From Craspedostauros australis (lineage: Eukaryota), in contig JALAGF010004012.1 in the NCBI GenBank assembly GCA_030167865.1, forward strand, positions 1 through 64,000: 64,000 nt of DNA, given 5' to 3'. Shown here piece after piece: positions 1-64,000 of this stretch. A program made the position numbers and the translations under genes. Positions within the stretch are counted from its first letter, which is position 1. The number at the start of each line of letters is the position of its first letter. The notes beneath the pieces were generated by a model that saw only the letters and a list, made by a program, of their open reading frames with translations, did not search any database and had not been told where the DNA came from.

Positions 1-2646
1 GGTGCTACTCATGGACAAACGAGCTCTGCGCGGTTCGAACCGCAGAGAAGAACATCGTCGCTCACTGCGGGACAGATCTTGGCCTTGGTGGGTGATGAGG
101 ATCTAGCTGCACTCGTGAGCGATGATGATGATGGTGACGATGATGCGGAGGAAGCTGGTGGCGCAATTCCCTCTCCGCAAGAACACCTACAAGTCCATGT
201 CAATAGGCAGGATGCCAGTGTTGATGACGGCGAGGCTGGCAGCGGCGGAGACCCCTGTGATGAAGAAAGCACCGACCATGGCAGCCAAACACGAGTGAAC
301 AAGAAGGAGAAGGAGCCTGAAGACATCGATGCGGACATGTCCATCAAAGACCACACACTTGCAGATGAGAATGAGGACAGTCGTACTCATCCACACATTC
401 AAAAGATGCAACCATCCAAAAAGCATCCCACGGATCCCAGGAAGATGATTCTGGATGATCCAAAACCAATCAAAGCGACCGATGAACCCAAAAAGGTCGC
501 CTTCCTCGGAGCTGGCGACAACAAGAGCAAGACGCAAGATCCGCAGGATGGGCCAGAAATCGATGACTTCCTGCATCATTCCATCCTTCGAGACCCGAAC
601 ACGACCGATCTGCCCAGTGCCACCTTGGGCGATTCTGTCATGTCACCGAGTGTCGTCTCGGCACTCTCCAGTCATGCTGAAGCCATCCACCACGATAGTC
701 AAACCTCGCAGGATGCAGGCAGCGAGACTGGCACTCAAGACGAAACCAGCGTTCCCCAAACAGCAAGCGTCGGTGCATTCCGCGTTTCTTCGTCATTCCA
801 ACCACCTGAGAATGACGACGTGGAGACTCTGTCCACACAGTCAGCTCGACTGCAGCAAGCTAACGATCCTGCTGTTGTCGCCGAGCTGGCGCCTACGAGA
901 GACGAGATGAGGGATGAGTTCCGGGAAGAGTTGGAACGCGAAATGGAAGACCGGCTTGATCGTGAAATTCAGGAGCGCATGACGACGAACATCGTGCTCG
1001 CAGAATCCGTTCGTCCCGTTGAACCAAATCATCACGAGGACGGTGATGGTGATGGCGATGGTGATGATGACCCAGATGGTGATGGGGAGATGAGAGTCAG
1101 GAAGACCGACGACGATAGTGGCAAGTGGAAAACACTGGGGCAGAAGGGACGGTGGATGGCTTTTGGTGTGGTACTGATCTGTTTGATCATTGTCGCGGTT
1201 GTCATCGGCGTCATCGTGGGTGGCAGCGACGGTGGCAACGACGGTGGCAGTGACGGTGGCAGTGACTCTGGCGCTTCAACCTCTGCCAGTGATGGCCCAT
1301 CGACAGCATCTCCAACAGCGCAGGTCGGCACATCCTTCCCAACCCTCACGCCGTCCAGCTTTCCCACCACTCCATTCCCGTCCGCCATACCCACGCCAAT
1401 GCCAACACAGACCGATGACTTCTTCATGATGCGTGACAGGCTCCATCCCTTGCTCGAAGACCCTCCCGCCTCACTCAATCTGTCCGTCTTTGATGACCCA
1501 GATTCCATCCCGTATCGAGTGCTCGATTGGATGGCAAATGATGATCCTGAGAGCAAGGCAATCATGGCGAATGAAGCTGATATGGATATGGATGTGGATG
1601 TGGATATGAATATGGATGTGAATGCGAATGAGTATCTGCTGGACAGATACATAATGGCGAGCATGTATTATTCGTGGGATGGTCCGAATTGGCCAGATCA
1701 GATGGGATTTCTGTCCAACACGACCATTTGCAGTTGGAAGGGCCCTGAAAATCGAGGAGTCACCTGCAACGATGATGGATTTGTGGATAGGATCTATTTC
1801 GAGAAAAGTGGGCTGAGCGGTCCTTTCCCAAATGAGTTCTTCCAGATCAGGCGCTGGACGTACATCATTCTCCGCAATGATGCCATCACAGGCACGATCC
1901 CCAGCTCCATATCTCCAAGCCTCGTTCAACTTGATCTGGCTCTGCAACAGCTCACTGGGAGCATTCCAACTGAAGTGGGGTTGCTCACGTATATGCAGCA
2001 CTTCTCAGTCCTCGAAAATTCTCTGAATGGTACCATCCCCACGGAGTTTGGGAATTGCACGAGCCTTATTCTGTTGCAGATGTTTCGCAACTACTTGAGC
2101 GGACAGATCCCATCCGAACTGGGATCATTACCCGCCATCGACACTCTGCAGGTCTACAACAATACGCTGACTGGCACCGTACCAACAGAACTTGGACAAT
2201 TGAGCACGTTGCGGATCTTTGAATTTCCAGAGAACTACATCATCGGAGACATCGATCCGATCTTTTGCTCAGCTTCCAGAAACCTCCCTCCACTGCAGCA
2301 TTTGGCGGCAGACTGTCTGGGGTCGAAGCGAGATGGAAGTCAACTATCCCGCGTTGTATGTTCCTGTTGCTCCATCTGCTGCGATCCGGTCGCGTTCACG
2401 TGCATTCAATCGCCAAGCCTACAAATCCCTGGATGCAGCTTCGGCGGGTGTGTCAGTTGTGAATTGGGTGCTGTTGCGCGAAGCTGCGACAAGTGTCCAT
2501 TTCAGACAGAAGACGGTGGGTTCATCGATTTCGATGATCTCATCGGTGTCACTCACAACCTCACACAGATGTGCAATTTCAAGTGCATGTACAACACGAC
2601 GACCGATACCTGCGAGCAACGGACCCTGTTTGGATTGGATGTGTAG
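1..2646 (+). CDS. Single-pass membrane leucine-rich-repeat protein (diatom-type), 5' end outside window
   Basis: Frame is open from base 1. Order of elements: acidic disordered N-terminus with a VGAFRVS motif; TM helix WMAFGVVLICLIIVAVVIGVIVG; PT/S-rich stalk; LRR N-cap (YRVLDWM...LLDRYIMASMYYSWDGPNW...ICSWKG..VTC); plant-type LRRs (LTGSIPTEVGLL, LNGTIPTEFGNC, LSGQIPSELGSL, LTGTVPTELGQL); ADC...VCSCCSICC cap; extra Cys-rich tail. Confidence 0.9.
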   Translation, partial: GATHGQTSSARFEPQRRTSSLTAGQILALVGDEDLAALVSDDDDGDDDAEEAGGAIPSPQEHLQVHVNRQDASVDDGEAGSGGDPCDEESTDHGSQTRVNKKEKEPEDIDADMSIKDHTLADENEDSRTHPHIQKMQPSKKHPTDPRKMILDDPKPIKATDEPKKVAFLGAGDNKSKTQDPQDGPEIDDFLHHSILRDPNTTDLPSATLGDSVMSPSVVSALSSHAEAIHHDSQTSQDAGSETGTQDETSVPQTASVGAFRVSSSFQPPENDDVETLSTQSARLQQANDPAVVAELAPTRDEMRDEFREELEREMEDRLDREIQERMTTNIVLAESVRPVEPNHHEDGDGDGDGDDDPDGDGEMRVRKTDDDSGKWKTLGQKGRWMAFGVVLICLIIVAVVIGVIVGGSDGGNDGGSDGGSDSGASTSASDGPSTASPTAQVGTSFPTLTPSSFPTTPFPSAIPTPMPTQTDDFFMMRDRLHPLLEDPPASLNLSVFDDPDSIPYRVLDWMANDDPESKAIMANEADMDMDVDVDMNMDVNANEYLLDRYIMASMYYSWDGPNWPDQMGFLSNTTICSWKGPENRGVTCNDDGFVDRIYFEKSGLSGPFPNEFFQIRRWTYIILRNDAITGTIPSSISPSLVQLDLALQQLTGSIPTEVGLLTYMQHFSVLENSLNGTIPTEFGNCTSLILLQMFRNYLSGQIPSELGSLPAIDTLQVYNNTLTGTVPTELGQLSTLRIFEFPENYIIGDIDPIFCSASRNLPPLQHLAADCLGSKRDGSQLSRVVCSCCSICCDPVAFTCIQSPSLQIPGCSFGGCVSCELGAVARSCDKCPFQTEDGGFIDFDDLIGVTHNLTQMCNFKCMYNTTTDTCEQRTLFGLDV

Positions 2647-3148
2647 CCGAGTTGGAGGCGAGCTGATCATTCGTTAGGTGTGTAGCAGCTCTATTACAAT
2701 CCATTACATGCAGTTGCAGTAGCTGTGGCGACTTCCAGCAGACATTATTCCTGTAGCCCGACTGCATGACCCTATTTAGGATTGTATTGGTTGGCCTGCT
2801 GCGTGATGCGGTGGTTGATGGGACGGAGTGTTCGTACTGGTACTGGTATGGGGGAGGGGCGGATCCATTGGACGATTGATACGGAATGAAGTGCATGGGC
2901 CAGAACGCGAGATCATTATCCCGTACCAGAATAGAATCAATACTTGGAGATCTTCACGCTACAGCATAGTGTGCTCTATAATACGAGCAATGCAGGTCTA
3001 CCATGTGAATATGTATAGTACTAATACGAAGACTCGCTCGCATGCGTGGACGTGTAGGTGCGTATGAGCATATGGATAGTGATATGTACGTGCATGTATG
3101 CGCGCGCGGAACAAGTGCTGGCCCTGCTGATCACTTAATGATCATCCA

Positions 3149-4166
3149 TTATGCACTCTCAGAGAGGTTGGTCTTTGCAGGCCGGTTCTTGGATGCTTTC
3201 TTTCTGCTCTTGGGTTTGTTGCTCTTGCTCTTGCTGATCTGGCTCTTGCTGCTCTTGGATTTGTTGCTCTTGCTGCTCTGGCTCTTGCCGCTCTTGGGCT
3301 TCTTGGGCGGTCGCACTTCTTCGATCTCCTCGTCGCTTTCCGTCCATTGAGATATCGACGACGGATCATCGCTACCATGACGAACCAACGGCTGCTGAGG
3401 GCTGCGCTGCGATTCCAATTCGACACGACGCCGTTGGACCTCATCACGAATCTTCATCTCCTCCTCCTCCTCCTTTCGTTTATTCTTGAAGTACAATCGC
3501 CGGCTACAGCAAGCGTAGCTCCTTGGGAGACAGATGAGAACTACCGCAGAGATCCAGTACAGCACAGATGCAAAGATCGTCAATACCGCGCCAGTCTTCA
3601 TGGAGCATTCCTGTGCGGAATCGTACATGCAAAAGCCCGATTGCATGAAGATGAACAAGGTCAGCAGCTGCGTGATGCCAGCTATCACCAGACTCGCCGC
3701 GCATATCACGTAGCTGTAGTAGCAGCAGTTGGTCGGTTTGGTGGTGAACCAGAAGATGGACTCGCCGAGATTACCCAGCCAGCCGATCAGTCCGAAGCAG
3801 GGAGCCTCGATGGCCGAGAACTGTGCGATGAAAACCACCGGATCTACGTTGGAGCTATGGTCTGGGTTGAAATTGAATTCGTATCGTCTGCATTCCCCGT
3901 CGGTGTCGTCTCGTTCGTATCCAAGGATACCGATCTGGATAGTCTCGTCGGTCGGCGTCTCGTTCCATGGACGTGGCAGCGAGTCGCTTGGAGCGTCATC
4001 CGTGTTGGTCATTTCGAAGTAGTTGCAGGTCTGTGCGATGACGACGGAACAGACGACGGCGACCCCAGCCAACACGAAGACGACCAACCTATCATACCAT
4101 GCAGCAGAGCATTAGCGATGAAGACGTTGATCATGTTTTATGAATACTCGTAGCATACGAGTACAT
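3149..4166 (-). CDS. Claudin/LHFPL-like 4-TM protein, paralog 1 (exons 4166-4159, 4088-3149; ~315 aa)
   Basis: Four hydrophobic helices, loop-1 motif C..GILGY..C..Y, loop-2 C-x7-C, K/S-rich tail. The tracked ORF has no ATG. ATG TAC TC|GTATGC...CTAAT...ATAG|G TTG gives an in-frame 70-nt intron (4158-4089); this start model is inferred. Confidence 0.7.
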
Positions 4167-5349
4167 ATGATCAATTCGGGGTCAGATAGAGAGCAGTTTT
4201 TGTGTGAGTGAACGATAGAGTGGTGGGTGCGGATACCATCATTTCTCGCACTGCAGACTCCGCTGCAGATACTATCCACCGTGATGCTCGCATAGAATTG
4301 TCCACGGCGATCCACATCAACGCAGCACCATTTGAGTTTGCGCATGCACAGCAGCAGTCCTGCCAGACCACAAACGTGCGCTTGTTCTCTCACCTCCCAG
4401 CCTTGTTCATGACGGCGGCTTTGCCAGTCAGCCGCTTCTTTGGATCCGCGCGTGCCATTGTTGTTGTATGGTATCAATACGAGTGTGGATGGTGCTTGTT
4501 GGAAGATGCCTCACTTGCGAGTTTGGTACTAACAGGAAAGGAGTATTCAGGGCCTTGATGAGTTTGGATGCCACGTTGTGAGAGTGTGGACCTGTCGGGA
4601 GAGATGCTTTTGTGAGGTGGATGGCTGATGCTGCTGGCCCCTTCCTCTGCGTGCTTCTGCCGTTGAGAAGGATGAGAAAGTTGTGTGTAGTCCTTGCCTG
4701 TTGACCAGTTCTTCGTCCTGGGCCTCGAGAGGAGGCCGCACTCAACGAGGTACCAGCACACAACCATGCCTTCTGCGCACCAGAGGAGCGAAGTGATCAT
4801 TACGACGCAACACAAAAGGAGGCAAATACATGTTCAAGGAGGATTGCGCTGCCCGTTGGCAAAAACGATAAAGATGGCAATCGATGAATTGTGAGAACGC
4901 AGTATCGTTGGAATAGGAATTATATAGGCCTCCAAGACAGGATGGAACGCTGGTTTGGTCTTGAATGACACGCATATTGTTATGTAAATCGGTCACGTGT
5001 GACATGTCGCAAGATGGTATTCGACCCAACACGTTTTCAGTTCGTTAAGTGATCTCCAATCACGAGTGGATATGGCAGCGACGACGGCGAGAACGAAGCC
5101 GAACTTGGGCCAGTCCCAACAAGGGCAGAAGTGGAACCATGACCTGTCCATCTGGCCAAGATGCAGAGTGCGGCGAGATGACCAACACAACGACCCAACA
5201 GCCGAGGGTGCCTCCTGCGATTGTTGTTGGAGCCGTTGTGCTCGCCGTTTCTATGGCATACTTGGATGTTATTGACATGCAATAGGCATTTCTGTTATAA
5301 CGGATTATGTAATGTTGGATATTGGGTTCCCTCCTCCTCGTCTGGTTTG

Positions 5350-7183
5350 CTACGCATGACAGGTGCTTTCCTCGTCAGTTTCGTATGCCCGCGACAAGAT
5401 CGACGCCGGTTTCCGATAGGACGACGTGGATGCTGCTGATCCCACAGATCGCAGGGAGGACCGCTTCGGCTGCCTGCTGCTCATCTTTCGCAGCTGCTTG
5501 CGCCTCGCGCGTCCCGATCGTGTGGATGCGACGGAGCGGCCGTCCACGTCCTCACCTTCCTCTCCTGCCGCATCGGAGGCGAAGAAAAGGAAGTCATCCG
5601 CGCTGGATGCCGCGGAGTGCGTGCGTTGCACATCCCTGCGACTGCCGACGTTATCTGCGGCGTCGTCGTTGTTGTAGTTCATGGACGATGGCAGGATGTT
5701 CTCGTCGATGAAATCGTTGGTCTCTTCTTGTTCCGGGCTGCGCTTTCCCGATCCATCCAGAAGGCCGCGGATGTAGGAGAATGATTTTCTGGTTGACTCG
5801 CGGATGTTGGATGCACCTTGGTTGAATCTGGAGTCGGGGTCCTGCTCCTCGTCATCCAAGCCGCTTCTGTCGTACAGGTTGCTCTGATGGTACGGGTCCT
5901 CGCCGCCTGGTGTATTTTCGTCGTATGTGAAACGCGGCTGACGCCCAGATCTCTTCACCGTGGTCTTGTATCCACGACGCTCGTAAGCTCGCTCCTCGAT
6001 GATGTCCATGCAAGCAAAGCAGCTCGGCAAGAGGAGGGCAATGGCGCAGATCATGTACAGAGCAAATGCGACCCATGCCAAGCGCCCGAAGTACTCCAGC
6101 TCGCAATGGCGTCCCTCGGAGTTGTGGCTGCGATGGAATGGTGTATGTGTGAAGAACGACGAGCGGTGTGAGAAATGGGAAAGATGTGAATGCCGAACTG
6201 CTTCATGGTACCTGCTCATACTCTGTTGCCTTGCTGATGATATGGCAAATCGTACGCGCATCATACAAACGAGGACGAAGAGCAACAGCAATTCACTTGC
6301 GCATCGCTGCGGTCATCGCTTACCACAGGTTGGTTTGGAATGTCATGAGGAAGACTCCGATCTGCAAGAACCCGGCCACAATGAAGATGCATGCCAGCGT
6401 CACAAAGTTGTCCATGGAATGCAACCAGTTCAAGATGAATCGAACCGGTGAAAGGAGGATGTAGCAAATGTTGTACAGCATCGAATGGGCACCATCGTCA
6501 ATGCTTCGCGGCGGCAAGGTCCGCGGCGTTTGCAAGGCCCTGTCCTCGTCGATGTCCGTCTCGGTGTCATCCACGTTGCGTCGCATCTTGTCGCTGTAGT
6601 GCTCGCGTTGGCTGTAGACGGATTGGTCGTCGTCGGGCGCATCGTCGCGATTCTGGAAGAGGGATCCGCATGCCGATTCGCCACAGAGGCAGCGGAAGCA
6701 GCTGGAGACCTGGCTGTAGAAGACGAGCAGCAGTCCCAGGATGCCGACCAACGGCGAAATGAAGGAGCAGAGCTGGGCGAGGACCCACACCATGTCCCAA
6801 CCCTGCTTGCCGATGACGGTGTTCATATCGACGTACACCAGATGGTCGTCCGTCATGTCGTCATCGCCGTCGGCAGAATCCTTTGAGTGTTTCGATTTGT
6901 GCCATCCCCAAGCCGTGGGGGTGTAGTACTGGTGGTATCGCTCGCAGTAGGCATCCTCCTTCGCAGCGTAGCCGAATGTGGAGAAGAAGACCTGGTCGTT
7001 GGCATCCGTCGTCGCGAGGACGTCTGGCAGATCGAGGTTGGTGGCACCTTCGCGGTCGTTGTGTATGGACAGCACCTCGCAGCTGAAGGCCGTGTAGTAC
7101 GCCAGTCCAATAGCGGACGTGGCCGACAGCAGCACCAGGATTCTGTATTGTGCACATGATGAAGCCGTTGGCGATGGAGCCAT
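5350..7183 (-). CDS. Claudin/LHFPL-like 4-TM protein, paralog 2 (exons 7183-6324, 6127-5350; ~545 aa)
   Basis: A GTAAG...CAG intron at 6323-6128 joins TNL-C-HNSEGRHCELEYFG in frame. Same motifs as the paralogs (SCE.LSI, FGY...YCE.Y, Q.C..ISP..G, AGFLQIGVF). Confidence 0.8.
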
Positions 7184-9111
7184 CGATGAGAAAGAGAGGG
7201 AAACAGGCAAAGAGCCGCGGAGATGCGCGAAATGAGGTGACGATGAGATGGATGGTGTGAGTTGTGGATGGCATCTGGAGGGTTGGCGAGCAATTGAACA
7301 GAAGAACCACTGCCTAGAGCATGCGATGGCGATTGCCAGCATGAGCGAAAGCAGAGAGGAGGTATCCACATGGTGATGTTGCTTGTCAAACTGATGATAT
7401 TTCTCAAATCTTGCTCCTTGCTTCTCATCTCCAGACGACAAGCCGTGCCTTCGCCGTCCATACCACTGCCCTTGACTGTGTCTTTGCCCTGTTGCTCATC
7501 TTGAGGATGGAGGAGGCTTGCATAGACTGCACAGACCGCATAGACCGCATAGACCAAGGAGGCGACCCTCGCTGGGCCCCTCAAAGTGGATGCTTGCCTT
7601 CGCCTCAACAATCAGCGATGGATTCATGCACAATCCGCAGAGCAGAAGGATGCCATAACACCACCACCAACAACAACACTAACATCAATAACAACAACAT
7701 CAATAACACTGACAATAACGACTTACCGGACGCATGTGTCCCTCGTCCTGAGGTGCCTCTTTGGTTTCTGTTGATCCGCCGCCTTCATGGTCTCTTCAAT
7801 GTCTCTTTGTCGCCACCAAGATGATCGTTCCCTCCAGATTCTTTCCGATTGGATTGTATGCACGTGTGTGATGTGGGATGAGGCCTCGTTGCTGCTGTTG
7901 CTGATTTGGCGGTTGCTTGTTGTGTCAGCGTCTCCGTTGTCACGGCTGCTGCTGTTTGTGCTGCTGTTGCTGTTGTTGTGTCTGTTTCGTTTCCGTCTCT
8001 TTTCTTTTCGCTCTTCCGCGGCGCCAGCGAGGGGAGCCTTTCTGACCTTTGCGTCTTTGTCCCTCAGCTGCGGCTGATGAAGAGATCAGCGGATGCGCTT
8101 TCACCCCACAAGTATCTCTCTGTCTGTGCTGGCTCGCACCCACGATGCCCTACTCTTGTGCGGTGTTGGTCTGTATTAGCCTCGACGAAGATCAAAGCGA
8201 AGTCAAGGTGGAGTGAAGTGAGGTGATCCCTTTGTTGATGATGTTGGTTGTGTTGTGTTGGCGCCCTACGACTGACTATTGTATGAAATGCGCTTCAATT
8301 GTCAATTGCGAAGTCTTCGTTTGCTTCTCTACTCGTAGCGTTGCCGATCGGATGCTATTGGCGTTTCTCTTCTTGTGGACACCTCGATGGAACGAGAGAG
8401 GCTAAAGCTCGACGAATGGGGGAAATGAGGAATGGAGGGAGGCGCCAAAAGGGTGCGGATGTCGCCGCAAGGGTGGCGAGAGCGTTGCGCCTCTAACCTC
8501 TTCCTCCTCAATTTTGGTGTGGTTTCGCGCATTTTGTTGGCCAAAGATTTTCCGTTCACAACTTCGCGGTGTTTCGCCAACAACTCTGCTCACCGACGAC
8601 GTGGCGATAAATGCCACCAACAAGCTCCTTGGTCATTTATCCTTCTCACCAAACGGTCCACGCACGAGTTTGGATGGATTTTTCCATAATCTTGTGTCGC
8701 AGGGCTGTCAAAAGCTATCGAAATCGTGTTCTTCAATGTCCATGACCACTCGACTGCAGCTGTCCGAATGCCGCATGTCCTGGCGAAATGATGAAATCGT
8801 CCCTTCAGATTATCTCGATACCCTTCAGTGCGACACAATGGAACCATTTATCTCTAGGTTGGTCTACGGACTCCACACACCACAATATCGACTACATCGA
8901 ATAATCAGGGAAGATACGTTTAGACTCAATGGACTCGATCAATTCTGTTGATGTTCTCTTCCAATCCACCCATCATCACCTCTGCGCCACAACATGCTCG
9001 ACACACACACCTGCCGAAGTCTCACAGCATTCCAACCTCAAACGCAATACTCTCCTTAGAATAGAGCATTGTTATCTCGTCCATCGTCTCTGTCGTCGCC
9101 AGAATCTTGTG

Positions 9112-10419
9112 ATGTGGACAGCGCGCAAACAGTTGGCGTTGCTCATGATTCCAAATCTCGGGTGGTCCTTTGGATTCCAGACCATAGCGAGGAGCTTTGT
9201 GCACATCACAGGATACGATCAGCGTTCGAGGAGACGAGCAGCGAGGCGAGGAACGGCGGGGTGTACAGCATTTTTCCGACGACCAGCCCATCACTTTTGC
9301 TGCGAGAACAGGATGAGTCTGCAATCGGGCAAGGATGGCCATGAAGCCACTCTCAATGATACCAACGATCAAGAAATGCACTCGGAGCGACAGTCGACGG
9401 CAGTATCAAGTCCGTTGGAAAATGTGAACACGAATGTGAACATGAGTATGCACACAAATGAAGGCAGTGACGCAAGCACACGCGCAACAACAGAGGAAGG
9501 AAAGGATCCGGATATGCGACGCAAGTTGCACACGCTCACGATCTGCATGGTGCCACCGCCGAACAACGAGAGGGTATGGGAATTGCTGTCCCGGATGCGA
9601 GTGGAGTTGAAAGATCCGGGTTACTACCGATGGCCGCCGCATGCGAACATGCTCTATCCCTTCATTCACTTCAGCGACGACGAATTGTCAGACATCGCGC
9701 GGCAGCTCCACGCGGCAGGCAAGCAGCATGAACCATTTACCGTCGCGCTCAATACGTACGGCACGTTCGGAGGCAGAGACCGCGGCGTACTTTGGCTGTA
9801 TCCCGATAGCGGTATCCAAGGCGAGGCGGTGCGATTGACAGATTCCGAGCGCTTTGATCAGGATCTGCCTCTCAACCGATTATTCAAAAGCTTGGAGGCG
9901 GCGTTCCCAATGTGCAATGATTCTGCCATCAAGGGTGGTTTCAAACCACACATGACGCTGTCTCATTTCGACAATGCGACGGCGGCATTGGAAGCGCAGC
10001 AGCATTTGGAGTCCATGTTCTCGCTGGATGAGCTGCGATTCGAGATGGACCGATTCTACCTGTTGCAACGCAAGGATGACAATGGCCAATTCCTGCGCGT
10101 GGCCGATGTGGGGATTGGATCCAATTCGTCCTTCGAAGTATTCGATCCGCCGGTGCCGTTCCCCGCCATGCCGACGCAAGAGGAAGCCTGGGTGTATGAA
10201 GAACGCATGAAACTCAAGGCGAGACGCAATGGCAAGCGCGGGAGGCGCGCAGGGGTGCGAAGCAAACGACGGCCGAGATGGAAGCCGGCCAGGGTGCCGG
10301 ATACGCCGGAAATCATAGCGCAGAAGCGGGCCGAACGCAAGGCCAAACGGGAACGTCTGCAGCGTGAAGAGGAGGAACAAGAGCATCTTTTGGAGCAGGA
10401 GGATGGAGGAGAAACGTGA
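9112..10419 (+). CDS. 2H phosphoesterase / 2'-5' RNA ligase superfamily protein (LENG9-like), possible organellar leader
   Basis: Two His motifs, RWPPHANMLYPF and FKPHMTLSHF; basic/acidic C-tail. Start chosen at MWTARKQLALLMIPNLGWSF (signal-like); the ORF extends upstream to 8929. Confidence 0.8.
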   Translation: MWTARKQLALLMIPNLGWSFGFQTIARSFVHITGYDQRSRRRAARRGTAGCTAFFRRPAHHFCCENRMSLQSGKDGHEATLNDTNDQEMHSERQSTAVSSPLENVNTNVNMSMHTNEGSDASTRATTEEGKDPDMRRKLHTLTICMVPPPNNERVWELLSRMRVELKDPGYYRWPPHANMLYPFIHFSDDELSDIARQLHAAGKQHEPFTVALNTYGTFGGRDRGVLWLYPDSGIQGEAVRLTDSERFDQDLPLNRLFKSLEAAFPMCNDSAIKGGFKPHMTLSHFDNATAALEAQQHLESMFSLDELRFEMDRFYLLQRKDDNGQFLRVADVGIGSNSSFEVFDPPVPFPAMPTQEEAWVYEERMKLKARRNGKRGRRAGVRSKRRPRWKPARVPDTPEIIAQKRAERKAKRERLQREEEEQEHLLEQEDGGET

Positions 10420-10903
10420 ATGTGAAAGTGTGTCGACACATGTTCAACAATGGTGAGTGTCGTCCTCCAGTATCCACGGTGTGGCAATCTCGGTACTGTG
10501 AGAAACGATCGAGGTATTTTACATCCTCGCTTATCCTCGTCCGAGCTTTGCTTGGTGGCAGTGATATGATGGGAACGATCGCATGAAGAGCCTTGGCATC
10601 AAAATGATCCGCATGGACCTCGGTGCGCCACAGTGCGAGCACTCTGCCAACATATAAAGATTGTTCAGCAACAGTCCAGGATCCCTCAATCCATAACAAC
10701 ACAGTCACACAATGAATTGCAAAAGCATCGTCAAGCAGAGCAATGTGGAGACTAACACTTGTGTCTCGCTAGTTTATTCGGATAGAATATTCACTTTTTT
10801 GTATTGTGGTTGGACCATCGACGAATTTCTGGGCGAGGATGCACATTCACACATAACACGCCATAGGACAGTGTAGGTTTGAGGGCCAGAGGACAGGCAC
10901 CAG

Positions 10904-12655
10904 TTAGGCTTCGCCAGAGTCCTGTCCATCTGCCATGGTCTCGTCCACGCCATCGTCGTCCGTGGCGAGCCCGGTGTGCTCGGAGAGGGCGGCGACGCAA
11001 GCCTTGAGGTACTCCATATCCTCTGGGAGGGTCTGCACGGCCTCGTACCGTGTCTGGCGGACGGTCAAGGTGTTGTACCAGGCCTCCTTACCGCCGTTAA
11101 ACTGGCAGTAGTATCCAACGTAGACGATGATGAAGAAGAGGCCGACAGTCACGCAGGCCCCGAGAGTGGTGAAGGACGTCTTGTCTTGAGTGAACAACCA
11201 GGAGAGGCCTAGGAAGAGCAATGGGACGGCGAAGAACATCACGGCGATATACACCAATGGGAATCCACGCCAGATGCGGGTTCCCTTTCCGAGCTGGCGG
11301 GCGGCCTCGAGCGGGATGTTGCGCATGAATGGGATGGGGTACCAGATGAGGATTCCGGAGATGTTGAAGATCAAGTGCGCAATGGCAACGCGGAGGGCGT
11401 CAGTTCCATCAGTGACCATGGCGGAGAGAATAGCGGTAACGGTGGTTCCGATATTGGCTCCGAGGGTCAATGGAAGCATCTGCTCAAGGCGTAGGACTCC
11501 CATTCCAACGAGTGGTGTCAGCGCGGAAGTGGTGATGGAGGAGGACTGGACGACAATGGTGATCCCGACTCCAAGGATGATGGCGAGGTATCCGTTGATG
11601 TTGGTGGCCTTGTGGATGACGCGGGTGGATGTTCCGAGGAGCATCTTCTGGAGGATGGTGACCATGGCGAAGAGGCAAACGAAGAGGATGAAAATGGCGA
11701 TGAAGAACAGGACAAATCCGGCGATTTGGTCATCCTTCTTGGTGGCCTCCGGCTGGAAGAAGGCTGGGCAGTCTCCTGTCTTCTTGTCGCATGAGATGAG
11801 GCCGACCTTGCTGCAGGACTTCGTGGTTGGGTTGCTGTTGTCGGTGCAGTTGATCGGGTAGAAGTCAGAGCACGATCCTCCCTTGGCGACGGCTTCGATG
11901 ATCTTCTTGTTGGCAATGATGATCTTCTTCCCGAGCGGGGCGACGAGCTTCTTGACTGGTCCTTCCCACTTGTCGCCCTTCTCGGTCTCCGCGTTGGCAA
12001 CCATGGCCTTGGTGATGGCGTTGAGATATCCAGTGATGACTTCCACAGGGAGAAGGATGCCGACGGAGAAGAAGTTGAACATATCGTGGACGGTGGCACC
12101 GGCGAAGGCGCGCTCGAGCTGGTCGCTGTCTCCCACGTGGCCGAGGGCGACGATGGTGTTGGTGACGGAGGTTCCGATGTTGGCGCCCATGATCATGTAG
12201 ATTCCCTGGCGGACGGAGACAGCATCAGCACCGACAAGGGCGACGACGATGGAGGTGGTGGTAGAGGAAGACTGGAGGAGGACGGTGACGAGGATACCAA
12301 CCATGAGTCCGGCGATTGGGTTGGTCTCATCTCCGAAGAGCTGTCCGGCTGTGCAGCCTCCCATGACCTTGGCTCCGGATCCAAGCAGCTCGAGTCCAAA
12401 GAGGAAGAAGTAGAGGAAGAAGACGGCGGTGCAGGTTCCGAAGAACGCGTGCGCCCACTCACCTGCAGAACGCACGCAGCATGTCTCAAACACCTCCTCG
12501 CAGGTGGCGTTTCCCATATCGAATGAGTCCTCGGTGCCAACGTCGGCTTCGAAGCCGACATCTCCCGCGCGCAGGGAGTTGGTTGGGCTGTCCCTACGGC
12601 GCTTGTCCTCCTCCTCCTTCGCGATCTCTGGGTCCTGGTGGTCCTGTCGAAGCAT
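10904..12655 (-). CDS. SLC34: Sodium-dependent phosphate cotransporter, SLC34/NptA (NaPi-II) family
   Basis: Duplicated signature LLQSSSTTTSIVV / VVQSSSITTSAL; two GANIGT motifs; AFAGATVHDMFN; Cys-containing extracellular loop; multiple TMs. Exact start uncertain. Confidence 0.95.
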   Translation of the reverse strand: MLRQDHQDPEIAKEEEDKRRRDSPTNSLRAGDVGFEADVGTEDSFDMGNATCEEVFETCCVRSAGEWAHAFFGTCTAVFFLYFFLFGLELLGSGAKVMGGCTAGQLFGDETNPIAGLMVGILVTVLLQSSSTTTSIVVALVGADAVSVRQGIYMIMGANIGTSVTNTIVALGHVGDSDQLERAFAGATVHDMFNFFSVGILLPVEVITGYLNAITKAMVANAETEKGDKWEGPVKKLVAPLGKKIIIANKKIIEAVAKGGSCSDFYPINCTDNSNPTTKSCSKVGLISCDKKTGDCPAFFQPEATKKDDQIAGFVLFFIAIFILFVCLFAMVTILQKMLLGTSTRVIHKATNINGYLAIILGVGITIVVQSSSITTSALTPLVGMGVLRLEQMLPLTLGANIGTTVTAILSAMVTDGTDALRVAIAHLIFNISGILIWYPIPFMRNIPLEAARQLGKGTRIWRGFPLVYIAVMFFAVPLLFLGLSWLFTQDKTSFTTLGACVTVGLFFIIVYVGYYCQFNGGKEAWYNTLTVRQTRYEAVQTLPEDMEYLKACVAALSEHTGLATDDDGVDETMADGQDSGEA

Positions 12656-13246
12656 TGGTGTGGTTGTTGTTGTCGTTGTCGGTGATGGTGATGGAGGCGG
12701 TGGTGGTGAAATGCATTGGTGAGAGAGGTATACACGCGAGAGATACGCGAGATAGAGCACAGACCTATTATATTACGAACGAAGGAACGAACTAACGCAA
12801 TCACGGAGCACGTCCGAGCGCGCGCAAATGTTGCAAACCCGCGTTCGGTTGGATTGCAATGGAATCTGACAGATCTGTTCCTCAATCACCATCGTCAGAA
12901 ACCACCATCGTCAGAAAACACGGTACGCTCTGTCTCATTGGGCGTCTTGGTCGCTCACCATCTTGATGGCAAGTGATTTGCTTGGGAGCTGTGCTCGACT
13001 TTGTGTGATGATCGCGGTCTGCTTTGTGTGAGTTCTGTTTTTGTGGACACATCGCACACTCGCATCGTGCAACACGGACGCGAATGGTGGAGGTGCACAA
13101 GCGCACAAGTCGAGAAAATTGTAAAAATCGCGAGGGGAGGCATCAGGCCCACAGAACAACAAGGACGAAAGGGAACATAAAAACACACCCGCGCATGCGA
13201 AGGCACAGCGCACAAGTGTCACAAGAGGAACAAACAAACGGAACAT

Positions 13247-13469
13247 TGAATCTACGTGAAAATATATGTATGCTGTATCTTCAATCGGTCGTGAAGAAAC
13301 AACGCTGTATTCATAGTTGCTGTTACGTAACTGCATGAGATGATAGCACCAAACATCCGTAATTATGAATTAGACGTAACCCCTGAATCTCTATTTTCAG
13401 GTTCTAGATCTTTCCCATCAACAAATCATGAGGGCAGTTTCACGATCGATTAGATTCATTTGAAGATTC
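13247..13469. promoter_or_regulatory. Cluster of PSR-type phosphate-starvation motifs (YGAATCTH) upstream of SLC34
   Basis: TGAATCTA 13247-13254, TGAATCTC 13384-13391, TGAATCTA on the minus strand 13451-13458, GAATCT core on the minus strand 13464-13469; a further core at 12862-12867. Confidence 0.55.
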
Positions 13470-14129
13470 TTAACCGATTCCAAGTCAGTCCCGGACCGAA
13501 GCAACAATTAAGATGTCCCGACAGTTCAGACGCTCGTTCAGGCATCAACATGATGTGGAGTACTGGAGGTGGATGGCGACATGGAATCAATCCAACTCTT
13601 CTTGCGTGTCGGCTCACACCAACCACGCGTGCTCGTGATCCTTATGTGAATGTTGACAAGATAATTTCAAAGCACGAACGGACAGAAAAGCCGGACGTAT
13701 CATGTGGACATCAATTTCGTTCATCACGAGAGCAGACCACGAGGGACTGACACTTCGTCAGCAACCAGGGTTCATCACAAGCGCCCTTGCGGAAAGTGGG
13801 GAGGTGTTGTTCGTGTCCGACGCAGCTGCCCAACAACGGTGAGTACCCACGACGAACACCACCCGCTTCCTCCTCCATGTCTCTCCAGAGTTCTCGTATT
13901 GGTACTACGTTCCACAGACTTCCCTCTGCGAAGAGAGAGTGAAGCAGAATCATTGTTCGCACGCAAGAATACCGTTGTGTCAACAAGTTCTCCTGACGAC
14001 GAGATGCGCCTTGCGGAATCAGAGATGCACCTCTATTGAACAGAGGTTTCGTCTGTTTGCGTGCAAATTGGTCGTGATTTCGACTAAACGACGGTTTGGG
14101 ATGTACGGTAATATATGTATTAAACAATA

Positions 14130-15550
14130 AACTGATAGATCGGCATGTCACAAATGCGGGCACATCGGCAGGCTTGACACACCACACAGTCATGACTTGT
14201 CTCACGCAATACCACCTGCGCTGTGCAGGGTTGGATTGGCCGCGCTGTGCTTCTGTTCTGGTCGGAAGTGGGAATGACGCGTTTGGCAACAAAGGTTGGG
14301 GCATGAACGAGCGAGGGCGTCTTTCGACAGCTGAGTTGCACACCAAGATCAGGTCAAACCATCCGTCGCAGTTTGAGTGTGCCATTCTTCTCAAGGTGAT
14401 GTTCCACGAAATGGCATTTCCTTTCATCATGACAGCAGAGGTAGAGCATAATACTCTCCAACATTGCCTTTCCCGCAGTATCAACAAGAGCACTGCATTC
14501 GCAGCGAATCGAAGACACCTGTCGTGTTGAAGTTGATGCGCTTTCTCCACATGACGAAGGTGTCAAGTTCTCCGATGATACTTCGGGATGAATGGGTTGG
14601 AACTTCGTTCGGGCTGATCTTGCGTGATGTTTCGGTACAGCAAAGCTTGTACCTTATCATGCATACTGTTACTGCTGGACTCTGTCCATGCGTGAGTGTG
14701 ATGTCCCATCAGTGGCAAGAAGGCACGTGTGTGGTCAAGAAAGATGGAATGGATCTGGCCACGAGCCAAGGCAAGCACCCCGAGAAGGATGCGCATGTCG
14801 ATGATCTGGAACGGGCTGCCCCCTGCGAAAGAGGGTGGCTTGTGTCTTGGTGAGGTTTCCGCTTCCGGTCTTTGTCGAGACGCCACCTAACGACTGCAGT
14901 TCGGATTGCGTCGCAAGGGGCCTTCGAGCATAGTGACAGCTTCAACATAAGGCAGATGTGATCGCAATTCTTGCACGGCGCAGATAGTTTCTGGAACACA
15001 ACAGGTACACAGGTTGGTCACCGGCTCTCAATCTGCTCAGCGAGCGAGAGGGAGAGAGAGAGGGAGAGCGCCTGTGTCTGAATGGAACACTCGGCTGGGT
15101 TGGAACGCGCTGGTACTCCATGCTGCGTCCCAAATCGACAACGCTGCGTCTGTTCTTGCGAGGTTGTTGCAACAGATCATGCCATTGATGTTCCATCAAC
15201 GTCGCCGCTGGATGCATTCAGAAAGATCCTGTCCGGAAGCAGCATCGTGTAGTGGCTAGTCTAGTAAGGCCCTCTCTCCAGACCGAGAAATCTTTGTCGG
15301 GTTGATGTCATGGTGACGCTGCTGTTCCTGTGGCCGCCTTTCCCAGAAGATCTGGCATCCTGTGCATCCTTTTCTTGGGGAGACGGTTCCAAGGCCACAC
15401 AATACGCACGACCACAGGCAGAGAGATTCTTCCGGCATTTGGATGGGGTGACTTTCTCACGTTGACATGGCACAACAACACCCAGGGAATTGTGCTGGTG
15501 TCACGAAGGTCACACTCGTTCCCAACAACCATGAATTGGGGCAAGCAACA
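14130..15550 (-). mobile_element. Degenerate piggyBac-like DNA transposase relic (frameshifted, with stops)
   Basis: Collinear fragments in several minus frames resemble piggyBac motifs: VVGNECDLRDTSTIP..KSPH; CDAIRTAVVRW; PWLVARSIPSFLTTH; SIIGELDTF/HVEKAHQL (cf. YN..MGGVD..DQ); RQCWRVL..GNAISW; C-terminal HAPTF..RETSHDCVVC..C..C. Confidence 0.4.
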
Positions 15551-16119
15551 TCACATACATCAGTGATCATGAATCGGGCACAGAGGGGTTGATTGCGTGT
15601 CAAGCGACAAGCGCGCAGAGCACCGATTATTCTCCATGATATTCTACCATACGGTAATTACCATGCACTCTCACTTTGCTGTTGCTGTGCACGTGGCTCG
15701 TGAAGAAGCGCAAGCCGCCGAGCAAAGCCACGGAGTCCTCTCTGGAAGTAGCGTCAGATGACACGTCCAGGACGGTACCAGCTTCCAATCCCTCCGCAAA
15801 CGGCCCATGGTGTACCCTGTCTCAGACTCCAACTCCTCTGTGCTCGTACTACAGCATATAATATTTTGCACTAGAGTACTTGTCTACGCTGATCGAAGCA
15901 GATATGCCATCTGTCCACTCCAAAATATTATTCTCCATTGCAGATCATATCATAAAATACACACCATCAGCGATGATGATGCTGACAACAACAGCAACCA
16001 TGGAGCGCACCGCATCAACGCCACCAACATTATCAGCGACCCTCCCGGCGACGGCGCCAGTAGCAGTGTTCAGGCCGTCACCGCCGCCGCCATACAAAAC
16101 GCTCAGAGCCACGCAATCA

Positions 16120-17373
16120 ATGGGGTGCAGTGCAAGCAAATCCACGGCGTACGGCAAATCAGGAACACGATCCGAAGCGCAGCGCAACACCACAGCGGAG
16201 GACCGATCGATGTCCACTCGTAAGTCCATCCCAACTGTGAACTGGACAGATATCAGTCTCCATGAAACACTGGGTTGTGGCAACTTCTGCGAGGCACGCA
16301 TGGCCTACATTCGTCGATACAGCGATGGTTCAAAGCCAAAGCAACAGATAATGGCCGTGAAGTTGCTCAACGCAAAGACGCTGCACCAAGAAGATCCAGA
16401 TCATGTCAAGATGGCGGCTGCTGACTTGGTGTTGGAAGGCGCGGTCCTTGCCAAGCTGGATCATCCGAACATCATCAAGCTGCATGGTGTGTCCGCCACG
16501 CCGATCCATGATGCGTCCAGCAGATCGAATGGGTACTTCCTTGTCCTCGATCTACTGGAATGCACCTTGTCAGATCGGCTGAAGGCTTGGAGATCGTCCA
16601 AGGTGTCGGTTCATCGACGCACGTTGCTCCCAAGTCCTTTCACCGCATCCGCAACGAGACGGAAGATCCTGGAACGCGTCGAGCAGGTGGGACTTGGTAT
16701 CGCCATGGGGATGGACTACTTGCATGAGCAGAACATCATCATCCGTGATCTCAAGCCGTGCAACGTCGGCTTCGATCACAGCGGCGTTGCCAAGCTGTTC
16801 GACTTTGGTCTCGCGCGAGAAGTGCACAGATGCGCCAACGAGATCGCCGGTTCGCTGCGCTACATGGCACCGGAGATGTCCGTGGGGACGAGGATCTCGT
16901 TGAAGAGCGATGTGTACTCCTTCGGCGTGCTGCTGTACGAATTGTGCACGCTGAAGAAGCCATATGCGCAGTACGAAGACATGGCGACATTCCGCGAGAA
17001 GGTGTTCCATCAGAAACGGCGTCCGTCGCTGCGGTACATCCCATCCGGCACGCTGCGACGCCTCATCACATCCTGTTGGGACGAATGCCCCGACGTGCGT
17101 CCCAGCTTTCGTCAGATCGTGCGCATTCTGGTGACCCTCCTGCAGCAGGATGATCCATCCTACCAGGCTCCGAAGCACGCCTCGTTCCAAGGCCAACCCG
17201 CTGGTGTGGCCGGCAGGGCATCACGAGGTCGGAAGCAAACGGAATCGCCACGCAGAGCCCGTTCCGGGCACACCCGATCGACATCGCTGTGCCGCATGCT
17301 CCCCGGGATCCATCAGCAGGCGCAGGATGACCTGCGCACGGCGGCGAACAATGAGCTGTCCATGTCATTTTGA
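16120..17373 (+). CDS. Ser/Thr (TKL-like) protein kinase with predicted N-acylation motif
   Basis: LGCGNFCEA, AVK, IRDLKPCN, KLFDFGLA, GSLRYMAPE, SDVYSFG, CW...RPSF. The ORF is open from 15880; the MGCSASKS start is preferred. Confidence 0.9.
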   Translation: MGCSASKSTAYGKSGTRSEAQRNTTAEDRSMSTRKSIPTVNWTDISLHETLGCGNFCEARMAYIRRYSDGSKPKQQIMAVKLLNAKTLHQEDPDHVKMAAADLVLEGAVLAKLDHPNIIKLHGVSATPIHDASSRSNGYFLVLDLLECTLSDRLKAWRSSKVSVHRRTLLPSPFTASATRRKILERVEQVGLGIAMGMDYLHEQNIIIRDLKPCNVGFDHSGVAKLFDFGLAREVHRCANEIAGSLRYMAPEMSVGTRISLKSDVYSFGVLLYELCTLKKPYAQYEDMATFREKVFHQKRRPSLRYIPSGTLRRLITSCWDECPDVRPSFRQIVRILVTLLQQDDPSYQAPKHASFQGQPAGVAGRASRGRKQTESPRRARSGHTRSTSLCRMLPGIHQQAQDDLRTAANNELSMSF

Positions 17374-18132
17374 AGATTTTTCCACGATTTTAGTTAGACG
17401 ATACAATAGAAATGCATTCCAAGAAAGTGTATCCTTGTCTCGACGTCTGCGTCTGTCTCTGTTTCAGGCACAGTTTTGTCCTCTCACCGTGCATGTACAT
17501 ATAATAGAAGCTGTCCATGGAACTCGTTTGCAGGAAGTACTGCTTCTATGCCTGCCTTGCGCTTGTCTTTCTTGTTGGTAGTAGTCGCCATGTTCACCCC
17601 TGTGGCCTGGGCGATGTGCCACCCTCACGATGAGATTATTCGCAGCGGTACTTACATCCGTCCGAACACTCTCTTGTCTGAGGATCGTGGACACAAATTG
17701 TGACTGGAGAACTGGCGAACTTGCGGGCTGAATTTTGTATCGGCGTTTAACGAGCAATATCCAATCGGAGTGGTCACAAAATTCAAATCATTGGCATTGT
17801 GACACGAGAAACAAGATTTGATTTTTGGGCGTAGTTTTTGTTCTTCGCCCGACATTCTTGGCAGAACAACAAGACCAACATGTTGGTCGTGCACAAGAGC
17901 GGGAGATGGGAAAGAGATGGCGATGTCCCTCCACGAGCTTGAAGCTGCGACGGTGAAGAAAGAATCCATCCCAGACTTCGTTCCACACCCCCAGAATCCA
18001 TTCGATCTCTCTGGCAACGCAACGATACGCACAGGTTCATAGGTAGGTTGAAGGGAAGAGGCAGCTGCTGCGAGCAGCAAAGAGGCAAGCAGCGCAAGGG
18101 AGGAAGCAAACAAAGCAAGAAGAACGGCCACC

Positions 18133-18669
18133 ATGAGAACCGACAAAGCCGTGATGGTGCGCAACAAGAATGGCGAACTGGTGTGCTGCAACGGCGCGCC
18201 CGTTCTGATGAAGCAAGTGGACGACGCCTTCTTGGCGTCTCTGCCGGATTCCGAACTGGAGGCTTGTCAGATGTGCCTGTTTCGCGAGTGGAGACAAGGC
18301 GATGTCATCTACATGAATCATCCTAGCCACGAAGAAGAAGAAGAGGAAGGCAAGAAGCACACGCCGTCACGCAGCGCGTCGTCGTACCGATGGACGTGCG
18401 CCTCGTGCGCGAAGGAGCAGGGCGTATCGATGCCCGCGCGATCGCATCGCAACATGACGCAGCTGCCGATACGCGCATCGCTGTTGGAGAATCCGCCGCG
18501 GCCAATGAAGCGCGTCGTGACGCCGACCAAGAAGGGGGCGGTGCCCATTCCACCGACCTACGTTGCCACGAAAGAGACGACGACCGCGGTGGCCAAGAAT
18601 GGGGAATCATGCGTGGTTGGGTCCACCAACGTCCTCATGGATGTCGTTTCTTGCATGTGCCTATTTTGA
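18133..18669 (+). CDS. Small Cys-rich hypothetical protein (possible zinc finger; Cys-containing C-terminus)
   Basis: 178-aa ORF with GC3-rich codons; CCNG, CQMC, WTCASC; ends VVSCMCLF. Confidence 0.55.
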   Translation: MRTDKAVMVRNKNGELVCCNGAPVLMKQVDDAFLASLPDSELEACQMCLFREWRQGDVIYMNHPSHEEEEEEGKKHTPSRSASSYRWTCASCAKEQGVSMPARSHRNMTQLPIRASLLENPPRPMKRVVTPTKKGAVPIPPTYVATKETTTAVAKNGESCVVGSTNVLMDVVSCMCLF

Positions 18670-18909
18670 TTCGGTCTGATAATCCAAGGAGGTCAAAGAA
18701 AAAGGCAATGGCAGTACTAGCTATGATAGTACTGCTGCTGCTGTTGGTGGTGATGGTAGTGCTGCCATGTGCCTAGCTCCTATTCGTAGCCACACTGATA
18801 TCTGTATTGATATTCACACTGATATTCATATTATTATAACATCGACTATTTGTACCACTGTTGCTGCAACTACCATTTTCACGCAAATGCTCGTGTGCTT
18901 TCCCATTGC

Positions 18910-21173
18910 TCAGCTGTCGTTGTCGTCGCTGTGATAGATCTCATCGTGGAACTCATCGTTGAAGTTGGTCTCCGTGGGCTGGCTGGCGACGGTTGCCCTT
19001 TGTCCCCGCAGGCTGTTGCGCTGCCGCCGTTGTGAACGATGCTGCCGCTGATGGTCTTCCTCCTGCTCCGCGGTCGCAAAGGTGGCAGCATCGTTGCTCT
19101 CCATATCCGCGATACGCTCATGAATGCTGCGGCGCACGCTTCGGCTGGAGCTGGTCACGCTGCCTGCCGTCATGTTGACTCCGCCTGCCGACTTCCACTG
19201 GTAGTCGGGCTGCTCGTGCGTGCTGTGTGACATGGCGGCGTTGTTGTTGGCGTCGCTCATGGCATTCTCTTCGAGGGTACGGATCTTGAAGGAGGTGCGT
19301 TTACGGCGTTCCGCAGCGCGTTGCAAGCGTGCGCTGGAGCTTGGGTTGCGCAGCGACTTCTCTGCCATGGGGAGGGAGGTGGTGTCGGCGGTGTTGCTGT
19401 GGTTGCTTGCGCCAAATAGGCGCGTGGAGGTGTTTCTACCGGTCGGCGGACTGTTGCCCCGCTTGTTGGTGTTGTTCTTGTTCGTTTTGTTGCCCAGAAG
19501 GTTGCTGCCGAAGAACTTCTTCTGAAAGAGCTCAAAGTCCTTGCTGTCCATGGAGTCCAGGCTGGAGATGCTGACGACGTCGGAGCTGAAGCTGGATCGC
19601 AGAGCTTGCTTGGTCCGGTCTCGCTTGTTGCGGTTGCGTCGCTGGCGGAAGGAGTGGGAGGCGGGGAGCATGGATTCGATGCACTTCTCCAGCTGTTCCT
19701 TCACATCCTCGTTCATCACCATCAGAAGAGCCGCGCCGCAGAGACCGTAGACCAACGACGTGATGATGGAGAGGTAGCCGAAGAACTCAAGGTGGCAGTC
19801 GCGGTCGTCGTTGTCGTAGCTGCGGTTGCGTTTGCGCATGCAGTGTGGCATGGTGTAGGTAGATGGACAACGTGGACAACAAGGATGGCCAGACAAGTGA
19901 GGTGTTAGCGCGAGCATTATCATACTGCAGGAATGGCACCACGCTGTGTGCTCGACAGCACGCAAATGTGCGGATCATCGCAATGTACATCAAGCAGTCC
20001 GCACACGAACACAACTCACCATAACCCTTTCTGCATGTACTCGAAGAAGGTTCCCATCTGGAAGATGCATGCCATGATGCAAAGGATGGAAGCGAGCCTG
20101 AAGTTGTCGGGACACTTGGTGGCGACGGTTCGAATCCAGCAGCTGAACCAGAGAAGTAAGAAGGCGCAGCCAGCACAGACCGGCGCCGAAACCGCGCACC
20201 ATTGCGACAGGATGAAGAAGATGTTCCAGCTACCATCGTGCGTGGTGCCACTGAGGGTGGGGGATTGGAACATGGCGAGGTAGGGCTCGCAGTACTCGTC
20301 GTCCTCGGGCGCGTAGCCGAAGATGCCGACGTAGACCGTGAGCTGGCCTGGCACGTTGTCCAAGGGGTGCGGGAGCAGGTTGTTGCTGGTGCTGTCATCT
20401 CCATGGATGGAGAGGAACTCGCAGCTATCCGCCACGAGATACGAGGCCGCGATGGCGCAGCCGAGCAGCACGATGGCCGAGGTTCTGCGAGAGATAGGAT
20501 TTGGATGCGATGAGAGTTGTTGTAGGTGGAGTGGATGCAACAGAGTGAGCATGGCGCACGGCGATTGTGATTGTGTTGACAGAGATGCGATGATAGACGC
20601 ATCGATGGATAGAGAGACAGAGTTCACGCAGCCAAGGAAGCACAACATTGTCACACAATGATCGCCGGATATCAACCACAACGTGCAGACACGTGCAGCT
20701 CATCGAGAGAGAGAGAGCGATAACACTCACCGAACGATGTGATCCCAGAGCGTGGTGCGCGGCGCAAAGACGGAATCGTCGGAATCCACGAAAAGACCAT
20801 CTCTGCGACGCTCATGATCATGATCGTACTCATACTCGTACTGAGGATAGGGATCGACAGCAGGAGCAGCAGCATCGTTGATGCCACCACGCTCGAGGTA
20901 CTGATTGAGCGAGACCTTCTGCTTGCGCCGACCGCCGGGAACGGAGATCGGCGCCACAGGAGAGAACAGGTGATCTTGGAAGGTGGAGTGGAAGGATTCG
21001 TTATCCGCAGCTGTCGTGTGGAAGTCGTCATCGTCGTAGGAAGATGACGAGGAAGAGTCGTTCCCGTTGTACTTGTAATCGTCTTCATTGTTGAGATTGC
21101 TTCCGTCGTTGTCGCTATCGCTGCCGTTCTCTTCGTCTGGCAGCTGCCCCCGTAGTGGCGGCAAAGGCATCAT
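18910..21173 (-). CDS. Claudin/LHFPL-like 4-TM protein, paralog 3 (exons 21173-20731, 20484-20020, 19819-18910; ~605 aa)
   Basis: GTGAG...CAG introns at 20730-20485 and 20019-19820 restore frame (IVR-TSAIVLLG; KGL-C-YDNDDRDCHLEFFG). Motifs SCEFLSI, GIFGY..YCEPY, QWCAVSAP. Confidence 0.8.
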
Positions 21174-22022
21174 GGTCAGGTAGGGTGTCGTTGCTCTGAT
21201 GCGGCTTCAGGTGGACTAGACCAATGTGCTTGGCCAGTATTTATTATAGTATATTATAACAGTATATAAATAGAATATGTGGTAGAATAGGAAGAGATGG
21301 CAGGTATAAAGCCAGTGTTGGATTACCTGTTGTCTCTCTCTCTCTCTCTTCGCTCTGGGGAGTATGCACCAGCAGCTCGTATTGTAAGAGTATGGATCAC
21401 TTCCTCCCATGATAAAATCTGCCTCCGTCTCTGCACCTTTCGTGCTGTTCTCTTGGTGGGTGTTGTGCACGTCTTCGTGGCTTCTTTGGCTGCTTCCACT
21501 GTACCGTCCACAACGACTGCGCCCGCTGCGCGCCAAAAGAGAGTCGAACGGCGGTGAAAGTCACCACGAAGAGAGTTTCTGGATCGTTTTGTGTCGCTTA
21601 CGACATTCATCAGACAAATTGAGTGCACCCCACAAACGGGAATCGAGATATTCATGAATCAAAACAACCTCCTGGTCCATCGAATCAAATGACACGAACG
21701 TTGAGATGACGGTTGGAAGTTGGGCATTTCAAATTCGATGTCACAGAACAGCGACGCAGACATCGACGATCATCCCCACAACCGATGCAACATGGCTGCA
21801 GATATTTCCGACGGTGCACCCTCCATGTGGATGTCAGGAATGCGGATGCAGTTGATCATGACTTGGGCATAAAGGTCCATGGTCAGCACATGCAACGAAA
21901 TCGATTTGCGTTGAGCGTCCGCATTTTGGAAAGAAGTAATGAAGGAATGGAATGGCATGGTGCGCGCTTGTCTGTCGCACCATGAGATCGATCGAGACCT
22001 CACCTCACGCGCTGGATGATGC

Positions 22023-25000
22023 ATGGTCCCGTTCGTCTCTGCAAAGTATGGTGCAGTCACTCACACAAAAGAAGACAGAGTGCGACGAAAGATGTCGCGG
22101 ATGAAGCCAGCCATCGATGAAGGCGGTGGCGGCCATGGCAGCCGCGTCATCTTCATCGATGAAGTCACCAACGACATTGACGGCGAAGATGAAGAACGCC
22201 AAGGTGAAGCCTGTGATGAACACAGATTTCATCCGCATGCCGTTGATGCAATCAACTGCTGCGGCCATCACATGAAATCGAAGTCGCTCTTCCGAAGCAA
22301 GGCATCGTGTCCGAGGATGCTGGGATCTGCAACAAATCCCATCGTCATCGACGGTGGTTCGTCTCGCGACACTGACCAACGTCGTTCACGCACTGAGGAT
22401 GGCTGTAACAACAGGATGGAGTGCATACTCGACCCTTCTGTGGTATCTGGCATCTCGGCTCTGACGTTGCCTTCAGAACTCGGACAGCTCCGCGCATTGG
22501 AACAGCATCACACCAGCGGCGGTCATGTTGGCGATGATGATGACAACACCGCAACAAGTAACCCAGCAACCATCGAAGCAGAACTTGAAAGGATCTCGTC
22601 TATGGATTCGTCGGTGCCATCGCATCGGTGTGGTCGTGATGGCTCAACCAAAGGCCAATACTGGACAACAGCATGGATATTCACATGCAAGATCTGCACA
22701 TGCTGCATACCTGAGGGGTGGATTCCTCGTTCGGACCCGACGTCACGTCAAGCATGGAGGTGCGTGTGGTTGGACGGTAGCGATCGTGCCATGTTCTTCT
22801 TATTGTATTCGTTTCCAACTGCATGACTCTGTGCATAACTACTCTCTAGTGCGTTGTCAATACGGCAATAGCCAAATTGCACCAACAACAACAAGTCTCA
22901 CCCCCATTCTCCATTGCATCTTGGAAATGCACGCCACTTGCATTCGATCGACTCGAAGCGCTCCATACTTCATACTATACGATACAAATACAAATGCAAA
23001 TGCTATGTTCACTTGCAGAGAGAAGGTAGCGACAGTTCTGCTTTGGTTCACAGCCTCGGCCTTATTCTTCTCTTTTCTCCTCTTCATCCCCAGGATCATG
23101 TGCAACGCAAGCTCGCCTCCACCCAATCCAATCTTCACGTTGGACGATATCTCCAAACATTCAAGAAAGGATGACCACACCTCGTTGGTGTCCATATTCG
23201 GTGCCGTGTACAACGTCACGTCTCTCTTCCAAACGCGTCTGCACTCTCACCTCGATGTCGAGACGTACCAAGGTTTAGATCTCTCGCATTTGTTTGCTCG
23301 CAAGAGGCTGGCAGATCTGCCCCCAGCATGCCTAGGATCGAGTGCTTCCTCTTCGATAATGGCGCTGTCGCCATCAATCCCTCTCGCAACGCGCGATGAG
23401 ATCGAATTGGATGACGGCCATCGCTGTGCTCCGTTCTCAACGCTGCAGCCGTCCTCCAGCACCAGTGGAGTCCAAGTCTGCCATGACACCATTCTGGGAA
23501 CCGAGGAGGTGCGAGGCATCATGGAACCGCACAAAGTCGGTGATCTTGTATTCCTGCCCGAGACCATGCTCCGAGATGGATTGGTGGATGGGTCCCAATA
23601 CATTGCTGTTGGTGGCCGTCTCTACAACGTCTCAGGCTATGTTACCTCTGCCATCACGGCGGAAGAATCGGACGAACAGGCGCAACAAACAGCTTTGTCT
23701 ACCGCACTCCATGAATTAATCATGGCCAACGTGAATCAGGATGCCACCTATGCCTACCGACGCAGCTTCTCCACGCCAACGCAGCGGGCATGCTTGGATG
23801 AAATGTTCTACATCGGTGATATTTATGGTGCTGACAGGGACCAGCATCGTGAGCACAAGGATTGTGCTGCCGGGGCGGATCTTGCATTCGTCCAATTCGC
23901 GACGCTGATGATACTGGTGCCTTTCATCGGACTTCACGTTGTATGCTCCTTGATCCATGCCTCCCGTCCGGTCACTGATCCTGCGGTATACTTTCATCAT
24001 CAGCGACGACGCAAGAAGCACAAGGCGCCAGGCGTGTTGGTCTTGGTCCCGTGCTACAACGAGAGTCATGAAGAGTTGAAGCGCACGATGGACAGTCTGC
24101 TGATGAGCAACTACGGCAGTTGCGGTAGCGACAGTTCGAGTCGGAACATGATTGCCGTCGTCATTGTGGATGGCATTGTTCCCACCCAAGGAGGTGAAAC
24201 CACGACGCCAGAAGTGCTGTCCAACTTGCTTGGATTTGAGTACGATCATACGAAGAGTTCGGCGCCATTGACAGGATCGTCACATGGGATGGAACACATC
24301 AACGAGTATGACACTGATTGCATCAACGAACACATGTATCAGTATCCGTATTCCTGTACAAGTGATGTCTTCACATATAACACGGTGTCCCTCCATGCTG
24401 GTCTGTACAAGAGCGATGCATTTGATGACTGTGGCAGCCGCAACAACAACAGCAACAACCGGGCGGGGAGAGCATTGCCATACGTCGTCATGATCAAACG
24501 AGGATGCATCGCAGAACAAACCACAGCTCGTGCTGGGAACCGTGGCAAGCGCGACAGCCAGCTGCTTTTGCTGCACATTTTGAACCGATTGAGCAGGGAA
24601 CGCCACGGCTGGACGCCGTTGGATCATCAATTCCAGCAAGTACTGGTTGATTATTTCGGCCTTTTCGTGAACGAGTTGCGCTACATGCTGGCTGTGGATG
24701 CCGATACGCGCTTGGCAACCGACGCTGTGTCGCATCTGGTATATCAGATGGAACACAATCCAAAGGCGCTGGCCTGCTGCGGAGAGACAGAAGTGGACAA
24801 CAAGTACGAATCGTGGGTGACGATGATTCAGGTCTTCGAGTACTACACAAGCCACCATCTGAAGAAGGCCTTCGAAAGCAGCTTCGGTTGCGTGACGTGC
24901 CTTCCTGGTTGTTTCTCAATGTACCGATTGTACCGTGACGATGATGAGAACAACGATGACAGCAATGGATATGATTATGACACCGACCCGAGTGGTAGAT

Positions 25001-25863
25001 CCAGCACTGAGATTGGAAGCGTGTCGCAGAGAATCCGCGCAAGACGGCAGCTGCTCATCAACGACACCATCTGCCGAGAGTACGGAGTCCAGAACTTGCA
25101 ATCGTTGCATGAGAAGAACCTTCTGGAACTCGGGGAGGATCGCATGCTGACCACGCTGCTGTTGAACTGCTTCCCGGACATGCAGCTCATCTTCGTCCCG
25201 GAATCCACCTGCTGGACCGCCGTGCCGCACAGCTTCACGGTGTTGCTGAGCCAACGCCGGCGATGGATCAACTCCACGTTGCACAACATGCTAGAGCTGC
25301 TCCTCCATACCAAGCAGATGTGCGGTACGTGGTGCTGCTCGATGAAGTTCATCGTGCTCTGCGATCTGGCCATGACGATCCTCATGCCAGCAGCGTACTT
25401 GTACTTCATGACGGTGGCGTTGCCTGTCATCGTGACCGGTCCGTTCGGTGAGGATAGCACCGGTGGTGGCGGTGGCGATGCTGTCGTAGTTCTCGTCATC
25501 CCAGCCATGCTCATGATACCCTTCATCTTCCGGGCTCAATGGGAGTACCTGTTCTGGTTCGGAATGTATGTTGTACTGGGCCTTGGTGTCTTCTACTTCA
25601 TATTGCCCATCTACGCCATCTGCAACATGGATGATCTAAGCTGGGGCAAGACGCGGGAGCTGATCGAAGGAGCAACGGGCGCAGATACTGACAAGGATTA
25701 CAAGAAAGGCAAACGTGGTGATGGGCAAGTGGGTGCAGGAAGCATCGTGGATTCGGAGGCAAGGAACAACAATCGATCGAGCTTGCAACCATCAACGACC
25801 GCCACATCCCGGTCTCTTTCAGATCGTTGGGAATGCAACGATATCTCGGTCGGTTCCATCTGA
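22023..25863 (+). CDS. CHS: Chitin synthase with cytochrome-b5-like domains, no myosin head (exons 22023-22759, 23019-25863; ~1193 aa)
   Basis: Intron 22760-23018 (GTGCGT...GCAG) rebuilds RQAWREKVA. Motifs VPCYNE, GNRGKRDSQ, VDADT, QVFEY..SHHLKKAFES.FG.VTCLPGCFSMYR, LGEDRMLT, QRRRWINST, DDLSWGKTR; b5-like VSIFGAVYNVT and IAVGGRLYNVS. Confidence 0.95.
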
Positions 25864-25868
25864 TGTTT

Positions 25869-25948
25869 GACTGGATTGGATTCGACTGGATAGGAAAGGA
25901 ATGGATTGGATTCGACTGAATTCGACTGGATTGGAAAGGATTGAATTC
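25869..25948. repeat. Degenerate pentamer repeat (GGATT/TCGAC/GGAAA units) immediately 3' of the chitin synthase stop
   Basis: gactggattggattcgactggataggaaaggaatggattggattcgactgaattcgactggattggaaaggattgaattc. Confidence 0.8.
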
Positions 25949-26796
25949 GGGTGGGGATGACCGAGCTGAAGCAGCACGTATTGAAGAGAAGCATCCGCTC
26001 ACGCAGAGGATGGACGGCCACAAGAAGAGCAAGTGCAAACAAGAGCATTGCAGCACCAACGAAGAGCACGTCACCCTACAATACCAACACAAAGAACCAA
26101 CGAATGATCATGCGATCATACAGATTATATTTCATAACACGAACGTGAGCAAGAGATAATGGACACGTAGTACACCGCATAGTACAAACCACCTTAATCT
26201 TACGAGCACGACGTGTACCCCTGTCAAATCCTGCGATACCATTTGCACGTGCTGTCACGGTGAATGATAAAGAATGGTCGTGCCATGGTCATGGTACACA
26301 CGCCATTAACATGGCGTATTCGTGCAAGTAGATATGGTGTTGTATTGTACTCTACGTTACATATCATACGTACTTGTAAGTATGCCGTTTGTGTGCAAGG
26401 TGTTGACGTTGATACGAGTACGATTATTGCTGCTTTTGTCGTTGTTGTTATGATTTTGTTCGGATCGAAACCTGTGGTGCCCTTCATCTTTTGTGCCGTG
26501 CTCATACACTGGAATGATGGGCATGGTGTGTGTCTGGTCGTGCAGAGCAGATCTGTATCGTGCGTAGGTGCGGCAGATACAGCACTCTGCCATACACAGT
26601 GCGGTGTTAAAGTTCAAGAGCACCGTGTTTGCATGTCCACGAAGGAAGTCAGACCAAATGCAGCAAGTATTTGGGATGCTTCCTCCTCGAGCCCACGAAC
26701 GAAGTTCGGCACGAACATGCACGCTTGCCTGCGTCGCGTTGTTGCTGTGTTTCCGCGCCGCGTGTTTTCCCAGTGTTGATACGAGCAGATGCTTGC

Positions 26797-29132
26797 CTAC
26801 TCCCCGCCGCCCGGAGCTGCGGTTGGCCCGCCAAGCGCATCCAAGGCCAGCTGGTAGGCATCGCGGCAATCCATATCCGATTCGGTCTCCAGCTGGGTCT
26901 CGAGTGCTGGCTTGACGGTGGTGTCGACGAAGGCCAGCTGGTTTTCCTCCCCGGCCTTCTTGACCGCCTCGATGACTTGCGCCAATCCCTTGCCGGCGAC
27001 CATTCTGACGTTGGCGACGCCGTCTGAGATTCCGCGCAGTAGCTGGAGCATGACATCATTCCACAACGAGCTTCCCTCCGGCGACGTTCCTGCGCATGCG
27101 ACGGCTGTGGCGGCATGGGCTTGCAGGATGGTGATGCGGATGAGGTAGCTGCCGTTGGCGGCGTGATTGTAAATCCGTACGTGCTGCGGTAATATCTGCT
27201 TGACGAGCCATTCCTGCCCAGCGGTTCGGACCAGGGTCTCCATGCCGCTGACGCATGCGGCGCGGACGCTGGCTACGGGGTCGAGGAGGAGTCCTAGCCA
27301 GCATGGTTCGAGGAGGACATTGGTGAAGAATTCTGCGCCGCGTGCCTGGCAGAGATGCGGGAGGAGACGACCGACGCCTTCCCTTACTCTCCAGTTGGTG
27401 GCGCCTGCCATGCTGAGGATGGTGCTGACGACGCCGTCCATGTCCTGCAGGAGGTGCGCGAGTTTGCCTAGGTTGTTGAGGACCTGCAGCTGCACCTCCT
27501 GGAAGTCGTCCTGCAGGAAAGATTCGAGGTAGGATCCGAAGGATTGGAGGATGAGGGTGTCTTCGAGGGTTCCGCCCTGCGACGAGTCCATGATGGCGAG
27601 GGCGCACTTACTTCGGATTTCCATGACGAGATCGTCGGCCAGGGTTGGGAGGAGGGGTTGGAGGTGGGATTGGAATAGTTCTGAGCCGCCCCAGTGGACC
27701 ATGGGTGCGAAATGTCCGACGGCTGCGGCACGGACCTCTGGTTCGACGTCGCTGAGGAGTGAGACGAAGCATGCCATGATCATGGTCTGGTCGGCCGCGT
27801 ATCTTGCGTCACCAGCGAAGCCCAGATTCTGCGCCACTTCAGAGAAGTGTTTCGAGAGATTGTGACGAACGCGCCTGTTGTGTGTGTGTGTGGTATGATG
27901 TGTGTGTGGCATAGCGTGGATGGTTGTGTTGTGACGGTGTGCAAGGGATGGGGATTGGATTGTTGCCGATGAGAAGAATTGGGTGAATTGTATGCATTGC
28001 ATGAATGTGTTGTTGTTAGAATCAAACGAGATGTGCCCCTGCAAAGTCCATTCCATAGAAGGGCAGTCCATATCAAAGTCCATTCCAAAGTCCACACCAA
28101 TGGAATTGAATTGAATGGATGTGATGTTTGTACTTACCAGCTCATGTCAGTGCTTCCAAGACGCACGAAGGGCGCAAAGTGCTCCTTGGTCCAATCGGGC
28201 GTGTTTGCGTAGGTGGGTCCGACATCCGCCAAGGTGGCAACGGCCAGCATGCGGACGGAATCCTGCTCATCCTGGCACAGGTTCGGCAGACAGATGGTGG
28301 CAAGTTCGTTTGCCGAGGCGCGCGACTGCTGACTGGCGTGCTTTCCGAGCTGCGCAAGGAGCTTGCCCAGGTTTTTGGAGGCCGCGCGTCGGACCATGGG
28401 CGTCTCGTCCTGACAGAGCTCGCGGTAGAGGTAGGGCAGCTCGGCGTGGTGCGTGACCTGGTAGAGGGTGGGGATCATGCCGGCGACGCTGACCTTGGGC
28501 GTGAACCAGTCCGCGGTGGTGCAGCGGCGCGCCATGCCCACGAGGGTCTGTGAGACGCTGGGCTCCACGAGCGGCGGCGGCGTGGTGGTGGGCGTGGGCT
28601 GGGCGGGCTGGGCGACGCTGCTGAGCTGCAGCTGCAGGGCGACGTGCTGCATGGTCTCCACGGCCTGGTCGCGCACGACGGTCTCCTCCACGGCCGCCAG
28701 GCGCTCGAGAATGGGGAGGAGGGTGAGCATCTGCTGCGGCGTGGAGAGGAGCGACGGCACCATGGCCTCGAGCTGCTTGCCCAGCATGAGGAGGATCTCG
28801 TCCTCCAGCACGACCTGCGCAGCGGCGGCTGCCTCCGCGGCTCCTGCGCCGGTGGCCGCCTGGCCCTGCTGCAGCACCAGGGACTGCAGGTACGGGATGA
28901 GCTGCCCCATGACCGCCTCATTATTTCCGCTCTCGCACATGGCGCGCGCAACCACCTGCAACCGCTTCATGGCGTCCACCTTGGCCTCCGTGGATCCTGA
29001 CGACATCTGCGACTGGAACAGGGCCAGCGGGGAGAGGTTGGGGATCTCATCGGCTGTTTGCGGCAGAGTGCGCGCCAACGTCATGCTGGGCGTTGGCGTC
29101 ACGCCGTTCATCTCGAAGCTCATGTTGGGCAT
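26797..29132 (-). CDS. PP2AA: Protein phosphatase 2A scaffold (A/65-kDa) subunit, HEAT repeats (exons 29132-28138, 27874-26797; ~690 aa)
   Basis: LERLAAVEETVVRDQAV, WFTPKVS, LCQDETPMVRRAAS, DEQDSVR, DMSW|RVR across the GTAAG...CAG intron 28137-27875, DVEPEVRAAA, NWRVR, YLIRITIL, VANVR. Confidence 0.93.
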
Positions 29133-30227
29133 CTTGTCTCTTGTCTGTTGTGGTCTGTTGGTGTTATGCTGTCTTTAGTTGGTGGTCTCTTGTGCTATGC
29201 TGTGGTCTCTTGTCTTGTGCTGATAGTCTACACTGGTGCCTCACACTATCTTGCTAACAATGTTCCTATCAGTGCTCCTATCAATGCTGCTCCTGCTGCT
29301 GGATGACCCTCGAAACCCCAACAAGACGCAAGCTCCAGCACTAAAGTCGGCAAGAAGGCTAGTCTGCGCGCAAATGTCCGCAAAGCACGAAACCTGAGGG
29401 GAATGTCTGTCTTGGTGCCTGTTGTTGCTGTTGCTGTTGCTGTTGGCGGCAATGGTGGTTGCTCCTCTCCGTGCGTTGGATTGGATCAATGAACCAGCTT
29501 ATGTTCTGCTGTCTCTCTTGTCTGTCTCCGGTGACGTTCTGTTGTTGCAAAGTCTATTACCGTGGGTGTTGGTGAGTGTTGTTACCGAGAGTCCAACTCT
29601 ACTCTGTCGTTGTTGCTGTTACTGTTGCTGTTGCTGTCGTTGTTACTCTCGCTGTTGCCCCTCGTGTGTGCGGTTGCGATACTTCTCCTCGCTGTCTTGG
29701 ATGTTGGCGTCGGATGTCTTCGTGCTCTCTCCATTGCCGATCCGCACCACGACGACGAACTCAACGCTACGCTGCAGTATCCTTCGCCACGGACAGAAAC
29801 AACACGGCACTGCGTACTGCGACGCAACGGACGCGAACAACCACGATGCCACCACCAAAAGATTAACAATGACGATGACCGAAACACGGTTCAAGAACAG
29901 ACGCAGCTCAAATCGAGTCGGATCATTCGAAAGTCGGGTCGTGCTCCTTGGCGCCAAAATCGGGTTTTCTTCCAGCCTGCGACCACGATGCGATTGTTGG
30001 TCGCGGTGGGCCTTGTTTGGTGTCCACGGCGAGGTCCACGATGGGTGTTGGACGCACGCTCCACACGATGCGAAAGCAAGCACATGGAATGGAACACTGA
30101 ATCGTGGAAACTCCCTGACACGCACGGCGCTTGTATTGGACTCGTTGCATCAGAGGCCGATTGTTCTGCTCTTGCACGCTCCACTCCATGCACATCACAT
30201 CACGGCGAATGCAAAAACACGTTTGTG

Positions 30228-32369
30228 ATGGATACGCCATGCAAGAGATGCAAGATAGGTGGTGCTGAACCTGCACACGCTGTCTTCGCAGGTGCCGACG
30301 GGATGAGTGGCAGCGAGGAGTCTGAATACGAGTACAACGAAGATGATGAAGATGATGATGATACGAATTGCAATCAAAGTACCATAAATCGCTCTGCAAC
30401 TGAGATATCTCGCATCATCGATCTGTGTTCCAACGAAAGAGCATCAAACATGGATGGCCATCTGAAAGAAGTGATGTCCGATCATCGAGATCATGACAAC
30501 GAAGATGTCTTTCATGATGATGGCGATCATGCCGATGATAGCGAACAGGAAGAGAGTGATGCAGAATCTTACATCTACGTGGACGAAGATGAACAGGACA
30601 ACAACAGCAATGCCAACAACGATGGTGATGCTGAATGCAATGCCCTGGTTGATCAGAGCGAAGCGCAACAATCAAGTATCCACACTGGGTCATCAACCGG
30701 CGGCCACGGCAACCTCCCATGTGATGGCGGGGCTGCTTCTGCTTTCGGTGCTTCATCATCTTGGCCAGTCGCCGTGAAGACTCATGGTGACGATGACCAT
30801 GACGATTACAAACCGGACACCACGAAAGATTCCAGCGTCTTCAAGGCAGAGAGGGCCCTCAACATGGCACAGAACCTTGCCTTCCGCATTCAGGCCATCC
30901 ACGACGAAGTCGTCGGAGGAAGCGGTGTCAAGGACAAATACCAAGACAAGGGCAAGGGTGTTGCCAGCAACACCAATAATGCCAGCCACGATGCCGGCTG
31001 GAATAGGACACTTGGTGGCGGCAACCACAGCCAACAAACCCCAATACCAAGGTCGGTGCATATCTCCAGGACAACGCACGCGCTCGCACCACCCCCTCCC
31101 GTTGACCTTGCGACCTTGGGAATCCAACCCTTCAAGAAGCTCGATCTCATCGTGTTGGCGCAGCGGTTGATCCATTGCCGCGACGAGTTCCGAAGGCAGA
31201 ACCGCCCGTTCCTCATCGACATTGGCTATCACTACACCGTCGGCCACAACCTGGATAAGATTGTCGATCACGGACTGCTCACCAAGTGCGACCGCGACAC
31301 GGAGGGCATCTGCAACAGGTTCAACGGCGCGGCCTACGGCAACGGCGTCTACACCTGCGACAACTTCGTCGGCACGACGAGCTACGGCGATATCGGTCTG
31401 GTCGTCGCACGTCTCCAAGGCACGCCCGAGTACGACCATCCAACGGACGCCGCAGCCAACACGGTAATCGTCCCAAAGAACGCGTACACGGTCCTCAAGA
31501 CATCGGCCCAGTGCTGCCCGCTGGTGCAGTACCCCACGTCGATGCTGCGACGATCCACGCAAGTGACGACCCTTCTGCACCGGTATCGCTGGAAGCTCCA
31601 GTGCTTGCTCGACGAGGTCTTCCACCAGGTGCCCTCCCCGGCCATCGAGCCACTGATGTCCAAAAAGGCCGGTTTTGAGTGTCCCGGCATCCCCCGGCGT
31701 TTCTTCATGGCGCTCGATGCGCTGGCGTACGATGCTCCCAAGAGGCTCAACGATTACATCCTTCCCGACATCTTTCGCGAGGTCACGGACATGAGCAGCC
31801 TCGACGAGGCTTCGCGAACGTGCTCCATGTGCCGAAGACCCACCGCCAACGCCCCATCCGTGTCCATGAGGTGCTGTTCCGAAGTGTGTCACAAGAAGTG
31901 CATCAGTAGCTGGTTCGACGGCCACCTGCATTGCCACAAGTGCAACAAAGCGGTGCCGACCACGATCGGCTCCATGCCCAACGGCACCATGATCGTGCAT
32001 CCTGATGATGCTCGCCCACAGAAGGGCACGGAGCCGTCTTGCCGAAGCGTGCGGATCGAGTACAGCATCGAGCGAGGCCATCAGAAGAGCTACCACCCGC
32101 ACCCCGGCAAATCATGGATCGGGGTGGCGAAATCCGCGGCCCTGCCGTACGTGACGGAGGAGGACAAGATGCGGCTGGGTAGATTGAAGTACGCCTTTCT
32201 GAATGGCCACGTCCTCATCCTCAAGGCGAATGCCTTCAAACACGTGACCATCGCGTGGGGCTCCATCCCGCATTTCGTGTCCGGCGTCGGACGCAACGAG
32301 CGGGACCTTGCGAGGATTGATGCGGCGCTGGACAACCTATGCATCCCCAACTTCGTCATGGAGGCTTGA
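30228..32369 (+). CDS. PARP-like ADP-ribosyltransferase domain + RING + Deltex C-terminal (DTC) domain protein (Deltex-like E3 ligase)
   Basis: ART-like DIGYHYT..NLDKIVDHGL..GAAYGNGVYTCD..SYG..ARLQG..AQCCPL (~31210-31535); RING CSMC..CCSEVCHKKCI..CHKC (~31820-31945); DTC GSMPNGTM..RIEYSI..GHQKSYHPHPG..RLKYAF..AWGSIPH. Start is 30228 or 30303; the ORF extension to 29562 does not look coding. Confidence 0.82.
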   Translation: MDTPCKRCKIGGAEPAHAVFAGADGMSGSEESEYEYNEDDEDDDDTNCNQSTINRSATEISRIIDLCSNERASNMDGHLKEVMSDHRDHDNEDVFHDDGDHADDSEQEESDAESYIYVDEDEQDNNSNANNDGDAECNALVDQSEAQQSSIHTGSSTGGHGNLPCDGGAASAFGASSSWPVAVKTHGDDDHDDYKPDTTKDSSVFKAERALNMAQNLAFRIQAIHDEVVGGSGVKDKYQDKGKGVASNTNNASHDAGWNRTLGGGNHSQQTPIPRSVHISRTTHALAPPPPVDLATLGIQPFKKLDLIVLAQRLIHCRDEFRRQNRPFLIDIGYHYTVGHNLDKIVDHGLLTKCDRDTEGICNRFNGAAYGNGVYTCDNFVGTTSYGDIGLVVARLQGTPEYDHPTDAAANTVIVPKNAYTVLKTSAQCCPLVQYPTSMLRRSTQVTTLLHRYRWKLQCLLDEVFHQVPSPAIEPLMSKKAGFECPGIPRRFFMALDALAYDAPKRLNDYILPDIFREVTDMSSLDEASRTCSMCRRPTANAPSVSMRCCSEVCHKKCISSWFDGHLHCHKCNKAVPTTIGSMPNGTMIVHPDDARPQKGTEPSCRSVRIEYSIERGHQKSYHPHPGKSWIGVAKSAALPYVTEEDKMRLGRLKYAFLNGHVLILKANAFKHVTIAWGSIPHFVSGVGRNERDLARIDAALDNLCIPNFVMEA

Positions 32370-32861
32370 GGTGTTGTCGCGCGCATCCCATCTGCGAGAA
32401 TAGAACGAAAATCATAAGGATAGAATCTGCATTGTACCGACGTGCGCTCCCATCACACTACCATTGTGCGATGTGGCGTGACGCTATATAGCACGTATTG
32501 TATGTATTGCTCTCTGCTCAACTTGTTGCGCTTTTGTTGCTTTCCTGTGTTGGCATCATCGGTGTGAGTGTACGATCTACTTGCGCTTACGCATCAGTAC
32601 GAGCAGGTGTGACATGTGCGCTGAAGATTTCGGAACACCCAAAAGATACCTCCACGTGGAATCAAGGCAAAGACGGTTCGTATCTTTGTGAAAGATCCAT
32701 CCAATAAATCTGCGCAGAGACGCAGCCAGCCAAGCCAGCAGACATCACATTGATTCTGTGGTGTGGACGACCCATGGCACAAACTATAACTCCAGAGCGT
32801 GGATGACAGTGCAGCTGCATCGCCCATCCATTGTTCAACGAGTAGGCGTACAATTGACAAC

Positions 32862-34367
32862 ATGTCTCGGTCGCTGCTGCGATTGCCGACGGCCTCTCTG
32901 GTGCAAAGATGTGCCATCCGACTGCAACGCCGATCCGCGTTCTCCGCACTGCAGAACGCTCTCCACGAGTCAGAGCACCATGAAGGGCATCGTGGACAGC
33001 ACCGTGGACAGCACCGTGGAGATGACAACAGCCCGCTGCCAGTCGAGGAGATCGTGCGACTGGACTCCGAACACGTGTGGCATCCCTACGCAAGCCTCCC
33101 CAACACGACCACGCCCTGCTTCCCCGTGGAACGAGCCGATGGGTGCACCATCACGCTGTCGGACGGCCGGCAGCTGGTGGACGGCATGTCATCCTGGTGG
33201 GCCTGCATCCATGGCTACAACCATCCCGTTCTCAACGAGGCCGCGCAGCAGCAGATCGGCAACATGTCGCACATGATGTTCGGTGGCCTCACGCACGAAC
33301 CGGCCGTCCGGCTTGCCAAGACGCTGTCCGACATGACGCCCCGTTGTGAGAAGAGGGCGTTGGATAAGGTCTTCTTCTGCGATTCGGGCAGCGTCGCGAT
33401 CGAGGTCGCCATGAAGATGGCGCTGCAATATCACTACAACCTGGCCGCCATCCAAGGCACCAGCGGCAACCCGCCAAGGTCCAAGTTCCTCACCATCTCG
33501 GGTGGATACCACGGCGACACCTTCCACGCCATGAGCGTTTGCGATCCGGTCAACGGGATGCACCATCTCTTCTCCAAGTCTTTGATACCGCAGATCTTCT
33601 GTCCGAGGCCCGAGATCACCGCCGATCAGGAGTGGAATGACGACGATCCGTCCTTGAAGGCTTTCTTTCAGCATCTCGACCACAACGAAGACGAGATCGC
33701 TGCCGTCATCCTCGAGCCCATCGTGCAGGGCGCGGGCGGAATGAGGTTCTACCATCCCAACTACCTCAAGGCCATCCGGGAGGCCTGCGATGACCGCGGC
33801 ATTCTGTTGATCGCCGATGAGATCGCCACCGGCTTTGGTCGATCCGGGGAGCTCTTCGCCTGCCAGCATGCCGACATCACACCTGACATCCTCTGTGTCG
33901 GCAAGGCTCTCAGCGGCGGTTTCCTCAGCTTTGCAGCTGCGATCACAACCGGCCAGGTGTCGGAGGTCTTCGCCCAGGGCCCCGCCGGCGTCCTCATGCA
34001 CGGACCCACCTTCATGGGCAACCCGCTGGCCTGCGCCGTGTCCGATGCCAATCTGCGCCTCCTGCAATCCTACGATTGGCATGGTACGGTTCGGGATATT
34101 GAAACGCAGCTGAAGCAGCAGCTGGAACCGGCCAAGCAGAGTCCCCACGTCCAGGATGTGCGCGTTATGGGCGCGATCGGTGTCATTGAGATGAAGGAGC
34201 AGATGAACATGAGTATTGTGCAACCGGAGCTCGTCCATGAGCACGGCGTGTGGTTGCGTCCGTTCGGGAAGCTGCTGTACACCATGCCGCCCTTCGTCAT
34301 CCAGAAGGAGGAGTTGCAAAGTATCACGGATGCCATGGTGAAGCTTGCTCATCGCGGTCCTCGGTAA
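32862..34367 (+). CDS. bioA: Adenosylmethionine-8-amino-7-oxononanoate (DAPA) aminotransferase with mitochondrial-type leader
   Basis: HVWHPY, VDGMSSWWACIHGYNHP, MFGGLTH, DSGSVAIEVAMKMALQY, YHGDT, EPIVQGAGGM, IADEIATGFGRSG, GKALSGG (PLP Lys), HGPTFMGNPLACA, WLRPFGKLLYTMPP; Arg/Ser/Leu-rich N-terminus. Confidence 0.96.
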   Translation: MSRSLLRLPTASLVQRCAIRLQRRSAFSALQNALHESEHHEGHRGQHRGQHRGDDNSPLPVEEIVRLDSEHVWHPYASLPNTTTPCFPVERADGCTITLSDGRQLVDGMSSWWACIHGYNHPVLNEAAQQQIGNMSHMMFGGLTHEPAVRLAKTLSDMTPRCEKRALDKVFFCDSGSVAIEVAMKMALQYHYNLAAIQGTSGNPPRSKFLTISGGYHGDTFHAMSVCDPVNGMHHLFSKSLIPQIFCPRPEITADQEWNDDDPSLKAFFQHLDHNEDEIAAVILEPIVQGAGGMRFYHPNYLKAIREACDDRGILLIADEIATGFGRSGELFACQHADITPDILCVGKALSGGFLSFAAAITTGQVSEVFAQGPAGVLMHGPTFMGNPLACAVSDANLRLLQSYDWHGTVRDIETQLKQQLEPAKQSPHVQDVRVMGAIGVIEMKEQMNMSIVQPELVHEHGVWLRPFGKLLYTMPPFVIQKEELQSITDAMVKLAHRGPR

Positions 34368-34767
34368 CAGCCATCTGCGTGTTGCTCATTGTGGCATAGG
34401 ACTCGTATTGTGCAAGGTCTTGCCTTGCCTAGCAGTTTGGTTGGTTGGTTGGTTGGTTGGGATTGATCAATACTGTGCCTTCAGTGCTGTTGCATTGGCG
34501 CGGATGTGTGCGACCTGTAGCTTACATACTCGTAGATGAGGGAGGTCGACAAGAAGCATGCTCGTACTCGCACAAGGGGAGCTGAAACGCACTGACCCGT
34601 TTATTCTTGGTGTGCACTGTCACCAGAGAAGACCATACTGCGAGTAGATATCATCGGTCTGTAGCGTCTGGATCAGATTCTATTTTAATTGCAGCCCCGA
34701 GCAGCTATGCTCGTATCTGTTCCGACTCCGTAGCGGTACTCGTAGCTGAATAGCGTCCTCCGCGCGT

Positions 34768-36975
34768 TCAATTGGCCAACTCCCCCTTAGCGGCCTTGGT
34801 GTTGTGGAAGTAAAAATAGCCTGCCTTGCGTGCCCGTTCCATGCATGGAATGCAGGCGCCCGGCCCGTTGCGTCCATTGTCCTCCTCCAGCCAGACCAGC
34901 TTGGATGCGGGCGGCGAGAACGATCCTGGTCGCTGTGTCTGTGATGGCGCCAAACAAGTCAATGGAGAAGTGGTCCCCTTGCCGCTGCTGTCGGGGGAGA
35001 TTTGCTTCGCGCGATCTCCACTCCCGTTGCCTCCCTCCGCAGCATCGACATTCTCCTTGCCGTCGCTCGCAGCATCCTGATCGACCTCCATGCCATCCCC
35101 GGGCTTGTCGGCGTCCAGGATGTTGGACACGGTCCACACCTTGGGACTGCAAGCTTTGCACACCACCTCGGTGCACCATCGGCACCGCTGGTAGTCGCAG
35201 TCCGAGCACAGGGCCTCGTGGCAGACGTTGCACCCATCCTTGAGAAGCTTGGCATCCTTGCAATCCTTGCAGTGCGGTCCGCACTTGGACTTGCACTGCT
35301 CCCAGGAATGCATATGCCGGCGGGAGCACCATGAGCAGAGCTGTTTGGGGCAGCTGGAGCATGTTTTGGCGTGGATACAGATGATCTGCTTGCAGAAATC
35401 GCATTGCGGCGCTTGTTTGCTCGGCGCAACAGTGCTGGCGTCCTTGTTTTTGCCGTTGGCTTGATTGCTGGATTCTTTGTGATCATGATCGGCTGTGGCT
35501 TTGTCGGCGCAGGCATCGATGCTGCCGTGGCAATCATCGCAGACGAGGCAGTTGGGCTGGATCTGATGGTGCCGGCAGCAGCAGTTCGTGAAAGACTGCA
35601 CCCATCCCGTCTTGTGGCACTTGAGGCAGGCCTTCTCCTGCACCAAGCGCTCATGTCGGCGCTGCACTTCCTCCAGTTGCAGAGTGTTGGGTGCGTTCGA
35701 GTCAACCGCTGTTGTTGTTGTTGTTGGATCTCCCTTGCCGGTTGTTGCCGGTGGTGTCGCAACCACGCTGGACTTTTGATCGTCATCAGCCGCATCCTCA
35801 GTGCTAGATGACGGTGTCATTGCTGACTTTGGCGGGGTGCTCGAAGTCGAATCTGATTGGATGGATTTGGATGGCGACACGTTGTTGTTGGTAGATTTGG
35901 ATGGATCATTGACACTGGCATTGTCATCACCTGCGATGGAAGAGAGGGGCGAGACTCTGGAAGTTGCGGGGTCACCCAAGAGCTTCTTCCCAGCTGGCGA
36001 CCTTGCAGCCTGGATCTCCGTCCGCAACCGATCGATGTGCACGCTGAGGCGGTCCAGGGTGTCGTTATCGAGAGAATGAAAGGCGTGCACGGGGACCTGC
36101 AAGATCATCTTGGCCCAAATGGAGCTGGTGGCCGAGGTGAGAAGAGCGGGTGGAGACGTGGCCACGGAAGATGTGAGCGCCGCCGGAGACGTGATGCTAG
36201 GATTGCCGACAGGCGGATGGTTTGCGTTGCCGTGAAGCGTGGCGATGTCGAAGTCCGAAGACGTGACTCGACGCGAGTGCATGGACTGCGGTGTCGGGAA
36301 GGAGGATGTCGGAGGAAAGACCTTGCGTCGAACATCTGACAGAGGGTTGTGGAAGTGATTGCTGGCGACCTCGCTGCGGCTTGCACTTGCAGCTGCCATG
36401 GCCAGCACATCCACACCGGCGGGTGTGCTCGCGCCATGCAGCAACGGAGTGCCCCGCGCATGCGCTCCCGTTGCCGGCCGTAGTCGAGGTTGGAGAAGAT
36501 GGTGGTTCTGCGAGAACGGTTGGTGCGGTTGCCGTGAATGATGCTGAGTGTAGGGTTGTGGCTGGAAGCTGGTGAGTCCAGAGAGGGCTTTCAGTTCGGT
36601 GGCAGAAACTCTGTGAGTGGCAAGTTCCGAGGTGATGGCCGCAGCGGTCTGACCAACCTTGATGCGTTTGTTCGGTCTGCCATCGTTTCCGCTGTTGGCA
36701 CTGCCACTGCCGATGCCGCTATTGAGCGGATGAGCCGGGTGGCTGTTCTCTTCCCTTGTCTTCATGTGAGCATTCGCCTGCAGCGACGCATTCGCCTGCA
36801 TCTGAGCTCCATGATAAGCGAACAAATAGTGGTGCTGACGATGTTGCTCCTTCTGTAGATGCTGCTCCATCAGCATGGGCAAGATGTCATCGCTGTCGCT
36901 AGCACTTGCAATACCGCTGTTGCCGCTGTTGGCATTGTTGGCACTGACCCCAGTGCTTCCCTGGGTGATGACCAT
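34768..36975 (-). CDS. Hypothetical protein: low-complexity N-half plus multi-CxxC (zinc-binding) C-half
   Basis: 735-aa uninterrupted ORF with more than 10 CxxC pairs (CDFC..CSSC..CSWC..CKDC..CNVC..CSDC..CRWC..CKAC) and an NLS-like RPNKRIK. Confidence 0.8.
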   Translation of the reverse strand: MVITQGSTGVSANNANSGNSGIASASDSDDILPMLMEQHLQKEQHRQHHYLFAYHGAQMQANASLQANAHMKTREENSHPAHPLNSGIGSGSANSGNDGRPNKRIKVGQTAAAITSELATHRVSATELKALSGLTSFQPQPYTQHHSRQPHQPFSQNHHLLQPRLRPATGAHARGTPLLHGASTPAGVDVLAMAAASASRSEVASNHFHNPLSDVRRKVFPPTSSFPTPQSMHSRRVTSSDFDIATLHGNANHPPVGNPSITSPAALTSSVATSPPALLTSATSSIWAKMILQVPVHAFHSLDNDTLDRLSVHIDRLRTEIQAARSPAGKKLLGDPATSRVSPLSSIAGDDNASVNDPSKSTNNNVSPSKSIQSDSTSSTPPKSAMTPSSSTEDAADDDQKSSVVATPPATTGKGDPTTTTTAVDSNAPNTLQLEEVQRRHERLVQEKACLKCHKTGWVQSFTNCCCRHHQIQPNCLVCDDCHGSIDACADKATADHDHKESSNQANGKNKDASTVAPSKQAPQCDFCKQIICIHAKTCSSCPKQLCSWCSRRHMHSWEQCKSKCGPHCKDCKDAKLLKDGCNVCHEALCSDCDYQRCRWCTEVVCKACSPKVWTVSNILDADKPGDGMEVDQDAASDGKENVDAAEGGNGSGDRAKQISPDSSGKGTTSPLTCLAPSQTQRPGSFSPPASKLVWLEEDNGRNGPGACIPCMERARKAGYFYFHNTKAAKGELAN

Positions 36976-37738
36976 CCTCGTTGCTCGTTATCCTGAGCTT
37001 CTTCTGTGGAGCTCTGCTCAATGTCCTAATGGATGCCGAGAAGCGTATGCTCACTTGTGATGTTCTTTGGCATGAGTTGTGATGTCAGTTGCGATAATGT
37101 CAGCTGCAATAATGTCAGTCTCCCCAGTGTGCGACTACTATCCCAAGCATGTGATTTATGACAGTGCAGATGTCGGATGCCCAATGTTCAATGCCCAATG
37201 CTCAATGTCCCGACGAGGAGCAATTGTGGAGAGAAGAGCACCCAACAAAGTCAGAGAGACGGAGAGACGGCTTCTTCCGACAATGTTCCAGTTTGTGTGA
37301 ATGGTTCGTACTGCGCGAGCAAGCGATTGCATCCGAGTACCAGAGTACTCGTAGAGTATTCCATACATGAGCCCCGGCAATACCACAACAGTACTCGTGC
37401 GCAGCTCGCGCAACACAGCAGAACACAACATGACGAGCTATCTGGTCCATTGCGATGCATTGCCATCACTCCTTTTTATTCATGACTGCGTGGCGTGCTG
37501 AGCTATCGCGACGAACAACGCGGCACAGAAACTCAAAAAATGCGGGCACATGATTTGGCGTCAAAAAATGATCTCGGCGCTCGGTATTTGTGTGTGTTCG
37601 TCATGTGCATCCGACATGCACATTGGCGAGCTCCCTTCATCGTCTAATACAAGTATGAGTTTGAAACAGGATGACCTTGCGCACTTCGGTGGCGCACACA
37701 TACATGTCGCGATAGCTCTCCAACCGTTAGCAGTATGA

Positions 37739-38760
37739 CAGGCTCAGACCGTTAACGGACGTTAAAAAGGCCTTAGACACATCAACCACTTCTAGTTTCA
37801 ATTTGAATGCTACAACCAGTCATCAGTATGCTGTGGTGTTACGCAGAGTAGAGTGGAGCAGAGAACAAGCAACGTGTGTTGTCGAAACCAGGTGGCAGCA
37901 AAAGCCGGTGTCGTTGGAGGACGCCATGGAAGCATCTGTGACCCACAAGTTGATCGATGCACAGCGGGTCTTGGTGTGCGGTTGCCAGACGTGTCAGAGC
38001 TGAGTCCTCGAGTGTGATACGCACAGAAATGAGAGCCACGAAGAGCAGCATAACATTGCACCGCAGAGGACGACAAAGGATGGCATCGTCCTCCAGCATT
38101 CACAGTGCGAAACCAATTCGACATCAATGGATGAGGCAGTCGCAGATGATGGACAATACGAACCATGCGTCCTCGCATGGTACATGCCTTGCAGTGGCCT
38201 GCTTGCCTACCAAACCTTCTCATCAGATTGGGAACTTGCGGAAACGGCTTGGACCTGTGATGAGCTGATGGATCATGGTTCATACTGTGTCTTCGTCCAG
38301 TCGTGCATCGTGTCGCGCCACATAGGGGTCACGGTAATGTGTTCATTCACCATACTATTGAGTGAACGCTGTGTCCGTTGTTCTGTTTGGAAACGCTGAG
38401 TCGTACTGTTCACACCATGTATTGCGCTGGAGTCCAGGACAAGCAACCATCTCTGGTTGTGATGCAACGTTCGGTGCTTTCAATTAAGCCACATGTCACA
38501 GGAAGCTAGTGGATTGGTTCCGATTTCGGCCGCACTTAAAATGGATACATATGTAAGAGACATTTCAAGTGTCGTGAGAGTGTCACATCGATCCCGCCGC
38601 GCTGCATTGTCGAACGTCGTGACGCACAAACGTGCATATATGGCGATGAGTCAAAATGTCTCTGTGCAGCCTCGATGTTGACCTGTGGTGCATTCAAACC
38701 ACCCACCGCTTTGGTGCCAGCAAAACTACAATTTGTCGTGGTTCGTTTGCCGCGCCGGAT
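37739..38760 (+). mobile_element. Possible highly degenerate hAT-like DNA transposon fragment
   Basis: CAGGCTCAGACCGTTAACGGACGTTAA terminus-like segment with CCGTTA repeats; broken frames with CGCQTC, GNLRKRL and SLDVDLW (cf. hAT SLTxDxW). Weak evidence. Confidence 0.2.
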
Positions 38761-39243
38761 GCAGTAGGACACCACGTCAACAATAGAAGAACAACGCCGA
38801 GACAGTGTTTCATGTGTGGAGGCTCTTTTGTTGTTGTTTGGGCAACGACAACACCGCTACCAAGAACAGCCAGAGCGACGACAGGAGCAACAGCAACCAC
38901 GACAGCAGCAAGAAAGAGGCGCGGCGCCGACAATGGAGATGTTGGGAACGACGGCACAGAGAAAAACACCCACGTCGCAACACACACCAGTTGCCATACC
39001 CACACCCACACTCAAAGGTACTACACCAAGCGCATCCCACACTTCGCGCTCCACAAGGGACGACAAGTTAGCACGAAGCAGTTCACGATCACGGAGGAGG
39101 AAAACACAAAATAGCGAAGTCGCCAACAGTTGTCCGCAGCAGACAGACAGACACCGTGTGAAAAGGTGCTTGCAAAGCAGGAGTGGGGTTTGGCTTGGCT
39201 TGACTTCGCGGGGACCGCCGTGGATAACGAAGGGTGAACGTTG

Positions 39244-39283
39244 TGACAGCATTGACAGCATTGACAGCATTGACAGCATTGAC
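39244..39283. repeat. 9-bp tandem repeat (TGACAGCAT)x4
   Basis: tgacagcat tgacagcat tgacagcat tgacagcat tgac. Confidence 0.9.
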
Positions 39284-39699
39284 GACGGCAGTACTTATAC
39301 CATCATCACCACCTCGTCCATAAACATCGAAACAGAACGATACGAATTCGACCCAAAATTGGAGAGGTGGACGAAGGCAGCGGGACAGACCATCGTTCGT
39401 GGTGACCAGTGGCGGAGATCTCTCCCTCACACAATCACAGACACCCGCGCAACGCAACACAGCGCGTACGACTTGTGGTGCCCTGAGTCAGTCCACCACA
39501 TCCCGTCCTCTACGCTCCTGGTATTGTCGCTTAACCGTTTCCTGTTTCATCTTCAACGGCGAACGCCCAAGAGCCTCCTTTCCAATTGCCACAGAGCGCA
39601 CGAGCGTGGAGATCGTTATACTCCATCAAAGGTGTGATAGGTGATAATCGAGAGTACTATACTACTACTACTAGTACTACTCTACTCCAGCAAGGACCG

Positions 39700-41934
39700 A
39701 TGGATTTGGATCAGGGCTTCGTCGTGGTCAACGTGCGCTCGGACAACGAGCACGAAGCTCAAGCCACCAAAGCTGAGGAGGAAGTATTTCGGCAGGCAGC
39801 AGCATCATTTGACGCGGCACCGGCGTCGCCTTCGTCCTTAGAACCATCTGCTGGGGAGGTCGAATCGTCACCAGTCCCATCATCCACCAATACCGGCCAC
39901 AACCATCGATACTTCCATAATCAACATCACAACATCAACCACAACGACAACGACAACCACAACTACGAGTACGGCCAACACCACAATCACAACCAAAGCC
40001 ACAGCAACCATCACCCACATAACCACAACCACAGTTACGGCCTAAATCACACGCCAAGTCACTCTCACAATTTCGAGAGCAACCTCACCACTCGCGCAGA
40101 ACAATCTGGCCAAAGGCCAACATCAAGCAACGTGTCGGTTTCCACCTCCGGGTCAGGGTCTGCATGTCGGTCAGCGACAGACCCAGGCCACCTCTTCGTT
40201 TCGCCGTCTCCAGATTGTCACAACTTTTATGAATCACCATCCCAAAGTCCGCACTTGCATCTCTATCAGCAGCAGCAACACTATCAGCAACGGCAACATC
40301 GACAACAACAACGACAACAACGACAGCAACAACGACAACAACTTGAGCATCATCACCAGTATCGACAGCAGCGTCAGGACCTTGACCAGAGTCAGTACCA
40401 GTATCAGTCTTCGCAGCAACCGCAGCAGCAGCAAAGCGGCCTTGGACGTCAGTACATCCAGTCAACCCAACTTGCCCAATCAACACCATCGTCATCGTCA
40501 ACGTCGTCGTCGCAACAGTACTCGAGCGGTACAGAGCAACAATCCTTGGACGAGCGAAACAGACTGATCGAGCAGCAGCAGCAGTGGCTCATCGAACAAC
40601 AACGCCAGCTACAAAGAGAACAGCAGAGACTGCAACAGCAGCGACAGCAGCTTGAACGTCAGCAGAGATTGCAGGCGGAACGCGAGGAGCACATCCGAAG
40701 GTTGCGAGAGCTCGATCAGCAGCTGGCGATTGGCTCAGCCTATCCATCAGCACCACCGCTCACGACATCCCGCAGCGAAACCGTCGCCGGCAGCAGCAAC
40801 AGCAGCAGCAACAGTTACACGAGCAACGCAGACGTCCCTTCCATGCCGCCACAACGCCGAACCAGATCCGCAGACGCTCACCAGCTCCTGCACAACCCAG
40901 GCATATTGCGCACACCCATGGAGCCTCGGTTCGAGCAGCGCCAACGCACGCGCTCCTCGCCACATCCGCAGCCATATCACCATGCGCGTTCTCATGCTGA
41001 CTATCAGCAACCGCCACGGCCGCTCTCGCCCCACGCTGCTGCCTACGGTATACCGGAGGAGGACATCGGCGCTCCCAACATGCAAGCAGATGCGGACCTC
41101 AGTCAGCACGACTCGGACAGCCAAATCGAAAAGGACAGCGAGGTCGCGCGCTTCCTGCAAAAGCAGGAGGAAACGCAGGCCATGATCGAAGCGCACAACT
41201 CCGTTCAGAACGAGCACTCCGAGATGCTCTGCACTCCCTGCGGCAGGGCCATTCTATTCGTCGAAACCGTGTGCGATGCCTGGAGGCGGGTCCTCAGCCA
41301 GGAGACGCCATCCGTCCGAGGGGCCGTACGCTTCGTCATCCGCCAGGAGGAGATCATCCCGAAGGTGGAGCAGCTCCTCGAGATCCAGGACATCTACAAG
41401 GCGTGCGGGAAGCCGGCCGACATCGACCTAGGCTACTACTTCGCCACCAGCGACGAGGTGTCCGCGGTGCGCACTTCTGGAATCCAAGTCGCCTATCCAG
41501 ATCTCAGCCGCATCAACGCCCACGGCGATCACCACAACGTGCACATCTTCGGCGAGGGCGTGTACACTTCGGACGCATTCAGCAACATCGCCATGAGGAG
41601 CAAGCAGGTCGCCATGTCGGTCATCCGTCTCAAGGGCAAGGTCGGCACCGTCCGCGTTGTCCAGCCAGAAAACCGCATGTTCGTCAAGCTTGACAACGTC
41701 AGCGAGGACACAGAGTTCGACACGTTGCTCGGCAATTCCACCATCCCATCGCACACCTTCACACCCGGAAACTGCCCGAACGATCAGGTGGTCCTCAAGA
41801 CGGCGCAGCAGTGCCTTCCCCTCATTCAGTTCCCAACCGCCATGGTGCGCAATCCGAATCACGCCGTTCTCTTGCGTCGCCTGCACGACACGCTCAATGG
41901 GATCATCAGCACCGTGTTGAACGCGGGTGTTTGA
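39700..41934 (+). CDS. His/Gln-rich protein with MIU-like motif and degenerate PARP-like ART domain (paralogous to the domain in 30228-32369)
   Basis: KPADIDLGYYF..VRTSGI..FGEGVYTSDAF..IRLKG..VVLKTAQQCLPLIQFP aligns with RPFLIDIGYHYT..YGNGVYTCDNF..ARLQG..TVLKTSAQCCPLVQYP; DSEVARFLQKQEE; no RING or DTC. Confidence 0.82.
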   Translation: MDLDQGFVVVNVRSDNEHEAQATKAEEEVFRQAAASFDAAPASPSSLEPSAGEVESSPVPSSTNTGHNHRYFHNQHHNINHNDNDNHNYEYGQHHNHNQSHSNHHPHNHNHSYGLNHTPSHSHNFESNLTTRAEQSGQRPTSSNVSVSTSGSGSACRSATDPGHLFVSPSPDCHNFYESPSQSPHLHLYQQQQHYQQRQHRQQQRQQRQQQRQQLEHHHQYRQQRQDLDQSQYQYQSSQQPQQQQSGLGRQYIQSTQLAQSTPSSSSTSSSQQYSSGTEQQSLDERNRLIEQQQQWLIEQQRQLQREQQRLQQQRQQLERQQRLQAEREEHIRRLRELDQQLAIGSAYPSAPPLTTSRSETVAGSSNSSSNSYTSNADVPSMPPQRRTRSADAHQLLHNPGILRTPMEPRFEQRQRTRSSPHPQPYHHARSHADYQQPPRPLSPHAAAYGIPEEDIGAPNMQADADLSQHDSDSQIEKDSEVARFLQKQEETQAMIEAHNSVQNEHSEMLCTPCGRAILFVETVCDAWRRVLSQETPSVRGAVRFVIRQEEIIPKVEQLLEIQDIYKACGKPADIDLGYYFATSDEVSAVRTSGIQVAYPDLSRINAHGDHHNVHIFGEGVYTSDAFSNIAMRSKQVAMSVIRLKGKVGTVRVVQPENRMFVKLDNVSEDTEFDTLLGNSTIPSHTFTPGNCPNDQVVLKTAQQCLPLIQFPTAMVRNPNHAVLLRRLHDTLNGIISTVLNAGV

Positions 41935-43971
41935 AAACACGAATGGCCAAATGTGAATGGACATCGGCTCTGACCCTTGTCCTGCCATGCATCGGTTTTT
42001 GAGGTGACAAGTATTCTACTCAGCAGGATGATTGAGTCGGGTCGCACGATTTGCTCTACTGCCCGACACGCCCATGCACGCATGATGATGATGGAGGAGG
42101 AAGGCACATGCTCTAGCAGGGCACATACGTACGAGCGGATGCGCGCCTGTAACTGTGATGGGTTCCCACGCGAAACAATCCAGCGGGTGTCAAAGAAAGA
42201 AGGCGCCAAGCAGGATCCGATGATCCTCGTTCGGTCTCAATGCACGCCATCATGTTGATACAGCCGATGGACAACAGCGTGTCAAACGAACGCCGTAAGA
42301 AGATTGAAATTGGGTCTCCAGAGCGTCCTCGTCGAGTATTCTGGTGGTACAATACTATTATACCAAGCCATCCCGTAGGACAGCAGAGCGCTTCACCACT
42401 GTATTTACCCTAACGAGCAAAGTTAAGGATAGGACGAGTCGCTGGTTCCTGGTACGAGCTGCTGCACCAACATCATATCTGGTATCACATCTTGTTTCTC
42501 TGCCGTTCGCACCTCTCTAACTGCCCAGATTGCAACAACCCAAACCAATCTCACGGCCAAAGAATGGGACACCAATGCTCTTCATGTTCTTCACATTCGC
42601 ACTTGATGGCTGCGCTTCCGATTGCTGATGTCGTCATCGTTCCCGTTTCTGCCAGTGCGTGGTCCATTTCTCATTTTGCCACTGGTCAACACATCGGCTC
42701 TCATTTGCGTATTGTTCTGGCGCGTGCCCTTGAACTCGTGACAGCCAGAGCACGTCTCAGGCGCGTGCTTCGTAACACACAAGTCACGACAAAGGATGCA
42801 GCGTTCGCTCTGTCAGAAAGGAACCGTTCTACACAAGGAAGACCTGGGGAGCAAGTCGGAGGCCAGACGTATTGCGTGTATTTTAGAAGCTCCCCTTCCA
42901 TGCCGGTTGGGGGCAGCCAAGTACGAGCACAAGTACAAAGAGGAGTACTCAATCGGATGGATGTAAATCTCCGTCCAAGGAATTCCGTTGTTCCACACAA
43001 GAGCTCCTGGGTACGCGATTCCGTCACTTCGGAGAGGAGCTTGTGCTGGTATGGCACGAGGAGGACCAAGAGAACAAGCGAGAAAAGTGGGCGTCAATTG
43101 ATGGTTGTGGAATGGCGCTCTGTCACCAAGCTTCGCCAGCATTGGTGTGGCCAATTGTTCTCGACGTGCCCTCGACGACGGCCTTTTCGGTCCTCACATT
43201 TTGGATCTCATCACACAATAGCTCGTACAGATCGTATGCACTGGAACAGGAGCACATGGATTTCCACCAGCCATGGGATTGTTTGGATTGTTGTTTGGAG
43301 ACGAAGAGAATGAGAGCGCATTGGTGCGAACAGAGTCCTCGCACACTTCTCCTAGAACCATGCTCGTACTAGTACGAGCTACACGTGCGTATGATGGTGT
43401 GCGACACATGTGGAAGCCAAGTGGCTGTCTTGGATACTATTCTATTCAACCGACGTCCGATTACTTGCTCATCTCGTCCATGAAGGGTTCGGCCATTCTG
43501 CGTTGCAGGAATGACAAGGCAAGCACCTCGGATCCTTTCGGGCTTGGAATCATTTGGCGCAGGCACAGACATAATCACAATCGCTGAGCCAACGCGGTGA
43601 CATGCGAATGCAAAGTTCCGTATGCACCCTGGACAGTGCAGCATGCCAAAAGCGAGAAAAGGCATGATACCAACCGCAAACGGACCAAGCCCCACACTCG
43701 TTGACATGAGACGGAGCAACGTTGTGCTCTGCAACTAGTCGAGCACTCGCACATCGCATCGAATCGAATCGAATCGAATTGTACCAAGCGCTTGCATCAT
43801 GTGTGCTCGTAGGAGCTCACCAATCGCACAGCCCGACTTCCGCAGATGGTATCCTCATAAAACGACCATCCCAAACTATTCTACTCCACTCTACTCTAAA
43901 CCCATACTCTGCACTTGCCACTGTACGAGTATTGCAATACAGTATCAACATTAACATCATATAATATCATC

Positions 43972-44823
43972 ATGTCCATCACCAAGTCGATCCTAGCACC
44001 CAAATTCATGGTCGCAATAGGCGCGCTCATCTTGCTCACCGCCCAGATATCGCTGGCGTTTCGAAGCCCAGCTGATAGACAGAGCCACAACACTCGTGTT
44101 CGCAACAGCCACATCGACCATGACAGCCACAGCGCAGACTTCGACAACAGCAGCAACCATGGCAGCAACAGCAGAGGCAGCAGTCGTCACGGCACAAAGC
44201 TTCGGCAGAATCAACTGCAGCAAGAGAAGCAACGGCTGCAGCTCTACCAGCAAGATGAGGTGGATGACGACTGCGACGTTGACGGCAATGTCGATTTCCT
44301 GGAGCGCCTCGACGACTACCTCTGCAAGGAAAACCATCCTCTCCATGGAATTCAAGTCTCCAGATCTTCTGCTACCGTCACCGCCACAGCTGCCATCGAT
44401 GATGGCAACTATTTGACCAAATGGACGCAGCCATCGATGTATCATGGAACGCTGGTGGACAGCCACAGCGAAGCCAAGTGCGTTGCGTCATTCCTCGAAG
44501 ATCTCATCGAGGAGTTGGACTACGCGACGTACCGGCTGTTCGGTGAGGACGCCAACGACATAACCATGTTTAACAGCCTCTGCACGAGCCTGAAGAAGAT
44601 GAAGGAGTCCGACACATCGGAGGAGACGTACGCTGATCGTGAGAGGATCGCGGCTGCGCATACACGATTCCTCGTCCGAAAGCGCAGAGAGGAGGAGGCG
44701 CTCGAGGAATCATTGGCGGCACATGAGGACAACCGACGCAGAAGCAACGACCCGCTCGCGCTCCATCGTACCAGCAGCCGCAGCAGCGACAGAATACTCA
44801 TCCCTGACATCACCAATGCCTGA
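43972..44823 (+). CDS. Predicted secreted protein, 4-Cys helical family, paralog A (~283 aa)
   Basis: Signal-like FMVAIGALILLTAQISLAF; CDVDGNVDFLERLDDYLCKE and CVASFLEDLIEELDYATYRLFGEDA..LC. Confidence 0.75.
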   Translation: MSITKSILAPKFMVAIGALILLTAQISLAFRSPADRQSHNTRVRNSHIDHDSHSADFDNSSNHGSNSRGSSRHGTKLRQNQLQQEKQRLQLYQQDEVDDDCDVDGNVDFLERLDDYLCKENHPLHGIQVSRSSATVTATAAIDDGNYLTKWTQPSMYHGTLVDSHSEAKCVASFLEDLIEELDYATYRLFGEDANDITMFNSLCTSLKKMKESDTSEETYADRERIAAAHTRFLVRKRREEEALEESLAAHEDNRRRSNDPLALHRTSSRSSDRILIPDITNA

Positions 44824-46901
44824 ATCGATTTTCATCTTGTTGCAATGTTTTACTCTACCATTAACGACACAGCGGCGACTCCAGCATTCGAAGCACCACT
44901 ACCACTACCATTACCATTACCATTACCTCTACCACTGCCACCGTCACCACCATAGTCTCGTACAGTATGCCAATATACTCATACTACTGATCCAAACGGC
45001 GAAGCATGAAGGCCAACCAACAATCACATTGATTGCTTGTCGATGGCCACTGCCGTACACACTGTAATGGGTTCACTAAATCATAATGGCATACTCTACG
45101 TGTAAGAATCATGCTGTTTTCACTGCAGTGTTCACAGCACGCCGCTTACTTGCTCTGATTCAGTCTCCCATGCTCCACTCGCCTTGCACTCGCACAGAAC
45201 ATCAGTCAAGCTGGAAGTTTCGCAGCGTGGGATGACTGGAATCGCCTTTTAGACTCCGCAGAGCGGACTTGGACTCTCATTTGAGACATCCTGCCAACAC
45301 TACAAGCATAATCGCACGTACCAGTACTGCTCAGACAGAAACTCAGGCGATGGCCTTGGGGTCAAATGGTGCGCACGTGAGAGTCTTGACAGTCGGATCC
45401 TCGATCGTAGAGGTGCGTTGTGGTTGTGCTCGCTAAATTGCGGGATGAAGCTAGAGACTTCCTTTGCAAGTTACGGTCAATTCATAGGAGTGCCAGACTT
45501 TCATAGTGCTAAACAGACGATACAATGGCAAATAATGCGTCTGTCTGAGTACGTCTAGGCACGATTAACCGTTTATATCAGACTAGTCATTCGGACAGAG
45601 TTCCATTTTTTTGTTCAATTTAACGAACGGTGTTGTCCTGTTATTTTGTTCGAATACAGATTCAAACAGACAGATATTCGTATCGACAACACAGACAGAC
45701 AAACAAACAGACAGACGTTCATGGAGTGTCCTTTTATTCCATGTGCAGCCAACAACCAATAACGAACTTCTCCACACGATTTCATCTCATTCGATTCTCA
45801 CTTTGGTTCATCTGCGTCGCCATCTTTCGAGAAAGATTGACACGTGACAAGTGATGCTTCATCTTGTGTGCAAATCAGGATGGCTGCATGACTGTTTGTC
45901 GATTTCGTCCCATTCGAGTGACGCCTTGTCCCATTTCCAAGTGTTTATTGTATTTGCCGCAATCACAACAAGATCGGCAAGATTCGTCGTATCTGGCAAA
46001 GACAGACTATTTAGTCCAACAAGTCGACACTGTTTCCCCAATTTTGCGAAGTGTTCAAGCGTTTAAACCGGGTCGGGATTCAATATACTTATGGCTCAAA
46101 CAGTTCTAAGTTTCTATTGGCTAATGATTGTCGCATGATATCCACGTTCTTCACAAGAACGATCGATGACATTCTACCACAGGCAAGTCTGGACAGAACA
46201 ACAACATTGACAGTTTGATGGCTTGGGGCGTTCGTTTCTGTCTGACACGTCGAGCGATTGTCGTTGAGGAAGCCGTTCCTCGATCCAAACCAGTGCACGC
46301 GCATTGGGGACGAGCAAGCGTCAATCGTTCTTGGTGGTTGTGCAGAGCACGTCGAGTAATTGTTCGTGTGGACGTGAGAGGCGATTGTTGCATGGCCTCC
46401 ATCGACAAGATCTCTCCAGGACCACGACAAGACTGCTGGACAAGGCGCACAGAGAGCTCGATTGCTTGCATCACGCGCACACATGTGCACACACAGACAG
46501 GTTGAGAGAGAGAGAGATAGTCTTCTCTTGTTGATCATCCATTCTTGGTGAGGCAACCGTCGACGCGTCCTTCTTGTCTCCGTTCCGCCAGCACAGGTCG
46601 TGGTGGTTCCATCACTCTGCCATCGTTCTGTCGATCTTCGTATCGCGCGTACGAGAGACCTGCACAATCCACTCGACCGATACCCCACTTCACCATTACC
46701 GTAGGTAGATCGCACTCTGGTCCTGCTCATCAGGCCATCCCCTCACAAGACAGAGAAGGCAACGGAGTGAACGAGCGCATAATCAACAAGCACTTGATCC
46801 AAACGATGAAGGCAACGCAAGGAATGAACGGAATGAACGTCATGAACGAAATGAAGGATGGCAATGCTCGCGCCAGACGGCAGAGAGGAGCATCCAGGGC
46901 C

Positions 46902-47576
46902 ATGTCCAGCCAACGAGTGGTCAACCGCCTCCTGATGGCCACTTCCGCAATGGCCCTGGTTGCGTGCAATCATGTCAGCTTTGTCGGGGCCGTCGAAAGT
47001 GGAACTGGAGCGGTTGGTGCGATCAGAAGCGATTCCAGGCGTAGACTACGATCTCGAGGCAAGAGCGACAGCGTTCCCATCATCCCAGCTTCCTCATCCG
47101 AGGTGGACTCCAAGCACGAGCAGCCCCACATGGCGGCCCACCTCAGACGCTGCTCCCTGGACGGAGACTTCCTGGAGCTCTTCCATCACCACGTCTGCAA
47201 CGAGATCGGCCAGGATCAGTGGGAGAAGGTGCACGCGGACCCGCACGAGTACTTCGCATCCAAGTTCCCGCATCCAGCCGACTTCGATCAGCAGCTGCGG
47301 GGACGCCAGCTCGGTGCGTTCGGCTCCCAACAGGGCGATCCCTCGCACGGCCCCTGCGCCGCCAAGTTCTTCACGGAGCTCATCGAGGAGCTCAAGGAGT
47401 CCACGTTCAGCCTCTTCCACGAGGAGGCGACCTTGCTCACCCTGCAGATGGGAATGTGCAACAAGATGGACTCGGATCAGGACTTGGAGCGCATGAACGA
47501 TCCATCGGCGCGGGCGGCCAGATCCAGGTGGCTCAAGTCCAAGTGGGACAGCATCATGGTGGATCCTGAACCGTAG
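46902..47576 (+). CDS. Predicted secreted protein, 4-Cys helical family, paralog B (~224 aa; start uncertain)
   Basis: Signal-like LLMATSAMALVACNHVSFVGA; RRLR and RGRQL motifs; CSLDGDFLELFHHHVCNE and CAAKFFTELIEELKESTFSLFHEEA..MC; strong GC3 bias. Confidence 0.78.
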   Translation: MSSQRVVNRLLMATSAMALVACNHVSFVGAVESGTGAVGAIRSDSRRRLRSRGKSDSVPIIPASSSEVDSKHEQPHMAAHLRRCSLDGDFLELFHHHVCNEIGQDQWEKVHADPHEYFASKFPHPADFDQQLRGRQLGAFGSQQGDPSHGPCAAKFFTELIEELKESTFSLFHEEATLLTLQMGMCNKMDSDQDLERMNDPSARAARSRWLKSKWDSIMVDPEP

Positions 47577-48092
47577 CTTGCTTACGAGTACGTGCCACTA
47601 GTTGTACCGCAAGTACTCGTGGTCTGCGGGGCGATGGGGCTCGGTGCGATGAATGTTGAGTTCCGCAGGCAGCAACGATGGAGGTTTTGCAGTTCATCCC
47701 ACTCCACTTCATCGCACATCAGCATAGAGCACCGAGGCAGGTGCTTACCCATACGCATGTTCATTTTTCACATCACACTCCTATTTCCTGTCATATTACA
47801 CCCCTCTCTACCATACCTGCATGCTGGAGGGGTACAACGTACACGTTCGTGCGTTCATTCCTACCTACGCACTCATCCATTGTAATATTATAGAATACTC
47901 TACGACATGACAACTATAGAACAATACACGAGTATTGCACTCTCTTAGCTCGTACTCCACTCAGTTGCATTCTTCGAGAACATCGCTTGCGTTGCGGAAT
48001 AGGAAGGATTGAGCACGAGGAGAGCGTTGGCTTACTTGATGCGTTAAACTATTCTATGATGACACATGTACAAACATCATGTGCAGCGCTGC

Positions 48093-50171
48093 CTACCGCC
48101 TTCGTCCTCTGCGACCTGCTTCGGGCTTGCCACCGCTGTTGCCACCGCGTCTGCCCGGACGACCACGGTTGCTGTTGCTGTTGCCTCTGGGCTTGCCACG
48201 CTGGATCTTGCCACCCGAGATGCCGCCCGGTCCGTAATCCGACTTGCGCGATGACAGACCGTCCAAGGGATCGCCCCTCTGGATGGCATTCTCGATGGCA
48301 ATGGCCAGGACCTTGTCGCGCTTGGCCACCAACGCCGTGACCTTGCCCTGCCCCGTCTTGCCACGCGCCGTGCGGCCGCTGCGATGCAGGTAGTCCAGGG
48401 GATTGAGGGGGAAGTCGAACATGATGACGTGATCGACCTGCGGGATGTCCAGCCCACGCGCGGCGAGGTCCGTGCAGACGAGGATGCTCTCCTTGGGCTG
48501 GCCGCGGAACTTCTGCAGGTTCTCGTTGCGCGCGATGGAGTTGAGCTCGCCGTGATAGGCGTACATGGTGCTCTCGTCGATGCGCGCTTCGCCCAGCGCG
48601 TACTGGACGGCGCGGACGGAGGCTGCCGTGTTGCAGAAGATGATGGTGGCGCCGCTGCTGTTGTCCTCGTCATCGACGTTTCGATTTCTGCGCTGCGTGT
48701 TGCTGACGACCGTGTCCACGAGGAGGGAGATCTTGTCCGTGCTGCCGACGTCGACGAAGATGTGCTCCATGCGCGGGACGGTCTTGTGCAGACCGGGAGC
48801 GGAGAGGATGGTGAACTTGGGAAGGATGAGCTTGGCGGCCGCCTGCGGGTCCTTGGCGTAGTTCTTGCGCGCCGAGATGGCGAGGGAGGATCGCTTGGGG
48901 TTGTCGCCGATGAGACGCTGCACGGCCTGCGTCATGGTGGCGGAAGTGCAGATGAGGCTGGGCGCGTCGGGCTTGAGCCTGAGGTCCCCGTCGTCGCCCG
49001 TGGTCTTGGGCGCGCGTTCGGCGCCGTTGACGTAGAGGAGGGGGTAGAGGAGCTGGCGCAGCTCGCGCGTGAAGCCCTGCTCCAGCATGGTGTCCATCTC
49101 ATCGACGATGACGGTGTCGACGGCTCCCAGGAAGAGGGTCTGCGACTGCTTCCACTGCTGCAGGAGGCGTCCAGGCGTGGCGACGACGATGTCCACCGGA
49201 CGCTGCTTCATGGCGCGCTTCTGCTTGCCACGGTCCTCCCCGCCCACGATGGACTGGCTGGATACCTTGACGGTGTGCGAGAGCTGCTTGAGGACCGTGG
49301 ATATCTGGTGGACGAGCTCCCTGGTGGGCGCGAGGATGAGGACGCGGGGACGGCGCGGAAGACGCTCGTAGTTCTCGAAGACCTCCTGGTGCTTGATGCG
49401 CTGGATGGCCGGGAGGAGGTACGCGAGGGTCTTGCCGGATCCCGTGGCCGCCAGGAAGGCCGTGTTCTTGTCGGCTGCTATTCCGTCTGCGGTTGCTGCT
49501 GATTCGGGGCGAGGCGTGACGGACGCGAGGAGCCGAGGGATGACCATGGACTGGATCTTGGTGGGCGCCTCGAGACGCAGATCGTTCTCCAACACCTCCA
49601 CGAGCTCCGTCCAGAGTCCCAGCCGATTCCATGAGTTGTCCGCCTGATCCGACTGCCCCGTGGAGCTGTCATCCGGAGAGTTGCGCGGCATGCGGACTGG
49701 CGCCCTGGACTTGGATGCTGCGGATTGATCCGAGATGCCAGGGATGGAGGACATGGCAAGCCTGGTTGTGCGATGCTGAAGTTGTTGTTGTTGATGACGG
49801 TGTTGATGGTTGGAGAGCGTCGTTATGGATAGCTTAGATGATGTGAATGATGTGGCTGCCACGAAGGCAAGCGGCGAGCTCGTGCTGGATCTGCGGATGC
49901 TGCGATCCGAGTACTGAAACGCAGCTGATATCACCCGTGGTGATCTGGTGGCGGTGGCTGCCGCCATGGATGCCCGCTTGGCAGCCACGGAAGTGGAAGA
50001 GAGAGCGATTGCGAGCGACATGGTGACGAGTGCTGCTCTGAAAGCAGTGTGATTGCGGTTGCAACTTCGACAGTGACTGCGACTGCGTGCCGCTGATGTT
50101 CCAGCCAGTGTTGATGATTGCGATTGTGGCTGAGACTTTGAATGCAGATGCCCTGCGGCGGAGGCCTTCAT
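48093..50171 (-). CDS. DEAD-box RNA helicase, probably organelle (plastid)-targeted, RH50/DDX28-like
   Basis: Q-motif PTKIQ, AATGSGKTLAY, PTREL, TPGRL, DEMD, SAT, IIFCN, ARGLD, HRSGRTAR; RG-rich tail; long Ser-rich leader with a hydrophobic segment. Start is 50171 or 50021. Confidence 0.92.
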   Translation of the reverse strand: MKASAAGHLHSKSQPQSQSSTLAGTSAARSRSHCRSCNRNHTAFRAALVTMSLAIALSSTSVAAKRASMAAATATRSPRVISAAFQYSDRSIRRSSTSSPLAFVAATSFTSSKLSITTLSNHQHRHQQQQLQHRTTRLAMSSIPGISDQSAASKSRAPVRMPRNSPDDSSTGQSDQADNSWNRLGLWTELVEVLENDLRLEAPTKIQSMVIPRLLASVTPRPESAATADGIAADKNTAFLAATGSGKTLAYLLPAIQRIKHQEVFENYERLPRRPRVLILAPTRELVHQISTVLKQLSHTVKVSSQSIVGGEDRGKQKRAMKQRPVDIVVATPGRLLQQWKQSQTLFLGAVDTVIVDEMDTMLEQGFTRELRQLLYPLLYVNGAERAPKTTGDDGDLRLKPDAPSLICTSATMTQAVQRLIGDNPKRSSLAISARKNYAKDPQAAAKLILPKFTILSAPGLHKTVPRMEHIFVDVGSTDKISLLVDTVVSNTQRRNRNVDDEDNSSGATIIFCNTAASVRAVQYALGEARIDESTMYAYHGELNSIARNENLQKFRGQPKESILVCTDLAARGLDIPQVDHVIMFDFPLNPLDYLHRSGRTARGKTGQGKVTALVAKRDKVLAIAIENAIQRGDPLDGLSSRKSDYGPGGISGGKIQRGKPRGNSNSNRGRPGRRGGNSGGKPEAGRRGRRR

Positions 50172-51763
50172 CGTTGTCGCTATGCTCTGATCGTTTTGGG
50201 CAACAAGTGAGAGACGCGGAGTGGAATATACTCGTGGTTGTGATGTCCCAACTTCTATTGCACGATGATGTATCTCAATGCACCCAGCTGCACAATGGAG
50301 CTCTGCTCTTGATCGAACCTTTGCCAAGGTCGTCGGAATGGCAACAGAGAAAGACGAAGTGCAGCTCAGCAGCGATGTCGAAGGCAACAATGTCGATGTT
50401 GATGATGTTGTTGATGTTGTTGATGGGTTCCTTCTTCTGTTCCTCTTCGAGATGTTTCGGTTTCTGTTTGGAATTTGTGGTGTTTTTCGTTTGGATGTGG
50501 ATGATTGGTATCTAAACGTACACATGACGTACTGTATGCATGTCATCCATTATTGATTCCATCGACCACAGTTGTGAAGTCGAGCGACCCACTCGTCAGG
50601 CGCGAAACGCGAGCGTGAGTACCTCGCAAGGGCTTAGATGAACAGCGGAAGAAATGAACGCGGAGTGTCTTTGTGGTCTGTTGAGCTCGAAATGGCGTTG
50701 CTTTGCCTTTGGGAGGAGAAACGCGGTTGATGAAGAAGGGGTGGCGATGTGACTGAACTGTCGCTGGGTGACACGTATTTATGTTCCAATTGATATTGAG
50801 TGCATGTCGGAGTGACAGGGAATTTGCCGCGCCTGTCACGCAAGAAATGAACGGAAGAGTCGCGAATCGCGAAAGAACGAATGGTGGCGGGATCAGACAA
50901 AGCGCGAGAGTTTGCGCGCCACGATGACGATGATGCGGAAACGACGGCGATGGTGGCAGCGCGGAGACGATGCGAATTCAAAAAGAATCAACGATGTGCA
51001 CAATGGCAGCAAAGTCAACTTGGCACTGTGCTATACATCGTCTGTTTGAAGCACCACAGGAGCGTCCTCCCGGAACATCACAAGCCCTCCACATCTCAAG
51101 CCGAAGCGACAACAAAGACGACGGAGGAACAAGAAACAGCGGTTGGTCGAGTGCGGTCTGTAATACGACATCCAGAAATAGTGGAAACAGCGGAAAGCCC
51201 CATCGCATCCAAGTTGCTATACTACTAAGAGTGTTCGTCTGTGTGGACATCGTCAGTGTTGGTAGTCGGGCAAACTGCATGCCAGCAAGAACAACAACAA
51301 CAACGACGACGACGACGACGACAACAACAAGAGAGGCAGCGGAAGATCAGCTGAGAAGGCCGGCAGGAAAGTCGGTCGGAGTGTCAAGATTGATCGGTCG
51401 AAGGCCGTAATCGTTCCAAATAGCCCATCCCGATACATACCGATACGATCGTCCGGGCCATTGCGATCGTCCAACTATAGCACGATCTTGGGAACGATCT
51501 TGAGAACGATCTATTCTACTATACTCCATTCGCGCACTCGCCTTCAAAAGCAGACGCCAACACAAACGCAGATACGAGATACTCCAGTGCAACAAGAGTG
51601 GAATACGCGCAGTTGGTGTCGATCCCCACTAACCAGTTGGCAAGCACATTCACGAGAAGGCGCACACAAAAACAGCATCAGCCACAACTGCAACTGCAAT
51701 TGCAACAATCGACCGACAGAACAACCAAGCCACAAAGCTACAGAGCAATAGAGCAATAGATCC

Positions 51764-54700
51764 ATGCCGCTCATCATGCCACCCATCTGCTCCGATTCCA
51801 CCATGAGCACAAGCAACAACAGGCCGCCTCATTCGCCTCACTCACCGCAATCACCGCAATCGCTACATGCAGCTTCGGATCATGTGCTCACGTCTCCCAT
51901 CCAGCAGATGCGGGCCAAGCTCAAGAAGAAGGCGGCCAGCCGTGAGGAGATCGAGGCAGAGAAGCGCAAGCAGCAGCAGAACCTCACAAGGCAGAGGCAG
52001 AATGTGGCCAAGCTGGATCTGGAGCGGAGGCAGGCAACCCTCATCCAGGCCGTGGTCAGGCGGTTCCTCACCAGGCTGCGTGTTGCCAAGCAATTCCCAA
52101 AGATGCAGTTCAAGTACCGCAAGCAGAACAAGGAGAGGCTGCGTCTCAAGAAGCAGCAGCAGCAGGATACGGCCCTGCGCCAATCTTCCCATCACAACAA
52201 CCAAAGCGATGCCACGTCGCTCTCATCTTCGGCGCACAACGCGGGATCGTCACACGTTCCCAACACGCCCAACGCCTCTTCCAAACCAGAGGTCGTTTCC
52301 ATCTACAAATCGAAGCCGTACGGCATGGACGACGACAGCGAACACATCATCAAAAGTCCATTCCTCATGATGCGACGCAAGCTCAAGAAGAACAATATGC
52401 CACTCCTTCCATCCGACAACGCTGTCAATGACGCAGATGACGATGACGCTCGTCGAGAATCCGATGCCTACGCAGCGCAGAAGAGACGTCAGAAGACGGC
52501 CTACGAATCGCGTTTGCAGGCGGCGCGCATGGATCTAGAGCGTCGCAAGGCAACCGTCATACAATCCCTCGTGCGTTCTTTCCTCGTGCGCAAGTCATGT
52601 GGCTTTCGATTCAACAACACCGCGTCGTCTTCGGCAGCGACAGAGGCAACGCGCGAACCAGAAGATCGTCCAGGAGAATATTCCTACACGGCGCAGCTCA
52701 AGGACGAGCCGGACCACGTCAAATCGCCAACATTCAGAACCAAATCAAAACCCTACAGAACGTCCGCGGCAAAGCATGCTCCCTCGAGCTATTCGCAATC
52801 ACCGTACAGCTACACCACGACGCCGACTCGCGGGCCCTCCAGAAAGCTCAACGTTCAGCACTTTAACGCTTCCGCTGCCTCCTCCACCGCATCAACGCCG
52901 TCCTACATCACCCAATCGGCACCGACGCGCTTCAAGAAGTCGGTCGCCTCCAAGTTCGGTCCCCTTCTCAACAGCTCCAAACAGAATGATGGCAATGGCG
53001 ACGACGAGGAACGCAGCAAAAGTCCCTACCTGGCCATGAAGCGAAGGCTCAGATCGTCGAAGCAATTACCCATGATTCCATCCACGGATAATGACAGCAA
53101 CAACGATGACAACGGCAAAGACATGCGACAGACACCATCCCACCTCCTCTCACCATCGGAGGGATATCAGCGGCGCAAGACGATGCAGAAAACAGCATAC
53201 CAGCAGCGTTTGGATGCAGCCAGGCATGATTTGGAACGGCGTGAGATCACCAAACTGCAATCCATCGCGCGCATGTTCCTCGTCCGCAACAAAAAACACC
53301 ATCTACCACAACGGAAGGACGACCACAAACGGGGCACTCATGGCACGTACAACAAGAACAGAGTTCTGGACTACAATTCCACCCACACCACTTCGTCCTA
53401 CGCCAGCTCCGCGCAGTATGCCACGCCCATAGTCACACCGCAGCAGGTCGACGACCGCCGCGTCTCGCCCAAGATCACACCGTCTGGCCGTTTCCCAAAT
53501 GCCATCGGCGCCTTGCCTTTCGCCACTTCGCCCACAGCCGAATCCAATGGTGGCGAACACAACACCAAACCCAAATATCGCTTCCGATCCAATGCCAATA
53601 CTACTGGGGGCAGCAGCGCAAGCTCATCTGCTCAGAACAGCCCGGTCTCGTCATCTTCCGCGCAGAATCGACACAATCTCAGACCCACCATGAACCATTC
53701 CCTCTCGCCCATCAGCAAGACTCCGGGTGGATACGTGCCGCCCGAACAACGTCGCACCACCTACGATTCCAGATTGGAGGCTGCCCGTCGCGACAACGAG
53801 CGTCGCGAGGCAACCAAGATACAATCCATCGTGCGCATGTTCCTCTCCAGGAAGAGGCACAACCCAAAATCCTTCCTCAGATCTGCAAAGCTCAAGAAGA
53901 CGAGATCCTCCTCGTCCATTCCTACGAACACGCTGCGCAAAGGCAATCTATCGAACAATCGTGATTTCGATGGCAATGGGAAGCACGACGAAAGTGAAAA
54001 TGTGGAAGACGATGATGGCGAGATGACGTTGGCAGATATTGCCACGGTCATGAGAGACAGCAAGAAGCAATCCAGCCAGCACTTCGGACATTCCTCCGCA
54101 TCCAGCTTCTTCGACAGCAACAGAGATGTGGACTTTGGGGATGACGCAGACGGCGATGACAAGGTCTCGAGGTTCGGAACCGTCAGCTCTGCCAAAAAGA
54201 TCGCCAGCAGAAACGCTGACCAGACCAAACCGAAAACCTCAAAGCCAGTCAGAAGCAGCATCGTTCAGTCGCGAATGAAGAATATCCACAAGACGGCCTG
54301 GCAGACGAAGCAGCAGCAGAAGGCGGAGAAGGAGAAGGAGCTGGCATCCGCTACGACGATGAGCCTGCAAGATCGCATGAAGCATCTCAACACGAAGTCC
54401 ATCTCCAAACGCCGCTCCAGTGTCGGTAGCAACCACAGTAAGACGGACTCGGCAGCATCCACATCGAAGTCAGCCGTCAAGCCGGCAGCCACCAGTAAGC
54501 CACGGCGCGTGGGACCGTATTCCAGAAGGAACATGAAAGATAAGGCACAGCCAGCACGGGCGATCCCATCGCCAAAACCAGCAGACGATGCGGAGATGAC
54601 ACGAAGCCGACTGAAGACGAAGATGTGGAAGCTGAAGTTGCAAATGAAGTTGCTGCAGAACGAAATCGACGAGGTGAACACGACGGCGCCCACGTCGTCC

Positions 54701-54982
54701 GCGGCGCTGCAACGACAGCAGCAAAAGCATAAGGAACGCCGATCCAACATGACGCTGTCCACGGAAGCGATGAAGAAGACCAAGATGAAGCGAACCAGCA
54801 TATCGCCCAGAAGGCGCAGAGCACGGCCCACTGTCAATGCCGCAACCTTGAAGCAAAATTATACCGCGAAGCAGGAAGCGGGAGCAATTCGGCTACAAGC
54901 CTTCGTCCGCGGTTGCCTTTGCCGCGACCGTGTGAACGTTCTTCTCACCCAAATCTTAAGCGAGCTGAAGCAGCACACGTGA
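51764..54982 (+). CDS. Large disordered protein with five IQ calmodulin-binding motifs in internal repeats
   Basis: ATLIQAVVRRFLTR, ATVIQSLVRSFLVR, ITKLQSIARMFLVR, ATKIQSIVRMFLSR, AIRLQAFVRGCLCR; 1072-aa ORF. Confidence 0.87.
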   Translation: MPLIMPPICSDSTMSTSNNRPPHSPHSPQSPQSLHAASDHVLTSPIQQMRAKLKKKAASREEIEAEKRKQQQNLTRQRQNVAKLDLERRQATLIQAVVRRFLTRLRVAKQFPKMQFKYRKQNKERLRLKKQQQQDTALRQSSHHNNQSDATSLSSSAHNAGSSHVPNTPNASSKPEVVSIYKSKPYGMDDDSEHIIKSPFLMMRRKLKKNNMPLLPSDNAVNDADDDDARRESDAYAAQKRRQKTAYESRLQAARMDLERRKATVIQSLVRSFLVRKSCGFRFNNTASSSAATEATREPEDRPGEYSYTAQLKDEPDHVKSPTFRTKSKPYRTSAAKHAPSSYSQSPYSYTTTPTRGPSRKLNVQHFNASAASSTASTPSYITQSAPTRFKKSVASKFGPLLNSSKQNDGNGDDEERSKSPYLAMKRRLRSSKQLPMIPSTDNDSNNDDNGKDMRQTPSHLLSPSEGYQRRKTMQKTAYQQRLDAARHDLERREITKLQSIARMFLVRNKKHHLPQRKDDHKRGTHGTYNKNRVLDYNSTHTTSSYASSAQYATPIVTPQQVDDRRVSPKITPSGRFPNAIGALPFATSPTAESNGGEHNTKPKYRFRSNANTTGGSSASSSAQNSPVSSSSAQNRHNLRPTMNHSLSPISKTPGGYVPPEQRRTTYDSRLEAARRDNERREATKIQSIVRMFLSRKRHNPKSFLRSAKLKKTRSSSSIPTNTLRKGNLSNNRDFDGNGKHDESENVEDDDGEMTLADIATVMRDSKKQSSQHFGHSSASSFFDSNRDVDFGDDADGDDKVSRFGTVSSAKKIASRNADQTKPKTSKPVRSSIVQSRMKNIHKTAWQTKQQQKAEKEKELASATTMSLQDRMKHLNTKSISKRRSSVGSNHSKTDSAASTSKSAVKPAATSKPRRVGPYSRRNMKDKAQPARAIPSPKPADDAEMTRSRLKTKMWKLKLQMKLLQNEIDEVNTTAPTSSAALQRQQQKHKERRSNMTLSTEAMKKTKMKRTSISPRRRRARPTVNAATLKQNYTAKQEAGAIRLQAFVRGCLCRDRVNVLLTQILSELKQHT

Positions 54983-55216
54983 GACTGCCATCCATTGCAA
55001 CCTGAGCACCACAGTGCCACATTAAAAAAGTATCTCTCCATACTTGCGGGTATGTAGTATAATATTTGTGTTACATTTTCAAGACGATACAGTGCAGTGC
55101 ATCCAAGTTCTGCATAAATTATACGTTCAAAATCCTTCATGCCCTCCCCAAAACATCGGGAAAAGTTGAGAAAGCTGTCGCCGGCTGTCAACGTCAGCTG
55201 CGCTCGATGACAATCT

Positions 55217-56614
55217 TCAAAATGGCCAAGCGCAGGCGCTGCCATCATCACTGGTCTGTGGGACATTGGCAACGTCCAGCTCCCACCCATTCACATGCTC
55301 CCTCAAGAACAGATCGATGTCTGGGATGAACGAACTCGAATCCGATGGCATTACGTCCGATATCTCATGCCCCGCGTCTCCTATGATGACAGTTTTCGTC
55401 ATCCATCTCATGACATTGCGCGTGCACTCCAGCGGTACATTCTTGTCACGTGATGCCAATATGAGGAGGGTAGGGATCTTTGTCGATGGTCCTGTTTCTC
55501 TTGTCGCTTCATCATCGCTCGTGTTGACATCGCTGCTGCTATCATTCTTCCAGCACTCTGCCAAGTCTTGCCCAGCTATCTCCATCACCTCATTTGTTTC
55601 CCAGTACTGCATCTGGGTATCCAGAATGTATTGTGCAGTCTGCGGTGGATGTCGCAGACCGTCGTATATGTCTTTCCTATCCGATGCCCCGGGGGAACCT
55701 GCTATGCAATGCTGCAAATACACAGCACGAGATTGGGGATGCGAGACGGGACACAACGGGATGCAAAAGTCAATCCCATGCCCTGGCTTTGGTTTGGCGC
55801 CTGCATCAGCATCTGCATCTGTACATGCCAACTGTCGCATGACTTCCAACGCGAAGTAGCCGCCGCTGCTGCTGCCCATAACGCCAAATGGTACGCTGGC
55901 AGTAGTCGACAGCGTTTGACTGAACGCGGCCAAGGATTTGAGATCTTGCAGTGTCTTTCCAGTCTCGTGCGTCGTTACCGAACCGTCCCGGAAGGTTGCC
56001 GTGACCACGGTCATTCGCAGCTGTTTCACCAATGCTCGGGTGATGGTCTCGTGGCTGTCGTAATCGCCCTGGCTGAACATCCAGCCATGGATGAAGAACA
56101 CGACAGCAGATGCTTGCGTTGGCTTCGTTGTGCGGACGTCGAGCGGTGACCATATCTTGATCGGAATGCCGTGTCCATCCTCCTGACTTTCGACTGTCGA
56201 CATCTCTGTATGCACGGATGTGGTCAATGCTATCCGCTGGAATGACTCGGTTGGTCGTCTGCTACCTCCATCGCTCTGTTGCGTGTCGCTACATCTGCTT
56301 CCCGATGCTCCCATGCTGTCTGCGTGACACCGACCAACTGATGAAGCAAGCTGGTGATGATGACCAAGTCTGTGGCCGTAGCTTTGGCCGTGGCTGTGGC
56401 AGTGGTAGTTGTTGTTGTTGTTGTAGCTGCGCCCGAACCTACGTCCGCAATAATATGGCTGCGACGTGGAAGACCGAGCACGCACGAGCAGCACCGACGA
56501 ATCTGTGATAAATGAGGCTCTGGCAGTGCTCTGCGATTTAAACGCAATGAGCGCAAACGAGGAAAGCAGCACTGACCAATGACGCTTCAGCCGTCTTTGC
56601 AACCGATTCACCAT
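55217..56614 (-). CDS. Alpha/beta hydrolase (HSL-like esterase) with N-terminal targeting-like leader
   Basis: VFFIHGWMF oxyanion motif, GSSSGG nucleophile elbow, PTLLILASRDKNVP (Asp), AGHEI (His). Start uncertain. Confidence 0.82.
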   Translation of the reverse strand: MVNRLQRRLKRHWSVLLSSFALIAFKSQSTARASFITDSSVLLVRARSSTSQPYYCGRRFGRSYNNNNNYHCHSHGQSYGHRLGHHHQLASSVGRCHADSMGASGSRCSDTQQSDGGSRRPTESFQRIALTTSVHTEMSTVESQEDGHGIPIKIWSPLDVRTTKPTQASAVVFFIHGWMFSQGDYDSHETITRALVKQLRMTVVTATFRDGSVTTHETGKTLQDLKSLAAFSQTLSTTASVPFGVMGSSSGGYFALEVMRQLACTDADADAGAKPKPGHGIDFCIPLCPVSHPQSRAVYLQHCIAGSPGASDRKDIYDGLRHPPQTAQYILDTQMQYWETNEVMEIAGQDLAECWKNDSSSDVNTSDDEATRETGPSTKIPTLLILASRDKNVPLECTRNVMRWMTKTVIIGDAGHEISDVMPSDSSSFIPDIDLFLREHVNGWELDVANVPQTSDDGSACAWPF

Positions 56615-57259
56615 CAGCGTCAACACCTGCAGCAGTGCGACCCTCGTATGGTACCATACGATAGAATAGGGTTGGTAGAGTCTGATACATGTAGACGTCT
56701 CGTGGGTGTTGTGGGCACCTCCTCGTTGATGTCCTGTGGTGGGTGTGATCATCATCGCCGCCACCCCCTTCTCTGCCAGTGTTGGGCAACATCCGAACGA
56801 GAGTGTTCGCATTCTCGTGATTGCTCGTGACCCACGTTGCAACCAGTCATGAGTTGGTGTCAAATACAAGAGAACATGTTGAAGACAAGCTATCTGATCG
56901 CAACTAGAAATGTTAACAACTCCATTGGAGCGCCAACCAGAGTTTCAGCCATCCGCCCGCAAAAGTAGAGTCCTCACGCTCTCAGGATTGTGCTGGTACC
57001 CTTGGTTGAATACGACTAATCCTCGTTTGGGGCAGGATGTTTTGTGTAGTTGGTATGGGTATGGTACGATTATTTGTTTGCTAATGTTCTACACGTATTA
57101 TGCGATCTTCGTTCTACGGTTTCATTCCATTGATGCGTTTACGGTGAGCAGTACTGACATCGAAGGTGCTCGAATTTACGAGGGATGGATGTGATGAGCT
57201 GAGACCTTGAGAATGACATTGGGCGATGCAGGCTTGGACTGGTGTTGTGTTGCCTTTCT

Positions 57260-60200
57260 TCAGACAATGCCACCGTTGTCGCCCACGCCATCCTTGCTTT
57301 GGGCCTGCTCCTCCTCCTCTTCTGCGAGGTCATCGGAGAATTCGATTTCGATCATTTGTTCGCCGCATTGGTCGTGCTGTTCCTTCTTTGGCGTGTCGGT
57401 GGCAGCATCATCGCGCTGGGCATCGTGATCGGTGCCACTGGGACTGGAAAGCGATCGCTCGAAGGTGACCCTTGGGCTCCTGACGTTGCCGCCCTTCTTT
57501 TTCATGTGGCCGGTGGCGCCAGTGATGGGCGTGCTGCTTTCGATCGATTGGGACCTGCGGAACATGGCCTTGGGCTTGCCAGGCGATGCGAGAAGTCGCT
57601 TCGAATCTCCATGATCCGATCCCATCGAGGTTGACTTGAGGTATGCGCGACGGTGGCCGCTCGAGGGTGACATTCCAGCGGATGACGATCTGTAGTTGCT
57701 CGCCTTGGGAAGCGGTTCTATGTGACCGAACACGGAGCCGCGTCTGGATGGTTTGTCATGATGGACGACCTCCAGGTAATCTCGGAGCTCCTCACTGTCA
57801 TCGTTTCCGAAATGCGGAAGGCTCTCCTTGAGCTGGCTCTTGCCGCAAATGCGGCAGATGGTCTGTGCCCACTGGAAGGCGATGTTCTTGGTGAGGTGAC
57901 CCTGCTTCTCGTTCTCCTCCACCATGCGGTCCAGATGATGCTCGACGTCTTCGAGGTCGGTGTAGAAACGGAGCAACAGCGTGCCCTGTTCTGACACGAG
58001 CTTGAGCCGATCCTCCTTGATCTTGTGCCAGCGGAGATGGCGTGGCATGCTTGGGGTGACGTCCACTGGTTGCAAGGCAGAAGCAAGAACTTCGTCGACA
58101 TCCTTCTGGGAAGCATCGCTGTTGATGTTTTTGTTGTTGGCTGTCTTCTCCCAGAACTCGACGCGAGGTTCTGCACCCATGAAGTCGAAGTCGAAATGTT
58201 CGCTGAGGTCGGAGATATCATCGATTGGCATGTCGCGTTCGACATGCACCTCGCTGATTTCGGAGAGGTTCATGTGACCGACGATCTTTCGCCCCCTGGT
58301 GATGTCGCAAAGACGCAGGCCCTTGCCTCCCTTGGTGGCCTGGAGTGCCTGCAGGGCAGCATCCATGTTGTTGGACATCGCCTGGTCGTCACTGACCTCG
58401 AGGTAGACGATTTCGAACTGAGTCATGATGACATCAACCGGCACCCATGTGTCCAGAAGCGGCAGCAAACGGCGGTCACAACGGCGCATGGATCGGACAA
58501 TTCGTGCGCTGGGTGCGACGTAGGTGGAGAATTCATCCTCCCCTGCAGCTTCGTATGCCAGGCGCTCCAAGTCAACCTCGAACTCCAAAGGCTTCACGAT
58601 TCGGGGCATGCCATCGGCGTGCTTGGGCGGTGTGGGGTCGAGGAGTGACACAGTGCCAACGCATGACTTCACTGGCTTTCCGAGCTTTCCGGCGATGATG
58701 ATGCCCTGGGACTCGACAGGCAGCTGCGCGTAGCGGGAGCCGATGAGTTTGAGGCGTTGCGCCGGTGCCGCGGAAGCGGCTGCTGCTCCCGAGCCTGCGT
58801 TTTTGGCAGCACCAGTGCCGTCCAGGTTGCTGATCAGGTGCGGCTGTTCGTCACCCTTCGATGGTCTGTTGTCTTCGCTGCCACGGCCTGAAATGTCGTT
58901 GAGGATTGGACCGCTGCTCAACTTTGGATCCTCCAGCTCCAAACCAAGCATCGCTCGGAACAGCTCTCCGCTGAACTCGCCATGCTTGGCGACGATGTCT
59001 GGGTACTTCATGACGGCCTTGTGCCAAAGCTCCAAGGCGCTGCCGCGCTCCTCGGTCATCGCTGTGCGCTCAGAGTCTGCGCCCAGGAGAAGTTCGCGGA
59101 AGGGCGACCTCTCCGTCTTGACGTGGTTGAGACTGTTCGAGATGTGCGCGCCATTCTTGGTTTCGCTGTCCTCGACGGATGTATCCTCCTGTCTCTGCTC
59201 GCCGGAGTTGGTCCAATCGACGATCAACCGTGCGATCATGAATCGGAAGACGCGCAGGGCGATCAGGCCAGTGTACGGTTCGATGTGGCCGAGGCCACCG
59301 TAGGTGCGGACTCCCCATGCCCGGCACACACAGAGGTAGATTGGATCGTAAAGGTTGTGCAGGTACGGATCGTAGTCGTCGTCGCCCTTGTCGTAATCCC
59401 CTGCCAGTCTTCTGTAGGATGGATCGCCCTCCAGGTACGAGCTGGGGGTGGTCTCTGCTTTGTCGCTGCCCGATTCGTAGCCAGATGCGCCGTTGTAGCT
59501 GCTGTCGCCGCCCTCGCAGCACCGCTCAGACTCTGCGTAAACCAGGATAGCCAAGCATGTGGAGGACAAGATCAAATCGATTGCGGCTGCGATCACTGCT
59601 ATGCGCTCGCTCTTCGGGCTCGTCGTCTTGAACCGCATCAACCCAAGGACGATGAGAGATGCGATGATGAAGAAGATGTACCACACTGATTCCCACCAGA
59701 AGCTGACGCCGATCCTGAGCTCCCACGTCTGGTCACTGTTATCCAGGATCTTCTCCAGGGCCAGGAACGATTCGATGCGATTACCGATGAGGTAGTACAC
59801 GACGACGCTGCCGAAGACGTGGCTGATCGTGGCGTAGCGCTTGCCCATGAAGTAACGACGCAGGCGCATTCGGATGAGCGCTGGAGACAGCTGGGACATG
59901 AGGTCCGACATTTTGTCGCGCCACGTGCGCTGCACGTATTCGAACCGAACATTGGGCACGTCGGAGGCGGTCGAAGAGACGACCATGTCCACATCCACGT
60001 CGACCTCGGACAATTCGCCGACGGACTTGCCCGAATCCATAGAGGCTCTTTCATCGGAGGCATTGTCGTCCACATCGTCGTTTTTGCCGATGGTATTGTT
60101 GGCGGCCTTGTCAATGTTGGCATTGTTCTGCTTCTTGCCACTTCCGACTGGAACCATGTCAACGATGCGTTCATTTGCGTCATTGTCAGCATTGTTGCTG

Positions 60201-63084
60201 TTGATCCCGCTTCTATCTGTGACATCATCGTTGCCCTCCAGATCGGCATTTGCATCGTGCATGGGGTCATCCTCGTGGTCGGAGTGGTGTTCCTCTTGCA
60301 ACGGTCCGAGTCCACCCGGCAAGCCAGTATCCTGGACGGAATGATCCCGCCAGGACTGGATGATAGCAGACGCGGACACAGCCTTGTGACGGCTTGCACG
60401 GCGCGCTGCCTTGCGGTCGGCCCGTGTTGCAGGTCGTGTACCTCTCGCACCATGTACAGCAGCGATAGCAGCGGGCGTGTCACTTGCGCCAGCCTTGTTC
60501 AAACGGTCCAACGCGGAATCATCGAACGCTCTGTTGCCCATGTCCGCGCGATCCAAATGCGAGGCCTTGGTTCGCGGTGCAGATCCGAAGAAGTTGTCGT
60601 CGTTGTGCTCGTCGACACTTCCGAGGCCATTGGCCGTCCGGCCATTGTCAGAATCGAAGGAGCTGCTATTGGTGCTGGCCGTTCTGGATTGCAGGAAGCT
60701 TGGCGTTCCCATGGTTCGCATCATGGCAACACCATCCGACACAGTCTTGCGGTTGCGACGACGCGCCCGCGCTCGTTCCTGACGCGTTTGCAAGATGTTC
60801 CGCTCTTCTTCCGGCAAGCGTGATCGAAGCGCATCGGTGTCCGTCTTGACAAGTTTTGCCAGGAGCTGGGTCTTGTCGGACTCATCCTGCATCTGCTGCA
60901 TCTGGAATATGGCGCCGGTCTTGCGATCCGCGCTGAGTGACTTCGTCAAGGGCCTCGCTCTCTGCGCACGGCTTCCAAAGCTCGCGCGCGTTTCTATGGT
61001 CATGTCGTCTTGGTAACCGCCGGCGGCGCTGTTGGTGCCTGCGACGGTGTTCTCCGCTGCTGCGTTGGTGCTGCTGCAGAACATGACACCGCCGCGCCCA
61101 TCCTGCAACATGAGCTCTCCTTCCTGCTGCTGCAAGATGGCGCGCAGCAACTTCTTTCGCTGCTGTTCACGCTGCGCCTTTGCGAGCTCGTGCTGCGCCA
61201 ATGTTTGCTGCAGGTGCTTGGTTCGGATGAGATGTCCCATGCTGGTGCAGAGGGTGTACTGCGGGATGACCTTGCCCATGATGAAGCAGAAGACAGCGTA
61301 GCAGGACAGGACGGAGATGAGGAAGTAGTACCACTCGATGGCTGCCTCCTTGGCGAGGTTCTGCCAGTAGATGAGGAGGAAGGCCAGGCAGATGGCGTAG
61401 CCGAACTGCATGACCTGGATGAGCGCGATGACGAGGTGCGGGTCACCTTGCCAGAACAGGTCGCGCTGCTGCTGCTTGTGGTATTGCTCCTCCTCTTCTC
61501 TCATGGACATACCGGGACGTTTCCAGTTGCTGTATTGATGCGTATTGTTTATGGAGGTGAAAGATATGAGCGTGGAGGTGAAGCAATACATGTGAGCTGT
61601 GTCGTGTCGTACTGCGAGGAAAGAGAATATGGAGTGCAATGCGCAGAGCAACTTACATGATGACAGAGAAGATGGATTTCATCTTGTTGTAGACGATGAG
61701 GGAGATGATGATGAAGCCGACGAGCGCCGCGAAGAAGACCGTCTTCATGACGATGCCGATCATCTCTGGATCCTCCGACTCGTAGACGACCATTCCGAGG
61801 ATGTAGTACATGAGGTTGAGGGCGCCGATGAGAAGGAGCCACGCCACGGTGGAGATGTGGACGAGCTTGATGAGGACGGTGGACTCCGCCTTCTTGAGGT
61901 AGTCTGAGACCTTGAGTGTGAGGGGCAGACCGTTGGATTCCAGAAAGTGGATGCGTAGCTGGTGGAATCGCACCTGAATGAGGAGCTGGTTGTACTTGGC
62001 GACCTCCATGGGATAACGGATGTTCATCCAGACGTTTCGCAATGCCTCGCGTATGCCGGAGCATGTGTAGTCAAAGGCGGTGAAGTACTTGCGGTTGTTC
62101 TCCACCATGTTGCGCCTTGTGGTGGTCATGCGCTTGATGTCGCTGTCCGTGGATGCATCGTCGGCGGGGTAGAGGCGGCTGTGCAAGCGTTCGAACTCCT
62201 CGCGGATCTCCACGTAGTGATCAATCTCCAAGGACTCCGTCTGCACCCAAAGCTTGTTGGAGACGCGCCACGACGCGAATGCGAGAAAGACGGACTGGAA
62301 GGCGTTGAAGATGGCGGTGTAGAAGAGGGTGAAGTGAACATCGGCAAAGACGAGCTCTCGTGGGACGTTGAGGTCCTTGTAGTACTTGACGAGGAGGAAG
62401 ATGATGAGTTCCACGATCCCCAGCGTGGACACTGTTGTGTGCGCGTGTGAAGAAGGGGAATGTAGCAGGGTAGAGTAGAGTATGGTGGTGATGCATATGC
62501 AGAGCGATGGTGAGAGGTGGCATAAGGAATGAGGAATGGGTGGGTAGAGAATGCTCCAGCATTGTATGATGGTGATAGAGTAGGAAGAGTGAAGAATGAC
62601 AGACCACGCATCGCACACAAAGCATGGCATGAAGATGGTACTTACGTTCCTCCTTGACACCATCCAGGACGGAATGAAAGAAGGGACGGCCCTTGGCGGC
62701 AACGTCGAGATGATGCTTGACGATCTCCGCAATGATGAGAAGACCGAGCGTGATGATGCCGACGGCCAGGATGGAATAGTCGAGAGGTCTGCGGTACTCC
62801 GGACCTGCCAGCTGACGTTGCGCGTGGTAGTCCTCATGGGTTTGATCGTACTGCGCAAAGAAGTTGACCTCCTCATGAGCACCCTGCGGATACTGGTATT
62901 GATTGTAGTCATTGTATTGATTGTATTGATTGTGTCCATGGTGGTAGTGGTGGTGATGATGGTGGTGGTCCGTTGACACGAATGATGCAGAGAAGATGGA
63001 GGAGAAGAAGGAAAGGATGCTCCAGTCGCCGCTGCCGTTGCTGTCGTTGGAGGAGAAGTACTCGTATCTCGCTCCGGATTCCAT
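57260..63084 (-). CDS. MLO-family 7-TM protein fused to a voltage-sensor-like 4-TM domain and PH-like domain (exons 63084-62646, 62431-61657, 61529-57260; ~1827 aa)
   Basis: GTAAGT...CAG introns at 62645-62432 and 61656-61530 keep frame. MLO-like motifs KEELSTLGIVELII, VHFTLF, LRIHF, DYLKK, DLFWQGDPHLV, IPQYTLCTSMG; second TM bundle ending IALRVFRFMIARL. Confidence 0.82.
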
Positions 63085-64000
63085 CTTGCCTGTCTCTGTC
63101 TGTGTTGTGTGTGTTGTGTGTGGTGTTGTGTTTGGCGTGTTGTGTCGTTTGTTAAGACTGCGCTTTGCCGAAAGGAAGGAAGGAGGGAGAAGAATGAGAT
63201 GAGATAGACCCAATGGAATTGAATGGAATTGGTTGCAGAACAAGAGAGTTGCAGATTGTGAGAGATGGTGAAGGGAGATGCAGATGATGAAAGCGCAATC
63301 GCAGTTGCAGACGCAGTTGATGGTCCAGAAGCAGAAGAAAGTGACGTCCGAGAATACTTGGATGAATGGGCAGATGAATGGACGAAAGGATCGCAGCTTG
63401 GCGGTATTCAATGTGGAGCAATCCAGATACAGGCCAGCTCAACTCAGCTCAGCTCAGCCTGGCTCGGTGCAATGTGCGAAAGAGAAAGGCCACTCACTCT
63501 GTGTCTCTCTGTTGGCTGCGGCCGTAGATGCGGCTGTAGCTGCTTCCACGAGTATTGGCTGACGTATATAATATGTATCTGTATCTGTGTTTGTACACGT
63601 CAACAACCAACAGGGCAGCCACCAAGTCGACGATCGGCAGTCGGAAGCTCGGTCAGAAGCCTGCGTTTGGGAGATGGGATGTGTTGCTATGTGTGCTTGT
63701 TTGTGTGCTTGCGTGTGCCGTTGTGGATGCGATGATGTGCGGGATTATGTGCCGCTTGTCCTCCTTCTGGTGCCTGTTCTCTGAGTAGGTACGAGTACTC
63801 GTGGGTAGGCGTGCCTCCTTCCTGCTGGGCACCTCCTCGACACCTTCTGAACGGCTTCTGAACAGCTTCTGCTTGGTGACGTCTTGACTTCTTCTTGTTG
63901 ACTTGTTGCTGTCGCCGTTGCGAATCTTCCTGAATTTGAGTCAAAGTGGGATCAAGTCGAATCAAGTTGGAATCAAAGTGGAATGGAGGGCGGGGGGACT

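Follow-up and report, generated by a model that had tools for sequence, protein, structure and literature searches.

A diatom PARP-like protein that has lost its catalytic residues and RING-DTC module and retains a MIU-like motif

The protein P0001, encoded in the 64-kb stretch of Craspedostauros australis DNA analysed here (the window), carries a modelled PARP-type ADP-ribosyltransferase (ART) fold in which the His of the catalytic triad is replaced by Tyr and the usual Glu by Gln, and it lacks a RING-DTC module; these changes, together with a MIU-like motif, are conserved in an ortholog expressed by a diatom of a different genus. We propose, with a probability of roughly 0.55, that P0001 is a catalytically dead, RING- and DTC-less offshoot of its family that binds ubiquitin through its MIU and serves as an adaptor, reader or competitive regulator, not as a writer. 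Such a protein would be unable to transfer ADP-ribose, its MIU helix would hold ubiquitin, either as mono-ubiquitin or as chains, and its PARP-like body may bind what its active relatives handle, be it substrates, partners or ADP-ribosyl marks. The N-terminal half, which is of low complexity and coiled-coil-like, may multimerise or localise the protein, and the whole would operate within a diatom ADP-ribose/ubiquitin pathway.

P0001 is encoded by a single uninterrupted frame on the forward strand that requires no intron (39700-41934, 744 codons plus stop), with its first ATG at 39700 behind an in-frame stop at 39532-39534 and with a C-terminus at the same point as that of P0003, an ortholog known from a transcriptome. 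Its N-terminal half contains a His/Asn-rich low-complexity tract (39895-40080, residues 66-127; 32% His and 25% Asn over residues 66-125) that cannot be aligned to P0003, a Gln/Arg-rich tract (40252-40446, residues about 185-250; 48% Gln, 12% Arg) and a Gln/Glu/Arg-rich stretch (40546-40734, residues 283-345) whose composition suggests a coiled coil. The sole match of residues 280-348 was to the coiled-coil family CREPT, below the Pfam threshold (E 0.0033), and a stretch of similar composition occurs in P0003. The C-terminal module begins with four lead-in helices (41113-41403, residues 472-568; model helices 3-40, 44-63, 68-73 and 80-99), the first of which holds the MIU-like motif DSEVARFLQKQEE (41134-41172, residues 479-491; pLDDT 88-98), and ends with the PARP-like ART core (41407-41931, residues 570-744). 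Pfam found no RING, DTC or macrodomain in P0001, and a six-frame scan of the whole window revealed just one RING-DTC, inside the neighbouring gene P0002, and none 3' of P0001. A hidden downstream RING-DTC exon was thus ruled out by the scan, and P0003 stops at the same point. The frame, the motif and the low-complexity tracts had been drawn by an earlier sequence-only reading and are all in place, and the lack of a RING-DTC in P0001 that it had noted is borne out by Pfam and by the window scan. No RNA run was listed as carrying the sequence; a sequencing run of uncertain kind (RNA being a guess), with 0.27 of words, gave a 1124-nt contig identical to 41321-42434 and, over the rest of 29000-42500, only short patchy pieces.

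The module of P0001, about 260 positions comprising MIU, lead-in and core as defined by profile A1, belongs to a family of 830 representative proteins that Pfam does not detect and whose members, wherever an organism is given, all come from diatoms. The common order is one or more MIU motifs, the helical lead-in, the PARP-like domain and the RING-DTC, the last being present in 60 of 151 representatives, which databases name "deltex-like" or "DTX2". P0001 shares 19-32% identity across the module with 48 family members, scores 197.8 bits against a profile of 160 family rows (P0001 itself among them), and is nested with 95% support in a clade of 27 rows; it sits among members with the His-Tyr-Glu (H-Y-E) triad. 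A literature search limited to openly accessible text found no description of a diatom family with MIU, PARP-like domain and RING-DTC.

The assignment of the C-terminal domain of P0001 to the PARP-type ART fold is carried by its structure model. AlphaFold2, given an alignment of 50 sequences, modelled residues 470-744 with a pLDDT of 90.8 and a pTM of 0.84. Foldseek matched this model to 150 PDB entries at E <= 0.001 (best E 6e-6), the top rows listed all being PARP1 or PARP3 catalytic domains, and VIA-align gave Z >= 8 for 365 of 997 chains, led by PARP10 (Z 11.2, rmsd 3.2, 145 aligned) and followed by the Arabidopsis RCD1 PARP domain (5ngo_E, Z 11.0) and PARP13 (4x52_A, Z 10.4). The ART-like domain of the sequence-only reading is thereby confirmed at the level of the model. 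PARP10 is also the only PARP reached by the family sequence profile, which aligns both the His strand and the G-x-G-x-Y strand (E 1.3), and against DarT the His strand aligns at E 6.6e-4. The Pfam PARP family PF00644 matched neither P0001 nor P0002 even at E <= 1 and gave three sub-threshold matches among 88 relatives (19.8-21.8 bits against a cut-off of 26.7), and a search with the relative P0051 retrieved no PARP. The nearest ESM Atlas clusters carry PF00644 (score 0.91, 138-139 shared features), which lies under the reliability level and is a lead only.

The MIU consensus is reportedly D-x-x-[LV]-A-x-x-L-Q-x-x-E-E, as defined by Penengo and colleagues in 2006. MIUs dock on the Ile44 patch of ubiquitin, and a mutated central Ala abolishes the interaction. 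Across the six-frame ORFs of the window (86,776 residues), the strict pattern matches once, at residues 479-491 of P0001, within a single model helix, and the family motif D-x-x-L-A-x-x-L-Q-x-x-E-E lines up with this segment (D 85, A 83, L 75, Q 73 and E 58 in the MIU columns over 95 rows). The pattern occurs 100 times in 71 of 153 family proteins, compared with 0.35 in shuffles, always N-terminal of the domain; 26 of the 153 contain two or three copies, tandem copies are also present at loci L122 and L123, and the motif is found in H-Y-E members that bear the RING-DTC. As judged from these alignments, the MIU is an ancestral trait of the entire family and no mark of the inactive copy. The motif highlighted by the sequence-only reading is thus real, and identical at 15 of 16 positions in P0003, but it is family-wide rather than special to P0001. 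In canonical MIUs the Leu-Gln pair is highly conserved, according to one passage of a published account (PMC5824887). These features suggest that the MIU helix of P0001 may bind ubiquitin. A sequence search of the PDB with a 40-residue piece around the motif returned no match. Two relatives gave Pfam matches to CCDC50_N, both sub-threshold (E 1.4e-4 and 4.5e-4) and given no weight here. A complex prediction for residues 470-744 with ubiquitin (from a viral contig), made without the family alignment, reached no verdict (score 0.07, mark 0.34) and speaks neither for nor against binding.

Does the helix bind ubiquitin, or is it part of the architecture? P0001 might be a dead PARP-like scaffold in which the MIU-like helix is a structural helix of the lead-in, or binds another ligand such as a ubiquitin-like or Atg8-type protein or an E2, a minority possibility that we take seriously. 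The helix sits in a modelled bundle (pLDDT 88-98, pTM 0.84) and may be packed, and MIU1 of CCDC50 is described in the cited part of one report as also contacting LC3 (PMC13059773). However, the conserved polar residues D1, Q9 and E12/13 and the near-invariant small Ala are more in keeping with a face that binds a ligand than with packing in a core. The tandem copies, which lie upstream of the module in the 26 of 153 proteins and at L122 and L123, further indicate that the motif behaves as an autonomous, repeatable unit.

The only other family member in the window is P0002 (29562-32369), which lies upstream of P0001 on the same strand across a 7.3-kb gap that holds two unrelated genes, one for an aminotransferase and the other a Cys-rich ORF that runs on the opposite strand. 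P0002 has a PARP-like domain with an H-Y-Y triad, a RING (31821-31949) and then a DTC, the latter a partial Pfam match (profile 2-83 of 133; E 5.4e-9, 36.8 bits). The homology between the two proteins that the sequence-only reading had claimed is well founded, as BLASTP aligns residues 547-740 of P0001 with residues 524-687 of P0002 (46 of 199 identical, 23%; E 9e-12) and both fit the family profile. The claim of a shared helical lead-in holds in part: P0002 contains no match to the MIU pattern, and its alignment to the family profile starts at position 74, which means that the MIU and the first helices are either absent or past recognition. With a tip branch of 2.3 and a tree position apart from P0001 on a long branch, P0002 is, on its sequence, a divergent member of the family. 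The trees place the two genes in different parts of the family, and P0001 as a recent tandem duplicate of P0002 was rejected on these grounds.

P0001 could nevertheless be a dedicated partner of P0002, in the manner of PARP9-DTX3L, with P0001 providing the MIU and P0002 the catalysis and ligase activity; this would be a special case of the explanation we prefer, and we regard it as unlikely. It would account for two sole family members lying on one strand 7.3 kb apart and for their complementary features, P0002 being without a MIU and P0001 having one while lacking His, Glu, RING and DTC, and the family member P0008, which joins Y-Y-E and H-Y-E domains in tandem in one chain, indicates that degenerate and intact copies can function together. 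Yet the two are not sister genes, P0001 falling in the H-Y-E clade and P0002 on its separate long branch, the aminotransferase gene and the opposite-strand Cys-rich ORF stand between them, and in a family with hundreds of known members two copies within 10 kb require no functional link. A metagenome scan for P0002-type genes gave 16 loci, most shorter than 4 kb, and none showed a second family gene within these flanks, which are too short to bear on linkage. Assembly through the Q-rich region, as the sequence-only reading had envisaged, falls away: P0002 has no Gln-rich region to pair with that of P0001, and even P0003 cannot be aligned to the first 470 residues of P0001, which leaves no basis for it. 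The proposed pair of an active writer, P0002, and an inactive reader, P0001, keeps its second half insofar as the catalytic residues of P0001 are lost; the first half meets a divergent protein with a partial DTC and no MIU, and the trees do not show a recent pair. Neither the partnership nor the Q-rich assembly has support beyond proximity.

A bolder proposal assigns both halves of the module to one mark. The RING-DTC module of animals ubiquitylates ADP-ribose. P0001 might be a two-part reader of ADP-ribosyl-ubiquitin, its dead NAD pocket receiving the ADP-ribosyl group and its MIU the ubiquitin, and its active relatives might be single-chain writers of this hybrid mark, in which the MIU would set ubiquitin or a ubiquitylated target beside the ART site and the RING-DTC. 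We consider this decidedly unlikely. If true, P0001 would be the first pseudo-PARP reader of ADP-ribosyl-ubiquitin, and a whole signalling system would be placed in diatoms, for which one passage of a 2010 survey gives PARPs as absent from Phaeodactylum and Thalassiosira (PMC2964712).

The preferred reading of P0001 as a dead, ubiquitin-binding offshoot depends on the loss of its active site. P0001 has GYYFA at residues 578-582 (nt 41431-41445) where P0002 has GYHYT (residues 555-559). The family motif "YhYt" aligns with "YHGT" of PARP10 and places Tyr580 (codon TAC, 41437-41439) at the His position, in agreement with the replacement of the NAD-binding His that had been noted from the letters; of the 157 family rows, 154 have His in this column and three have Tyr. 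The Tyr of the G-x-G-x-Y strand, present in 153 of 157 rows, is retained in P0001 as Tyr622 (41563-41565), its G-x-G-V-Y-T aligning with "GKGVYF" of PARP10. The third position is occupied by Gln696 (codon CAG, 41785-41787), which opens model strand 227-230 and which we take to be the position of the PARP catalytic Glu from its place in the model and PARP topology; of 153 rows, 84 show Glu here and three show Gln, a substitution absent from the sequence-only reading. Among 152 family domains, 81 have H-Y-E, and Y-Y-Q is confined to P0001 and its ortholog.

The two substitutions do not weigh equally. The third triad position is Glu in poly-ARTs and a hydrophobic residue in many mono-ARTs, and many active mono-ARTs lack the Glu but have the His, which, as far as is known, contacts NAD+ in all enzymes of the H-Y-E class. 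As 68 of the 152 family domains already lack the Glu (M, V, L and others) with the His retained, loss of the Glu is by itself weak evidence, and the loss of the His bears the argument. On this basis P0001 probably no longer transfers ADP-ribose. Retained activity through a non-canonical Y-Y-Q site would be in keeping with the preserved overall fold and G-x-G-V-Y-T strand and with purifying selection on the domain, but P0001 lacks a His kept in 154 of 157 domains, the two residues that follow it are also changed (H-Y-T to Y-F-A), the inactive PARP domains of RCD1 and PARP13 are among its best structural matches, and the ART core is the segment least conserved between P0001 and P0003, at 45%; we hold such activity to be very improbable.

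P0003 comes from a Stauroneis constricta transcriptome and is 52% identical to P0001 from the MIU to the C-terminus, with 15/16 identical residues in the MIU, 51/75 in the lead-in and 78/175 in the core. It shares the Tyr and Gln substitutions, ends directly after the module and matches no Pfam family. The two form a clade with 100% support whose stem, 1.36 by FastTree and 1.98 by IQ-TREE, exceeds every other internal branch, while its tips are of ordinary length (0.4-0.7). The domain of P0001 is, as this sequence comparison indicates, under purifying selection, and with a single known ortholog the case for its conservation is built on a pair of sequences; when metagenomes were scanned for orthologs of the P0001 type, 211 pattern stretches matched and no relative was among them. 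That P0001 is a decaying, functionless copy, as the lost catalytic residues and RING-DTC, the very long stem and the low-complexity expansion of its N-terminal half might suggest, is barely credible against a frame open over 2.2 kb, a transcriptome ortholog in another genus with the same Tyr, Gln and C-terminus and a 94% identical MIU, and ordinary tips beyond that stem.

What do these findings mean for ADP-ribose signalling in diatoms? Diatoms hold hundreds of PARP-fold domains that are too divergent for Pfam, within proteins annotated merely as Deltex-like ligases. One chain in this family combines a ubiquitin-binding-type motif, a mono-ART-like domain and a RING-DTC, and the crosstalk that in animals is split among PARP10 or PARP14, DTX ligases and RING-UIM readers may be hard-wired here. 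P0001 is a natural experiment in this respect: its lineage has lost His, Glu, RING and DTC and kept the MIU almost unaltered, which points to a binding role, and it may give a handle on the targets of the pathway. Deltex-family genes are described in part of a study of four diatoms as induced during sexual reproduction (PMC12618581), so that a biological setting for such work exists.

Several known systems resemble P0001 in part. As in PARP9-DTX3L, in which an inactive or weak PARP forms a stable heterodimer with a Deltex ligase, a degenerate PARP gene lies near a RING-DTC ligase gene, and the human pair is described in the cited part of a preprint as adjacent and co-regulated (bioRxiv 10.64898/2026.04.23.720386). 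However, PARP9 has macrodomains, of which Pfam finds none in P0001; the human genes are arranged head-to-head on one promoter, whereas P0001 and P0002 share a strand with 7.3 kb and two genes between them; and the ligase P0002 itself bears a PARP-like domain. PARP10/ARTD10, the best structural match to P0001, resembles the diatom family in that its mono-ART domain is accompanied by short helices that bind ubiquitin. It is active, with an H-Y-I triad. Its motifs are UIMs, whose helix runs in the orientation opposite to that of MIUs, an RRM is present, and no member of its family is known to have a Deltex module, in contrast to the diatom family. PARP10 is reported to bind K63 chains through two ubiquitin-interaction motifs (PMC4695847) and to be a substrate of ADP-ribosyl ubiquitylation (PMC12000418).

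The diatom motif, as predicted from sequence, resembles the MIUs of Rabex-5, RNF168 and CCDC50 in forming one helix with a central Ala, a following Leu-Gln and an acidic end, and these too are often in tandem; in those proteins the MIU is not known to occur together with an ART domain. One report describes RNF168 as a RING protein that contains MIUs (PMC2699339), and CCDC50 is described in a passage of another as binding K63 chains with two MIUs (PMC13059773). With the Deltex ligases the parent family of P0001 shares the RING-DTC, both parts of which P0001 lacks, and the N-terminal domains of animal Deltex proteins are WWE or others and not PARP-like, unlike those of the diatom family. The closest parallels to P0001 itself are the C-terminal domain of PARP13/ZAP and the PARP domain of Arabidopsis RCD1, both of which are inactive; PARP13 presumably has Tyr at the His position, as P0001 does. 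P0001 shows no relationship to either at the Pfam sequence level, is without zinc fingers, WWE and RST, and differs in the MIU-like helix fused to its domain and in its descent from a RING-DTC family. What it would share with them is a PARP fold without the H-Y-E triad, kept as a binding module.

Judged from its sequence, P0001 is a genuine and conserved pseudoenzyme. A single open frame of 744 codons on the + strand (39700-41934) encodes it, with an in-frame stop 166 nt 5' of the first ATG, and the last 275 residues of the protein form a conserved module. An AlphaFold2 model of this module (residues 470-744, 50-sequence alignment) has a pLDDT of 90.8 and a pTM of 0.84; in it, four helices lead into a beta core. 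Foldseek gave 150 matches in the PDB at E ≤ 0.001, and the top rows, among the matches listed, are all catalytic domains of PARP1 or PARP3. With VIA-align, Z scores were 11.2 for PARP10, 11.0 for the PARP domain of Arabidopsis RCD1 and 10.4 for PARP13, and 365 of 997 chains reached Z ≥ 8. In addition, the family profile aligned its G-Y-H-Y-T to L-Y-H-G-T of PARP10 and its Y-G-D-G-V-Y-T to Y-G-K-G-V-Y-F (E 1.3), and its His strand also to the DarT His strand (E 6.6e-4). As Foldseek, VIA-align and the profile alignments all match PARPs, the modelled domain is assigned to a divergent PARP-class ART fold.

How widespread is this architecture? Word-indexed searches returned one close relative of P0001, its ortholog P0003 from a Stauroneis constricta transcriptome (52% identity), and three relatives with RING and DTC, one from Cylindrotheca closterium, for P0002, the upstream ART-RING-DTC paralog (29562-32369, + strand). 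A profile built from six sequences (P0001, P0002 and their relatives) matched 830 of 1.84 billion representative proteins at E ≤ 0.001; of these, 317 reached E ≤ 1e-30. The named member organisms, Stauroneis, Cylindrotheca, Pseudictyota, Thalassiosira and Seminavis, are all diatoms, centric and pennate, and most remaining members come from metagenome or run assemblies. Pfam scans of the best 151 representatives (two scans, thresholds 1e-3 and 1e-5) found DTC in 60 and RING alone in 7 more; the other 84, many possibly fragments, carry no ligase domain, and a few of the 151 have TAZ, KIX, UBA or bromodomains. Two PARP-like domains each are present in P0116, P0124 (Seminavis robusta, annotated 'DTX2') and P0147. 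The last has no Pfam match at E ≤ 1e-5; P0116 and P0124 additionally carry RING, DTC and, at the C-terminus, a bromodomain, a hint that one branch of the family is directed at chromatin. The Pfam PARP model matches neither P0001 nor P0002 and reaches only sub-threshold scores in 3 of the 88 family proteins scanned at E ≤ 0.001. Hundreds of diatom proteins labelled only Deltex-like or hypothetical hold a domain of PARP fold that escapes Pfam PF00644. A 2010 survey lists diatoms as apparently without PARPs (PMC2964712), and no description of the family was found in the open-access main texts searched.

Active-site columns were counted over 160 aligned family domains. The first is His in 154 of 157 rows and Tyr in 3, the second Tyr in 153 of 157, and the third Glu in 84 of 153, Gln in 3 and otherwise mostly hydrophobic. 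This third position opens the second-to-last strand and lies eight residues ahead of an invariant Gln; from its modelled strand and PARP topology, we take it to be the probable position of the PARP catalytic Glu. Of 152 family domains, 81 have the triad H-Y-E, and Y-Y-Q is confined, among these 152, to P0001 and P0003. The His replacement described in the sequence-only reading (GYYFA in P0001, GYHYT in P0002) was confirmed in the two translated ORFs. P0008, a transcript-derived MMETSP protein of 475 aa, has two tandem PARP-like domains that are sisters with 99% support, the first Y-Y-E (tip branch 1.13) and the second H-Y-E (0.04); by sequence it shows, independently of P0001, a degenerate copy retained beside an intact one.

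The MIU-like motif, DSEVARFLQKQEE, is present at 41134-41172, and every other sequence item in that reading was likewise found in its place. It characterises the family as a whole: of the 95 rows extending far enough to include it, 85 have D, 47 L at position 4, 83 A, 75 L, 73 Q and 58 E. Its pattern has 100 matches in 71 of 153 family proteins, versus 0.35 in shuffled sequences, all N-terminal to the PARP-like domain; 26 of the 153 have two or three copies, and tandem copies also occur in two metagenome loci. Polar positions that are conserved and a motif repeated in tandem are what one would expect of a ligand-binding helix acting as an autonomous unit; by the MIU consensus, it would be a candidate ubiquitin binder. 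Canonical MIUs are described as strongly conserving Leu-Gln (PMC5824887), and the tandem MIUs of CCDC50 bind K63 chains (PMC13059773).

MIU columns were excluded from both trees (FastTree, 157 rows; IQ-TREE, 44 rows selected from the clade of P0001 plus outgroups). P0001 groups with P0003 in a clade supported at 100%, which FastTree places among H-Y-E members with RING-DTC. Its stem measures 1.36 (FastTree) or 1.98 (IQ-TREE) substitutions per site, the longest internal branch of the IQ-TREE tree, and the two tips are ordinary in length (0.4-0.7). Alignability of the two proteins begins exactly at the MIU, with identities of 15/16 in the MIU, 51/75 in the lead-in and 78/175 in the ART core. The long stem, ordinary tips and segment identities fit a burst of change at the time when the ligase module and, presumably, catalysis disappeared, after which purifying selection would have acted, most strongly on the MIU and lead-in.

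The N-terminal 470 residues of P0001 are of low complexity, with one tract rich in His and Asn (residues 66-125; 32% His, 25% Asn), another in Gln and Arg (186-250; 48% Gln) and a Gln/Glu/Arg stretch of coiled-coil-like composition (283-345), whose sole match is sub-threshold, to the coiled-coil Pfam family CREPT (E 0.0033). This half was probably gained and is probably multimerising. A public-run contig, of uncertain run kind, extends from 41321 inside the gene to 500 nt beyond the stop (41935-42434) with zero differences; if the run is RNA, the part past the stop would be a long 3' UTR.

Does P0001 work with its neighbour? The two domains are paralogous, as had been proposed (BLASTP, residues 547-740 versus 524-687, 23% identity, E 9e-12), and Pfam agrees that P0001 has neither RING nor DTC and finds DTC in P0002, a six-frame scan counting one RING-DTC in the whole window. 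Of the helical lead-in thought to be shared, only the last part is common, as the family profile aligns P0002 only from position 74. P0002 is by sequence itself an unusual member: some 70 low-complexity residues break up its lead-in, it has an H-Y-Y triad and zero MIU pattern matches, its tip branch, at 2.3 (FastTree), is very long and lies away from the P0001 clade, and its DTC match is partial (profile positions 2-83 of 133, 36.8 bits), against about 112-152 bits in many relatives with full-length matches. P0001 as reader may pair with P0002 as writer, a possibility based only on the proximity of the genes and the complementary MIU loss in P0002; the suggested assembly through the Q-rich region found no support.

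The window consists of ordinary nuclear DNA of diatom-like character. Genes near P0001 encode a kinase, a class-III aminotransferase, a DEAD-box helicase and a chitin synthase (22525-25863, + strand; PF03142, E 1.4e-130), the last of which agrees with the window being of diatom origin. Between the P0001 and P0002 genes lies a 735-residue ORF (34768-36975, - strand) whose C-terminal third contains many Cys-x-x-Cys pairs and which matches no Pfam family at E ≤ 1e-4. Another ORF (8929-10419, + strand) has a 2'-5' RNA ligase/LigT-like 2H phosphoesterase domain (PF13563, E 1.3e-27); enzymes that act on derivatives of ADP-ribose 1''-phosphate belong to this superfamily.

In conclusion, we favour, at a probability of roughly 0.55, a reading of P0001 as a dead offshoot of the diatom MIU/PARP-like/RING-DTC family that would have lost RING and DTC, gained its low-complexity half and retained a putative ubiquitin-binding-type helix on a PARP-shaped body, and whose likely role in an ADP-ribose/ubiquitin pathway is that of an adaptor, a reader or a competitive regulator. 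We are much more confident that its domain belongs to this family and has an inactive PARP fold. P0001 is neither a Pfam PARP member by score nor a Deltex protein. For the dead domain, the closest analogues are PARP13 and RCD1. PARP10, itself a substrate of ADP-ribosyl ubiquitylation (PMC12000418), is the closest analogue for a mono-ART with ubiquitin-binding helices (PMC4695847), and PARP9-DTX3L is the closest for the P0001/P0002 gene arrangement (bioRxiv 10.64898/2026.04.23.720386).

What the first reader, a model, noticed from the sequence alone, without database searches (positions are those of the whole stretch)
57260..63084. MLO channel fused to a voltage-sensor-like domain and a PH-like domain
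Seen only after splicing three exons: an MLO-like 7-TM region (~62790-61235), a long disordered linker, then four more TMs (~59865-59220) with acidic residues in the S1-S3 equivalents (RIES, WWES, AIDL) and an S4-like IALRVFRFMIARL, followed by a split beta-rich domain ending AFQWAQTICRIC (~58510-57845, PH-like). Established: plant MLOs are ~500-600-aa calmodulin-regulated Ca2+-permeable channels without such appendages. Inference: a voltage- and/or phosphoinositide-modulated MLO Ca2+ channel architecture that I do not know to be characterised.
Basis: partly seen in the sequence, partly recalled or inferred. Interest (0 to 1): 0.82.

Follow-up and report, generated by a model that had tools for sequence, protein, structure and literature searches.

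The report
Diatom MLO protein with extra modules
A three-exon diatom gene encodes a giant relative of the plant MLO calcium-channel proteins that carries an extra charged four-helix membrane bundle and a PH-type lipid-binding-like domain, an unstudied layout shared across diatoms; whether the bundle senses voltage is open.

Summary
Three GT-AG exons on the minus strand (63084-62646, 62431-61657, 61529-57260) give an 1827-aa protein, and exon 3 alone is one open frame running from MLO helices 6-7 to the C-terminus.

- **MLO part:** real but divergent. Pfam Mlo scores 25.1 bits against a cut-off of 24.
- **C-terminal domain:** a confident PH fold, best matched by BTK and ARAP3 PH domains, with an invariant Trp in the last helix.
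- **Middle four helices:** a confident bundle with invariant buried charges (R989, E991, D1056, R1164, R1167) and F1025.
- **Distribution:** pennate and centric diatoms, including single transcript-derived ORFs.

I found no paper describing it.

Verdict: a real, conserved, undescribed MLO variant. Voltage sensing is plausible (about 0.3) but unproven.

The parts
62646..63084 (-). Exon 1 (aa 1-146 plus one base): His-rich and NQY-repeat N-terminus, MLO TM1 (aa ~104-122) and the first cytosolic loop
   Evidence: The ATG at 63084 is the first in-frame ATG, and a GTAAGT donor lies at 62645. Homologues align across the junction.
61657..62431 (-). Exon 2 (aa 147-405): MLO TM2-TM5 and the long second cytosolic loop
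   Evidence: Acceptor AG is at 62433-62432 and a GTAAGT donor at 61656. Homologue P0019 matches Mlo profile positions 147-383 over this part.
57260..61529 (-). Exon 3 (aa 405-1827 plus stop): MLO TM6-TM7, linker, 4-TM bundle, helical domain, PH-fold domain and tail, all in one open frame
   Evidence: The frame is open for 1472 codons. Acceptor AG is at 61531-61530. Pfam Mlo scores 25.1 bits on residues 19-125 of this exon.
61244..62787 (-). MLO-like 7-TM region, aa ~100-500 (coordinates include both introns)
   Evidence: Hydrophobic segments are shown. Collinear Mlo profile matches cover positions 147-470 across the family. Residues 147-530 are conserved.
59873..61138 (-). Long, poorly conserved, probably disordered cytosolic linker (aa 536-957) with short conserved basic motifs
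   Evidence: Conservation is low except for the motifs. Disorder is inferred from composition and was not tested.
60704..60883 (-). Conserved linker motif 1 (aa 621-680; ...LLAKLVK.DT..LR..LP ... RRRNRKTVSDGVAMMR)
   Evidence: Conserved in 39 of 41 aligned sequences that pass the slice filter. See also the consensus.
60338..60412 (-). Conserved linker motif 2 (aa 778-802; RRASRHKAVSASAIIQSWRD), a second copy of the RRxxRxKxxS pattern
59174..59872 (-). Family-specific 4-TM bundle (aa 958-1190). Helices are at aa 968-996, 1011-1035, 1044-1073 and 1155-1190. A Cys-rich acidic loop (aa 1074-1154) lies between helices 3 and 4.
   Evidence: AF2 pLDDT is 86-95 on the helices. Invariant or near-invariant residues are R989, E991, F1025, D1056, R1074-C1075-C1076, C1140, R1146, E1155-P1156, R1164 and R1167. 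The profile finds 238 representatives.
58928..59056 (-). Small conserved helical domain (aa 1230-1272; ALELWHKAVMKYPDIVAKHGEFSGELFRAMLGL)
   Evidence: W1240, G1255, S1258 and M1265-L-G1267 are invariant. pLDDT is 87-90. It always accompanies the bundle unless the protein is truncated.
57734..58771 (-). C-terminal globular domain (aa 1325-1670). The PH-fold core is aa ~1413-1637 (window 57833-58507), split by a low-confidence insert (aa ~1505-1570).
57263..57733 (-). Poorly conserved Ser/basic-rich C-terminal tail (aa 1671-1827)

Best explanation
This is one gene and one 1827-aa membrane protein of a diatom-wide family. It has five parts.

1. A divergent MLO-type 7-TM body lies at the N-terminus. 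By homology to plant MLOs it is the likeliest ion-conducting (Ca2+-permeable) part. This is inferred.
2. A cytosolic linker of about 420 aa is probably disordered. It carries conserved RRxxRxKxxS motifs, which I take to be kinase or calmodulin control sites. This is inferred.
3. A family-specific four-helix membrane bundle holds a buried network of invariant charges. R989 and E991 sit at the outer end of helix 1. F1025 sits mid-helix 2. D1056 sits mid-helix 3. R1164 and R1167 lie three residues apart on helix 4. An extracellular Cys-rich loop joins helices 3 and 4.
4. A small helical domain follows.
5. A split PH-fold domain carries a conserved basic surface.

The topology is self-consistent. 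Seven helices (N-terminus out, C-terminus in) plus four helices place the Cys-rich loop outside and the PH domain in the cytosol.

My reading is that the bundle, helical domain and PH domain form a built-in regulatory sensor for the MLO body. The PH-fold domain docks on anionic inner-leaflet lipids. The charged bundle reports a membrane-delimited signal. Voltage is the single most likely signal (about 0.3-0.35), but the bundle is not a demonstrable homologue of canonical voltage sensors (descent from them about 0.15).

Shown here: the gene model, the single ORF, the MLO relationship, the bundle, the PH fold, and conservation across diatoms. Inferred: ion conduction, lipid binding, voltage sensing and regulation through the linker.
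For: **Gene model and single ORF:**

**MLO relationship**
- Pfam Mlo scores 25.1 bits (cut-off 24) on exon 3.
- Mlo is the only recurrent family in full-length homologues. It matches 5 of 6 at E<=0.1 and 14 of 25 at E<=0.01.
- 3 of these 31 homologues score above the cut-off.
- The matches are collinear, covering profile positions 147-470.

**Family and architecture**
- 40 homologues were found at E<=1e-3; the best is 56% identical over 100% of exon 3.
- The bundle profile finds 238 representatives at E<=1e-3 among 1.84 billion proteins.
- Of the 172 proteins held, 58 show the whole order MLO_N-MLO_C-linker-bundle-helical-PH, and 115 carry an MLO part.
- No other domain partner was seen.

**Organisms and transcripts**
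- Named sources are pennate and centric diatoms.
- Transcript-derived ORFs of 1503 and 1587 aa span MLO to PH.

**Bundle**
- AF2 pLDDT is 86-95 on four long helices.
- R989, D1056 and R1164 are conserved in 41 of 41 sequences. E991, F1025 and R1167 are conserved in 40 of 41.

**PH fold:**. W1625 is invariant, and R1417, R1420, R1421, R1424, K1474, R1477 and R1485 are conserved.

**MLOs as Ca2+ channels:** the abstracts of PMC9810639 and PMC10980356 (seen in the listing), and passages of 10.64898/2026.04.10.716904.
Against: **Function**
- No functional datum exists for any member of the family.

**MLO match**
- The MLO match is marginal. 11 of 25 full-length members show no Mlo hit at E<=0.01.
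- The four extracellular cysteines conserved in land-plant MLOs are absent. The TM2-TM3 and TM6-TM7 outer loops of the query hold no Cys.

**Voltage sensing**
- No Ion_trans or other sensor family matches at E<=10 in 13 bundle sequences, nor in 32 longer sequences.
- The family profile finds no channel among PDB sequences.
- hhalign against a 35-sequence bacterial sensor profile gives 0.7%. Negative controls give 0.1-1.8%. A distant true Ion_trans protein gives 91.9%.
- Foldseek finds no hit at E<=1e-3.
- Only two basic residues sit in the every-third register. The third (R/K1172, 27 of 41) is at +5. The outer S2 acid is E in only 15 of 41 sequences.

**PH domain**
- The PH domain has no Pfam PH match, and its lipid-binding motif register is not established.
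Confidence: 0.55

Rival explanations
1. The bundle is a true, very divergent homologue of S1-S4 voltage sensors, and the protein is a voltage-gated (and phosphoinositide-modulated) MLO Ca2+ channel.
For: - The bundle has the S1-S4 layout, with both ends cytosolic (topology inferred).
- R1164-x-x-R1167 are invariant on helix 4, D1056 is invariant mid-helix 3, and F1025 is near-invariant on helix 2, exactly 7 residues after E/Q1018. The comparison with the voltage-sensor charge-transfer layout is recalled, not tested.
Against: - No sequence or profile method sees the relationship.
- The 238-member profile search does not spill into the very large Ion_trans family.
- Generic bundles score higher in VIA, and Foldseek is not significant.
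- Only two charges are in register.
- An invariant Arg (R989) on helix 1 is unusual for a voltage sensor (recalled).
- The inner S2 acid is missing. Position 1028 is mostly A/V/G, and position 1029 is D in 13 of 41.
Confidence: 0.2
2. The bundle is not a voltage sensor. It is a structural, assembly or receptor-like module. Its buried salt bridges hold the helices together or dock them on the MLO helices. The disulfide-rich extracellular loop binds an external ligand or cell-wall component. The PH domain only tethers the tail to the membrane.
For: - The loop between helices 3 and 4 carries invariant R1074-C1075-C1076 and near-invariant C1140, plus the invariant motif G1144-x-R1146...E1155-P1156. 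That is more conservation than a simple linker needs.
- The fold match is no better than that of generic four-helix bundles.
- There is no homology to sensors.
Against: - The loop is predicted with low confidence (pLDDT 43-66), and its length varies widely between members.
- Paired invariant arginines three residues apart inside a membrane helix are costly to keep unless functional (inference).
Confidence: 0.2
3. The MLO body does not conduct ions here. The protein is a membrane scaffold for polarised secretion or membrane-domain organisation, which is a role also discussed for plant MLOs. The PH-fold domain recruits it to phosphoinositide patches.
For: [quoted passage not shown]
- PMC10980356 (abstract) links MLO to exocyst EXO70.
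- The diatom family lacks the conserved plant extracellular cysteines.
Against: - TM3-TM7 of the MLO core remain recognisably conserved.
Confidence: 0.12
4. The fusion is an annotation or reading artefact, and two adjacent genes have been joined.
For: No RNA run was available for this organism, so the transcript was not seen directly.
Against: - One frame is open for 1472 codons from MLO TM6 to the C-terminus.
- 58 of the 172 proteins held show the complete order.
- Transcriptome-derived ORFs span all parts.
- The Seminavis robusta member is named 'expressed unknown protein'.
Confidence: 0.03

Closest known systems
Land-plant MLO proteins (barley Mlo, Arabidopsis MLO family; Pfam PF03094)
   Same: - Seven hydrophobic helices are present.
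- Collinear profile matches cover TM3-TM7.
- The ...ELxxLGxxE... motif before TM2 and the LFW...P..V...IQ...F motif before TM6 are present. I read these; the comparison with plant motifs is recalled.
- The tail after TM7 is cytosolic.
   Different: - The protein is about three times longer.
- The match is marginal: 25.1 bits against a cut-off of 24.
- The outer loops lack the four conserved cysteines.
- No Trp-containing calmodulin-binding helix is evident after TM7.
- It carries a further 4-TM bundle, a helical domain and a PH-fold domain.
MLO-EF-hand and other 'Rosetta stone' MLO fusions (Kusch et al. 2016, PMC4824068; passages read)
   Same: These are non-land-plant MLO-like proteins with diverse topologies and C-terminal fusions, partly on intron-free ORFs.
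   Different: - The partners reported there are EF-hands, glycosyl hydrolase, RNase H-like, LEA, zinc-finger domains and a mechanosensitive channel.
- The word 'diatom' occurs 0 times in the main text.
- I did not see its supplementary files, which list the non-plant sequences.
Voltage-sensing phosphatase Ci-VSP/TPTE and other pore-less voltage sensors (Hv1)
   Same: - A four-helix bundle has cytosolic ends followed by a cytosolic lipid-directed domain.
   Different: - There is no sequence homology.
- Only two arginines are in register.
- The effector here would be an MLO body lying N-terminal to the bundle, and the cytosolic domain has a PH fold, not a phosphatase-C2.
PH domains of BTK/Tec, ARAP3, TAPP1 and DAPP1
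   Same: - The fold is a beta-sandwich capped by a C-terminal helix with an invariant Trp.
- Conserved basic residues lie on the first strands.
   Different: - Sequence identity is 8-14%, with no Pfam PH match.
- The domain is split by an insert of about 65 residues.
- It has an extra conserved Gly-rich basic loop (TKGGKGLRLCD) and an N-terminal alpha/beta extension of about 85 residues.
- Lipid binding is untested.
Bacterial pore-less voltage sensor fused to a bacterial PH module
   Same: The idea is the same: a four-helix sensor joined to a PH-type module.
   Different: Those notes describe genuine Ion_trans-type sensors and bacterial YdbS/YdbT-type PH modules in ultra-small bacteria, with no MLO. 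I did not compare the sequences.

Membership tests
MLO (Pfam PF03094) | Match to the Mlo profile at or above the curated cut-off (24 bits) | tested here: met
   Exon 3 alone scores 25.1 bits, E 7.3e-6, on profile positions 342-449 of 483. Among 31 full-length homologues, 3 score above the cut-off (32, 31 and 35.6 bits) and 19 match at E<=0.1 or E<=0.01. The match is marginal but recurrent and collinear.
MLO (Pfam PF03094) | Seven transmembrane helices with a cytosolic C-terminus | tested here: met
   Hydrophobic segments fall at aa ~104-122, 148-166, 179-201, 335-360, 371-395, 438-458 and 471-493. TM3 falls below the hydropathy cut-off used and was read from the sequence. Orientation is inferred from the positive-inside pattern and was not measured.
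MLO (Pfam PF03094) | Four conserved extracellular cysteines (C86, C98, C114 and C367 of barley Mlo; passages of 10.64898/2026.04.10.716904) | tested here: not met
   The outer loops aa 167-178 and 459-470 of the query contain no Cys.
MLO (Pfam PF03094) | Calmodulin-binding amphipathic helix with a conserved Trp just after TM7 (Kusch 2016 passage) | tested here: inconclusive
   A conserved basic helix-like stretch follows TM7 (aa 494-535), but it holds no Trp. Calmodulin binding was not tested.
MLO (Pfam PF03094) | Ca2+-permeable channel activity | not testable with these tools
   This needs electrophysiology or Ca2+ imaging.
Voltage-sensor domain (S1-S4 of Ion_trans PF00520, VSP, Hv1) | Sequence or profile homology to known sensors | tested here: not met
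   No Ion_trans match at E<=1, E<=0.1 or 0.01 or E<=10 on 13 bundle-only sequences. hhalign gives 0.7% against controls of 0.1-1.8%, with a positive control of 91.9%. PDB sequences give none. The profile search finds 238 hits, and all 150 listed are family members.
Voltage-sensor domain (S1-S4 of Ion_trans PF00520, VSP, Hv1) | Four antiparallel membrane helices structurally superposable on S1-S4, clearly above generic bundles | tested here: inconclusive
Voltage-sensor domain (S1-S4 of Ion_trans PF00520, VSP, Hv1) | S4 with three or more basic residues at every third position | tested here: inconclusive
   R1164 (41 of 41) and R1167 (40 of 41, plus 1 Lys) are three apart. Position 1170 is hydrophobic. 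The next basic residue is R/K1172 (27 of 41) at +5.
Voltage-sensor domain (S1-S4 of Ion_trans PF00520, VSP, Hv1) | Counter-charges and an aromatic 'plug' on S1-S3 | tested here: inconclusive
   E991 is conserved in 40 of 41, F1025 in 40 of 41 and D1056 in 41 of 41. E/Q1018 occurs in 25 of 41. No conserved inner S2 acid is present. I could not inspect the side-chain geometry of the model.
Voltage-sensor domain (S1-S4 of Ion_trans PF00520, VSP, Hv1) | Voltage-dependent charge movement | not testable with these tools
   This needs gating-current recording or voltage-clamp fluorometry.
PH-domain superfold | Seven-stranded beta-sandwich capped by a C-terminal alpha-helix | tested here: met
PH-domain superfold | Invariant Trp in the C-terminal helix (recalled hallmark) | tested here: met
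   W1625 in IAFQWAQTI is invariant in 41 of 41 sequences and lies in model helix 297-313.
PH-domain superfold | Match to a Pfam PH family | tested here: not met
   No PH family is listed for exon 3 at E<=1, nor for 31 full-length homologues.
PH-domain superfold | Phosphoinositide-binding basic motif on strands 1-2, and actual lipid binding | tested here: inconclusive
   R1417, R1420, R1421 and R1424 are conserved on strand 1, and K1474, R1477 and R1485 on a Gly-rich loop. Their register with the canonical motif is not established, and binding was not tested.
Claudin/PMP-22 or tetraspanin-type 4-TM proteins | Profile match | tested here: not met
   Claudin_2 scores 16.1-16.6 bits against a cut-off of 29.1, in 2 of 13 bundle sequences only. 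No tetraspanin family is listed.

The most novel reading that the evidence does not exclude
Diatoms possess a voltage- and phosphoinositide-controlled MLO-type Ca2+ channel. A charged four-helix bundle is either an extremely divergent S1-S4 sensor or an independent invention of one. It is wired to a pore from a different family (MLO) and to a PH-type lipid reader. This would be a new class of excitable-membrane channel in a major phytoplankton group.
Probability: 0.2. Interest if true: 0.85.

Novelty: new variant of a known kind. Interest (0 to 1): 0.6.

Why it matters
**For MLO biology.** Plant MLOs have only recently been treated as Ca2+ channels, and how they gate is debated. A natural 'Rosetta stone' fusion tells which kinds of regulator an MLO body can be coupled to. 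Here the fused parts are a charged membrane bundle, a PH-fold domain and a basic motif-bearing linker, kept across pennate and centric diatoms.

**For diatom signalling.** Diatoms fire Ca2+-based signals. In the listing, a 2024 survey of diatom Ca2+ channels (PMC11085791) shows 0 occurrences of 'MLO', so this family appears to be an overlooked candidate.

**For channel evolution.** If the bundle does sense voltage, it would show that a voltage sensor can drive a pore outside the classical voltage-gated superfamily. If it does not, it defines a new four-helix membrane domain with a conserved buried charge network whose job is unknown.

Tried and rejected
- **RNA evidence.** No RNA holder was listed for window 61300-62800.
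- **Own genome.** No whole genome is held for this window, so paralogues and true voltage-gated channels of the same organism could not be compared.
- **ESM Atlas.** The bundle gave no usable hit.
- **Family profile against PDB sequences.** There were 4 hits at E 4.4-8.9, all in the low-complexity linker and none meaningful.
- **Foldseek on the bundle.** There were 0 hits at E<=1e-3 among 84 at E<=10.
- **Pfam on alignment A1.** I replaced it with smaller sets.
- **Internal duplication of MLO helices.** hhalign of the bundle against the MLO region gave 1.8%, so I rejected this.
- **Tetraspanin or claudin reading of the 4-TM part.** The large Cys-rich loop between helices 3 and 4 prompted it. 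I rejected it for lack of any profile match. No such fold was listed among the 50 best VIA rows, and that absence is not evidence.
- **Stand-alone bundle-PH proteins.** 26 of 172 proteins show only bundle-helical-PH. Many start inside or just before the bundle, and others carry linker motifs without MLO. I read them as truncated gene models and could not prove it.
- **Model geometry.** Coordinates of the models were not available in the script box, so I could not check whether the helix-4 arginines point into the bundle.
- **Complex prediction.** I did not use it, because no binding claim is made.
- **Literature.** Five searches found no paper joining MLO and diatoms. 'MLO-like' together with 'diatom' returned 0 papers. 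Subscription journals and supplementary files were not searched.

Full report

Yes. On the minus strand, a stop-to-stop frame of 1472 codons runs over 57260-61678. Two further frames upstream overlap it in series.

Reading the DNA gives the following gene model.
- The ATG is at 63084, the first in-frame ATG.
- A GTAAGT donor lies at 62645, and an acceptor AG at 62433-62432.
- A second GTAAGT donor lies at 61656, and an acceptor AG at 61531-61530.
- The introns are 214 and 127 nt long.

Splicing inside the script box gives 5484 nt, encoding 1827 aa with only the terminal stop. An alternative acceptor at 61612 runs into a stop, so I rejected it.

Homologues align without a gap over both junctions. 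One of them, P0016, carries an unspliced insert exactly at junction 2, which points to a conserved intron position.

- RIES at aa 989
- WWES at aa 1016
- AIDL at aa 1054
- IALRVFRFMIARL at aa 1161
- AFQWAQTICRIC at aa 1622

Exon 3 alone already joins MLO helices 6-7, the linker, the four extra helices and the C-terminal domain in one open frame. The fusion therefore does not rest on the splice model.

**2. The family**

A search with exon 3 found 40 proteins at E<=1e-3 among 7,999 scored candidates.
- The best, P0001 (1766 aa), is 56% identical over 100% of exon 3. It is 60% identical over aa 53-1820 of the spliced protein.
- 12 of the 40 carry a precomputed Mlo domain.
- Names given by the sources include 'Mlo family protein [Nitzschia inconspicua]' and a Cylindrotheca fusiformis scaffold.

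Conservation along the query falls into distinct blocks:

| Block | Residues |
|---|---|
| MLO region | aa 147-530 |
| Linker motif 1 | aa 621-680 |
| Linker motif 2 | aa 778-802 |
| Four helices | aa 960-1080 and 1135-1180 |
| Helical block | aa 1235-1270 |
| C-terminal domain | aa 1330-1665 |

A profile of the four-helix part alone (alignment A3: the window plus 12 homologue segments) was searched against 1.84 billion representatives.
- It found 238 proteins at E<=1e-3, 201 at E<=1e-10 and 133 at E<=1e-30.
- The 150 listed all look like family members. The other 88 were not shown.

I built HMMs of each block and scanned the 172 proteins then held.
- 58 have the whole order MLO_N-MLO_C-linker motif-bundle-helical-PH.
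- 38 lack only MLO_N.
- 26 have bundle-helical-PH only.
- The rest are shorter combinations.
- 115 of the 172 carry an MLO part.
- No other partner domain appeared.

Many of the MLO-less proteins start inside or just before the bundle, or keep a linker motif. I read them as truncated gene calls but cannot prove it.

Named members come from pennate and centric diatoms:
- Seminavis robusta ('expressed unknown protein')
- Mayamaea pseudoterrestris
- Odontella aurita
- Attheya sp.
- Proboscia alata

Transcriptome-derived ORFs contain every block on one ORF. These are the Odontella aurita protein P0186 (1503 aa) and the MMETSP proteins P0110 and P0205 (1587 aa). No RNA run could be listed for this organism itself.

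**3. The MLO part**

Pfam Mlo matches exon 3 at 25.1 bits (cut-off 24), E 7.3e-6, on profile positions 342-449 of 483.

In full-length homologues it is the only recurrent family.
- It matches 5 of 6 at E<=0.1 and 14 of 25 at E<=0.01.
- Three of these 31 score above the cut-off (32, 31 and 35.6 bits).
- The matches are always collinear, within profile positions 147-470 (TM3-TM7).
- Eleven of the 25 show no hit.

The family is therefore a distant MLO branch. It lacks the four extracellular cysteines that land-plant MLOs conserve, since the outer loops at aa 167-178 and 459-470 hold no Cys. The plant feature is taken from passages of 10.64898/2026.04.10.716904. Membership is thus 'MLO-like', not canonical.

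**4. The C-terminal domain**

AF2 on aa 1325-1670 with the 41-row alignment gave pLDDT 85.6 and pTM 0.83.
- Foldseek against the PDB gave 9 hits at E<=1e-3, all BTK PH or PH-TH. The best has E 1.6e-4, probability 1.0 and target TM-score 0.50-0.56.

The C-terminal helix carries the invariant W1625. No Pfam PH family matches.

Several basic residues are conserved: R1417, R1420, R1421 and R1424 on strand 1, and K1474, R1477 and R1485 on a Gly-rich loop. They fit an anionic-lipid surface, but that is inference.

**5. The four-helix bundle: is it a voltage sensor?**

AF2 on aa 945-1290 gave four long helices at pLDDT 86-95, with a disordered outer loop.

Column counts over 41 sequences are:

| Residue | Location | Count |
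|---|---|---|
| R989 | outer end of helix 1 | 41 of 41 |
| E991 | outer end of helix 1 | 40 of 41 |
| E/Q1018 | helix 2 | 25 of 41 |
| F1025 | helix 2 | 40 of 41 |
| D1056 | mid helix 3 | 41 of 41 |
| R1164 | helix 4 | 41 of 41 |
| R1167 | helix 4 | 40 of 41, plus one Lys |
| R/K1172 | helix 4 | 27 of 41 |

The loop between helices 3 and 4 keeps R1074-C1075-C1076, C1140, G1144, R1146 and E1155-P1156.

The layout and the charge pattern do recall S1-S4: E-x6-F on helix 2, Asp on helix 3 and R-x-x-R on helix 4. The comparison with the classical charge-transfer centre is recalled, not tested.

Every homology test was negative.
- No Ion_trans match appeared in any Pfam scan, including 13 bundle-only sequences at E<=10.
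- The family profile found nothing among PDB sequences.
- The bundle profile did not reach beyond 238 proteins.

I also fetched 35 bacterial Ion_trans channels, cut out their S1-S4 and ran hhalign.

| Comparison | hhalign probability |
|---|---|
| Bundle profile vs sensor profile | 0.7% |
| Bundle, single sequence vs sensor profile | 0.5% |
| MLO region vs sensor profile (negative control) | 1.0% |
| Bundle vs pore region (negative control) | 0.1% |
| Bundle vs MLO region (negative control) | 1.8% |
| Distant cyanobacterial Ion_trans ORF vs sensor profile (positive control) | 91.9% over 87 columns |

The template covers only bacterial Nav-type sensors, and there is only one positive control.

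The structural evidence is equivocal.
- Foldseek found no hit at E<=1e-3. The Ci-VSP sensor ranked 10th at E 4.8.
- Voltage sensors follow: the Nav1.7 VS2 chimera at 9.4, TPC3 at 9.4, Cav1.2 at 9.3, Ci-VSP at 9.3 (124 residues, 4.5 A) and Cav2.2 at 9.1.
- Further rows are NavEh, Cav3.1, KCNQ4, SLC9C1, CatSper, TPC1, TPC2 and NALCN.
- By my count, 15 of the 50 rows are sensors, including one entry titled only 'ion channel'. Two more rows are TRPV2 S1-S4.

The bundle is therefore compatible with the S1-S4 fold but not shown to be one. I could not inspect side-chain geometry, because model coordinates are not exposed.

**6. How it most likely works**

The topology is coherent. Seven MLO helices (N-terminus out, C-terminus in; recalled for plant MLO) plus four more helices put the acidic, Cys-rich loop outside. 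Both basic flanks and the PH domain then lie inside, which fits the positive-inside pattern read.

I take the MLO body as the conducting part. This follows from its homology to plant MLO Ca2+ channels (abstracts of PMC9810639 and PMC10980356 in the listing; passages of the 2026 preprint).

I take the bundle, helical domain and PH domain as a built-in sensor and regulator, and the RRxxRxKxxS linker motifs as kinase or calmodulin inputs.

Voltage is the likeliest single input to the bundle (about 0.3-0.35). Descent from canonical sensors is less likely (about 0.15). A structural or receptor-like role of the bundle, and a scaffold role of the MLO body, remain open.

**7. Comparison with what is known, and novelty**

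Kusch et al. 2016 (PMC4824068; passages read) reported MLO-like proteins with diverse topologies in chromalveolates. They also reported fusions to EF-hands and a few other domains. The main text never mentions diatoms, a PH domain or a voltage sensor. I did not see its supplements.

Five literature searches found no paper joining MLO and diatoms. In the listing, the 2024 survey of diatom Ca2+ channels (PMC11085791) shows 0 occurrences of 'MLO'.

Earlier notes of this scan describe bacterial voltage sensors fused to bacterial PH modules. This is an analogy only, and I did not test it.

I rate the finding a new variant of a known kind. It is a real, widely conserved, uncharacterised MLO architecture whose most exciting reading, a voltage-sensing MLO channel, is unproven.

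Noticed in passing
window 55220-56944 (-): The next ORF downstream on the same strand (575 codons stop to stop) matches alpha/beta hydrolase fold-3 (Abhydrolase_3) at 25.6 bits against a cut-off of 25. It is a separate gene with no evident link to the MLO gene.
   Followed up: partly
window 62896-62990 (-), aa ~38-65: The N-terminus has a run of His (HHHHHHHYHH) followed by NQY repeats. The repeats are encoded by a 9-nt tandem repeat with 4.2 copies at 62896-62933. The stretch is not conserved in homologues. If the N-terminus is extracellular, this could be a metal-binding tail.
   Followed up: no
window 63097-63145: A CA/TG-rich tandem repeat (period 9, 5.6 copies) lies just upstream of the start codon, in the presumed 5' UTR.
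   Followed up: no
window 60338-60412 and 60704-60883 (-): The otherwise unconserved linker keeps repeated basic motifs of the form RRxxRxKxxS. The query has two copies, and the family consensus has three. They look like basophilic-kinase or calmodulin sites.
   Followed up: no
P0016, at the position of junction 2 (query aa 405): This homologue's gene call reads through about 25 extra residues exactly where the query has intron 2. P0002, P0006 and P0023 start in unrelated sequence just before the same point. This suggests a conserved intron that automatic gene calls often miss.
   Followed up: partly
window 59690-60823 (+) and other long antisense frames: Several open frames of 200-377 codons lie antisense to exon 3. 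I take them as by-products of the codon bias of a long GC-rich exon, not as genes.
   Followed up: no
window 58073-58132 (-), aa 1466-1485: The PH-fold domain has an almost invariant Gly-rich basic loop (ALQATKGGKGLRLCDxxxGR) between its third and fourth strands. This is unusual for PH domains and may be a phosphate-binding site.
   Followed up: no
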